Below, one piece after another: positions 1 to 42,000 of a DNA stretch of 42,000 bases; positions within the stretch are counted from its first letter, which is position 1; every line of letters starts with the position of its first letter. This DNA comes from a virus. Its lineage: Duplodnaviria; Heunggongvirae; Uroviricota; Caudoviricetes. The notes under the pieces are model-generated. The model had not been told where the DNA came from. It made no database searches and saw nothing but the letters and a program-made list of their open reading frames with translations. Where the stretch lies: IMG/VR virus record IMGVR_UViG_2909262264_000004; one strand, given 5' to 3'. Position numbers and translations under genes: made by a program.

Positions 1-1005
1 TTAATCCCCCGTGGACACTGCGTGGACACTCACGCCACCTTTCAGCGGATTAAGGGCCACCGCATCCTGCAGGTAATCCGGTGCAAAATGTGCATATGCC
101 ATTGTTTGCTGAATGGTTGCGTGGCCAAGAATCTTCTGAAGCGCAATAATGTTTCCTCCGTTCATCACAAAATGGCTGGCGAACGTATGCCGCAGCACAT
201 GTGCAGCCTGGCCTTTTGGCAAATCGGGCTTAACTCTTTTCAGCGCCAAGCAGAATTCCCGGTACTTCACCTCAAACAAGCCGCCTGTTTCTCTGGTTTT
301 GATCGCCTCACAAACTGCCTGCGAAATTGGCACTGTTCTCTTTCGGCCATTTTTGGTTTCAAGAAACGTTACACGGTTATGAACTATCTGTTCACCACGA
401 AGCTTACAAGCTTCACTCCAGCGCGCCCCCGTGCTTAAACACAAAAGCGCAACACGCCAGTAATCGCCCTCCAGTGTATCGAGCAATAGCGCCACTTCCT
501 TCTGGGACAGGAAAGCCATTTCTCGTGGAGATACATAAAGAATAGAAATTCCCCTTACCGGATGTTCTGCATCCCAGAGGCCTATTTTCTTCAGTACGGT
601 AAACATTCCGGATAACCGATTCATGTATCTGTTAGCAGATGACGGTTTCAATCCATCAGCTATCTTTTGAGAACGCCACGCGATAATTTTCAGCTTATCA
701 AGATCCACAGCCTGCATATCAGCGCCAAGCTCATTGATTATGTTGCGCAGTTGTTTTCGGTCTTCTTCCGCCTTACGCCTGTGTTGACCGTGATACATCC
801 ACCACAACTCAAGCAAATCATTTAGCGTTCGGCGATCACGGTAGCCCTGTATATATTCCCGCTTTTCAGCGTTCGCCATGATGTAGCGTTCAGTGGCCAC
901 CGCTACCGATTTTTTGTCAAATACCTTACGCACGCGCTTTCCCTTGCGTCCGTTCGGCCTGATGTCCAGCAAATAACGACCATCTTCGAGCTTCTTAATT
1001 GACAT
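1..1005 (-). CDS. int: Tyrosine site-specific integrase (P2 Int family)
   Basis: 339-aa ORF ending with stop at 1-3; ATG at 1005 preferred over TTG at 1020. C-terminal catalytic region with R..HxxR..Y pattern (HVLRHTFASH...MAYAHF). Position at prophage left end next to repressor. Confidence 0.9.
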   Translation of the reverse strand: MSIKKLEDGRYLLDIRPNGRKGKRVRKVFDKKSVAVATERYIMANAEKREYIQGYRDRRTLNDLLELWWMYHGQHRRKAEEDRKQLRNIINELGADMQAVDLDKLKIIAWRSQKIADGLKPSSANRYMNRLSGMFTVLKKIGLWDAEHPVRGISILYVSPREMAFLSQKEVALLLDTLEGDYWRVALLCLSTGARWSEACKLRGEQIVHNRVTFLETKNGRKRTVPISQAVCEAIKTRETGGLFEVKYREFCLALKRVKPDLPKGQAAHVLRHTFASHFVMNGGNIIALQKILGHATIQQTMAYAHFAPDYLQDAVALNPLKGGVSVHAVSTGD

Positions 1006-1101
1006 TGCGAAGCCCTCCAATGAACCGCTCTACAATTTCTCCAGCCTCTTTCCAGCAATAATCAGACCAGACAAAGAGCAGGTCTAACCAGTTTTCTGGC
1101 C

Positions 1102-1440
1102 TTAGCGGGGTGATTTTTGGTTTGTTTCGGTTGAAACCTGATCGCCCTCCGAATCGAAGAAGCCATCAAGAGAGAGAGGCGGAGCAATCTGCCCCGTCGC
1201 AGCATTAGTTTGATTAAACATCACCCAATCCGAATACTTCCGAAAACGAGGATGATTCAAAATCAGGAGTAGCGTTTCTCCAGGTATCATTCTTCCCAAT
1301 ATTTCATAATTTTTGAGATTGTTTTGAGATACCCCTGTCACCTCTTCCATCTCTCTACGTGACAATCCCTCTGCCTCTCGAATCAGGCGAAGTTTTTCTC
1401 CAAGGCTTGATTTATGGATCATATGTGATCTAAACTCCAT
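1102..1440 (-). CDS. C: Immunity repressor, P2 C-like
   Basis: 112-aa ORF (alternative ATG at 1422). Resembles P2 C as recalled (..NHPRFRKYSDWVMFNQ..TGQIAPPL..). Sits between int and a divergent cox-like gene. Confidence 0.8.
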   Translation of the reverse strand: MEFRSHMIHKSSLGEKLRLIREAEGLSRREMEEVTGVSQNNLKNYEILGRMIPGETLLLILNHPRFRKYSDWVMFNQTNAATGQIAPPLSLDGFFDSEGDQVSTETNQKSPR

Positions 1441-1537
1441 GCTATTGGGTTACATGTAATACAAAACATTCAAATAGCCAAAATAAGCCTATATAAGCCA
1501 TTTTGGGCCATTTGGACGAATTAAGGAGATTACCACA

Positions 1538-1825
1538 ATGAGCGAATCAGAGCTTGAGGGGTTCATTCAGGTAGCACCATATCCACTTGAAGCGGTGCCA
1601 TATCAACTATTTGCCAAGATGATTGGTCGCAAAGAATCAACCGTCAGAACCATGATTGACGCTGCAAAATTACCAACGATTGACTTTGTGAAACCAGGTT
1701 CAGTGAAGACGCGAGCATCAGAAAACTGGGTATATCTGCCAGCATTTAACGCAGGTATGCGCAAAGCGTTTTTTGATCAGCCGAAAGAACGCCGCGATGC
1801 ATGGTTGTTGTGGCTGGGGCTTTAA
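1538..1825 (+). CDS. cox: Cox/Apl-like excisionase and regulator
   Basis: 95 aa, divergent from the repressor, HTH-like segment (YQLFAKMIGRKESTVRTMIDAAKLP) and WVYLPAFN..WLLWLGL tail typical of P2 Cox as recalled. Confidence 0.7.
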   Translation: MSESELEGFIQVAPYPLEAVPYQLFAKMIGRKESTVRTMIDAAKLPTIDFVKPGSVKTRASENWVYLPAFNAGMRKAFFDQPKERRDAWLLWLGL

Positions 1826-1831
1826 TCATAA

Positions 1832-2038
1832 ATGACCAACAATATCACCAGCGCCATTTTGGACCTTGTATTCCTAGAAGTGGGTGTAATAGCGATTTAT
1901 CTGCTTAGCAAGCTAACAGGACAAAAAGAACGCTTTATTGTTCTCAACGTTCATTACCTCGCCGCTTATGCCAGAGGTCTTTTTCCGATCACCATTGGTG
2001 CGGTGCTCACAGCGTTTGTTATTTGGCTCATCGGGTAG
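1832..2038 (+). CDS. Small hydrophobic protein
   Basis: 68-aa ORF with two hydrophobic stretches, directly after cox. Confidence 0.3.
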   Translation: MTNNITSAILDLVFLEVGVIAIYLLSKLTGQKERFIVLNVHYLAAYARGLFPITIGAVLTAFVIWLIG

Positions 2039-2049
2039 AGGCACGAAAA

Positions 2050-2508
2050 ATGAGTAAGCAGCAGCGAAATGGCAAGCCCCACAACACGGGATTTCGTCGC
2101 AATTACTTTGAAAATGGGCGTTATGCCGGGGAAGTAAATAGGTACGGAGTTTTTGACATGAAGCAACAGTGCAATTCTTCACAGCAACGCTTCCGCAACT
2201 GGGCGGAACGCCATGCTAACCGTTTCGCTAACAGTGCATCGCGTAGCAACTCTCGCTACAGCTTGAGCGAAACACACGCCACACCTGATGGCCATCCCGT
2301 AAAACAAATTGGTGAACACACCTGGCTGATTGAGAAAGCTGGAATCGTGGTTCACAGATGCCCGCACAACCCATTTACCGGAAACCGCATTTTTGCTCTG
2401 AGCAACGGCGACAATCAGTTTGGGCAGGATTTCACATTGTACGAAGCGCTACGCACGGTTGATCGTCTGCTGCGCGGACAGAATTTCATTAAACAGGCTG
2501 ATTTATAA
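2050..2508 (+). CDS. Hypothetical early-operon protein
   Basis: ORF 2023-2508; ATG at 2050 preceded by agagg. No family recognised. Confidence 0.45.
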   Translation: MSKQQRNGKPHNTGFRRNYFENGRYAGEVNRYGVFDMKQQCNSSQQRFRNWAERHANRFANSASRSNSRYSLSETHATPDGHPVKQIGEHTWLIEKAGIVVHRCPHNPFTGNRIFALSNGDNQFGQDFTLYEALRTVDRLLRGQNFIKQADL

Positions 2509-2518
2509 CAGGTGCTTT

Positions 2519-2797
2519 ATGGCCAAAGAGCATGCACAAGGTGTATTTATCCGTTTTATTGATTTTCGCGGTGAACTGTTATTACGCGCATCAGCTATTG
2601 ATGGAGTCGTCCCATCAGAAAAAAACGCAGCTACTTACGTTTATCTGAACGGTACGCGCCTGACTGTGGAGCTTCCGTACCAGACCGTACGAGAAATCAT
2701 TAGCGAAGCTGAAAAGGCACGTCAGGTTAATGGCGATGAACCCTATATCGAAATTATTTGTATGGATTCAGAAGCTGAAATTCAGAAAGCAGATTAA
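2519..2797 (+). CDS. Hypothetical early-operon protein
   Basis: ATG at 2519 just after the previous stop; 93 aa; same strand as the early operon. Confidence 0.45.
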   Translation: MAKEHAQGVFIRFIDFRGELLLRASAIDGVVPSEKNAATYVYLNGTRLTVELPYQTVREIISEAEKARQVNGDEPYIEIICMDSEAEIQKAD

Positions 2798-2808
2798 AGG
2801 GCGTTGCG

Positions 2809-3051
2809 ATGGGCAAAGAATATAAAACTCTCATTAATAAAGCACTTGAACGATTTTATTTTCGCTTAAGTGCATCAGGCGCTCATGCTGAACGTGCAGC
2901 CCGTGACTCATTGACCAGGGCAATCCGGAGTTTGTATGACGTCGCTTTTTACGCTGATGATCTGGATGCACTTAACGAACTTTCCGAGCTGATCTGTGCC
3001 GCAGAATGCGGGGAACACATTGAACCGTATAAGCTGGGGAATATCGCATGA
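2809..3051 (+). CDS. Hypothetical early-operon protein
   Basis: 80-aa ORF, tightly packed in the early operon. Confidence 0.45.
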   Translation: MGKEYKTLINKALERFYFRLSASGAHAERAARDSLTRAIRSLYDVAFYADDLDALNELSELICAAECGEHIEPYKLGNIA

Positions 3052-3161
3052 GTATATTTATCTCATGGCTTGTTCTGATTATTTCGGTGGCCTGCGCCAT
3101 TGGGATTATGCGAATTATTCATTCAGTAAAAAAGATTGAACGCTTTTTCACTGACGAATAA
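3048..3161 (+). CDS. Small membrane peptide (37 aa)
   Basis: ATG overlapping the upstream stop (ATGA); single hydrophobic helix MSIFISWLVLIISVACAIGIM. Below the ORF-track cutoff. Confidence 0.25.
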   Translation: MSIFISWLVLIISVACAIGIMRIIHSVKKIERFFTDE

Positions 3162-3253
3162 CAGCTTAAACAAAACACCAGATTAAACCCGAAAACCTGA
3201 AAACTATCCGCATTCGCGGAGGTATTCGCACACGTAAATAACGGAGATATAAA

Positions 3254-3670
3254 ATGAACGCAAAAGAAGAAGGCATTATCGGCACATTAAAAAAAATATC
3301 AGAAGCGGAAGATGAAATGGCTAAAGATGCCGTGAAGCGTAGCCAACATATGGCAGCACTTCACGCACTGACCATTGCAAAAATCACCGCTGACGCAGCC
3401 AAAATTATTGAGGAACAGAGCAAAGAAATCGACACTCTTAAAACACAGTCAACAGTTGCAGCCATGAATCCGTCCAGCATTGGACGCTGCATTTATATTC
3501 TTGGTTCAGCAATGATGCTGCATTACACCATTATTGCCGAACTGCACGGCAAATACCTGATAACGCCTTACCACACAAAAGAGTCAGAGCTTCTGACAAA
3601 TCTCCGCCTGATAGAACGCTCTCAAGCTGTATTCATTGATGACGCGCAACGTGCCGTATTTAACGCATAG
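3254..3670 (+). CDS. Hypothetical early-operon protein
   Basis: 138-aa ORF with aggag-like RBS (cggagatataaaATG). Confidence 0.45.
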   Translation: MNAKEEGIIGTLKKISEAEDEMAKDAVKRSQHMAALHALTIAKITADAAKIIEEQSKEIDTLKTQSTVAAMNPSSIGRCIYILGSAMMLHYTIIAELHGKYLITPYHTKESELLTNLRLIERSQAVFIDDAQRAVFNA

Positions 3671-3693
3671 GGTTACTGGACAAAGGGGGCGCA

Positions 3694-3897
3694 ATGGCAA
3701 TTAAGCATTTTCCCGTCGTTCGCTTTACCTCCAGAGGGCGCGAATACGAGGTCGACGAACGCCTGATTACCACTATCGACAAACATCGTTCGGAAAAGGA
3801 TGCACACCACATCTACCTCACTGACGGCACTTACTTCTGCGCCACCAACGTGGCGCGGGTGAATCTTATCCGACAGGTACAGGAGCCACGCAGATGA
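3694..3897 (+). CDS. Hypothetical early-operon protein
   Basis: 67-aa ORF; stop overlaps the next start. Confidence 0.4.
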   Translation: MAIKHFPVVRFTSRGREYEVDERLITTIDKHRSEKDAHHIYLTDGTYFCATNVARVNLIRQVQEPRR

Positions 3898-4160
3898 CCA
3901 TTCTGGACTACATCGCTACTCATCCGGGGTGTAGCGGCGGAGAGATCGCCGCAGCACTGAACACCCCAACCACAGCTATTAATACTGAGTTACGCCGACT
4001 TTGGCGCGGCGGCTTAGTCATCAGAACAAACCGCAGCACAGGTGGTCGCGCTCGCAAAACTGGAGGCCAGGCTTCTTACCACGTAAACCCGATGCCGTTC
4101 GGGTGTAGCAATCCACTTACTCACATGTTTAACCAGCTACTGAAGGAAGCCAGAACATGA
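3894..4160 (+). CDS. Putative winged-helix DNA-binding protein
   Basis: 88 aa; GGEIAAALNTPTTAINTELRRLWRGGLV resembles a wHTH recognition helix. Confidence 0.4.
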   Translation: MTILDYIATHPGCSGGEIAAALNTPTTAINTELRRLWRGGLVIRTNRSTGGRARKTGGQASYHVNPMPFGCSNPLTHMFNQLLKEART

Positions 4161-4456
4161 GCACCACCAACCACCAGAAGCTACGCGAACTGGCATTTGC
4201 CCTGCAACGAATGACAACTCCTCAAAAATTACTGGCATTTCGCGCAATGCTCTCGCCGTCTGCTGTGCTGGCACTGCTGGATCAGCTGGAGCACGCCAAA
4301 ACCACACCTCTCGCCATTCGCCTGACGCTCCGTCATGAAATCGAGGATTTCTGCGCGACGTTGGAGGCGCCAGGCGAACCGGAAACGCCGGAAGCAATAC
4401 AGAAAGAGCTGCTGCAACGCATTGACAAGGTTTTTGATTTTTTTCTGAACCACTAA
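4157..4456 (+). CDS. Hypothetical early-operon protein
   Basis: 99-aa ORF, overlapping start/stop with the upstream gene. Confidence 0.4.
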   Translation: MSTTNHQKLRELAFALQRMTTPQKLLAFRAMLSPSAVLALLDQLEHAKTTPLAIRLTLRHEIEDFCATLEAPGEPETPEAIQKELLQRIDKVFDFFLNH

Positions 4457-4579
4457 GAAACCAGAACATGCACACACAAAAAAACCGCTTGCCATGCCGC
4501 AATCAGTCAGGTTACATTTCCGCTGCACTTCATAAAACGGGTGCCGGGTTTCGCAGCCTGCTGACTAGCAAAGCGCACA

Positions 4580-4599
4580 ACCGCGCCAGCGGTTTTTTT
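4580..4599 (+). terminator. Candidate intrinsic terminator after the early operon
   Basis: accgc-gcca-gcggt hairpin followed by a run of seven T. Confidence 0.4.
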
Positions 4600-4778
4600 G
4601 TGCGTACTGTATTGCCACGTCTTTTTCGCACACGAATTATGGCGGGGCGTACGGGGCCGACTTCGGTCGGGCCGGGTTCTTTGCTAGCCGGTACTGCGAA
4701 CCTCGTACGTCTCGCCACCCACAGTTTCGCAGCTCTGGATGGTGAATTTTCAAAACTTACTAGCAAAGAGGCCACACC

Positions 4779-5009
4779 ATGGCAAATCGCAAACAGCACC
4801 GCGCTATCGCGGAGCGTCGTCACATCCAGACTGAAATCGACCGCAGACTCACCCGCGCTGCACACATCGCCTTTATCATGCAATCCAACACATTGCACAG
4901 ACTCAACAGCACTATTTCAGCCGACTACTGCGCCGCTGTATTCAGCTATCTGGCGGAAGACCTCCTGTCTCTTCAGGATCTCATCCAGCAGCAAAACAAA
5001 CTCCATTAA
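4779..5009 (+). CDS. Hypothetical small protein
   Basis: 76-aa ORF after a structured non-coding stretch; coding status uncertain. Confidence 0.3.
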   Translation: MANRKQHRAIAERRHIQTEIDRRLTRAAHIAFIMQSNTLHRLNSTISADYCAAVFSYLAEDLLSLQDLIQQQNKLH

Positions 5010-5081
5010 TTCCTGTTCCGGGCCTTTCCTGCACCTTGCGGCGGGAGGCCTTCGCACATCTGTAACAAGAGGATTGCCGCA

Positions 5082-5447
5082 ATGATTCTCGCCAACGACT
5101 TTCTTGAATACCTGCTCAACACAGAGCGTGATCTTGCCGTTCGCGTGCGTGAACGTTATGACATGTACCTGAAATCCCTGCCTGTACCGCAGCTCGCTGA
5201 CGGAAAGATTGTTATTGATGGTCGCTACATGATTGACAGCCACGAGGGAAATTACAGGCTTTACCGCATTGAAGGTGGCACCCCGTCCGTTATTGGCATT
5301 TACCAGCGCCCATCCTCTGCGATCGTCGATGTGATTGCCGACAGCATCCGCATCACACACCACCATGCCGACACAGAAGACACTGTGCTGGAGATTCAGC
5401 GGCTGGCTGCCGTCTGCCGCGACACCCTGAATGGCATGACGAAGTAA
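5082..5447 (+). CDS. Hypothetical protein upstream of A
   Basis: 121-aa ORF ending 6 nt before A start. Confidence 0.45.
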   Translation: MILANDFLEYLLNTERDLAVRVRERYDMYLKSLPVPQLADGKIVIDGRYMIDSHEGNYRLYRIEGGTPSVIGIYQRPSSAIVDVIADSIRITHHHADTEDTVLEIQRLAAVCRDTLNGMTK

Positions 5448-5453
5448 ATCACT

Positions 5454-8276
5454 ATGACGGCAGAGTACATCAGGGACTGGCAACAACCGCGCCACGCAGT
5501 GGGGCGTGAAGGAACGGGGATCCCCGCTCCTGAATCCGCGCTTTCCTCCTGGCTGGATGCCTACCGGGCAGAGAACGAGCGCCGCCAGGAAATGGCTGAT
5601 GCGGCGTTCTCCGCCACGCCGCTGGGCAGCCTGATTAATAAAAGCCTGGATGCACAGGAAAAACAGGACAAAACCATCACACTGGCAGGAGACGCCAGAA
5701 AACAGGCACGCGGCGCGGTGGATGAAGCCATGGCCTCGCTGCGCCTGCTGCCGTCCTATCTGCGCGATCCGCTTATTCGCCACCTCTCCTTCCTGCGCAA
5801 AAAACAGGAAGCCGATCGCCGGAAAGGCAAAAAGAGCTGGCAGGCGGAACGCTACGCGTGCGGAACCCTGCGCAAAATATTCGAACGTCTGGACCGCACC
5901 GACCACCGCTGGCTGACACCGGGTTATCGCTCCCTTGCCGGACGCGAACGCCTGGATGATTTGCTTTACCTGCCGCAGCTCAACAAACACCAGATACAGA
6001 CGCTGGCCACCATGACGGCGGCGATGTTCAGCAGCACCTTCGAAAAACTCTGCGATGGCTTTGGCGCGACTGATGGCGAGCTGACCATGGATGTAACGCT
6101 GAAGGCGTATCAGATGCTGGCCCGCATGGCGTTACACCTGCACGCTATGCCTCCACATTATGACGCTCTGACAACAGACAAAGACCGGAGGAATGAACCG
6201 GACACGGAGCTGCTGCCGGGCGCAATCCTTCGCCTGACCTGTGCGGAATGGTGGAAACGCAAACTGTGGCTGGTACGTTGCGAGTGGAGAGAAGAACAAC
6301 TCCGCGCCGCCTGTCTGGTTTCCAGAAAAACATCGCCATATCTGAGCCAGGACGCGTTAAGCGAGTTTCGCGCACAGCGCGAGAAAACACGCGATTTCCT
6401 GAAAAGTTTCATGCTGGAAAACGAAGACGGGTTCACGATTGATCTCGAGACAGTGTATTACGCGGGAGTAAGTAACCCGGTTCACCGTAAGGCAGAAATG
6501 ATGGCCACCATGAAGGGACTGGAACTTCTGGCCGAAGCCCGTGGCGACAGAGCGGTGTTTCTGACTGTCACCTGCCCGTCAAAATACCACGCAACAACGG
6601 AGAACGGTCATCCGAACCCCAAATGGAACGGGGCCACCATGCGCGACTCCAGCGATTACCTGGTTAACACGTTTTTTGCGGCGGTCCGCAAAAAACTGAA
6701 CCGCGACGGCCTGCGCTGGTATGGCATCCGCACGGTGGAGCCTCACCATGACGGCACCGTGCACTGGCATATGATGGTCTTTGCTCATCCGGAAGAAATC
6801 GACAGCATCGTGACCATCACCCGCGATATTGCCATTCAGGAAGACCGCCACGAGCTGGGCAATGATATTACTCCGCGCTTTAAGGTGGAGTACGTCGACG
6901 GCTCAAAAGGCACACCAACCAGCTATATCGCGACCTACATCGGAAAAAACCTGGACAGCCGCGCCGTGGATGGCATCGACCCGAAAACGGGCAAACCACG
7001 CGTTGACCACGAAACCGGAAAATCAATGGCCGAGAGCGTGGAGCGCGCCATCGGTTGGGCACGCCTTCACCGGGTCCGCCAGTTCCAGTTCTTTGGCATC
7101 CCCTCCCGTCAGGTGTGGCGTGAACTCCGCCGCCTTGCCAGCCAGATGGCACGCAACCCGGAAGGCCCGCAACGGCTGAAGGATGACGCAATGGATGCGG
7201 TACTCGCTGCCGCTGATGCCGGATGTTTTGCCACCTACATTGAGAAACAGGGCGGCGTACTTGTTCCACGCAAAGACTACCTGATTCGCACCGCCTACGA
7301 CCTCGCAGATGAGCTGAACGATTACGGCGAACAGAGCGTACAGATTTACGGGATCTGGTCACCACTCATCGGGGAATCCTCCCGTGTGTGCACGCATCCG
7401 GATAACTGGAAGCTGGTAAGACGCAAACCGGAAGCGGAAGACAGCGCCCGCGAAAATGCTTTTGACCTTCAGGGCGGCCCTGCCGCCCCTTGGACTCGTG
7501 GCAATAACTGTCCCCGTGTACAGGAAACGGACAACAACGGGACAGAACAGCCGGAAGAACGGCCAGCACCGTGGCCGCAGCTCCCTGACGGCGTTGAAGT
7601 GAACGAATGGATGCGCTCACTGAAACGGCACGAACGCCGGGCGCTGATGCGTTCGCTTCGTGACAAACAGGCAAAAAACAGCAGCGATGAAATGCAGAGC
7701 TGGACACAGAGCCGCAAACAGCAGCGGCCTTTGCCTGATAACCACGAATTACTCGCTAAAGAATGGCGGGAGTCTGCTGAATCTCTCGGCTTGCATATCG
7801 GTGAACAACAGATGCAGCACCTGTTACGGGGCGGCAGTCTGTACGTTGACGGCAGCATCATTGCACCGCAGGGATTTGAAATTGTACGCAAACCGGATAC
7901 CCGCCCGGACAGCCGAATCACGCAGCTCTGGCAGCGCCTGAGCCGTAATCACGGCGTAAGCAGCATGGAGATCCGCCATAACCCGGTCTCCAGCTATCTG
8001 GCACAGCTCGGGGCATCAGACCCCGAAGCCGCCGCACGCCTGGCATCCACACTTCAGCAGGTCCAGAACACCATGAAAACACCCGTTACCGTGCTTTCTG
8101 ACATGCTGCGCGCCATCCGCGACGCAGAGCACGCACAGAGAATCAGTGAAACCACTGAACGCGCCCGCCGCAAAGCAGACCTGCTGCGGGGTGGCCTGAC
8201 CAGTGGAAACAAAAAACAGACAGAAACGGGATTCACAAATCCTGTAAATGAGCAAAAAACGCGCCGCGATATATGA
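5454..8276 (+). CDS. A: Replication initiation endonuclease (P2 gpA / 186 RepA family)
   Basis: 940 aa; HWHMMVF histidine motif and YVDGSKGTPTSYIATYIGKNLD tyrosine pair typical of rolling-circle initiators of P2-like phages. Confidence 0.9.
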   Translation: MTAEYIRDWQQPRHAVGREGTGIPAPESALSSWLDAYRAENERRQEMADAAFSATPLGSLINKSLDAQEKQDKTITLAGDARKQARGAVDEAMASLRLLPSYLRDPLIRHLSFLRKKQEADRRKGKKSWQAERYACGTLRKIFERLDRTDHRWLTPGYRSLAGRERLDDLLYLPQLNKHQIQTLATMTAAMFSSTFEKLCDGFGATDGELTMDVTLKAYQMLARMALHLHAMPPHYDALTTDKDRRNEPDTELLPGAILRLTCAEWWKRKLWLVRCEWREEQLRAACLVSRKTSPYLSQDALSEFRAQREKTRDFLKSFMLENEDGFTIDLETVYYAGVSNPVHRKAEMMATMKGLELLAEARGDRAVFLTVTCPSKYHATTENGHPNPKWNGATMRDSSDYLVNTFFAAVRKKLNRDGLRWYGIRTVEPHHDGTVHWHMMVFAHPEEIDSIVTITRDIAIQEDRHELGNDITPRFKVEYVDGSKGTPTSYIATYIGKNLDSRAVDGIDPKTGKPRVDHETGKSMAESVERAIGWARLHRVRQFQFFGIPSRQVWRELRRLASQMARNPEGPQRLKDDAMDAVLAAADAGCFATYIEKQGGVLVPRKDYLIRTAYDLADELNDYGEQSVQIYGIWSPLIGESSRVCTHPDNWKLVRRKPEAEDSARENAFDLQGGPAAPWTRGNNCPRVQETDNNGTEQPEERPAPWPQLPDGVEVNEWMRSLKRHERRALMRSLRDKQAKNSSDEMQSWTQSRKQQRPLPDNHELLAKEWRESAESLGLHIGEQQMQHLLRGGSLYVDGSIIAPQGFEIVRKPDTRPDSRITQLWQRLSRNHGVSSMEIRHNPVSSYLAQLGASDPEAAARLASTLQQVQNTMKTPVTVLSDMLRAIRDAEHAQRISETTERARRKADLLRGGLTSGNKKQTETGFTNPVNEQKTRRDI

Positions 8277-8352
8277 AGCGCGCATAAAACAGGCAAAAAC
8301 GGGATTTCAGAATCCCGTAAACGATTAATTAATCAACATAAGGAAAAGCGAC

Positions 8353-9312
8353 ATGAAAATTTGTATCGATGACGGCTCCACCAACATCAAGCTGGCATGG
8401 ACTGAGAACGGCGAACGCCGCAACGCCATCAGCCCAAACAGCTTCAAGTCGGAATGGTCTGCGCCGTTCGGTGGCACGCAGCCCGCGAACTACATGCTTG
8501 ATGGCGTGCGCTATGGTTTTGATCCGGTCAGCGATCGCTTTGTCCAGACGACCGACACGCAATACCAGTACAGCGATGTGAATGTCATTGCCATTCATCA
8601 CGCGCTGGTCAAATCAGGCATCACGCCACAGGAGGTGGATGTGGTTGTCACCCTGCCACTGAGCGAGTATTTCGACACAAACGCACAGCCGGACATGGCC
8701 AACATCAACCGCAAAAAAGCGAACGTCATGCGCCCGGTGGAGTACCAGAACGGCGAGGCATTCACTATCCGTAACGTGCGGGTTATGCCTGAATCTATTC
8801 CGGCTGGCTTTAAAGCACTGGCTGGCATGAGTCCGTTTGAATCCCTGCTGATTGTGGATTTGGGCGGAACCACGCTGGATGTGGCAAAGGTTCAGGGGCA
8901 ACTGGCAGGTATCAGCCAGGTGTTTTGCGATCCACACGTAGGCGTTTCTCTGATGGCCGATGCCGTGCTGTCGGTGATGGCCACCAACGGTATGCGCACC
9001 AGTCACCACATCGCCAGTACCATTATCGAACATCGCCACGATGAAGCCTGGCTGCGCCAGCACATCCACAATGACGCGCATTACGCCAGCCTGATGGCAG
9101 TTATTCGTGAAAAGGAGGAAACACTGAAACAACGCGTGATCCGCGCGCTGGCGGGTTTTTCGGGTTACGGGCGGGTGATGGTTGTCGGTGGAGGAGCGGA
9201 GATTGTGGCACCCGCTATCCGCGAAGCCTGCGGAGTTAATGCGACTTTCATCGCGGACGGGGTGCCACAGTTTGCTCTGGTTAATGGGCTGTACGCAATG
9301 AACAAGGAGTAA
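8353..9312 (+). CDS. parM: Actin-like segregation ATPase (ParM/StbA family)
   Basis: 319 aa; IDDGSTNIKL, ISPNSFK, YSDVNV, VMPESIPAG, IDLGGTTLD, VVGGGAE, LVNGLY blocks match plasmid R1 ParM as recalled. RBS aaggaaaag. Confidence 0.85.
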   Translation: MKICIDDGSTNIKLAWTENGERRNAISPNSFKSEWSAPFGGTQPANYMLDGVRYGFDPVSDRFVQTTDTQYQYSDVNVIAIHHALVKSGITPQEVDVVVTLPLSEYFDTNAQPDMANINRKKANVMRPVEYQNGEAFTIRNVRVMPESIPAGFKALAGMSPFESLLIVDLGGTTLDVAKVQGQLAGISQVFCDPHVGVSLMADAVLSVMATNGMRTSHHIASTIIEHRHDEAWLRQHIHNDAHYASLMAVIREKEETLKQRVIRALAGFSGYGRVMVVGGGAEIVAPAIREACGVNATFIADGVPQFALVNGLYAMNKE

Positions 9313-9316
9313 ACCA

Positions 9317-9628
9317 ATGACGACACCAACCAGACGGATAAGTTTCTATCTGAAGCCCGCCGCCATCAAGAACGAAGGAGAAGCATGCGCCTGGCTGGAC
9401 AGCCTTACACCAGAAGCCCGCAAAAGCGGCCAACGCGTGGCTTTTCTGGCCGGGCTGGCACTTCTGAAGACGAATCCGGCAGAGGCTTACCGACTGGCCG
9501 CATGGGCTGATGATGAGATGTTACCTGTGACACAAATCAGCTCAAAAAAGTTTGAAGCACAGTCTGCACCAGTGGCTAAAATAACCAGCCAGATGGCTGG
9601 GAATATCCGGGCGTTATTTCCTGAGTAA
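9317..9628 (+). CDS. parR: ParR/StbB-like adaptor
   Basis: 103-aa ORF 4 nt downstream of parM with aaggag RBS; size and position as for ParR. Sequence similarity itself is weak. Confidence 0.6.
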   Translation: MTTPTRRISFYLKPAAIKNEGEACAWLDSLTPEARKSGQRVAFLAGLALLKTNPAEAYRLAAWADDEMLPVTQISSKKFEAQSAPVAKITSQMAGNIRALFPE

Positions 9629-9756
9629 AAGCATCTGCGCGAAAAATGCTCACGTTTATAGAAACAGTATCATTCCATTTGGCACACTTACTTCAATAAT
9701 CGATCTGTTAAACAAATAGATTGTCTATTATCTATCGATTAAAACGATCAATTATC

Positions 9757-9784
9757 TTGACAGTAATGTGCCTTTTTGTAAGAT
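9757..9784 (+). promoter_or_regulatory. Candidate sigma70 promoter with flanking operator-like inverted repeat
   Basis: ttgaca at 9757-9762, 16-nt spacer, taagat at 9779-9784. Imperfect inverted repeat ttatcttgaca (9752-9762) / gacaagataa (9801-9810) brackets it. Confidence 0.3.
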
Positions 9785-9992
9785 CGTTCGCATTGTGAGC
9801 GACAAGATAATTGCGCGGCATTGTCCATGCAAAACGCCCCAATAGCAGCAACTATTGGGGCGTAAAACTCGGTCGGACTCACTTAACCTGATATGCGTGC
9901 CTTCCGAAGTAAATCAAAATGTGCGTCGTATATTTTATTGCTTACACGCACCTCTGTAAAGGCACGCATATTTTTCCTATGAGGTAAATAAA

Positions 9993-10262
9993 GTGCGGGC
10001 TAAAACAGGTATTTGCAAGAACCCTCATCGTTATAACCCAACATTTCTGTCTCTCCCTGAATATCAAGGACAAGAAGGTCGGCACAAATGCGCTGCCTGT
10101 GCTTTTGAGCTAGGCATAAAAGATGCGCTTGAAGGACGCGCTATGGCTCAGAATGATTTAGTTTTAGCTAACATTCCGTTTAGCCAGGCTGGAACTGTAA
10201 GGCACAGAGATGCCTATGAAGCATATGTTCGTGGTTGGCGATTAATACACAGCAACAATTGA
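9993..10262 (+). CDS. Small Cys/His-containing protein of unknown function
   Basis: 89 aa, GTG start with gagg RBS; C-x3-H ... H-K-C-A-A-C arrangement. Last gene before the cos-like region. Confidence 0.45.
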   Translation: MRAKTGICKNPHRYNPTFLSLPEYQGQEGRHKCAACAFELGIKDALEGRAMAQNDLVLANIPFSQAGTVRHRDAYEAYVRGWRLIHSNN

Positions 10263-10272
10263 TACTTTTGAA

Positions 10273-10295
10273 GCGCCGATAAGGCGCTTTTTTTG
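10273..10295 (+). terminator. Intrinsic terminator
   Basis: gcgcc-gataa-ggcgc hairpin followed by TTTTTTT immediately after the 9993-10262 ORF. Confidence 0.6.
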
Positions 10296-10559
10296 TTTGC
10301 ACGATAGTGCACAAGTTTGCACAATTTTTTTGAACGACTTTTTGTACTTCCGGCCCGCGTGGTGGCTGGATCCGTCAAGGATCCGTACGTGCACAAAAAA
10401 ACGCGTTTTTTCTACGCGCAGGTGACGGGGGAACAGCCCGCGTTTCAGGGGGTAAATAGCATTCCCTGAGCGATGTCGCAGCGACACAACAGAATGGCCA
10501 TATTTCTCACGCTGAGCGTGAAAAAGATGTGAGGGCTTTTGATTTGATGGGGTGAAAGG

Positions 10560-10600
10560 TAAGGCCGTCAAAATCGCACTGAGGCGGCGAAGAACATGCA
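10560..10600. other. Candidate cos (cohesive-end) region
   Basis: gaggcggcgaagaaca lies about 160 bp from the portal gene end and resembles P2/186 cos (GGCG.GGCGGGGAAAGCA) as recalled. A second similar string is at about 10423-10437. Weak. Confidence 0.2.
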
Positions 10601-10749
10601 GTCAACGCGGTGGGATTGCGTAAGAGCCTGACCGTCGATGATGGCAAAAAGCTGGAAGGCGTCGTGAAATTATCTGACTGATACAGGAGCTGGAGAGCCG
10701 GGGCATAAATTTTTTATGCCCCGGCGAAGCAGCAGACAAGCGAAGCGCG

Positions 10750-11796
10750 TCAGGATGTGGGCTGGGTGTCCAGCAGTGCATAAGGGTTAAAGCGGATCAC
10801 CTCTTCGCCAAGCCAGTCATTGATGTGCTTCATGGCCTCCATGACGGGCATCAGCTCGTTAATTGCGTAAACCCGCGCGGCCTTCTCCACATCACCAAAC
10901 GCACTTTTTTCACCCGGCATCGCCCCCATCAGTTGCGGCGGGACACGGTGCGCAGCCAGCACATCATCACGGGATGCCGCCTTAACATTCATGAACTCAT
11001 CCTTTGCGGTGATCTGCTGGAACGGCAAAATTTGCACCCCCTCTTTGCCCCCGTTGGGCGCATGAATGAGCACGTTTTTAAACGCACCACCACCACGTGC
11101 ACCCTGTAACGTTTCTTTCAGGGAGTCCATGCTTTCGCGGTTTACCTGCGCTGCACCGATGTAGATGATGCACCCGGCGTGGGATCCGTTGTCGTAATAC
11201 AGTTTTCTGAACATGTCCGCCGAATGAGACAGGCTGGCCGAGAGTAATGCGCCGAGATATTCCGGCATGCCGTAGATTTCCTGGTTAATATCCGGATTCA
11301 TCAGGTGGCACACTTTGCCAGGGCGAAACTGGAACGCGTCCTTGCCATCCTGCACATACCACCATGATTCAAGATCGCTTCCGCGTCGCATGTATTTCGC
11401 CAGGGCGTGCCGTAATTTAAGCGGTTCACCGAGCATATTGCTTCGAAGCTCAAGGAATGCGTTACCGAACACAAACCAGTCCAGCGCCAGCGCCGAGAAA
11501 TCCTGCCGGGAAAGCAGCGGGTGCGGGATGTAGCAACCGAGTAATACATTGCGCTTAAAGTAAAGCGCAGACTGATGCCAGGACGTTTGCCGGGCCGCTC
11601 TTGCCAGACCGTACCAGTCCACCGGGGTTTCATACCACCGCCCGTTATCAGCACAGTACATATTGTCCAGCAGGTCATGCCCGGTCAGGCGATAAGGACC
11701 ATCAAATGTGAATGCACTGAGCGATGATTCTTTCCTGAGCGCATCAGCGAGATCAATGCGTGAACTCATGCGCACTTTTTTATTTTTTCTGCTCAT
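10750..11796 (-). CDS. Q: Portal protein (P2 gpQ family)
   Basis: 348 aa, close to P2 Q length; start overlaps the stop of the upstream P reading frame (ATGA), as in P2. Confidence 0.9.
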   Translation of the reverse strand: MSRKNKKVRMSSRIDLADALRKESSLSAFTFDGPYRLTGHDLLDNMYCADNGRWYETPVDWYGLARAARQTSWHQSALYFKRNVLLGCYIPHPLLSRQDFSALALDWFVFGNAFLELRSNMLGEPLKLRHALAKYMRRGSDLESWWYVQDGKDAFQFRPGKVCHLMNPDINQEIYGMPEYLGALLSASLSHSADMFRKLYYDNGSHAGCIIYIGAAQVNRESMDSLKETLQGARGGGAFKNVLIHAPNGGKEGVQILPFQQITAKDEFMNVKAASRDDVLAAHRVPPQLMGAMPGEKSAFGDVEKAARVYAINELMPVMEAMKHINDWLGEEVIRFNPYALLDTQPTS

Positions 11797-12415
11797 CAGA
11801 ACTCCATAACCGTGAAACGCTCGTTTTCTCCTTCGCCGCCAATTGGTTCGTTAATGACAGCAAGCATGGTCGCCCACGCAAGGTCGCCGTGGCTGATCCC
11901 CCTCGCGCGGTCCGTTTCGTAAGTGATAAAGCCGCCCGGTGTTTTCACCTTACGCACGGCGTTAAAGGCCGCGACCAGTTCGCGTTCGGCGCGATCGTAT
12001 TCCCACCGCCCGGCACGCATTATTTGCAGCATTTTCAGTACCAGCGACCGTTTTGATGACAGCGTGAAGGTGTACGGAATAGCAGCAGGGAAAAACCGTT
12101 TCACTATCTGATAAACAGCCTCCCCGTTCCCGCCCGTCACATCAATACCGATGTGTTCCACGTTGTAGCGACACGTGAACTCTTCAATGACTCTGGCCTG
12201 TTCTTCAAACTCCAGCCCCTGAACGCGTCGCGTCTCCACCGTTCGAAAACGGCCACCAGGAACAGCCGGAGGAACCACCACGGACACAGCGCCGCTGTCG
12301 CCGTTGCCACTGCTGCCGTTTGCGTCATACCCAATCCATACCGGACGATTTCCCATCGGGCGGGGAGCAAAAGGTTTCCAGTCTTTCCAGTCGTCGTATC
12401 CGTCAACGCCGCAGC
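11684..12415. repeat. 732-bp direct repeat, copy 1
   Basis: Identical to 15055-15786 over the stretches compared by eye. Covers the Q 5' end and the P 3' end. Confidence 0.9.
11796..12415 (-). pseudogene. Terminase large subunit fragment (C-terminal ~210 aa only)
   Basis: Identical to the C-terminus of the intact terminase at 15167-16918; the 5' part is replaced by the IS21-family element at 12416. Confidence 0.8.
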
Positions 12416-12617
12416 TGCAAAATGGCATCTAAATCGATCACGGTTTGGCATTCGAATCGATCATGATTTGGCATCCATCTCCGATCACAGTTTGGCATCA
12501 CAATCGATCACGATTTGGCATGCTTCCGATCATTGATTGGCATCCTGCCAGTCACTCCGGGAATTAACTCTTTTCACCACAGTCTTCATTGCCGTGTTTA
12601 AACCAGTGGAGACGGCA

Positions 12618-14183
12618 ATGTCCAGAAAGAGAAAATCCAGGAGCACTATGGAAACCTGTTTTAAGATCCTTCAGCTCAAGTTCGACCAGAAGCTGACTAA
12701 CCGTTGTATCGGACTGACGTTACACATCAGCGCCTCAACCGTTTTTGAGGTTCTTGCACGCTTCAAAGCCTCTTCTCTGTCATGGCCATTACCTGCTGAT
12801 ATATCCCATGACACGCTGGAGAAACTCATTTACCCGCCCAAAGACACCTCTGCGTCAGAGCTTGTTATGCCTGACATGCTGTACTTCGATACGGAAATGA
12901 GAAAACCGGGCGTGACGCGCCAGCTGTTGTGGATGGAATACAAGGCACAGGCGAGTGACAAAGCGATGGGATACTCGCACTTCTGCCGTTGCTACCGGGA
13001 GTGGAAAAAAACGCGACGCCTCTCCATGCGCCAGGAGCATCGTGCCGGCGAAAAGCTCTTTATCGACTTCTGCGGTCCTACGGTTCCTGTTATTAATCCG
13101 GACACCGGAGAGATACGCCGCGTGGCAATCTTCGTGGCCGTGATGGGGGCATCCAACTATACCTACGTTGAAGCGTGCGAAGGTCAGGACATGATGTCAT
13201 GGTTAAATGCCCACAGCCGTTGCCTGACCTTCCTGGGCGGCGTGCCGAAGCTGCTCATCCCCGATAATCTCAAAAGTGCAGTCAAAAAAGCCGATCGCTA
13301 TGAGCCTGTCATCAACGACAGTTATCAGGCGCTGGCTGAGCACTATGGCACGGTTATTATCCCGGCCCGCCCGCGCAAACCTAAAGATAAACCAAAAGCA
13401 GAAAACGGCGTCCTCATCGTCGAACGATGGCTTCTTGCCCGCATCCGTAATGAAACCTTCCACACGCTCAGGGCGCTGAATGCGCGCCTTCGGGAGTTAC
13501 TGACGGACATGAATAACCGGCCAATGAAGGGGTACGGCAATCAAACCCGTGCAGAACGCTTCCGCATGCTGGATGCGCCAGCACTCTCTCCGCTGCCTCT
13601 GGCACCTTATGAATACACGGAATACAAAGCCGTGAAGGTTGGCCCTGACTATCACGTTGAATATGCCCGTCACTGGTACTCCGTTCCACACGAACTGGTC
13701 GGTCAGCGTCTGTCACTGAAGGCGGGGCAGTCTGTGGTACAACTCTGGCACAAGGGGCAGTGTGTGGCGCAACATCCGCGCAGCACACATGAATATAAAC
13801 ACACAACCAATCCGCTTCACATGCCAGAGCGCCACCGGCAGCACGGGACATGGACACCGGAACGCCTGATCGAGCAGGGGAAACGTACGGGCCCGTCCAC
13901 AGGCCGGGTGGTTGAATCCATGCTGAAGGCAAAACCCCATCCGGAACTGGCTTATCGTGCAGTTCTGGGGCTGCTGGCACTTCAGAAAAAATACGGCCCG
14001 GAACGACTGGAAAAGGCCTGTTACGTTGCCCTGCACTATAACGCCCCTGACAGACGCTTTATCGACAATCTGCTGCGTCACCATCGGGAGAACCTGGAGC
14101 TTCCATTATCCCGCCAGGGCGAACAACATCCGACATATGCTTCAGAGCATGAAAACCTGCGTGGTCCGGGCTACTACCACTGA
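12618..14183 (+). CDS. istA: IS21-family transposase IstA
   Basis: ATG at 12618 with ggaga RBS; N-terminal HTH, central DDE region; upstream of and overlapping istB as in IS21-family elements. Confidence 0.85.
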   Translation: MSRKRKSRSTMETCFKILQLKFDQKLTNRCIGLTLHISASTVFEVLARFKASSLSWPLPADISHDTLEKLIYPPKDTSASELVMPDMLYFDTEMRKPGVTRQLLWMEYKAQASDKAMGYSHFCRCYREWKKTRRLSMRQEHRAGEKLFIDFCGPTVPVINPDTGEIRRVAIFVAVMGASNYTYVEACEGQDMMSWLNAHSRCLTFLGGVPKLLIPDNLKSAVKKADRYEPVINDSYQALAEHYGTVIIPARPRKPKDKPKAENGVLIVERWLLARIRNETFHTLRALNARLRELLTDMNNRPMKGYGNQTRAERFRMLDAPALSPLPLAPYEYTEYKAVKVGPDYHVEYARHWYSVPHELVGQRLSLKAGQSVVQLWHKGQCVAQHPRSTHEYKHTTNPLHMPERHRQHGTWTPERLIEQGKRTGPSTGRVVESMLKAKPHPELAYRAVLGLLALQKKYGPERLEKACYVALHYNAPDRRFIDNLLRHHRENLELPLSRQGEQHPTYASEHENLRGPGYYH

Positions 14184-14199
14184 CAGAAGGAACAACAGT

Positions 14200-14955
14200 A
14201 TGAGTGATAACCTGTTAAACAAACTGACCCAACTGAAACTCCCGGCGATGGCCGGGAGCCTGATACGGCAGCGGGAAACGCCTCAGACCTACGACGAACT
14301 GTCGTTCGAGGAAAGGCTGACGCTGCTGGTTGATGACGAGCTTCTGAGCAGGGAAAACAGCCGTGTGGCACGGTTGAGAAAAAATGCCGGCCTGAAATAC
14401 CAGGCAACACCGGAAGGGCTGCGCTATCCGGCCTCAAGAGGTCTGCGGGCTGAACAGATGAGAGAACTGCTGAACGGTCACTACATAACCCACAGGAAAA
14501 ACCTGCTGATAACCGGTCCGACAGGATGTGGCAAGAGCTGGATAGCCAATGCGCTGGGCGAACAGGCATGTCGACAGAAACACAGCGTCCGGTACTGTAG
14601 AACCGGGCGATTACTGGAACAGCTGGCTCAGGGACGTGTTGATGGCAGCTGGCTGAAATATCTGAAACAGTTGCAAAAAATACAGGTTCTAATCCTGGAC
14701 GATCTGGGGCTGGAACAGTTAAGTAACGCCCAGTGTAATGACCTTCTGGAGCTCATAGAGGATCGTTACGGACAAAGCAGCACGATAGTGGTAAGCCAGT
14801 TCCCGGTAGATAAATGGCATGGTCTGATGGAAAACCCAACAACAGCAGATGCCATCCTGGACAGACTGGTACATAACTCACACAGAGTGGTCCTTCAGGG
14901 AGAGTCCCTGAGGAAAAATCCCCCGACAGTGGAAAGCAGCGAAAAAACGAGTTAA
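14200..14955 (+). CDS. istB: IS21-family ATP-binding helper IstB
   Basis: 251 aa; Walker A GPTGCGKS and Walker B LILDDLG. Confidence 0.85.
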   Translation: MSDNLLNKLTQLKLPAMAGSLIRQRETPQTYDELSFEERLTLLVDDELLSRENSRVARLRKNAGLKYQATPEGLRYPASRGLRAEQMRELLNGHYITHRKNLLITGPTGCGKSWIANALGEQACRQKHSVRYCRTGRLLEQLAQGRVDGSWLKYLKQLQKIQVLILDDLGLEQLSNAQCNDLLELIEDRYGQSSTIVVSQFPVDKWHGLMENPTTADAILDRLVHNSHRVVLQGESLRKNPPTVESSEKTS

Positions 14956-15054
14956 AAAGCGATAGAAAAAGTTAAGTTCCCGGTTGATCGAATGTATGCG
15001 AATCGCTGATCGGACTTCGATGCCAATCCGTGATCGAATAGAGCGGAATACGCA

Positions 15055-15167
15055 GTCAGGCGATAAGGACCATCAAATGTGAATGCACTGAGCGATGATT
15101 CTTTCCTGAGCGCATCAGCGAGATCAATGCGTGAACTCATGCGCACTTTTTTATTTTTTCTGCTCAT
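15055..15167 (-). pseudogene. Portal gene 5' fragment (first 38 codons)
   Basis: Same N-terminus as the portal (MSRKNKKVRMSSRIDLADALRKESSLSAFTFDGPYRLT), then reads into IS-derived sequence (ORF 14952-15167). Confidence 0.7.
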
Positions 15168-15786
15168 CAGAACTCCATAACCGTGAAACGCTCGTTTTCT
15201 CCTTCGCCGCCAATTGGTTCGTTAATGACAGCAAGCATGGTCGCCCACGCAAGGTCGCCGTGGCTGATCCCCCTCGCGCGGTCCGTTTCGTAAGTGATAA
15301 AGCCGCCCGGTGTTTTCACCTTACGCACGGCGTTAAAGGCCGCGACCAGTTCGCGTTCGGCGCGATCGTATTCCCACCGCCCGGCACGCATTATTTGCAG
15401 CATTTTCAGTACCAGCGACCGTTTTGATGACAGCGTGAAGGTGTACGGAATAGCAGCAGGGAAAAACCGTTTCACTATCTGATAAACAGCCTCCCCGTTC
15501 CCGCCCGTCACATCAATACCGATGTGTTCCACGTTGTAGCGACACGTGAACTCTTCAATGACTCTGGCCTGTTCTTCAAACTCCAGCCCCTGAACGCGTC
15601 GCGTCTCCACCGTTCGAAAACGGCCACCAGGAACAGCCGGAGGAACCACCACGGACACAGCGCCGCTGTCGCCGTTGCCACTGCTGCCGTTTGCGTCATA
15701 CCCAATCCATACCGGACGATTTCCCATCGGGCGGGGAGCAAAAGGTTTCCAGTCTTTCCAGTCGTCGTATCCGTCAACGCCGCAGC
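15055..15786. repeat. 732-bp direct repeat, copy 2
   Basis: Duplicate of 11684-12415 immediately right of the IS. Confidence 0.9.
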
Positions 15787-16918
15787 CAATCAGGATATTC
15801 AGGTTAAATGCCGATTCCCCTTCGCGGACAAACTCACACATGTAGAGATTGAGGAACTCGTCTTCGGTGTTTTCATCGCGGATTTCGTCAATATCGGTGT
15901 GTTTCCAGCCGTGATTAACCACATCTTCCAGCGTGACAATCTGCCGCCATGTCCGGTCAGGGCAGATAAGTCCGTTATGCAGCGTTTTCCAGTCCACAGA
16001 AAAACGCTGGCGTTTATGCGTGGCCTTTTTCTCGTTCCAGCGGTCGCCGTTCCAGTAGGCGTATGCCTCGTGCGTTTCGGTGGATGGCGTGGAGAAGTAG
16101 GTGCGCCGCAGTCCGCTGAGGGTTGCCATAGCGCCAGCCACCTTGCGCAGTTCAGCAAAGCGACTGACCCAGAAAAATTCATCAAAATAAAAATTGCCCG
16201 TATAGGACTGTGCCGACGCAGCAGAAGTGCCGAGAAAATGCAGCTCTGCGCCGTTGGAGAGGATGATTTTATCGCCCCCTTTCAGCTCCACATCAACTTC
16301 AGCCGCGGCCTTCTGAATAATGCTTTTAAACTGGAACGCCTGACGACGCGACGCAGACAAAAAAATCTGGTTACGCTGGTAAGGTTGCGCCACATCGTCA
16401 CGCAGCGCCATCAGCAGCGCTTCCTGTGCAAAATACCAGGTCGCCCCAATCTGTCGGGATTTCAGGATCATCCTGTTACGTATCCCGGCTTCCCTGCAAA
16501 GGGTCAGGGAGTCAAACCAGCCCCGCTGATGCCACTCCAGCCTGCTGATGATTTTTTCCCGCAGTGCGGCAATCTGTTCCGGCGTGAAATGATTTTTGAG
16601 TTTTTTCGTCCGGCCTTTCTTTCCTGTGACCGTCGCATCCGGCTGGCCATCATGCAGTTTTTTAAGCTGCCGGGTCAGCAGGTCTATTTCCTTAAAGTCA
16701 CCGCCTGTTTTATTCTGTTTTTCAGTAAGCTGGATGAGGCGCGCATCGATGGACTGCGTGACACGCTGCACGGGTGGCGTTTCATCCCACTGGTCGCGTT
16801 TTTTCCACGCATAAATCGTGTTCGGGTTTATTCCCATCAGACGTGATATTTCTGCGGGCGGATAACCCTGCCAGTAAAGTTGCCGCGCACGCTGGCGCAC
16901 AAAAGCGTCCTGAATCAT
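15167..16918 (-). CDS. P: Terminase large (ATPase) subunit (P2 gpP family)
   Basis: 583 aa, close to P2 P length; intact; divergent from the O-N-M-L operon. Confidence 0.9.
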   Translation of the reverse strand: MIQDAFVRQRARQLYWQGYPPAEISRLMGINPNTIYAWKKRDQWDETPPVQRVTQSIDARLIQLTEKQNKTGGDFKEIDLLTRQLKKLHDGQPDATVTGKKGRTKKLKNHFTPEQIAALREKIISRLEWHQRGWFDSLTLCREAGIRNRMILKSRQIGATWYFAQEALLMALRDDVAQPYQRNQIFLSASRRQAFQFKSIIQKAAAEVDVELKGGDKIILSNGAELHFLGTSAASAQSYTGNFYFDEFFWVSRFAELRKVAGAMATLSGLRRTYFSTPSTETHEAYAYWNGDRWNEKKATHKRQRFSVDWKTLHNGLICPDRTWRQIVTLEDVVNHGWKHTDIDEIRDENTEDEFLNLYMCEFVREGESAFNLNILIGCGVDGYDDWKDWKPFAPRPMGNRPVWIGYDANGSSGNGDSGAVSVVVPPAVPGGRFRTVETRRVQGLEFEEQARVIEEFTCRYNVEHIGIDVTGGNGEAVYQIVKRFFPAAIPYTFTLSSKRSLVLKMLQIMRAGRWEYDRAERELVAAFNAVRKVKTPGGFITYETDRARGISHGDLAWATMLAVINEPIGGEGENERFTVMEF

Positions 16919-17072
16919 TGCTCCCCCTGAGTAATTACAGGAAGATTACCCGCGCGCGAAACCGTTCTCCTTAACCCCCTGTTCTGGCCGTTTTCTTACA
17001 ACAAAAGCCCTTTGTATCAGCCTGTTACGCTTTGCCATCATGACTGAAGAACCAGTCAGAGGGGCAAAAACT

Positions 17073-17909
17073 ATGGCTAATGAAAAAAAGACATCCCGCA
17101 AAAAGTTTCGCGTGGCTGTCTCCGGATCAACTGTTGATGGCCGTGAAATCAGTCCGGTGCATCTGCGTGAAGCCGCCGAGAACTTCAACCCGGATGTTTA
17201 CGCTGCCCGCGTGAACGTTGAGCACTATCTCTCGCCATGCCCGTCAAGCGAATTTTCCGCAATGGGCGATGTCATTGCACTGAGTACGGAAGACATTACG
17301 GAAGGTCCGCTGGCCGGACGTACTGCGCTGTATGCAGAAATCGAACCGACCGAGCGCATGAAGCAGCTTGTCGCGGACGGCAAGAAAATCTATTCCAGTA
17401 TCGAACTGCACCCGCAGTTCTCCGTTAACGGGCGCGCCTATCTGGTCGGGCTGGCGATGACCGACACCCCGGCAAGCCTGGGCACTGAGCGCCTGAAATT
17501 CACGGCACAGCAACGTCAGGCGGTAATGACGTTCAACAGTGTCCAGGGTGAAGCGCCGCTTATCTCCGAAGCCATCGAGTCTGAAATCATCGAAATGGCA
17601 GAACAACGCCAGGAAGAAGGCACCCAGTGGTTTAACCGCGTAATGGGGATTATTGGCCGTGGCCGCAAAGCGGATGACGCCAGTTTCTCCCGTATTCAGG
17701 AAGCGGTGGAAGGCGTCGCAACGTCACAGGCCGACATTATCGACCGTTTTAATGTGCTGGAAACCCGCCATCAGCAGGACCGCCAGAAAATCACGTCACT
17801 GACCACAGAGCTGGCAGCACTGAAGGAAAAACTGCGCACGCATGACGGCGATCCGCAGAACCGCTTCACCGCAACGGGCGCAGCCTCCGACCAGCTGGCT
17901 GACTTCTGA
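17073..17909 (+). CDS. O: Capsid scaffolding protein (P2 gpO family)
   Basis: ATG at 17073 with gagggg RBS; N-terminus MANEKKTSRKKFRVAVSGSTVDGREIS resembles P2 O. Confidence 0.85.
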   Translation: MANEKKTSRKKFRVAVSGSTVDGREISPVHLREAAENFNPDVYAARVNVEHYLSPCPSSEFSAMGDVIALSTEDITEGPLAGRTALYAEIEPTERMKQLVADGKKIYSSIELHPQFSVNGRAYLVGLAMTDTPASLGTERLKFTAQQRQAVMTFNSVQGEAPLISEAIESEIIEMAEQRQEEGTQWFNRVMGIIGRGRKADDASFSRIQEAVEGVATSQADIIDRFNVLETRHQQDRQKITSLTTELAALKEKLRTHDGDPQNRFTATGAASDQLADF

Positions 17910-17932
17910 TAAGACAAAGGAGCAAATTTTTT

Positions 17933-18985
17933 ATGAATCTGGTGATGTCAGATATTACCCGCAACAAGCTGGGTTGCTATATGGCGCAGCAGGCGTCGCT
18001 TAACAATATCCCGGTATCTGCACTGGTATCGCGATTTACCGTGGAACCCGCGGTGCAGCAGCGTTTTGAAAACGCCTCAAAGGAAAGTACCGAATTTACG
18101 AAAAGAATTAACGTGATCGGCGTGACCGACCAGAAAGGCGAAAAAATCCTCCTGGATACCACAGGACCGATTGCGCGCACGAATACCAGTTATGACGGAA
18201 CAAAACGCCGTAACCCGAATAACGTGGTTGATCTGAAAAACCGCAAATACCAGTGCGAACAGGTGAACTACGACACGTTTATTTCGTATCCGCAGCTTGA
18301 TGCCTGGTCGGCACACCCTGATTTTCAGTCCCGCATCAGCGCACAGATTGCCCGACAGGTGGCGCTTGACCGCATCATGATCGGTTTCAACGGCACGTCT
18401 CACGCGGATGAGTCCAACTTCAGCACCAACAAGCTGCTTCAGGACGTTAACGTGGGCTGGCTGGAGCACATCAGAACCGACGCCAGCGAACGCGTTATGA
18501 ATGACGTGACGCTGACCTCCCGCAACATGGACAACACCGTGGCGCACGCGGGTAAGTATGCGAACGCTGATGCACTGGTACAGGACGCGCGTTCATCCCT
18601 GCTGGATGAATGGCACAAGGAAGCTGACGACCTCGTGGTGATTATGGGGCGCAACCTGTTTAACTCGCTGCGTCTGCCCGTGCTGAACAGCATCAGCGGC
18701 CAGAATCCCAATGCGGAATTACTCGCCGGGCAGCTCATCCTGTCATCGCGCACCATTGGCGGGCTGGGCGTGTTCCTTGCGCCGTTCTTCCCGGATGCAA
18801 CGATGCTTATCACCTCGTTCAACAACCTGTCGATTTACTGGCAGAAAGGTTCAATGCGTCGCCTGATGAAAGACGAGCCGGAATACAACCGCATCGCCAC
18901 CTACCAGTCCATCAATGACGCTTATGTCGTTGAAGACTATGGCAAGTGCGCGATGGTCACTGGCCTGAAGTTCGCCGACAGCTAA
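17933..18985 (+). CDS. N: Major capsid protein (P2 gpN family)
   Basis: 350 aa; aaggag RBS; FTVEP..., MIGFNGT and VEDYG blocks as in P2 N. Confidence 0.9.
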   Translation: MNLVMSDITRNKLGCYMAQQASLNNIPVSALVSRFTVEPAVQQRFENASKESTEFTKRINVIGVTDQKGEKILLDTTGPIARTNTSYDGTKRRNPNNVVDLKNRKYQCEQVNYDTFISYPQLDAWSAHPDFQSRISAQIARQVALDRIMIGFNGTSHADESNFSTNKLLQDVNVGWLEHIRTDASERVMNDVTLTSRNMDNTVAHAGKYANADALVQDARSSLLDEWHKEADDLVVIMGRNLFNSLRLPVLNSISGQNPNAELLAGQLILSSRTIGGLGVFLAPFFPDATMLITSFNNLSIYWQKGSMRRLMKDEPEYNRIATYQSINDAYVVEDYGKCAMVTGLKFADS

Positions 18986-19030
18986 TCAACTCACGGCGGG
19001 CATCATGCCCGCCTGTAACGGAGAGAAAAA

Positions 19031-19831
19031 ATGATTACTCCTGCACAACAACACTGGCAGAACGTGATGGCACAGCGCGCAGGCCGGGCGAATGAAGGCG
19101 TGGACCACGCCGCGCGTACCGCGCATGAAGAGGTGCTGTATCGTCTGCGTCTGGCACAGGCCCGGCTTAAGGGCGTACAGGCCAGAAGCGCGAAAGCCGC
19201 CATCAAAAAAGAGTTGTTGCCGGATTTTTCCGGCTGGATTGAGGGAACGCTGGAGGCTGACGGCGGGCAGCAGGATGAAGTGATTGCCACGCTGATGGTG
19301 TGGGCGATTGACTGCGGCGATCTTCCGCTTGCGTTGCGTATTGGTGCGTATGTGGTCCGTCATAACCTCATTATGCCGGATAACTTTGGCCGTACTGCTG
19401 CCACGGTACTGACCGAAGAAATCTGCAACCCGGTACTGACGCAGGCCGGGACGGATGCTGACGCGGATTTGTCCGCCTTTATCGAACCACTGGACACCCT
19501 CCGGGAGATTGTCACAGACCAGGACATGCCGGACGAAGTGCGCGCCAAATTATGCAAGGCGTGCGCCTTTGCCCGTCGTGGTCTGACCGATGCAGACAAC
19601 ATGGCCTTATCACTGAAGCTGCTGCGCGAAGCGATGCACCTGAACCCGAACGCAGGTGTGAAACGCGAGATTGCAACCCTTTCCCGCGCCCTGAAAAAAG
19701 CCGATTCCGCAGCCGCACCAGAAGACGCCAGCACACCGCAGGCGCAGGACGAAAGCAGCAAAAGTAAAAAGACAACGCGGAAGCCTGCAACACGAAAAAC
19801 CACCGCGACGCAGAAGGCGAAGCGCGGTTAA
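19031..19831 (+). CDS. M: Terminase small/endonuclease subunit (P2 gpM family)
   Basis: 266 aa; DMPDEVRAKL and AGVKREI blocks; basic Lys/Arg-rich C-terminus as in P2 M. Confidence 0.85.
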   Translation: MITPAQQHWQNVMAQRAGRANEGVDHAARTAHEEVLYRLRLAQARLKGVQARSAKAAIKKELLPDFSGWIEGTLEADGGQQDEVIATLMVWAIDCGDLPLALRIGAYVVRHNLIMPDNFGRTAATVLTEEICNPVLTQAGTDADADLSAFIEPLDTLREIVTDQDMPDEVRAKLCKACAFARRGLTDADNMALSLKLLREAMHLNPNAGVKREIATLSRALKKADSAAAPEDASTPQAQDESSKSKKTTRKPATRKTTATQKAKRG

Positions 19832-19932
19832 CGACTGACCCCGTCAGCGGGCGGCGTGCGCGGTGTTCCGGTTTGACTCCGTGACCGTTTACACCGCGCA
19901 CCCACCGCCCGATTTTTTCAGGAGTGAACCCC

Positions 19933-20427
19933 ATGAGTATGGTTGCCAGAACCAACCCCGGCCCCGCAGAGGACGACATCACCGATACCGATGATGGTGA
20001 TACCCGTATTTCAGCGGGTGCATTCTGGCCGGATATTGTGCTGCGTGAGCTGCGTCTGGCGATACGACTGCCGGGCCGTGTGACCACCTCCCGCCTGCTG
20101 CATACCGCCACCGGGGCCGTGGCACACGTTACCCGCGAGCTGGAAGCATGGCAGCAGGAACAGCAGGCGGCTGGCCATCAGACGCTGGCCGATGTTCCTG
20201 CACCCGTAATTAACGGAGAAAGCGTCAATCTCTGGCACTGGCGCAATGCTGTTTATACCGCCACACGCGCCCTGATTCTGGAGCGTTATCGTGATGCAGA
20301 CACAACGGACAAGGGCGACCGCCGGGCGGACGCTCTGGATATACAGACATCGGATTTGTGGCGTGATGTGAGCTGGGCCATCTCTGACATTCTGTGCCGC
20401 CCGCGAATCTTTGCGGAGCTGTGCTGA
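19933..20427 (+). CDS. L: Head completion protein (P2 gpL family)
   Basis: ATG at 19933 after aggag; FWPDI, LADVPA and LWRDVSWAI blocks resemble P2 L. Confidence 0.8.
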   Translation: MSMVARTNPGPAEDDITDTDDGDTRISAGAFWPDIVLRELRLAIRLPGRVTTSRLLHTATGAVAHVTRELEAWQQEQQAAGHQTLADVPAPVINGESVNLWHWRNAVYTATRALILERYRDADTTDKGDRRADALDIQTSDLWRDVSWAISDILCRPRIFAELC

Positions 20428-20627
20428 TGAAAGTGAAGGCACTGGAAGGCGACACCGTGGATTCGCTCTGTTTCCGGTACTACGGCACGACGCAGGGTGT
20501 CACCGAAAAGGTGCTGGATGCCAACCCCGGACTCTGTCAGCAGGTATTTCTGGACGCCGGGCAGGAAGTGGAGATGCCGGAGCCGGAGAAGAAGAAACGA
20601 GAAATGATTCAGTTGTGGGGGGAGTAG
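20427..20627 (+). CDS. X: Tail protein X (P2 gpX family)
   Basis: 66 aa; MKVKALEGDTVDSLCFRYYG...ANPGL resembles P2 X. Confidence 0.7.
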   Translation: MKVKALEGDTVDSLCFRYYGTTQGVTEKVLDANPGLCQQVFLDAGQEVEMPEPEKKKREMIQLWGE

Positions 20628-20629
20628 CA

Positions 20630-20953
20630 GTGAGCACCATTCAAACAGGGATCACAGAGCAGGTTATTGCGTGGCTCTTTGATCACCTGCCAACGGTGTA
20701 TGCAGTAGGCGCGGCGGTCAGCATTTCCGCGCTGATGAGTCTTTATGACGGACGAACACTGGTTCAGACCGTAACGGGATCGCTGGCGTGCGGCATTCTT
20801 GCCATGGCCGTGGCCGGGTCGTTGCGCTTCTTCGGGTTTCCTGAAGATGCCGTGACGTTTATCGGCGCATCAATCGGTTTTATGGGGGCAGAGAAAGCAC
20901 GCGACAAGGTTATTGCGGCCTTTAATCGCAGGGTGAAGGAGAAGGACGAATGA
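20630..20953 (+). CDS. Holin-like membrane protein
   Basis: GTG start; three hydrophobic segments and charged C-terminus, directly upstream of the endolysin. Confidence 0.55.
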   Translation: MSTIQTGITEQVIAWLFDHLPTVYAVGAAVSISALMSLYDGRTLVQTVTGSLACGILAMAVAGSLRFFGFPEDAVTFIGASIGFMGAEKARDKVIAAFNRRVKEKDE

Positions 20954-21342
20954 GCAACACATTTAAATTCAGCAGCCGGAGCGAAAAGAATTTGCAGGGC
21001 GTAAATCCTGATCTGGTGAAAGTGACCCGACGGGCACTGGAAATCTCGGAAGTGGATTTTGGTATCACCGAAGGGGTGCGCAGCCGTTACCGCCAGAAGC
21101 AACTGGTGGCCACGGGTAAGAGCCAGACCATGAACAGCCGCCACCTTACGGGGCATGCCGTGGATGTTGTGGCTTATATCGGCAGCCAGGTGTCATGGGA
21201 ATGGCCGCTGTACGAAAAAATCGCAGCAGCATTCAGACAGGCCAGCCGGGAACTGAATATTCCGGTGGAATGGGGCGGCGACTGGAAGACCCTGAAAGAC
21301 GGACCGCATTTTCAGTTACCACACGGAGCCTATCCGGCATGA
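20950..21342 (+). CDS. Endolysin, peptidase M15-type
   Basis: 130 aa; SRHLTGHAVDV His/Asp metal-site motif; sits between holin and spanins. Confidence 0.7.
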   Translation: MSNTFKFSSRSEKNLQGVNPDLVKVTRRALEISEVDFGITEGVRSRYRQKQLVATGKSQTMNSRHLTGHAVDVVAYIGSQVSWEWPLYEKIAAAFRQASRELNIPVEWGGDWKTLKDGPHFQLPHGAYPA

Positions 21343-21746
21343 AGCTCTGGCCCACGCTTGGCGTCGCTTTCCTTCTGATTGCCGGATGGGGAACATCCAT
21401 GCGTCTGTCGTGGTCGCTGGGCCGGGAGAACGCCAGAAACGAAGCGCAGGCCAGCACCCTGAAAAGTACCGCCGACACCCTGAATATCATCAGCGCCGGG
21501 GTACAGGATATGCAGCAGGTGCTGGCGCAACTCCGCGTGGAAAATCAGCAACGCAATCAGGACGGAGAGGTAAGACGTGAACAGCTACGCAACGATATTG
21601 CAAAAGATGAATGCGCCCACGCTTTGCCTGACGCTCGTTTTACTGACAGGTTGCGCAGGCACGCAGAACGCGCCACGGCCAGCGCCGTCAGTCCGGCTTA
21701 TACCACAGACGCTGACCATACCGGTAATGCCTCCCCCCTTCCCTGA
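21339..21746 (+). CDS. lysB: i-spanin (LysB/Rz-like)
   Basis: N-terminal TM helix then periplasmic coiled-coil-like region; follows the endolysin. Confidence 0.55.
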   Translation: MKLWPTLGVAFLLIAGWGTSMRLSWSLGRENARNEAQASTLKSTADTLNIISAGVQDMQQVLAQLRVENQQRNQDGEVRREQLRNDIAKDECAHALPDARFTDRLRRHAERATASAVSPAYTTDADHTGNASPLP

Positions 21747-21897
21747 TACTCCCACATGGGGAAATCTCGGTATATGGGGCGACCGCCTTCTGGATGCACT
21801 TGAAACCTGTAACGCGGATAAACGGGCCATTGAATTACTGGAACAGCGCAGGCTGCAACGACTGAACAACAAGGATAACAACCATGCTGAAAACTGA
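21607..21897 (+). CDS. lysC: o-spanin lipoprotein (LysC/Rz1-like)
   Basis: Signal peptide with lipobox LLTGC, Pro-rich, overlapping the lysB 3' end in another frame. Confidence 0.55.
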   Translation: MNAPTLCLTLVLLTGCAGTQNAPRPAPSVRLIPQTLTIPVMPPPFPDTPTWGNLGIWGDRLLDALETCNADKRAIELLEQRRLQRLNNKDNNHAEN

Positions 21898-22351
21898 TTC
21901 CCTGCGTGAAGCCATGACCCGTTCATGCCGATGGTGTCAGGCTAACCCGGAAAAATTCACCATTTTCGTGGAGAGCGGCAACATTGAAACGACCGGAGAA
22001 ACGCCCTCGTTTGTTTACCGCTATCAGATGGTGATGTTTGTCATGGATTACGCCGGAGAGCTGGACGACCTCACGCTGCCGCTGCTGGCGTGGTTATCCG
22101 AAAATCAGCCACAGTTGTTGCTCAATCCGGAGCGTAATCAGGACATCAAATTTTCCGCCGTTATCAATGACGATGACAGCGCCGATCTCCTGTTTACGCT
22201 CCCCCTGCGGGAACGCGTTCGCATTACGCGCAACAGTCAGGGGACACCGCAGGCAGAACACCTGCCGGAGCCAAAACCCCGCCTGCCCTCTTCCGCAGGC
22301 GACTGGTCGCATGTATTCCAGGATGTGACGTGGGGTGAAAGCGATGGATAA
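21884..22351 (+). CDS. R: Tail completion protein (P2 gpR family)
   Basis: 155 aa, same length as P2 R; position in the late operon. Confidence 0.8.
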   Translation: MLKTDSLREAMTRSCRWCQANPEKFTIFVESGNIETTGETPSFVYRYQMVMFVMDYAGELDDLTLPLLAWLSENQPQLLLNPERNQDIKFSAVINDDDSADLLFTLPLRERVRITRNSQGTPQAEHLPEPKPRLPSSAGDWSHVFQDVTWGESDG

Positions 22352-22979
22352 GGCATTCACCCGCGTGGATGAAACCTTTGAGGCCATCCGCGACAGCCTG
22401 AATCAGCAGGCCATCAATAACATCGCCAGAAAGCTGGCACAGGATTTACGCCGCGCCCAGCAGGCACGTATCCGGTCACAGAAAGCGCCGGACGGGACCG
22501 CATGGACACCACGCAGACGCCGCGTAACCCGGATACAGGAGCGCATTCGCTTTATCTGGAATAACGAAGCACGCACGCTGAAAAACTGGCATCACGACAC
22601 AGGGAAATACGGGCGAACCATCACCGGGTGGGATGAGGATAAAAACAGCATCCGCACGTTTTACCGGGATGACATCGACCGCTTTCTGGAAATACGCACC
22701 CGGTGCATCAACCAGGACAGCACAAAGCGCGTCCCCATGTTCGTAAAACTGCGCACCGCCCGCTACCTGAAAGCCCGTGCAGATGCTTCCGGTGTGACGG
22801 TGGGTTACAGCGGCGTGGCCGCACGTATTGCACGCGTTCATCAGTTCGGTGAGCGCGATCAGGTTGCGCCGGGCATTTTCACCGATTACCCGGTACGTGA
22901 GCTGCTGGGTATCAGCCAGGCAGATGAGCGCCTGATTTATAACACGGTGCTGGGCCGGATTGCGGAGGCTGTACGGTGA
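22344..22979 (+). CDS. S: Tail completion/virion morphogenesis protein (P2 gpS-like)
   Basis: ATG at 22344 overlapping the R stop; position between R and V. Confidence 0.7.
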   Translation: MDKAFTRVDETFEAIRDSLNQQAINNIARKLAQDLRRAQQARIRSQKAPDGTAWTPRRRRVTRIQERIRFIWNNEARTLKNWHHDTGKYGRTITGWDEDKNSIRTFYRDDIDRFLEIRTRCINQDSTKRVPMFVKLRTARYLKARADASGVTVGYSGVAARIARVHQFGERDQVAPGIFTDYPVRELLGISQADERLIYNTVLGRIAEAVR

Positions 22980-23557
22980 GCGCAGAACTCATGCGGCTAC
23001 TGAGCAATATCATCCGCACCGGGATCATCTCTGAAGTTGATGAGAAGTCCTGGCGCGTGCGCGTTCGCAGCGGCGAACTGGAAACAGGTTGGCTGCGCTG
23101 GAACACCACGCGCGCGGGAGCCTTCAATGTGTGGCTGCCGCCATCACCAGGCGAACAGGTGGTAATTGCCTGCATTGGCGGCAACCCGGAAACCGCCATG
23201 ATAATTGGCAGCCTGTGGAGTGATGCCATTCCGGCCCCCGGCAAAAGCCTGAAAGAAATCGTGGTCAGCGCGCCGGATGGCGCGGTGTTCCGCTACGACG
23301 CGGACGCAGGCGCACTGAGCGCCAGCGGCATGAAAACAGCCACCCTGCAGGCATCCGTCAGCGTGACACTGGATACGCCCGTCGTGGAATGCACAGACCT
23401 TCTGAGAACGGCGACGCTTGACGTCACAAAAGGGGGAAAGATGAGCGGCAATATCACGCACAGCGGCGGCAATTTCACCTCAAACGGCATCACAGTGCAT
23501 ACGCATAAACACGGTGGCGTTAAAGGTGGCAGCGATTCGACAGGAGGCCCGCAGTGA
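22976..23557 (+). CDS. V: Baseplate spike protein (P2 gpV family)
   Basis: 193 aa; position and Gly-rich C-terminus. Confidence 0.85.
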   Translation: MSAELMRLLSNIIRTGIISEVDEKSWRVRVRSGELETGWLRWNTTRAGAFNVWLPPSPGEQVVIACIGGNPETAMIIGSLWSDAIPAPGKSLKEIVVSAPDGAVFRYDADAGALSASGMKTATLQASVSVTLDTPVVECTDLLRTATLDVTKGGKMSGNITHSGGNFTSNGITVHTHKHGGVKGGSDSTGGPQ

Positions 23558-23904
23558 CAACCCGCTACACAGGAATGAACCCGGACGGAACGGGAAACCT
23601 GAACGATATGGAGCACCTGAAACAGTCAGTCAGGGACATCCTGACCACCCCGCTGGCAAGCCGGGTTATGCGACGGGAATATGGCAGCCTTGTGCCTGAT
23701 TTGATTGACGAACCCATGAATAACACCACGCGTCTGCAATGCATGAGTGCTGCCGTGATTGCGCTGACACGATGGGAACCCCGCATTGCCCTGGACGCTA
23801 TCGACGTTGTCTGGAAGGCAGGAGGCCGCGCCGGGGTGACGCTGTCGGGCACTGTCATGCAGACCATGCAGAATGTTGAATTAACCATCACGCTGAGGGA
23901 GTAA
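23554..23904 (+). CDS. W: Baseplate protein (P2 gpW / gp25-like)
   Basis: 116 aa; MTTRYTGMN...SRVMRREYGSL resembles P2 W. Confidence 0.85.
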   Translation: MTTRYTGMNPDGTGNLNDMEHLKQSVRDILTTPLASRVMRREYGSLVPDLIDEPMNNTTRLQCMSAAVIALTRWEPRIALDAIDVVWKAGGRAGVTLSGTVMQTMQNVELTITLRE

Positions 23905-23907
23905 ATC

Positions 23908-24804
23908 ATGCCTGCCGTTGACCTTTCACAGTTACCGGAACCCGCCATCATCGCGGAGCCTGACTTTGAGGCAATTCTGGCTGACACAAAGGCCATGATG
24001 ATTGCGTCCTATCCCGCCGAACAGCGTGAAGCCGTTTCCGCCGCGCTGGAGCTGGAATCGGAACCCCTTAACGTTATCGCTCAAACCATGTCGTTTCGTG
24101 AAATGCTGTTACGCCAGCGGGTCAATGAGGGTGCACGCGCCTGCATGCTAAGCCACAGCGCCGGGACAGACCTGGACAACCTCGCGGGCAATATGAACAC
24201 AAAGCGCCTGGTTATCACTCCGGCAACGGATACCACCGACGCAGTGATGGAAAGTGACACCTCGCTGAGACTACGGGCGCAACGGGCATATGACGGTCTG
24301 AGTGTTGCTGGCCCGTCAGGTGCATACGAGTATTTTGCACGCAGCGCCAGCGGTCTGGTACGCGATGCGCGGGCCATCAGCCCGTCTCCGGCCAACGTGA
24401 CGGTTTCCATCCTGTCCACTGAGGGCGACGGCACAGCAACGGAGGCGTTGCTTAATACCGTTCGCGCCGTTCTGAATGCAGAGGATACCCGCCCGGTGGC
24501 CGACCGCCTGACCGTACAGAGTGCCAGAATCGTGACATGGCGGCTGAATGCAAAACTGTACTTTTACCCCGGCCCGGAATCCGAACCTATTCTGGCCGCG
24601 GCGGAATCGTCGTTCAGGAAGTGGCTGTCTGAGCAGGGGCTTATCGGTCAGGACGTGGCGTTGTCCGCCATTGCTGCCGCACTGCATGTGCACGGTGTGC
24701 AACGCGTGGAGATAATCGAACCCACACAGAATATGGCCATCAGCGACATACAGGCGGCGCGCTGTGAGTCATTCACCATCAGCGAAGGTGGGCGCAATGA
24801 GTAA
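23908..24804 (+). CDS. J: Baseplate protein (P2 gpJ family)
   Basis: 298 aa, close to P2 J length; position. Confidence 0.9.
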   Translation: MPAVDLSQLPEPAIIAEPDFEAILADTKAMMIASYPAEQREAVSAALELESEPLNVIAQTMSFREMLLRQRVNEGARACMLSHSAGTDLDNLAGNMNTKRLVITPATDTTDAVMESDTSLRLRAQRAYDGLSVAGPSGAYEYFARSASGLVRDARAISPSPANVTVSILSTEGDGTATEALLNTVRAVLNAEDTRPVADRLTVQSARIVTWRLNAKLYFYPGPESEPILAAAESSFRKWLSEQGLIGQDVALSAIAAALHVHGVQRVEIIEPTQNMAISDIQAARCESFTISEGGRNE

Positions 24805-25327
24805 TTCGTTGTTACCACCATCAGCCAGCAATTTCATGCGTTGTGCCGAAGCCGTCGGAACACGCATTACAGACATTCCGGTAGACCTCAACACGCTGTG
24901 GTCGCCGGATACCTGCCCGGTGCATCTGCTGCCCTATCTCGCCTGGGCATTTTCCGTTGACCGCTGGGATCGCAACTGGCCGGAAGAGACAAAGCGACAG
25001 GTTATTCGTGATGCATGGCTGATACACCGACACAAAGGGACCATCAGCGCACTGCGCAGGGCCATTGAGCCGCTGGGATACCTCATTCGCGTGTCTGAGT
25101 GGTGGGAGTTCGGCGGAGAACCGGGAACATTTACCGTTGAAGTCGGCACACTGGACAGTGGCGTGACGGAGGAAATGTATCTGGAAATGGAGCGGTTGAT
25201 TGCTGATGCCCGTCCGGTCAGCCGCCACATGACAGGGCTGAATATCATTCAGGAAATTCCGGGGGATATTTTCGCAGCGGCGGCAACTTATGACGGTGAA
25301 GTTATTACCATTTATCCGGACGATTAA
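24797..25327 (+). CDS. I: Baseplate/tail protein (P2 gpI family)
   Basis: ATG at 24797 overlapping the J stop gives 176 aa, the P2 I length. Confidence 0.85.
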   Translation: MSNSLLPPSASNFMRCAEAVGTRITDIPVDLNTLWSPDTCPVHLLPYLAWAFSVDRWDRNWPEETKRQVIRDAWLIHRHKGTISALRRAIEPLGYLIRVSEWWEFGGEPGTFTVEVGTLDSGVTEEMYLEMERLIADARPVSRHMTGLNIIQEIPGDIFAAAATYDGEVITIYPDD

Positions 25328-25329
25328 GC

Positions 25330-26604
25330 ATGAGTACCACAACACGAAAATTTAAAACCGTTATCACCGATACAGGTGCAAAAAAATTAGCTCAGGCAGC
25401 CGCGCCAGATGGTAAGCCTGTCCGCCTGACTCATATGGCCGTGGGCGACGGTGGCGGCACGTTGCCCACACCAGACAGTAAGCAGACCCGTCTGGTGCAT
25501 GAGGTGTGGCGACATACTGTTAATCGCGTCATCCTGGACGCAACACATCAGAACCGCATTATTGCGGAGCTGGTTATACCTCCTGAAACGGGCGGATTCT
25601 GGATCCGGGAAATTGGTGTATTTGATGAGCACGGCGATTTAATCGCGGTGGGCAATACTGCCGAAAGTTACAAGCCAACCGTTGCCGAGGGGTCCGGACG
25701 TGCACAAACATTTCGCACCATTCTGACCGTATCCAGCACTGCCAGCGTGGCGCTTACCGTGGATAACACCATGGTGATGGCCACAGTGGATTACGTGGAT
25801 GACAAACTGAAAGAGCATGAACAGTCACGACGTCACCCGGATGCCTCGCTGACCGCAAAAGGCTTTGTTCAACTCAGTAGCGCCACTAACAGCGATTCTG
25901 AAACGCTGGCCGCAACGCCGAAAGCGGTTAAGGCCGCGTATGACCTGGCTAACGGAAAATATACCGCTCAGGACGCCACGACGGCACGAAAAGGGATAGT
26001 CCAGCTCAGCAGTGCAACCAACAGCACGTCTGAAACGCTGGCAGCGACACCAAAAGCGGTTAAGGCGGTAATGGATGAAACGAACAAGAAAGCCCCATTA
26101 AACAGCCCGGCACTGACCGGAACGCCAACAACACCAACTGCACGACAGGGAACGAATAATACCCAAATCGCAAGCACGGCTTTCGTTATGGCCGCGATTG
26201 CCGCACTTGTAGATTCGTCACCTGACGCACTGAACACGCTGAACGAGCTGGCGGCGGCGCTGGGCAACGACCCGAATTTTGCGACCACCATGACTAACGC
26301 GCTTGCGGGTAAGCAACCGAAAGATGCCACCCTGACAGCGCTGGCCGGGCTTGCTACTGCGGCAGACAGGTTTCCGTATTTTACGGGGAATGATGTTGCC
26401 AGTCTGGCAACCCTGACAGAAGTCGGGCGGGATATTCTTGCGAAATCGACCGTTGCCGCTGTTATCGAATACCTCGGTTTACAGGAAACGGTAAATCAGG
26501 CTTCTGGCGCATTACAGAAAAACCAGAACGGCGCAGATATTCCGGTGGACTTACTTTTGAAAACGACTCAATCCTTGCCTGTCGCGCATATAGCGCATGG
26601 CTGA
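25330..26604 (+). CDS. H: Tail fibre protein, proximal/constant part (P2 gpH family), ends prematurely
   Basis: 424 aa with repeated QLSSATNS.SETLAATPKAVKA units as in P2 H. Stop at 26602-26604 lies inside the shared block, and the distal fibre sequence continues in another frame. Confidence 0.8.
   Translation: MSTTTRKFKTVITDTGAKKLAQAAAPDGKPVRLTHMAVGDGGGTLPTPDSKQTRLVHEVWRHTVNRVILDATHQNRIIAELVIPPETGGFWIREIGVFDEHGDLIAVGNTAESYKPTVAEGSGRAQTFRTILTVSSTASVALTVDNTMVMATVDYVDDKLKEHEQSRRHPDASLTAKGFVQLSSATNSDSETLAATPKAVKAAYDLANGKYTAQDATTARKGIVQLSSATNSTSETLAATPKAVKAVMDETNKKAPLNSPALTGTPTTPTARQGTNNTQIASTAFVMAAIAALVDSSPDALNTLNELAAALGNDPNFATTMTNALAGKQPKDATLTALAGLATAADRFPYFTGNDVASLATLTEVGRDILAKSTVAAVIEYLGLQETVNQASGALQKNQNGADIPVDLLLKTTQSLPVAHIAHG
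26462..26487. promoter_or_regulatory. gix/pix-like 26-bp invertase crossover site (left)
   Basis: ttatcgaatacctcggtttacaggaa is the reverse complement, with 2 mismatches, of the site at 29571-29596. Resembles Gin/Pin/Cin sites as recalled. Confidence 0.6.
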
Positions 26605-26879
26605 ATATTGGTGGCGATAGTCAGGTCTGGACAACTGCGCAATTTATTTCGTGGCTGGAGAGTCAGGGGGCATTTAACCATCCTTACTGGATGTGCAAAG
26701 GCTCATGGGCTTATGCAAATAATAAGGTCATTACAGATACAGGTTGCGGAAATATTTGTCTTGCAGGTGCTGTGGTGGAAGTTATTGGCACTCGCGGCGC
26801 AATGACCATACGCGTTACTACGCCGAGTACGTCCAGCGGCGGCGGAATTACTAACGCTCAATTCACTTATATTAATCAT
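26577..26879. repeat. 303-bp inverted repeat, left copy (shared tail-fibre block)
   Basis: Matches the reverse complement of 29181-29483 over all stretches compared; encodes ACRAYSAWLNIGG...FTYINH in frame 0. Confidence 0.85.
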
Positions 26880-27437
26880 GGTGATGCTTACGCTCCTGGC
26901 TGGCGACGAGACTACAATACGAAAAACCAGCAGCCTGCATTTGCTTTAGGGCAAACAGGAAGCACTGTCGGAAATGATAAAGCTGTTGGCTGGAACTGGA
27001 ATAGCGGGGTCTATAACGCAAATATTGGTGGCGCATCGACATTAATCCTCCACTTCAATATGAATACGGGGAGCAGCCCTGCTGTACAGTTCCGCGTGAA
27101 TTACAGAAATGGCGGTATCTTTTATCGTTCAGCGCGTGATGGTTATGGCTTTGAAGCTGACTGGTCAGAGTTTTACACCACAACCCGCAAACCCTCTGCG
27201 GGAGATGTTGGTGCATATACGCAGGCAGAATGTAACTCAAGGTTTATTACAGGTATTCGCTTGGGCGGTCTGTCATCTGTTCAGACATGGAATGGTCCCG
27301 GCTGGTCTGACAGGTCAGGTTATGTCGTTACGGGTTCAGTTAACGGAAACCGTGATGAATTAATTGATACAACTCAGGTCATGTATTGTCTGGTATTAAT
27401 GTTCAGGATACAGGGTCCAACTCTGCCGATAATATAG
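26691..27437 (+). CDS. Tail fibre distal (variable) region, currently expressed orientation
   Basis: Frame-0 reading frame is open from 26394 to 27437 (first ATG 26691). Encodes SGGLTFENDSILA... typical of H distal regions, in a different frame from H. Confidence 0.6.
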   Translation: MCKGSWAYANNKVITDTGCGNICLAGAVVEVIGTRGAMTIRVTTPSTSSGGGITNAQFTYINHGDAYAPGWRRDYNTKNQQPAFALGQTGSTVGNDKAVGWNWNSGVYNANIGGASTLILHFNMNTGSSPAVQFRVNYRNGGIFYRSARDGYGFEADWSEFYTTTRKPSAGDVGAYTQAECNSRFITGIRLGGLSSVQTWNGPGWSDRSGYVVTGSVNGNRDELIDTTQVMYCLVLMFRIQGPTLPII

Positions 27438-27506
27438 CGGGCGTTTATTACAGACCCGTTCAAAAGTATATAAATGGCACCTGGTATAATGTAGCGAGCG
27501 TTTAAT

Positions 27507-27890
27507 ATGATGCACTTAAAGAACATAAAAGCGGGTAACGCTAAAACACTGGAACAGTATGAGTTAACAAAGAAACACGGAGTTATCTGGCTTTACTCTG
27601 AGGACGAAAAAAACTGGTATGAGGAACAAAAGAATTTCCAGCCAGACACAATAAAGATTGTTTACGATGCAAATAATATTATTGTCGCCATCACTAAAGA
27701 TGCCTCCACGCTTAACCCTGAAGGTTTTAGTGTCGTTGAGGTTCCCGATATTACAGCCAACCGCCGCGCTGATGATTCAGGAAAGTGGATGTTTAAGGAT
27801 GGAGCTGTAGTTAAACGGATTTATACGGCAAACGAGCAACAACAACAGGCCGAATCGCAAAAGGCTGGGCATCATTTCCGACGAGAATAA
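27507..27890 (+). CDS. Tail fibre assembly chaperone (Tfa, P2 gpG-like); C-terminus out of frame
   Basis: 127 aa; N-terminal ~120 aa identical to the minus-strand copy. The +1 frame continues to about 27982 with a Tfa-like end (..VTFPEQPE). Confidence 0.7.
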
Positions 27891-28012
27891 ACAAAAATTA
27901 ACCGAGTGGATGCTCTATGCGCAGAAAGTCGAATCTACAGACACCTCCAGCCTGCCAGTAACATTTCCCGAACAACCTGAATGAGACAAGGCCCGATAGC
28001 GGGCCTTAATTT

Positions 28013-28615
28013 TTATTCAGGCTTTTGTGGCCATTCAGGATTTGCCGTATCCACACGGCTGACCAGAACACTGTAGCGTTCCCATGCTTCCAGTCGTGTA
28101 CGTTCCTCATCTGTTGCCATATTCAGCCTGACAGCGCGTTCCAGTGGCTGAATAACGCTTTCTGCTTCGGAAAGTAACGCAGCCTTTTGCGATTCGGCCT
28201 GTTGTTGTTGCTCGTTTGCCGTATAAATCCGTTTAACTACAGCTCCATCCTTAAACATCCACTTTCCTGAATCATCAGCGCGGCGGTTGGCTGTAATATC
28301 GGGAACCTCAACGACACTAAAACCTTCAGGGTTAAGCGTGGAGGCATCTTTAGTGATGGCGACAATAATATTATTTGCATCGTAAACAATCTTTATTGTG
28401 TCTGGCTGAAAGTTTTTCACTTCCTCATACCAGTTTTTTTCGTCCTCAGAGTAAAGCCAGATAACTCCGTGTTTCTTTGTTAACTCATACTGTTCCAGTG
28501 TTTTAGCGTTACCCGCTTTTATGTTCTTTAAGTGCATCATATTAAATTGTTTCGTTAGCTGGTATTGCTCTTTTGTTTTAGGGTTGCCAGCAGTAATGTT
28601 TTTTAAGTGCATCAT
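28013..28615 (-). CDS. Alternative tail fibre assembly chaperone (Tfa')
   Basis: 200-aa ORF; likely start at the second [10 protein letters not shown] (28540). First 25 codons are a diverged in-frame duplicate of the N-terminus. Ends ..EWPQKPE. Confidence 0.7.
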
Positions 28616-28648
28616 CGTTAAATACTCCCCGCGTTATACCACGTCCCA

Positions 28649-29182
28649 TTAATGCAATACCAGACAATACATGACCTGAGTTGTATCAATTAATTCATCA
28701 CGGTTTCCGTTAACTGAACCCGTAACGACATAACCTGACCTGTCAGACCAGCCGGGACCATTCCATGTCTGAACAGATGACAGACCGCCCAAGCGAATAA
28801 CTTGCGAGCCGCAAAGCCAGTTCCCGTTATTATCCATGTACGCCTGACCATCGGTGCCATTGGCTGTCCTTGAGTTATTAATCATGTAGATGCCAAATTG
28901 CTTATTTCCCAGACCGCCAATCATAAATTTGCGGTCGGCGTGATTCTGGCGAAGCAACGCCTGAGCGCTATCAGTGTTAACTATATTTTTCCCAAAGATA
29001 GCGTTGTTATCGCGCATCTGAATCCACATACCATTACTGCTGTTAATAGCAAAACGGTCTGAAAGTGTCTCCCCTGAAACATTAAGACCACGCCCCATCG
29101 AAACAGCGCCAGTAGCGTTATTAATCCATAATGGCCTTAATCCGTTATAAGTCCCCATGTTGTCACCGGAGTTTGTCAACAT
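28649..29182 (-). CDS. Alternative tail fibre distal segment (Sv'), silent orientation
   Basis: 177 aa; C-terminal ~47 aa identical to the plus-strand distal segment (IRLGGLSSVQTWNGPGW...). Out of frame (+1) with the shared block at 29181. Confidence 0.6.
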   Translation of the reverse strand: MLTNSGDNMGTYNGLRPLWINNATGAVSMGRGLNVSGETLSDRFAINSSNGMWIQMRDNNAIFGKNIVNTDSAQALLRQNHADRKFMIGGLGNKQFGIYMINNSRTANGTDGQAYMDNNGNWLCGSQVIRLGGLSSVQTWNGPGWSDRSGYVVTGSVNGNRDELIDTTQVMYCLVLH

Positions 29183-29483
29183 GATTAATATAAGTGAATT
29201 GAGCGTTAGTAATTCCGCCGCCGCTGGACGTACTCGGCGTAGTAACGCGTATGGTCATTGCGCCGCGAGTGCCAATAACTTCCACCACAGCACCTGCAAG
29301 ACAAATATTTCCGCAACCTGTATCTGTAATGACCTTATTATTTGCATAAGCCCATGAGCCTTTGCACATCCAGTAAGGATGGTTAAATGCCCCCTGACTC
29401 TCCAGCCACGAAATAAATTGCGCAGTTGTCCAGACCTGACTATCGCCACCAATATTCAGCCATGCGCTATATGCGCGACAGGC
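29181..29483. repeat. 303-bp inverted repeat, right copy
   Basis: Reverse complement of 26577-26879. Confidence 0.85.
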
Positions 29484-29570
29484 CCCAATATTTTTGGTGA
29501 AGGTATCTTTTCCCGGAATATCTGCGCCGTTCTGGTTTTTCTGTAATGCGCCAGAAGCCTTGTTTACCGT

Positions 29571-29596
29571 TTCCTGTAAACCGAGGTTTTAGATAA
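29571..29596. promoter_or_regulatory. gix/pix-like 26-bp invertase crossover site (right)
   Basis: ttcctgtaaaccgaggttttagataa, about 55 bp upstream of the invertase gene. Confidence 0.6.
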
Positions 29597-29650
29597 TGGC
29601 CGTTTCCGGCCTGCATGGCATGATTTGCGCTTTTGGACGGGAGATTCAGC

Positions 29651-30238
29651 GTGCTGATTGGCTATGTAAGGGTATCAACAAATGACCAGAATACAGACCT
29701 GCAACGAAACGCTCTTGTTTGTGCAGGATGTGAACAAATATTTGAAGATAAATTAAGCGGGACAAAGACAGACCGACCGGGATTAAAACGCGCTTTAAAG
29801 CGCCTTCAAAAAGGTGACACGCTGGTTGTCTGGAAACTGGATCGCCTCGGGCGAAGCATGAAACATCTGATTTCTCTCGTCGGGGAACTACGGGAGCGAG
29901 GAATTAATTTTCGCAGTCTGACCGACAGCATAGATACATCTTCTCCAATGGGGCGTTTTTTCTTCCACGTGATGGGTGCCCTGGCTGAAATGGAACGTGA
30001 ATTAATTGTTGAACGTACACTGGCCGGACTGGCGGCAGCACGCGCACGGGGGCGCACAGGCGGACGTCGACCGAAGCTGACAAAAGAACAGCATGAGCAA
30101 ATAGCAAGGCTGATCAAAAACGGGCACGACAGAAAACAACTGGCAATAATTTACGGCATTGGTATATCGACGATTTATCGTTACCACCCCGCAGGAGAAT
30201 CAAGCGGAACAATAGAGAAGAGTCAGGAAACAAAATAA
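29651..30238 (+). CDS. pin: Serine DNA invertase (Pin/Gin/Hin family)
   Basis: GTG start after gggag; N-terminus LIGYVRVSTNDQ with catalytic Ser, C-terminal HTH; near-identical N-terminus to e14 Pin as recalled. Confidence 0.9.
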   Translation: MLIGYVRVSTNDQNTDLQRNALVCAGCEQIFEDKLSGTKTDRPGLKRALKRLQKGDTLVVWKLDRLGRSMKHLISLVGELRERGINFRSLTDSIDTSSPMGRFFFHVMGALAEMERELIVERTLAGLAAARARGRTGGRRPKLTKEQHEQIARLIKNGHDRKQLAIIYGIGISTIYRYHPAGESSGTIEKSQETK

Positions 30239-30272
30239 CCGCTAATCTGACCATTAGCGGTTTTTGTGTTAA
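30239..30272. terminator. Bidirectional intrinsic terminator between convergent pin and U
   Basis: ccgctaat-ctgacc-attagcgg hairpin with A-run on one side and T-run on the other. Confidence 0.5.
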
Positions 30273-30273
30273 A

Positions 30274-30768
30274 TCAGAACAGCCCTTTAACGGAGCTGGC
30301 CGCGCTGTTAAGGGATGATGTGACCTTATCTTTGAAGCCGGACAGCATATCACTGAACGATGAGGATTGCAGGCGCTCCCGCAAATCCTCATCACAGCGT
30401 TCAAGAGTCAGTGAAAATTCTATCTTTTTCGCCTTACCGTAGCGATCAAACTCGGAGCGGGTCGTATTCGTTTCAGTCAGTACATACATGCCGTAAATCT
30501 GCCCGACACCATCAATCAGAGGCCAGGGGCGTCCTGTATATGCCTGCGTGGTCAGCAGCGAAAGCGACACTTCGCCACCTGTAATTTCAGGATAAAGCAC
30601 GCCAGAAAGCACGATGCGATCATCACCTGCACCGATATACTGCCAGCTTGCTGAGCGATTTACGCGCTCATTTTTCACATGCCGCCAGCTTTTGTTTTGC
30701 TGTAACTGCTGATGCGGCAGTGTGCGCAGCTCAAAAACAAACATGCCGTAGATCATCATCATGACCAT
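30274..30768 (-). CDS. U: Tail protein U (P2 gpU family)
   Basis: 164 aa; MMM.YGMFVFELRT..NKSWRHV..RVNRS resembles P2 U. Confidence 0.85.
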   Translation of the reverse strand: MVMMMIYGMFVFELRTLPHQQLQQNKSWRHVKNERVNRSASWQYIGAGDDRIVLSGVLYPEITGGEVSLSLLTTQAYTGRPWPLIDGVGQIYGMYVLTETNTTRSEFDRYGKAKKIEFSLTLERCDEDLRERLQSSSFSDMLSGFKDKVTSSLNSAASSVKGLF

Positions 30769-30774
30769 GACTCC

Positions 30775-33582
30775 TCAATCTTTATCGTAAAAACTGCCAC
30801 GTCCGGCACGGGCGCGCCGTTCCACCTCTGCCCTGACCATTTCACCGACCAGTTTCGCCAGTTCGCGGGGATTCTGCGTAACAACGTTATGCAGATGAAC
30901 ATGAATTTCACCGCCAAATCCGGAGACAGCAGGCTCCCGATTACGGGAAGCTGCAGGAACTGATGCCACTGGCGATCGTATGGCCTCCGCCACCGGGCGG
31001 GAGCTGGCCGCAACAACAGGGACCAGCGCCGGAGGCAGCGGAGCCGGGACCACGGGTGTGATATTAATTGCGGGGGCAGGCTTACTGGCCTGCGCAATCT
31101 TCCGCTCCTGCCACTCCCCACGAACGGCAAGTGCGCGGGGCAGGTTCTTAAAGACAATATCGCCGGGGCCAATGCGTTTTTTCGTCTCATCAACCAGCTT
31201 ACCTGTGTTATCAGCAATTTTGCTGAGTCTGCGCAGCGTACCGGTATTGCTGTCTGTGAGCGGTTTATTGTCTTTGGGGTTATCACCTCCGGTGCCATTG
31301 CCATTTTCCACAGGCTTCGGCGGATTGATTTTCGCCAGGTCCCCCTGAAGCAAGGCAACCTTGTCCTGAAGAATGGCCGCACGCTGTGCGTCTTCGATTT
31401 TCTTGCGCGCCCTTTCCGCTTCATCCGGAAGCACACCAAGCTTTTCAAGTATCCACGCCAGCGTATCCAGCAACATTTTTGCAGGTGTCAGAACAAGTTG
31501 TAACGCACCGCCAAGAACGTTACCGAATATCTCGCCAGCACTGGTACATTTATCCAGAGTTTCCTTGCTGGACTCCATCGGTGACAGCAGCGATTTAAAC
31601 CAGTTAAACACCTGGCTGATCCCACTCCCGATTGCGTCAAAAACAGGACCAAACCGTTCAAAGGTTTCGCGCAACGGGGTCAGCCTTTCCATAATCCCGC
31701 TGAACACCCCGGCAAAAAATGCCCTGATGGGATCCCAGTATTTCCAGATAAGAACGGCAGCTCCGGCAAGCGCAGCCACGATAAGACCAACCGGACTGAA
31801 CAACGCCCCGATAGCGCCTCCCAGTAAAGAAACGGAACCCGTCACCATTCCCCATAGTGCTGGCAGAACCCTGACAGCATTCATTGATCCGGTCAGGAGG
31901 GAAAAACCAAGACGCAGTTTTGCCAGCGGGCCAGCAAGCACACCAATAGCCAGCGACAACGAGCCAACCGTTGCAGTCATTGCCAGCAGTGCACCGCCTG
32001 CAATCAGTAGCTGGCGCGTCAGTGCGGGATGGGCCTGCGCCAGCGCCGTCACCTTTGATACCACACGCGTGAGCCACTGCGTGACAGAACGCAGCGGACC
32101 GTCAATCAGATCTGCAATGCGGATGCGCAACCCTTCCCATGCACTGCTGAGTGATTTCAGATCGCCGTCAAGGTTGTTGGCCATAACCTTTGCCGTGCGT
32201 TCAGCCTCACCGCGCGCGCCTTCAAGTTCTTTTCTCAGTTTGGGTAAGGAGCCGTCACCTGCCGCATCAACGAGGGCCATAAATGATGTGAAAGCCTCTT
32301 CTCCGGCAATGTCCTTAAAGAACGATACCCGGTCAACTTCCCCGTATTTGCGGGTAGCTTTATAAAGGTCAGCCAGCACATCCTCCATCGGGCGCATTTT
32401 GCCCCCGGCATCCGAGACAGACACGCCAAGCTCTTTCAGCGCCTCTGCTGCCGCCTTTGGCGGTGATGCCAGACGAGCCAGGCTGGCACGCATTGCCGTA
32501 CCAGCATCACTCCCCCTGATACCCATATTCGCCAGCACGCCCGCCATCGCTGCGGCCTGCTCCAGCGATATTCCCAGCTTACCCGCCACCGGACCTGCAT
32601 ATTTCATGGTTTCACCCAGTGCGCGAAGGTCAGTGTTGGTACGGGTAAACGCTGCGGTGAGTGTGTCGCCGACCCGGTCCATCTGGTCAGCAGAAAGACC
32701 GAACTGCGTCAGAATATTTGAGCCAATATCCGCCGTCTCACCGAGGTCCATACCGCCAGCCGTTGCCATGCTCAGTACGCCAGGGAGCGCAGCCTGAATG
32801 GCCTGTGGTGTAAAGCCAGCCATTGCAAGAAATGCCTGTCCACTGGCGGCATCGCCTGCGGTGAACTGCGTTTCAGAGCCAAGTTTTAACGCCTGCTCAC
32901 GCAGCGCCTTAAACTGCGGGCTGTTCTGGTCGATTCGCGTCAGTGCCTGAACGCGGGACATCTCTTTGCCGAACCCGATCGCAGGCTGCAAAAAACGCCC
33001 GGCAGCATAGCCGCCCGCCGCTGCCGCACCAATTGCCAGCGCACCACCTGTTTTCAGTTTTCCCGCTGTTTCCTGCGCGCGCGAATACCGCTCACGCGCC
33101 CGTGTTACACGCGCAAGCGCCTGCCGTTCGCGTTCAAGCTGGTTGTTGTACTGTTCGGTGCGTCTGATGGCCTGCTGGATGGTGTTATCGCTGCCTGTCA
33201 GGGAAATGCCGTGGCGTTTCAGCTCTCCGCCAAGCTCCCGCATTTTCTGAATTTCCCGTGTGCGCGATTCATTCAGGCGTTCAAGCCGGGTGCTTAACTG
33301 CTGCATCAGCTTTTGTTGTTTTTCGCTGAGCACTGTACCCGTGCGTTGTAACTGATTAAGGGCGTTAAGCTGGCGTCGTGCTTTCACGATGCCCGCATCC
33401 GCTTTACTGACAGCGTCACGGGCGCGCTCAAATGATCGCGCCTGACGCTCGAGATTTTTGATCGCCCCCTGCGTTCGCTGGATGGAGTCACCAAACTGCC
33501 CCATCAGGCGGCGGGCGTTTTCGGCAGGCCGGGTCAGCCTGTCAACGGCGCTGAAAGCGACCCGGATATCAAGAGTCTTCAT
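30775..33582 (-). CDS. T: Tail tape measure protein (P2 gpT family)
   Basis: ORF to 33618 (GTG); ATG at 33582 overlaps the E' stop. Ala/Gly-rich with a transmembrane-like middle region. Confidence 0.85.
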   Translation of the reverse strand: MKTLDIRVAFSAVDRLTRPAENARRLMGQFGDSIQRTQGAIKNLERQARSFERARDAVSKADAGIVKARRQLNALNQLQRTGTVLSEKQQKLMQQLSTRLERLNESRTREIQKMRELGGELKRHGISLTGSDNTIQQAIRRTEQYNNQLERERQALARVTRARERYSRAQETAGKLKTGGALAIGAAAAGGYAAGRFLQPAIGFGKEMSRVQALTRIDQNSPQFKALREQALKLGSETQFTAGDAASGQAFLAMAGFTPQAIQAALPGVLSMATAGGMDLGETADIGSNILTQFGLSADQMDRVGDTLTAAFTRTNTDLRALGETMKYAGPVAGKLGISLEQAAAMAGVLANMGIRGSDAGTAMRASLARLASPPKAAAEALKELGVSVSDAGGKMRPMEDVLADLYKATRKYGEVDRVSFFKDIAGEEAFTSFMALVDAAGDGSLPKLRKELEGARGEAERTAKVMANNLDGDLKSLSSAWEGLRIRIADLIDGPLRSVTQWLTRVVSKVTALAQAHPALTRQLLIAGGALLAMTATVGSLSLAIGVLAGPLAKLRLGFSLLTGSMNAVRVLPALWGMVTGSVSLLGGAIGALFSPVGLIVAALAGAAVLIWKYWDPIRAFFAGVFSGIMERLTPLRETFERFGPVFDAIGSGISQVFNWFKSLLSPMESSKETLDKCTSAGEIFGNVLGGALQLVLTPAKMLLDTLAWILEKLGVLPDEAERARKKIEDAQRAAILQDKVALLQGDLAKINPPKPVENGNGTGGDNPKDNKPLTDSNTGTLRRLSKIADNTGKLVDETKKRIGPGDIVFKNLPRALAVRGEWQERKIAQASKPAPAINITPVVPAPLPPALVPVVAASSRPVAEAIRSPVASVPAASRNREPAVSGFGGEIHVHLHNVVTQNPRELAKLVGEMVRAEVERRARAGRGSFYDKD

Positions 33583-33805
33583 TGTCTGCATTCCCGCTAC
33601 GAAGTGCCGCCCGCTCACGCCAGCTAACCACTTCGCCGGGCGTCATCATGAAGATTTCGGCGGGCGACCAGTTAAAAATGGCGGCAATATCCGCCACCAG
33701 ATCTTCGATGTGCTCAAAGCACACCAGGGTGATTACGCTGCCGTCTCCTGCACGCTCTTCGCGCCAGAGTCTGGCTCGCTCATAAAATTTACAGCCACAG
33801 CGCAC
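33569..33805 (-). CDS. E' extension reading frame (tail assembly chaperone E+E' by -1 frameshift)
   Basis: Open -1 frame overlapping the 3' end of E and running to the T start, as for P2 E/E'. Confidence 0.55.
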   Translation of the reverse strand: MRCGCKFYERARLWREERAGDGSVITLVCFEHIEDLVADIAAIFNWSPAEIFMMTPGEVVSWRERAALRSGNADNEDS

Positions 33806-34107
33806 AACTGAATAAAATCGCGTGACGACATTTTTTTAATCATCACTTCATCCAGTCGTGGCGAGGTCACGCGAGGCAACAGCGTGAACATGGTATCCGC
33901 TTTCAGATTCAGCACATCAGACAGCGACAGACCACGCAGGGATCCAGCCTGCTCAATAGCCCCGGTGATCTCCACATACGTGATTTTTTCGCCACCACGC
34001 TCAATTGGTCGGGTCAGTTTTACGCCACGTTCGGCAGCCATATCCTCACATGCCGTCACATCATCCGCCATGGTGTTATTCCGGGTTTCAGTATCGATGT
34101 CTTTCAT
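33733..34107 (-). CDS. E: Tail assembly chaperone E (P2 gpE-like)
   Basis: ATG at 34107 with aaggag RBS; between tube and tape measure; carries the slippery site near its 3' end. Confidence 0.7.
   Translation of the reverse strand: MKDIDTETRNNTMADDVTACEDMAAERGVKLTRPIERGGEKITYVEITGAIEQAGSLRGLSLSDVLNLKADTMFTLLPRVTSPRLDEVMIKKMSSRDFIQLCAVAVNFMSEPDSGAKSVQETAA
33784..33790 (-). other. Candidate -1 slippery heptamer A_AAT_TTT in E
   Basis: X_XXY_YYZ heptamer in the E frame (gta aat ttt atg); a -1 shift reads KFYERARLW, the E' frame. Confidence 0.45.
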
Positions 34108-34162
34108 CAGTTGTCTCCTTTTCAGTCAGAGGCGACGCACTGCGCCGCCAGCATATTACTTA

Positions 34163-34675
34163 TCAGCCAAGCCCAAGCGCGGAACGGATGCGATCGGGCA
34201 CAATGTCCTTGCCGTCCTTCCGGTAAATGAAGTTCAGCAGGTCAATCTCCCACAACGGGCGATCGTTAACACTCAGCTTGTAGTAGGTGTTTTTAATGGC
34301 GTAAGTGTGTGATGTGGCTTCGCCCTGTTTGGCTTCCCCCATATCAATTTCCGTCACACGTCCGCGCATTTCGACTTCATACAGGTCGCTTTCTGCATCG
34401 GTGTAGTATTCACCCGCAAAACGCAGCAGCGTGCCGTCAATCGTGCCGCCATACTTAAGGAACAGCTCACGAACTGCGCCCCCCATGACAAAGCTCGCAT
34501 CAAGCGCGGAGTCGTCCAGGCCGAGATCAATACTTACCGCCCCCATCATGCCACCACCCCGGTAGCTGTCGGTTTTGCGCGTCAGCTTAGGCAGAGTGAC
34601 GGACGTCACCTTACCCACTTCGTTTTCACCATCCACAAACAGCGTAAAAAAGCGAAGATGTTTTGGCACAGCCAT
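34163..34675 (-). CDS. FII: Tail tube protein (P2 gpFII family)
   Basis: 170 aa, close to P2 FII length; follows the sheath gene with overlapping stop/start. Confidence 0.9.
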   Translation of the reverse strand: MAVPKHLRFFTLFVDGENEVGKVTSVTLPKLTRKTDSYRGGGMMGAVSIDLGLDDSALDASFVMGGAVRELFLKYGGTIDGTLLRFAGEYYTDAESDLYEVEMRGRVTEIDMGEAKQGEATSHTYAIKNTYYKLSVNDRPLWEIDLLNFIYRKDGKDIVPDRIRSALGLG

Positions 34676-35859
34676 CAGGCACCTCCCAGCACCGCAAATG
34701 CGGGTTCAAAGTATTCATCAGTAAACGTCTGGTAAAGCTCCATGTCTTCCAGTGGCGGAACGGGCGTATATTTGTAGCGAATACGCACACGTCCCTGACG
34801 TAAATCCGTGGTGCTGTTATCCACCACGTCATACCAGCACTCCGCGCCAATCAGTTTCCCGGCAGTAACCAGTGAATCCAGTTTTGCCCTGATGGCACTG
34901 ATAACATCCTTCACGTTCGCAGGCGTCAGTGGACTGTCGATGGTTTCAAACTGCGCTTCCGCAATTGAATCAGCCAGCACCTGTGCGGTTCGGGTATACA
35001 CCTCAAAGATGTAGGCGTTCGTTTCCGGTGTGCGGTTACCCCAGAAGCGGAACCCGTTGCGACGAATAATGGTCGTGATTTCTTTGTTGTTGAGGCTGTT
35101 GGCATCACTGTCTTCGGCCTGCAACGACCAGAACACATGCCTGGACATCCCCAGCACATTTTTAACCGGAACGTTGGACAGCGATTTGTGCCAGCCCTGC
35201 TCATGGTCAATGTACGCACGAAGGCCGCACGCATAGGCAGGCGCGGGGAACGTTTCGTTTTTGCCACTTTTCGGGTTGTAGGCGATGAAGTCCGGCCATA
35301 AGAGCATCACCTCACGTTCGTTGAATTTCTGGCGGTAGGTAATCGCCTCAGCCATCGTGTTACAGCCGTGACATGAGGCATACACAAACGCGCGCAGTTT
35401 ACCCGCAATCACGCACAGGGATTTTGTTACCGCCTCCGTGTCCAGCTCCGGCGCGGCCAGAATACGCGGACGGTATCCGATGCTTTCATCCTGCTCTGCA
35501 ACAAGCAGCGCATACATCCCCGTATAGCTGCCGTCAGATTCAGAACCACCGATAACCAGTTGATCCTGCGTTTTTCCGTCTTCTTCTTTGTGTTCAGCCA
35601 CGCGAACGACGATCACCTTTGTGCTCACCTGGTCTGCGATGGCCTTAAGCGCACGATAAAGCGTCCCCGTTGTTCCGCATTTTCCCAGCACGTCATTGAC
35701 GCGGGTCAGCAGTGTGGGCTTGTTCAGCGGGAACAGCTCCGCATCCGCATCATCCGCCGTTGCCACGATACCGATAACACTGGAATCAACATCGTTAATC
35801 GCTGTTACCAGGTCGGTATTTTCCGTAACACGGGCACCATGAAAACGAGTTTCACTCAT
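34675..35859 (-). CDS. FI: Tail sheath protein (P2 gpFI family)
   Basis: 394 aa; PLNKP, KLRAF, WPDF, EQGWHK.LSNV, RRNGFRFWGNRT, YTPVPPLE blocks match P2 FI as recalled. Confidence 0.9.
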   Translation of the reverse strand: MSETRFHGARVTENTDLVTAINDVDSSVIGIVATADDADAELFPLNKPTLLTRVNDVLGKCGTTGTLYRALKAIADQVSTKVIVVRVAEHKEEDGKTQDQLVIGGSESDGSYTGMYALLVAEQDESIGYRPRILAAPELDTEAVTKSLCVIAGKLRAFVYASCHGCNTMAEAITYRQKFNEREVMLLWPDFIAYNPKSGKNETFPAPAYACGLRAYIDHEQGWHKSLSNVPVKNVLGMSRHVFWSLQAEDSDANSLNNKEITTIIRRNGFRFWGNRTPETNAYIFEVYTRTAQVLADSIAEAQFETIDSPLTPANVKDVISAIRAKLDSLVTAGKLIGAECWYDVVDNSTTDLRQGRVRIRYKYTPVPPLEDMELYQTFTDEYFEPAFAVLGGA

Positions 35860-36016
35860 AGCTTCAGCCCCTTGTATCCGTTAAATGATTCGGCAACAAT
35901 CATCACCCACCACGCGCGTAATCTCACCCCTGCGCCGTTCTCCCGCCACGGCGACAACAAAAAGCAGTAACCCCCTACGCACGCACATGCGACCATGCCG
36001 CACAGGGAGGGAACAG

Positions 36017-37126
36017 ATGACCGATACCACCATGCAATTGCTCAGTCAGAGCACAGACCCCGTGAAAATGCCGGATTTTGATATTCTCGCGGAGGGGGAA
36101 ACACTGTCCGGCGTGGCAGAGCGCCTGATGAGCCTGTCACTGACCGACAACCGGGGATTTGAAGCGGACCAGCTCACCATCACGCTGGATGATGCGGATG
36201 GTCAGTTGCAGCTACCGCCACGGGGCGCGCGCCTGACGGTTCTCATTGGCTGGAAAGGAGAACCGCTGACAGAAAAAGGCACTTACATTGTTGATGAAAT
36301 CGCACACGAAGGACCGCCGGACAGGCTGACTGTTTCAGCCAGAAGCGCAGATTTTCGGGATGAATTTAACGTTAAACGTGAGGTGTCCTGGCATGATGTG
36401 ACCGTTGAGCGCGTGGTATCCGCCATCGCTCATCGGTACGGTCTGAAACCACAAATCAGCGAAATGCTGATGGATATTGAAATCGACCACGCCGACCAGA
36501 CCGAAGAAAGCGACATGTCCTTCCTTACGCGCATGGCGGAAATGCTGGGCGCAATCACTACGGTAAAAAGCGGTAATCTGTTATTCATCATGCCAGGCGG
36601 TGGCGTGAACGCACAAGGCCAGCCGTTGCCCTCGTTCGCCATCACGCGCAGCAGTGGCGATCGCCATCAGTTCCGCATTGCTGACCGCGAAGCGTATACG
36701 GGGGTACGCGCTTACTGGCTTGATCTTAATTACGGGAAAAAGAAAAAAGTCAGCGTGAAACGCCGCAAACCGCCAAAACCCAAAAAGGAGAAAAGCAGCA
36801 GCCGTGAAGGTGATTATATGGAAGGCGCGGAAGGCAATGTGTTTGTGTTACGCAAGACTTATCAGAACGAGCAGGCAGCAAGACGCGCAGCGGCGGCAAA
36901 GTGGCAGCAGCTACAACGCGGAGCCGCATCATTTTCCATCACGCTGGCGCGTGGACGTGCAGAACTCTACCCCGAAATGCATGGCACGGTAACAGGATTT
37001 AAAAGCGAGATTGATAATCAGGACTGGATTATTGCGAAAGCCGAGCACACCATTGATAACAGCGGCTTTACCACGCAGCTTGAGCTTGAAGCAAAAATCC
37101 CGGAATGGATAGCAGAAACAGAGTGA
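36017..37126 (+). CDS. D: Late gene D protein (P2 gpD family)
   Basis: ATG at 36017 after gggagg; 369 aa; immediately upstream of ogr. Confidence 0.85.
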   Translation: MTDTTMQLLSQSTDPVKMPDFDILAEGETLSGVAERLMSLSLTDNRGFEADQLTITLDDADGQLQLPPRGARLTVLIGWKGEPLTEKGTYIVDEIAHEGPPDRLTVSARSADFRDEFNVKREVSWHDVTVERVVSAIAHRYGLKPQISEMLMDIEIDHADQTEESDMSFLTRMAEMLGAITTVKSGNLLFIMPGGGVNAQGQPLPSFAITRSSGDRHQFRIADREAYTGVRAYWLDLNYGKKKKVSVKRRKPPKPKKEKSSSREGDYMEGAEGNVFVLRKTYQNEQAARRAAAAKWQQLQRGAASFSITLARGRAELYPEMHGTVTGFKSEIDNQDWIIAKAEHTIDNSGFTTQLELEAKIPEWIAETE

Positions 37127-37168
37127 GCAACTTAGAATAGCGGCAGCACCACGTTAAGGGAGGTCGCT

Positions 37169-37429
37169 ATGTTCCGTTGTCCGCTTTGTGGCGCATCTGC
37201 CCGTATCCGCACCAGTCGTTCGGAAAATGATTCAAACACCGTACGGAAAAAATATTACCAGTGTAACAACCTGGAATGCGGCATAAGTTTCTCAACACTG
37301 GAAGCTTTCCATAAATTCACATCGAAACACGCCCCCGGCGTTCACTCTTCAGAAGGTATCCCGTGGCATGAGTTGCCAGCTTCACACAGGGGAAACAATC
37401 AGATGAGTTTGCCTTTACCTCAGAATTAA
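37169..37429 (+). CDS. ogr: Late-gene transcription activator, Ogr/Delta zinc finger
   Basis: MFRCPLCGASARIRTSR...KKYYQCNNLECGISF: C-x2-C ... C-x4-C pattern of Ogr. Confidence 0.85.
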   Translation: MFRCPLCGASARIRTSRSENDSNTVRKKYYQCNNLECGISFSTLEAFHKFTSKHAPGVHSSEGIPWHELPASHRGNNQMSLPLPQN

Positions 37430-37619
37430 CAGGCAGAATTGCCGGAGTAACAAAAAAGCGATAGATTACGCGCGGGTGCCTTTCGGCTGATGGTCGGAGG
37501 GAATACCCGAAGGCCAGATGTGGAAAGGCCCCGGAAAACATTTCTGTTTAACCGAGGCCCTAACCGTCTAACCTTAGCAAGTGATAGGTTAGCGCCTCCC
37601 TGAAAAAGGAGCAAGCGCT

Positions 37620-37760
37620 ATGTCGCAAAAATCGCTTACGGCCATCACGTTCTGCGTGACGGCAATCCTCATCATCTGGATGCTGCACGGTTCGCTGTGC
37701 GAAATACGGATGAGCTTCTGGGGAGCGGAGTTTGCGGCGTTCTTACAGTGTAAGCAGTAA
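37620..37760 (+). CDS. hok: Hok/Gef-family type I toxin-like membrane peptide
   Basis: 46 aa, below the ORF-track cutoff. aaggag RBS; one TM helix then SLCEIR..EFAAFLQCK, matching the Hok/Gef signature. Leader has a 7-bp-stem hairpin (ctaacct..aggttag). Confidence 0.65.
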   Translation: MSQKSLTAITFCVTAILIIWMLHGSLCEIRMSFWGAEFAAFLQCKQ

Positions 37761-37822
37761 GGAAACCGCGACGGGGGAGCAATCCCCCGTCAATCGGTTG
37801 CCAGGGTAAGGTCGATAAGGCA

Positions 37823-37833
37823 CCCTATCTCAC
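37823..37833. repeat. 11-bp direct repeat ccctatctcac (left)
   Basis: Identical copy at 39319-39329; both lie just outside the inverted ~115-bp repeats. Confidence 0.5.
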
Positions 37834-37952
37834 CAATGCCGTTCAGTTAGTTAAGGAATTGAGGTTCGATAGCCCGAACCTCGCGCAGAGGCAATATGAC
37901 CGAAAGCCTGATTCCTTAATGCCCAAGATGAGTCTCTATTCATAAAAGCGCT
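37834..37952. repeat. Terminal inverted repeat, left (~115 bp, internally palindromic)
   Basis: Matches the reverse complement of 39209-39318 with a few mismatches and one 4-nt indel. Contains an 8-bp-stem hairpin (gaggttcg..cgaacctc) and ttaaggaat..attccttaa arms. Confidence 0.7.
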
Positions 37953-38169
37953 TAACTACTCGACATTGGCGGTGTATCCCCCGCATTGTCTGAATGCCGC
38001 CTCTTACCTTTCGCGGTCAACTGACGACTTCTAGTTCTAGAACGCCTTGATTTTTTGTACTTGTACATTGAAAAATAACCATAAATTGTTAGCCTGTGCA
38101 GTAGACTCAGTGGCGGTAACTGGTCAGCATGAAGTGTAAAGTGAATAACGAAGCTCTAAAATTATAGGG

Positions 38170-39003
38170 ATGGTCATGAATAATAAGCTAAAGGTAATTG
38201 AGTTAAATAGTCTTGATCTGTTTCGTAAAGAATTACTAACTACTATAAAGCCAGAGAAAGTAGAGAAATTACTTAGATGGTATCTTCAATCATATGGCGG
38301 TGTTAATTTCAAGTTCGGTTATGACAGACCAATTTTTAGAGCGCGAAAGTGCCCAAATGAATGCGGATATAATAACATCAGTGAGATATATCCCCCTCCA
38401 CCAGAAAAATGTAAAATAGGCCGAATGAATGATGATGGACAAGCTATCTTCTATGGCGCTTATAGTATCGGAACAGCTTTAGCCGAAATTAATGCAAAAG
38501 AAGGGGATTATGTTCACATAGCTCACTTTAAGATGCCGGAAAATTCAGAGTCTGGAATGCGATGTTTTGCTATCGGTGAGGTCTTTAATGTGTATCACGG
38601 TGTAAATACAATTTCAATTGAAGTGTTTAATGAAATTCGCGACATCATTAGCAGAATTGGTAAGGACGACATCCGAGCTTTGCTATCATATTTGTATATG
38701 GATGCCCTTTCTGCTGAGTTGCTTAATAGTATCAATGCCCATGAGGTAAATTATATTTACTCAAGAATTTTTTGCCGTCTTCTTCTTGATAAATACCCTG
38801 ATGTTGATGGTCTTATTTATCCTAGCGCTAAAATAAAAGGGGCCTCAAATATCGCTTTGCGCACAGAAACAGTTAAATCGAGAATGCATTTAGTTGCTAA
38901 TCTTGTGTTTAAAGTAAATAAAATTTATCCATATGGAATAGTAGATTTCAGTATAGTAAAACAAGCCAAAGGACATACATCAGATGGGCGCATCGTTTGG
39001 TGA
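38170..39003 (+). CDS. RES-domain protein (NAD+-targeting toxin family)
   Basis: 277 aa (ATG at 38176 has the better RBS). GRMNDDGQAIFYGAYSIGTALAE and GLIYPSAKIKGASNIAL fit the Arg...Glu...Ser RES signature as recalled. No antitoxin-like ORF adjacent. Confidence 0.55.
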   Translation: MVMNNKLKVIELNSLDLFRKELLTTIKPEKVEKLLRWYLQSYGGVNFKFGYDRPIFRARKCPNECGYNNISEIYPPPPEKCKIGRMNDDGQAIFYGAYSIGTALAEINAKEGDYVHIAHFKMPENSESGMRCFAIGEVFNVYHGVNTISIEVFNEIRDIISRIGKDDIRALLSYLYMDALSAELLNSINAHEVNYIYSRIFCRLLLDKYPDVDGLIYPSAKIKGASNIALRTETVKSRMHLVANLVFKVNKIYPYGIVDFSIVKQAKGHTSDGRIVW

Positions 39004-39208
39004 GCCAAACTTTTAGTTAGCTGATTGAAAAACCGATGCGTCAGTTTGCACTGCATGTGGTGTATGGGAAGCGCGGGCTTGTAGTGCAGGTCATTTCAGA
39101 AGAAGCTAACGAGAAAGCTTAGACATACTGTGACTACTAAACAAGCAGAAAGCCCGTGTTTATGGGGGGCAATCCACACAACAGGCGATGTCGATTAGTT
39201 AATACACT

Positions 39209-39318
39209 TGTATGAATAGAGACTCATTTTTGTGCATTAAGGAATCAGGCTTTCAGTCATCTTGCCTCTGCGCGAGGTTCGGGCTATCGAACCTCAATTC
39301 CTTAACTGAACTACATTG
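39209..39318. repeat. Terminal inverted repeat, right
   Basis: Reverse complement of 37841-37952. Confidence 0.7.
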
Positions 39319-39329
39319 CCCTATCTCAC
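39319..39329. repeat. 11-bp direct repeat ccctatctcac (right)
   Basis: Identical to 37823-37833. Confidence 0.5.
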
Positions 39330-39516
39330 AGCTCTAAATGCAAAAATCCCATGAAACTGTGGGTATTTCATTACACACTGACACTGCTCTACCTTTCTAT
39401 ATGTATCACTCTAAACCAGTTAATCAATTGGCACTTATCAACAACAAAAAATCTGATAAAATTAAAATGTTTTGTAACAAATTTCAGCTTGTAGTGTTCC
39501 AAAGGAGACGGATTAC

Positions 39517-39849
39517 ATGGCATTAATCAAATGTCCTGAATGCCAGAAAGAGGTCAGCGATTCAGCATTATGTTGCCCTGCTTGTGGTAAACAACTGAAA
39601 AAACTTAAGCGTTCATTTTTTGGAAAACTCATTAAATGGGCTTTTATATTTTTTAATATTTTTATGATCTATACACTTTTAGTTGGACTAGGAGGCGCTG
39701 ATGAAATAATAAACAATACCACATCCGATGCCGAAAAAGCTGGGGCAGTTATTGGTACGGGCTTAGGTTTAATTGCCATTGGAGGCTTATGGGTTATTGG
39801 CGATATAATTATCGGAATTTTAGTGTTTCTTACTAAACCAAAGGGATAA
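39517..39849 (+). CDS. Zinc-ribbon membrane protein
   Basis: aaaggaga RBS; N-terminal CPEC...CPAC zinc ribbon then two hydrophobic helices; AT-rich. Confidence 0.5.
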   Translation: MALIKCPECQKEVSDSALCCPACGKQLKKLKRSFFGKLIKWAFIFFNIFMIYTLLVGLGGADEIINNTTSDAEKAGAVIGTGLGLIAIGGLWVIGDIIIGILVFLTKPKG

Positions 39850-39853
39850 TAAA

Positions 39854-40747
39854 ATGAAAAATATGATTTTTTCTATAGGTGCATTATTTATATCAATTAG
39901 TGTACTGCCTGTTCACGCAGCAACTGAACATAAGAATTTCAATGCAGTGCTCCAGTGCCGAGCGATAGAAAACAATAAAGACAGACTTTCTTGTTACGAT
40001 AAGTCAATACAACCGACTCGAACGAAAGTTGCTGAAAAATTTGAAAGCAGGGATCAATGCCCTGATGAGAAAGATGATGACAAACGTTTATCTTGTTATG
40101 ATCGTTTTTTTTCTCCAACATTTACTCCATCTGTAAACTCAAAATCTAAAACGGAAAAGCTAGTAACAACAGAGGCTCAGCAACCAAATCTTTCTGAAAT
40201 ATCTAAATGCCGAGCAGAAAATGATAAAGAAGCCAGACTAAACTGCTACGATAAACTATTCCCACAGAATGAAGCTGTTCAATCTGAATCACAATTAGAG
40301 AAAGCCACAGATGCAGGAAAATGGCACACGTCCATTACTACATCGCCAATTGATGATTCGAAAAATGTAATTTTATCGTTAGAAAGTGATGATTATATCA
40401 GAACTCCATTTGGAGAAGCTGTTACTCCCACTCTGTTTATAGCTTGCCGAGAAAAGAAAACCGAAGTATTTCTTAGTTGGGATGTATATTTAGGCCTTGA
40501 ACAAACCAGCATGCTGTATCGTCTTGATAAACAGAAAGCAGTTGAAAGAAACTGGCTAATATCTACAGATACAAAGGCTGTTTTTTATAAAGGTAATGAT
40601 ATTGATTTCATAAGAAAACTTGCCAACTCACATAAAATGTACACAAAAATAACCCCCTATAATGAAAGCCCTGTAAGTGCAACTTTCAATTTAAGCGGCC
40701 TGTCAAATGCACTAAAACCGCTTCAAGATGCTTGTAACTGGAAATAG
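39854..40747 (+). CDS. Secreted protein with three tandem Cys-containing repeats
   Basis: Signal peptide ending VHA-A; three repeats of C-x(11-13)-(R/K)L(S/N)CYD(K/R); 4 nt after the upstream gene. Confidence 0.5.
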   Translation: MKNMIFSIGALFISISVLPVHAATEHKNFNAVLQCRAIENNKDRLSCYDKSIQPTRTKVAEKFESRDQCPDEKDDDKRLSCYDRFFSPTFTPSVNSKSKTEKLVTTEAQQPNLSEISKCRAENDKEARLNCYDKLFPQNEAVQSESQLEKATDAGKWHTSITTSPIDDSKNVILSLESDDYIRTPFGEAVTPTLFIACREKKTEVFLSWDVYLGLEQTSMLYRLDKQKAVERNWLISTDTKAVFYKGNDIDFIRKLANSHKMYTKITPYNESPVSATFNLSGLSNALKPLQDACNWK

Positions 40748-40770
40748 TATATACCTCCCCAATATCAGAT

Positions 40771-40802
40771 GACAAAACGCCCGTGAAAACGGGCGTTTTG
40801 TC
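40771..40802. terminator. Bidirectional intrinsic terminator
   Basis: Perfect palindrome gacaaaacgcccg-tgaaaa-cgggcgttttgtc. Confidence 0.6.
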
Positions 40803-41004
40803 ATCTGTAACTCGAAAATGTGGTCATTGCGTGGACATACGATGATATAAATCCTTTTATATCAAAAGATTAAACCACTATTATTTTCCTCAACAAGGAT
40901 TTTCACGTTTGTGTTACCTGTATGAGACGAGAGTTAACCGGACAAGTGTGCCATAATCTCGCGGCCAGGCATACTTGCGAAGATTTCAGGTATAAGGATA
41001 CGTA

Positions 41005-42000
41005 ATGATACAACCTATTTCCGGCCCTCCTCCTGGGCAACCACCAGGTCAGGGAGATAACCTGCCGTCTGGCGCGGGCAATCAGCCTTTATCCAGTCAG
41101 CAACGTACTTCGCTGGAAAGCTTAATGACGAAAGTGACCTCACTGACGCAACAGCAAAGAGCAGAACTGTGGGCGGGTATCAGGCACGATATTGGTCTGT
41201 CGGGAGATTCACCGCTGCTTTCGCGTCACTTCCCTGCCGCTGAACATAATCTGGCGCAACGTCTGCTGGCCGCGCAAAAAAGCCATTCTGCCCGCCAGCT
41301 TTTAGCGCAATTAGGCGAGTATTTACGTCTGGGGAATAATCGTCAGGCGGTCACGGATTATATCCGTCATAACTTTGGTCAGACGCCGCTGAATCAGCTC
41401 TCACCGGAGCAATTAAAAACCATTCTCACCCTGTTGCAGGAAGGGAAGATGGTTATTCCGCAACCGCAGCAGCGCGAGGCGACCGACCGTCCTTTATTAC
41501 CGGCGGAGCACAATGCGCTCAAACAGCTGGTGACCAAACTTGCGGCGGCAACGGGGGAACCCAGCAAACAGATCTGGCAATCGATGCTGGAACTTTCCGG
41601 GGTGAAAGATGGCGAGTTAATTCCAGCGAAACTGTTTAACCATCTGGTGACCTGGTTGCAGGCGCGCCAGACGTTAAGCCAGCAAAATACGCCGACGCTG
41701 GAATCACTACAGATGGCGCTAAAACAACCTTTAGATGCCAGTGAACTGGCGGCGTTATCGGCATATATCCAGCAAAAATATGGCCTTTCTGCGCAATCAT
41801 CGCTTTCTTCTGCCCAGGCCGAGGATATTCTTAATCAGCTTTATCAACGGCGGGTTAAAGGGATTGATCCGCGTGATATGCAACCGCTGCTTAATCCTTT
41901 TCCACCGATGATGGACACGTTGCAAAATATGGCAACGCGTCCCGCGCTGTGGATACTGTTAGTCGCGATTATCCTGATGCTGGTCTGGCTGGTTCGTTAG
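41005..42000 (+). CDS. flk: Flagellar regulator Flk (host chromosomal gene)
   Basis: 331 aa; Pro/Gln-rich N-terminus MIQPISGPPPGQPPGQ and C-terminal membrane anchor ALWILLVAIILMLVWLVR match E. coli Flk as recalled. Confidence 0.7.
   Translation: MIQPISGPPPGQPPGQGDNLPSGAGNQPLSSQQRTSLESLMTKVTSLTQQQRAELWAGIRHDIGLSGDSPLLSRHFPAAEHNLAQRLLAAQKSHSARQLLAQLGEYLRLGNNRQAVTDYIRHNFGQTPLNQLSPEQLKTILTLLQEGKMVIPQPQQREATDRPLLPAEHNALKQLVTKLAAATGEPSKQIWQSMLELSGVKDGELIPAKLFNHLVTWLQARQTLSQQNTPTLESLQMALKQPLDASELAALSAYIQQKYGLSAQSSLSSAQAEDILNQLYQRRVKGIDPRDMQPLLNPFPPMMDTLQNMATRPALWILLVAIILMLVWLVR

What the first reader, a model, noticed from the sequence alone, without database searches (positions are those of the whole stretch)
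39517..40747. Two-gene AT-rich operon: zinc-ribbon membrane protein plus secreted protein with triple Cys repeats
The genes are 4 nt apart, both have strong RBS, and the pair ends at a perfect palindromic terminator. The first protein has a cytoplasmic zinc ribbon and two TM helices. The second has a signal peptide and three tandem repeats each with a Cys pair (C-x11-13-RLxCYD), then a larger C-terminal domain. I do not recognise either family. The location between a prophage and flk, with low GC, marks it as accessory.
Basis: seen in the sequence. Interest (0 to 1): 0.45.

Follow-up and report, generated by a model that had tools for sequence, protein, structure and literature searches.

The report
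Phage-carried VasI/DrpB-like envelope gene pair
These two genes are the last cargo genes of a P2-like prophage and encode a membrane anchor plus a secreted partner related to a type VI secretion accessory protein; they probably change the lysogen's cell envelope, perhaps to keep other phages out, but nobody has tested their function.

Summary
There are two co-oriented ORFs 4 nt apart (39517-39849 and 39854-40747), each with an RBS. They are AT-rich (about 35% GC) and end at a perfect 19-bp hairpin.

The interpretation needs correcting in three ways.
- The pair lies inside the P2-like prophage, not between it and flk. It is the last operon before attR (core about 40894-40903) and is 99.4% identical to part of phage P88_4B11.
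- Gene 2 belongs to a known family, Pfam VasI/TagO. It has three Cys-stapled helical hairpins and an IalB/MotY-N-like beta-sandwich. RefSeq already names it TagO.
- Gene 1 is a zinc ribbon fused to a two-helix membrane module that is remotely homologous to the cell-division and Rcs-activating protein DrpB.

No T6SS genes lie nearby in any of 113 related loci. The two proteins act as one unit. They are adjacent in 67 of 80 viral loci, other organisms have single-chain fusions of the same two modules, and one E. coli variant has an analogous zinc-ribbon/two-TM partner. Both genes are under purifying selection.

Function is inferred only. I think the pair is an envelope-acting moron, most likely for superinfection exclusion or defence, possibly through DrpB-like stress signalling. 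It is a new variant of known kinds and moderately interesting.

The parts
39435..39462 (+). Sigma-70-like promoter: -35 TTATCA, 16-nt spacer, extended -10 TGaTAAAAT. It lies about 55 nt upstream of the first ATG.
   Evidence: Consensus scan, 9 of 12 matches with TG, and sequence reading. The upstream 198 bp is retained at about 95% identity in phage 500465-2, which lacks the RES cassette. This is a prediction only.
39517..39849 (+). Gene 1, 110 aa: a cytoplasmic zinc ribbon (C6, C9, C20, C23; nt 39532-39585) plus a DrpB-like two-helix membrane hairpin. TM1 is about nt 39628-39696 and TM2 about nt 39754-39831. N47 is invariant, D96 is nearly invariant, and the C-terminal T106-x-P108 motif is invariant.
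   Evidence: (phrog_6586, 2e-38). Profile-profile comparison with the DrpB family: 90.3%, E 1.5e-6. dN/dS 0.07-0.16.
39854..40747 (+). Gene 2, 297 aa: a Sec-exported VasI/TagO-family protein. Signal peptide nt 39854-39919. Three Cys-stapled helical hairpins (C-x8-RLxCYD) at nt 39938-40006, 40040-40108 and 40190-40258, separated by disordered linkers. IalB/MotY-N-like beta-sandwich at nt 40307-40744, with conserved C198 and C294.
40766..40807 (.). Perfect 19-bp palindrome with a 4-nt loop; intrinsic terminator, probably bidirectional.
   Evidence: -35 kcal/mol, z = -11.2.
40894..40903 (.). attR core CAAGGATTTT, the right end of the prophage. The same bases are codons 2-4 of pdxB in K-12.
   Evidence: Comparison of the window with phage attP (L003), K-12 attB (L026) and the setC-integrated copy (L001).
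37169..37760 (+). Upstream context in the same variable end of the phage: ogr (37169-37429), sok RNA (37474-37633) and hok (37620-37760).
37834..39318 (+). 1.5-kb cassette with terminal inverted repeats of about 115 bp. It carries a lone RES-domain gene (38170-39003) and is inserted between hok and the pair. It is not part of the pair's operon.
   Evidence: The cassette is absent from phage 500465-2 at exactly these boundaries.

Best explanation
**What it is (shown)**
- The pair is the terminal accessory ('moron') operon of a P2-like temperate phage (Peduoviridae, P88/Xuanwuvirus type) integrated at the start of pdxB.
- It encodes a two-part envelope module.
  - Part 1 is an inner-membrane protein. 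Its cytoplasmic zinc ribbon is fused to a two-helix hairpin homologous to DrpB.
  - Part 2 is exported to the periplasm. It is a VasI/TagO-family protein made of three disulfide-stapled helical hairpins on flexible linkers and an IalB/MotY-N-like beta-sandwich.
- The two parts work as one unit at the inner-membrane/periplasm interface.

**How it probably works (inferred)**
- The operon is transcribed in the lysogen from its own promoter and acts on the host envelope for the benefit of the prophage.
- The most likely benefit is blocking entry of competing phages, and possibly other contractile injection devices.
- This could work in two ways.
  - The periplasmic domain interferes directly with penetration.
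  - The DrpB-like module triggers envelope-stress signalling (Rcs/Psp), as overproduced DrpB does.
- It is not a working part of a type VI secretion system.
For: **Phage cargo**
- The pair is 99.4% identical to phage P88_4B11, where the order is gpD-ogr-hok-RES-ZnR-VasI-attP-int.
- The same prophage with the same pair sits at a different chromosomal site in EC190759.
- The att core was mapped.
- Homologues in E. coli, Klebsiella, Enterobacter, Dickeya, Serratia and Brenneria are always the last gene or genes after ogr in P2-like prophages.
- Of 80 IMG/VR loci, 69 have P2 tail genes within 6 kb, and the gene usually ends the viral contig.

**Family assignments**
- VasI family.
- Fold.
- DrpB homology: hhalign 90.3%, with invariant residues matching.
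- The invariant T106 aligns with DrpB T89. T89 is the residue DrpB needs to activate Rcs (PMC11709261).

**The two proteins act as one unit**
- The genes are 4 nt apart.
- ZnR lies directly upstream in 67 of 80 viral loci.
- Single-chain fusions exist: 2TM module, third TM helix, VasI-like domain. These are P0272 and P0293.
- In the 250-aa E. coli variant, a non-homologous zinc-ribbon plus TM2-domain protein takes the partner's place.

**Functional genes with signals for independent expression**
- dN/dS is about 0.15.
- The operon has its own promoter-like site and a strong terminator.
- Its neighbours are hok/sok and RES toxin genes.

**Defence precedent**
- A protein with a VasI-like fold (SDIC4B), not encoded in a T6SS cluster, gave 10-200-fold phage protection on its own (bioRxiv 10.1101/2024.01.28.577318).
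- The same fold occurs in uncharacterised proteins of virulent T4-like phages. This fits a phage-versus-phage periplasmic role.
Against: - There is no experimental datum for this pair.
- PADLOC (2023) finds nothing.
- Identity with SDIC4 could not be tested. It is probably a different lineage, because SDIC4B is said to lack BLAST similarity to VasI and to sit next to BrxR.
- The slot between ogr and attR is not one of the two main P2 defence hotspots (PMC9122126, PMC13586616).
- VasI-like genes also occur alone, without any membrane partner, in many gammaproteobacteria. ZnR genes also occur alone.
- In 46 E. coli genomes the VasI-like gene is annotated as two split ORFs.
- DrpB homology is remote. 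It falls below the NCBIfam cut-off (18.7 against 50 bits).
- The Rcs effect of DrpB is a multicopy phenotype.
Confidence: 0.45

Rival explanations
1. The pair is a lysogenic-conversion module that retunes host envelope physiology rather than blocking phages. The DrpB-like protein would act on the divisome and on Rcs/Psp stress signalling, and the VasI-like partner would act as its periplasmic regulator or sensor. The benefit would be lysogen fitness, for example through capsule, biofilm or stress tolerance.
For: - DrpB homology with conserved functional residues.
- DrpB localises to the septal ring and, in multicopy, activates Rcs and Psp (PMC7648144, PMC11709261).
- Solo ZnR genes are retained in all sampled Pantoea and Serratia rubidaea genomes at former P2 attachment sites. 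This suggests a host-beneficial function that does not depend on a phage.
Against: - The homology is remote.
- The ZnR family has an extra zinc ribbon and conserved N47 and D96 that DrpB lacks.
- The neighbouring genes are toxin/defence-type morons.
- Rcs activation would itself reduce phage adsorption, so this rival overlaps with the best explanation.
Confidence: 0.2
2. The pair serves the phage's own infection cycle. The periplasmic and inner-membrane parts could help tail penetration, DNA entry, lysis timing or exclusion during lytic growth, being made late along with gpD and ogr.
For: - The pair is on the same strand as gpD and ogr, and downstream of them.
- The same fold is present in virulent T4-like phages, which have no lysogenic state.
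Against: - P2 itself and many P2-like phages lack the pair.
- It is separated from ogr by hok/sok, by terminator-like sites and, in this window, by a 1.5-kb cassette.
- It has its own promoter-like site and an atypical GC of 35% against 54%.
- It is retained in prophage remnants on ETEC plasmids.
Confidence: 0.12
3. Gene 2 is a genuine T6SS accessory protein (TagO/VasI) supplied in trans to the host's T6SS, or a decoy that inhibits it, as the RefSeq name suggests.
For: - Clear Pfam VasI membership.
- The same domain plan as EDL933 T6SS VasI, which is encoded between tssH and tssA.
Against: - Only 26% identity to T6SS VasI.
- Below the TIGR03360 equivalog cut-off.
- None of 33 genome loci and none of 80 viral loci have T6SS core genes in the flanks held for each locus (up to 8 kb and up to 6 kb; shorter where the contig ends).
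- Its constant partner is a membrane protein that was not seen among the annotated genes of the one T6SS cluster examined (EDL933).
- The function of TagO in T6SS is itself unknown (PMC13584744).
Confidence: 0.08
4. The pair is a host-interaction or virulence factor, by analogy with Bartonella invasion-associated locus B (IalB).
For: - There is a weak Pfam IalB hit.
Against: - The IalB hit is below the Pfam cut-off, and sequence identity is 14-19%.
- The carriers come from human, animal, wastewater and plant-associated bacteria with no pathotype pattern.
- The protein is predicted to be periplasmic, not surface-exposed.
Confidence: 0.04

Closest known systems
T6SS-associated protein VasI/TagO (Pfam PF11319, TIGR03360), for example EDL933_RS01165 or V. 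cholerae VCA0118
   Same: - Same Pfam family.
- Same plan: signal peptide, a C-x8-RLxCYD hairpin, then a beta-sandwich ending in C-x-W.
- No known function.
   Different: - 26% identity.
- Below the equivalog cut-off.
- Three hairpins instead of one.
- Encoded in a phage, never next to T6SS genes.
- Paired with a ZnR/DrpB-like membrane protein.
DrpB (YedR), an E. coli septal-ring protein and multicopy activator of Rcs and Psp
   Same: - Two TM helices, N-in and C-in, with a loop of about 20 residues.
- Matching conserved motifs: R-x3-GK-x3-W-x-F before TM1 and T-R/K-P after TM2.
- DrpB T89, needed for Rcs activation, aligns with the invariant T106.
   Different: - The homology is remote (hhalign 90%; HMM below cut-off).
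- The phage protein has an added N-terminal zinc ribbon.
- It has an invariant Asn in TM1 and a nearly invariant Asp in TM2.
- It is phage-borne and has a periplasmic partner.
SDIC4 anti-phage system of Serratia (SDIC4A plus the VasI-like-fold protein SDIC4B)
   Same: - Two-gene operon outside T6SS clusters.
- Contains a protein with a VasI-like fold.
- Common in Klebsiella, Salmonella, Enterobacter and E. coli.
- The VasI-like component alone confers phage protection.
   Different: - SDIC4B is reported to have no BLAST similarity to VasI and to sit beside BrxR in the LptG-YjiA island.
- This pair is a clear Pfam VasI member at the end of P2-like phages.
- Sequence relatedness could not be tested here.
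Phage superinfection-exclusion pairs acting in the envelope (T4 Imm and Sp; knowledge from the literature, not tested here)
   Same: Small phage-encoded inner-membrane and periplasm-facing proteins that act on the envelope of the infected or lysogenic cell.
   Different: There is no sequence or fold relationship. This is an analogy only.
IalB (PDB 3DTD) and the N-terminal domain of MotY in the flagellar T ring (PDB 8Z5N, 2ZF8)
   Different: No significant sequence similarity, no Cys hairpins, and a different genomic context.

Membership tests
VasI/TagO (Pfam PF11319) | Match to the family HMM above the gathering threshold | tested here: met
   91.4 bits against 26.5. Residues 118-296 cover profile positions 1-184 of 184.
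[quoted passage not shown] | Score above the equivalog cut-off | tested here: not met
   79.9 bits against a cut-off of 124.2. 26% identity to EDL933 VasI.
VasI/TagO as a T6SS accessory gene | Encoded within or next to a T6SS gene cluster | tested here: not met
   The window is a P2-like prophage followed by flk. None of 33 genome loci and none of 80 viral loci have TssB/C/E/F/G/H/J/K/L, Hcp or VgrG hits in the flanks held for each locus (up to 8 kb and up to 6 kb; shorter where the contig ends). Caveat: the markers come from one E. coli T6SS.
VasI/TagO | Sec signal, Cys-pair helical hairpin (RLxCYD), and a C-terminal beta-sandwich with a conserved Cys pair | tested here: met
   Alignment A1 has invariant C119, R128, L129, C131, D133 and C198, and nearly invariant C294. 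AF2 model.
DrpB (NCBIfam NF038392 / Pfam PF28000) | HMM match above the cut-off | tested here: not met
   18.7 bits against 50. Four homologues carry precomputed PF28000 hits, and others carry weak ones.
DrpB | Homology of the whole two-TM module, with the family's conserved residues | tested here: met
   hhalign A2 against A3: 90.3%, E 1.5e-6, 79 columns. R32/G36/K37/W41/F43/T106/P108 align with DrpB R14/G18/K19/W23/F25/T89/P91.
DrpB | Septal localisation, suppression of delta-ftsEX, multicopy activation of Rcs | not testable with these tools
   These are experimental phenotypes (PMC7648144, PMC11709261).
SDIC4 anti-phage system | Sequence homology to SDIC4A and SDIC4B (S. marcescens AWY87_RS24860 and AWY87_RS12625) | not testable with these tools
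   The sequences are not held. PADLOC 2023 predates SDIC4.
SDIC4 anti-phage system | Association with BrxR in a chromosomal defence island | tested here: not met
   The neighbours are ogr, hok/sok, RES and attR in every enterobacterial locus examined.
P2-like phage defence hotspots (Rousset 2022) | Location between gpA and gpQ, or at the Z/fun locus | tested here: not met
   The pair lies between ogr and attR. A 2026 survey notes only minor hotspots near the att site.
IalB (Pfam PF06776) | HMM match above the gathering threshold | tested here: not met

The most novel reading that the evidence does not exclude
The pair is a phage-encoded trans-envelope sensor-anchor.
- The VasI-like domain sits in the periplasm, tethered through its Cys-stapled hairpins to the DrpB-like hairpin. 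It would detect or obstruct penetration by contractile injection machines such as phage tails, tailocins or T6SS spikes.
- The DrpB-like/zinc-ribbon protein would convert this into an envelope-stress or abortive response, through Rcs/Psp activation or membrane leakage via the conserved TM Asn and Asp.
- If this is true, three families with unknown or poorly understood function would get a first mechanistic handle: VasI/TagO, IalB-like proteins and DrpB.
- It would also suggest that T6SS VasI and the phage protein share an ancestral role at the site where a contractile device crosses the periplasm.
Probability: 0.15. Interest if true: 0.75.

Novelty: new variant of a known kind. Interest (0 to 1): 0.5.

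Why it matters
- VasI/TagO is one of the T6SS accessory proteins still listed as 'function unknown'. DrpB has only multicopy phenotypes.
- In this locus, homologues of both are wired together as a conserved, selected unit carried by P2-like phages across Enterobacterales, and they are fused in other bacteria. That gives a compact two-gene system in E. coli for finding out what the VasI fold and the DrpB module do.
- It also shows that the RefSeq name 'T6SS-associated protein TagO' is misleading for hundreds of prophage genes.
- It adds the region between ogr and attR as a cargo slot of P2-like phages, holding hok/sok, RES and this pair.
- If the pair excludes phages, it would extend the SDIC4 precedent to bona fide VasI-family proteins.

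Tried and rejected
- **PADLOC models:** no hit for either protein or for RES.
- **Rfam on 36900-41100:** only sok.
- **PDB by sequence:** nothing. No solved VasI structure was found.
- **SDIC4 comparison:** the preprint's supplements hold locus tags but no sequences, so homology could not be tested.
- **afdb50 fold library:** unavailable.
- **Accession search in the literature:** no paper mentions these proteins.
- **Conserved-neighbour search around 33 genome loci:** outside Enterobacterales there is no recurrent neighbour, so context gives no lead there.
- **P0051 (zinc ribbon joined directly to the VasI-like signal peptide):** considered as a fusion but discounted. It is a single sequence that looks like an in-frame deletion, and the signal peptide might still be cleaved. 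The 2TM-TM3-VasI fusions (P0272, P0293) are the stronger evidence.
- **Lipoprotein:** rejected. There is no lipobox Cys after the signal peptide in any homologue.
- **Chance ORFs or decaying remnant in this window:** rejected on conservation and dN/dS.
- **My first ogr marker was mis-framed.** The 'ogr' flags in that table are unreliable and are not used.
Full report
**1. The observation**

- Gene 1 is preceded by AAGGAGA (39502-39508). It ends at TAA 39847-39849.
- Gene 2 starts 4 nt later and is preceded by AAGGGA (39841-39846).
- A perfect 19-bp inverted repeat (40766-40784 / 40789-40807) folds at -35 kcal/mol, z = -11.2 against shuffles.
- A promoter-like site lies 55 nt upstream of gene 1. 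It has TTATCA, a 16-nt spacer and an extended -10 TGaTAAAAT, at 39435-39462.
- GC is 0.34-0.38 over the pair, against 0.52-0.56 in the flanking phage tail genes and flk.

The Cys motif occurs three times, at C35/C47, C69/C81 and C119/C131.

Both genes are real.
- Each has dozens to hundreds of homologues.
- Nei-Gojobori dN/dS against the 92-95% identical copy in phage 500465-2 is 0.16 for gene 1 and 0.15 for gene 2. Against Dickeya it is 0.07 and 0.13.

**2. Where it sits: inside the prophage**

The window is almost entirely a P2-like prophage. It contains an integrase (1-1020), gpA, ParM-type partition genes, portal, terminase, tail genes and gpD.

A DNA search shows that the pair is 99.4% identical to part of the sequenced phage Escherichia virus P88_4B11 (Xuanwuvirus, Peduoviridae). 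In that phage the order is gpD-ogr-hok-RES-ZnR-VasI-attP-integrase.

The window stays identical to the phage up to base 40903. The same prophage with the same pair is integrated next to setC/selC in strain EC190759, and the window is identical to that copy up to base 40900.

Comparison with K-12 places the att core, CAAGGATTTT, on codons 2-4 of pdxB. The pair is therefore the last operon before attR and travels with the phage.

It occurs in 236 of 5426 complete E. coli genomes. Nine of the 237 places are on plasmids, and one of these was examined: on ETEC plasmid pCss165 only an ogr-hok-ZnR-VasI remnant is left.

**3. What the proteins are**

*Protein 2*
- It scores 91.4 bits on Pfam VasI (PF11319, cut-off 26.5). 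Its third hairpin plus its C-terminal domain cover the whole profile.
- It stays below the NCBIfam VasI equivalog cut-off, at 79.9 against 124.2 bits.
- It is 26% identical to the VasI encoded between tssH and tssA in the EDL933 T6SS cluster.
- RefSeq nevertheless names it 'T6SS-associated protein TagO'. PHROGs has it as phrog_1848, function unknown.
- An AlphaFold2 model built on 61 homologues gives a confident beta-sandwich for residues 152-297 (pLDDT above 90). It also gives three helical hairpins separated by disordered linkers.
- Homologues come in three lengths: about 297, 250 and 210-218 aa. These carry three, two or one hairpin in front of the same domain.
- The four Cys pairs and the AxA-type signal peptide fit a soluble periplasmic protein. 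There is no lipobox.

*Protein 1*
- It has a C6-x2-C9-x10-C20-x2-C23 zinc ribbon and two long helices.
- Its family is highly conserved (65% mean column identity). N47 in TM1 is invariant, D96 in TM2 is nearly invariant, and the end motif T106-x-P108 is invariant.
- The NCBIfam DrpB model hits weakly (E 0.0016). Some homologues carry precomputed Pfam DrpB (PF28000) hits.
- I built a DrpB family alignment and compared profiles. The result was 90.3% probability, E 1.5e-6, over the entire two-TM module.
- The invariant residues of both families coincide. R32/G36/K37/W41/F43 align with DrpB R14/G18/K19/W23/F25, and T106/P108 align with T89/P91.

[quoted passage not shown] In multicopy it also activates the Rcs phosphorelay and Psp, and T89 is the one tested residue required for Rcs activation (PMC11709261).

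**4. The two proteins form one unit**

- In 80 IMG/VR viral loci carrying a VasI-like gene, 67 have the ZnR gene directly upstream, 69 have P2 gpD or sheath genes within 6 kb, and none has T6SS markers. In most, the gene is the last one on the viral contig.
- The same arrangement is seen in Klebsiella, Enterobacter, Dickeya, Serratia liquefaciens and Brenneria prophages at several different chromosomal sites.
- A full HMM search with the ZnR profile finds 316 clusters at E <= 1e-10.
  - Several are single polypeptides: 2TM module, third TM helix, then a periplasmic domain.
  - In P0272 and P0293 that domain is VasI-like. P0272 reaches Pfam VasI at 38 bits. hhalign to A1 gives 99.4% and 95.8%.
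  - In others the domain is an OB fold. In P0246 and P0264 the C-terminal end resembles LprI/DUF1311 by eye; no family search confirmed this.
- In the E. coli 250-aa variant the neighbouring gene encodes a non-homologous protein with the same plan: a zinc ribbon plus two TM helices of the TM2 family.

These are Rosetta-stone and analogous-replacement arguments for a physical or functional complex. My inference is that the Cys hairpins dock the secreted protein onto the membrane partner. This is not shown.

**5. It is not a T6SS component**

None of 33 genome loci (flanks up to 8 kb) and none of 80 viral loci (flanks up to 6 kb) contains T6SS core genes. The flanks are shorter where a contig ends.

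Outside Enterobacterales the closest relatives are solitary genes with no recurrent neighbour. Some sit beside integrases of other mobile elements.

A 2026 review still lists TagO/VasI as 'unknown' (PMC13584744).

**6. What it most likely does**

*Shown:* phage cargo, an autonomous-looking transcription unit, predicted envelope location, coupling of the two parts, and purifying selection.

*Inferred:* function. I favour an envelope-acting moron that protects the lysogen, for four reasons.
- It shares the phage's variable end with hok/sok and a RES toxin cassette.
- A VasI-like-fold protein outside T6SS clusters (SDIC4B) protects E. coli and Serratia 10-200-fold against phages, and does so alone. 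SDIC4 is now among DefenseFinder subtypes.
- The same fold is present in uncharacterised proteins of virulent T4-like phages. The analogy with their envelope-acting exclusion proteins rests on my own knowledge.
- The partner is DrpB-like, and DrpB can switch on Rcs and Psp. Rcs-driven capsule is a known barrier to phages and T6SS attack (my knowledge, not tested here).

There are also points against.
- PADLOC is silent.
- The slot is not a major P2 defence hotspot.
- Both genes also exist alone.
- The VasI-like gene is split in one E. coli lineage.

I put about 0.9 on the identity and architecture and about 0.35-0.45 on the protective function. The rivals are envelope or division retuning for lysogen fitness, a role in the phage's own cycle, a true T6SS accessory or decoy, and an IalB-like virulence role. 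They are listed with the tests that would separate them.

**7. Novelty**

Both families are known by name, and the genes are already annotated, so nothing here is categorically new.

Three things appear to be unreported in the literature I could search.
- Bona fide VasI-family genes are recurrent terminal cargo of P2-like phages.
- They are coupled, and elsewhere fused, to a DrpB-homologous membrane module carrying a zinc ribbon.
- The T6SS label is therefore misleading for these genes.

I rate it a new variant of a known kind, with interest 0.5.

Noticed in passing
window 37834-39318: A 1.5-kb cassette bounded by inverted repeats of about 115 bp (37834-37948 / 39207-39318) carries a single RES-domain (NAD+ phosphorylase-type toxin) gene at 38170-39003. 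No upstream antitoxin ORF is recognisable. Phage 500465-2 lacks exactly this segment. It looks like a non-autonomous mobile cassette inserted 75 bp after hok.
   Followed up: partly
window 11796-16918: An IS21-family element (IstA 12537-14183, IstB 13957-14955) sits between the portal and terminase genes. A 210-aa duplicate of the terminase C-terminal nuclease domain (11796-12428) lies on one side and the full-length terminase (15167-16918) on the other. The insertion therefore seems to have come with a partial duplication of the target gene.
   Followed up: partly
window 40894-40903 and K-12 locus L026 4840-4852: The att core overlaps codons 2-4 of pdxB. Integration therefore separates pdxB from its GTG start and promoter. 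At attL the phage sequence would supply an in-frame TTG eight codons upstream. attL is outside the window, so this was only read from the phage attP sequence.
   Followed up: partly
L021-L023 (Pantoea), L066-L068 (Serratia rubidaea), L063-L065 (S. liquefaciens), L008-L011/L017 (Klebsiella, Enterobacter): Solo ZnR genes with no VasI partner sit exactly at chromosomal sites that serve as P2-like attachment sites in other genera: cueR-ZnR-copA and cpxP-ZnR-fieF-pfkA. In one Pantoea genome a P2-like integrase follows the solo ZnR gene directly. They look like retained right-end remnants of prophages, or like the source from which phages captured the gene.
   Followed up: partly
L062 (ETEC plasmid pCss165, NC_022333.1) and the 80-90% identity class in E. 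coli: In 46 E. coli genomes the VasI-like gene is annotated as two ORFs (93 and 188 aa). On ETEC plasmids only an ogr-hok-ZnR-VasI remnant of the prophage remains.
   Followed up: no
L005 8830-9126 (E. coli, 250-aa VasI-like variant): In this variant the VasI-like gene is inverted. Its neighbour is a 98-aa protein with an N-terminal CxxC...CxxC zinc ribbon fused to a TM2-domain (PF05154) two-helix module. The architecture matches ZnR, but the membrane family is unrelated.
   Followed up: partly
P0246, P0264, P0207: The ZnR/DrpB-like two-TM module is also fused, through a third TM helix, to periplasmic OB-fold (tRNA_anti-like) domains (P0246 and P0207). P0246 and P0264 have C-terminal ends that resemble LprI/DUF1311 by eye. 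A DUF1311 protein is also encoded at the edge of the EDL933 T6SS cluster, and an LprI protein lies next to the orphan VasI-like gene of Photobacterium (L018).
   Followed up: no
window 8353-9628: The prophage encodes a ParM-type actin-like segregation ATPase and a small partner. This is unusual for an integrating P2-like phage and may allow plasmid-like maintenance.
   Followed up: no
window 26691-30238: A serine DNA invertase (29633-30238) lies next to oppositely oriented tail-fibre and tail-fibre-assembly genes (28013-29182). This is the usual invertible host-range switch. The FI-FII-E-T-U tail block is on the opposite strand to the other late genes, as in P88_4B11.
   Followed up: no
ZnR residues N47 and D96 (window about 39655-39657 and 39802-39804): An invariant Asn and a nearly invariant Asp lie in the middle of the two TM helices of the ZnR family and are absent from DrpB. 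Polar residues buried in the membrane usually mark oligomerisation or ion or proton handling. No explanation so far.
   Followed up: no
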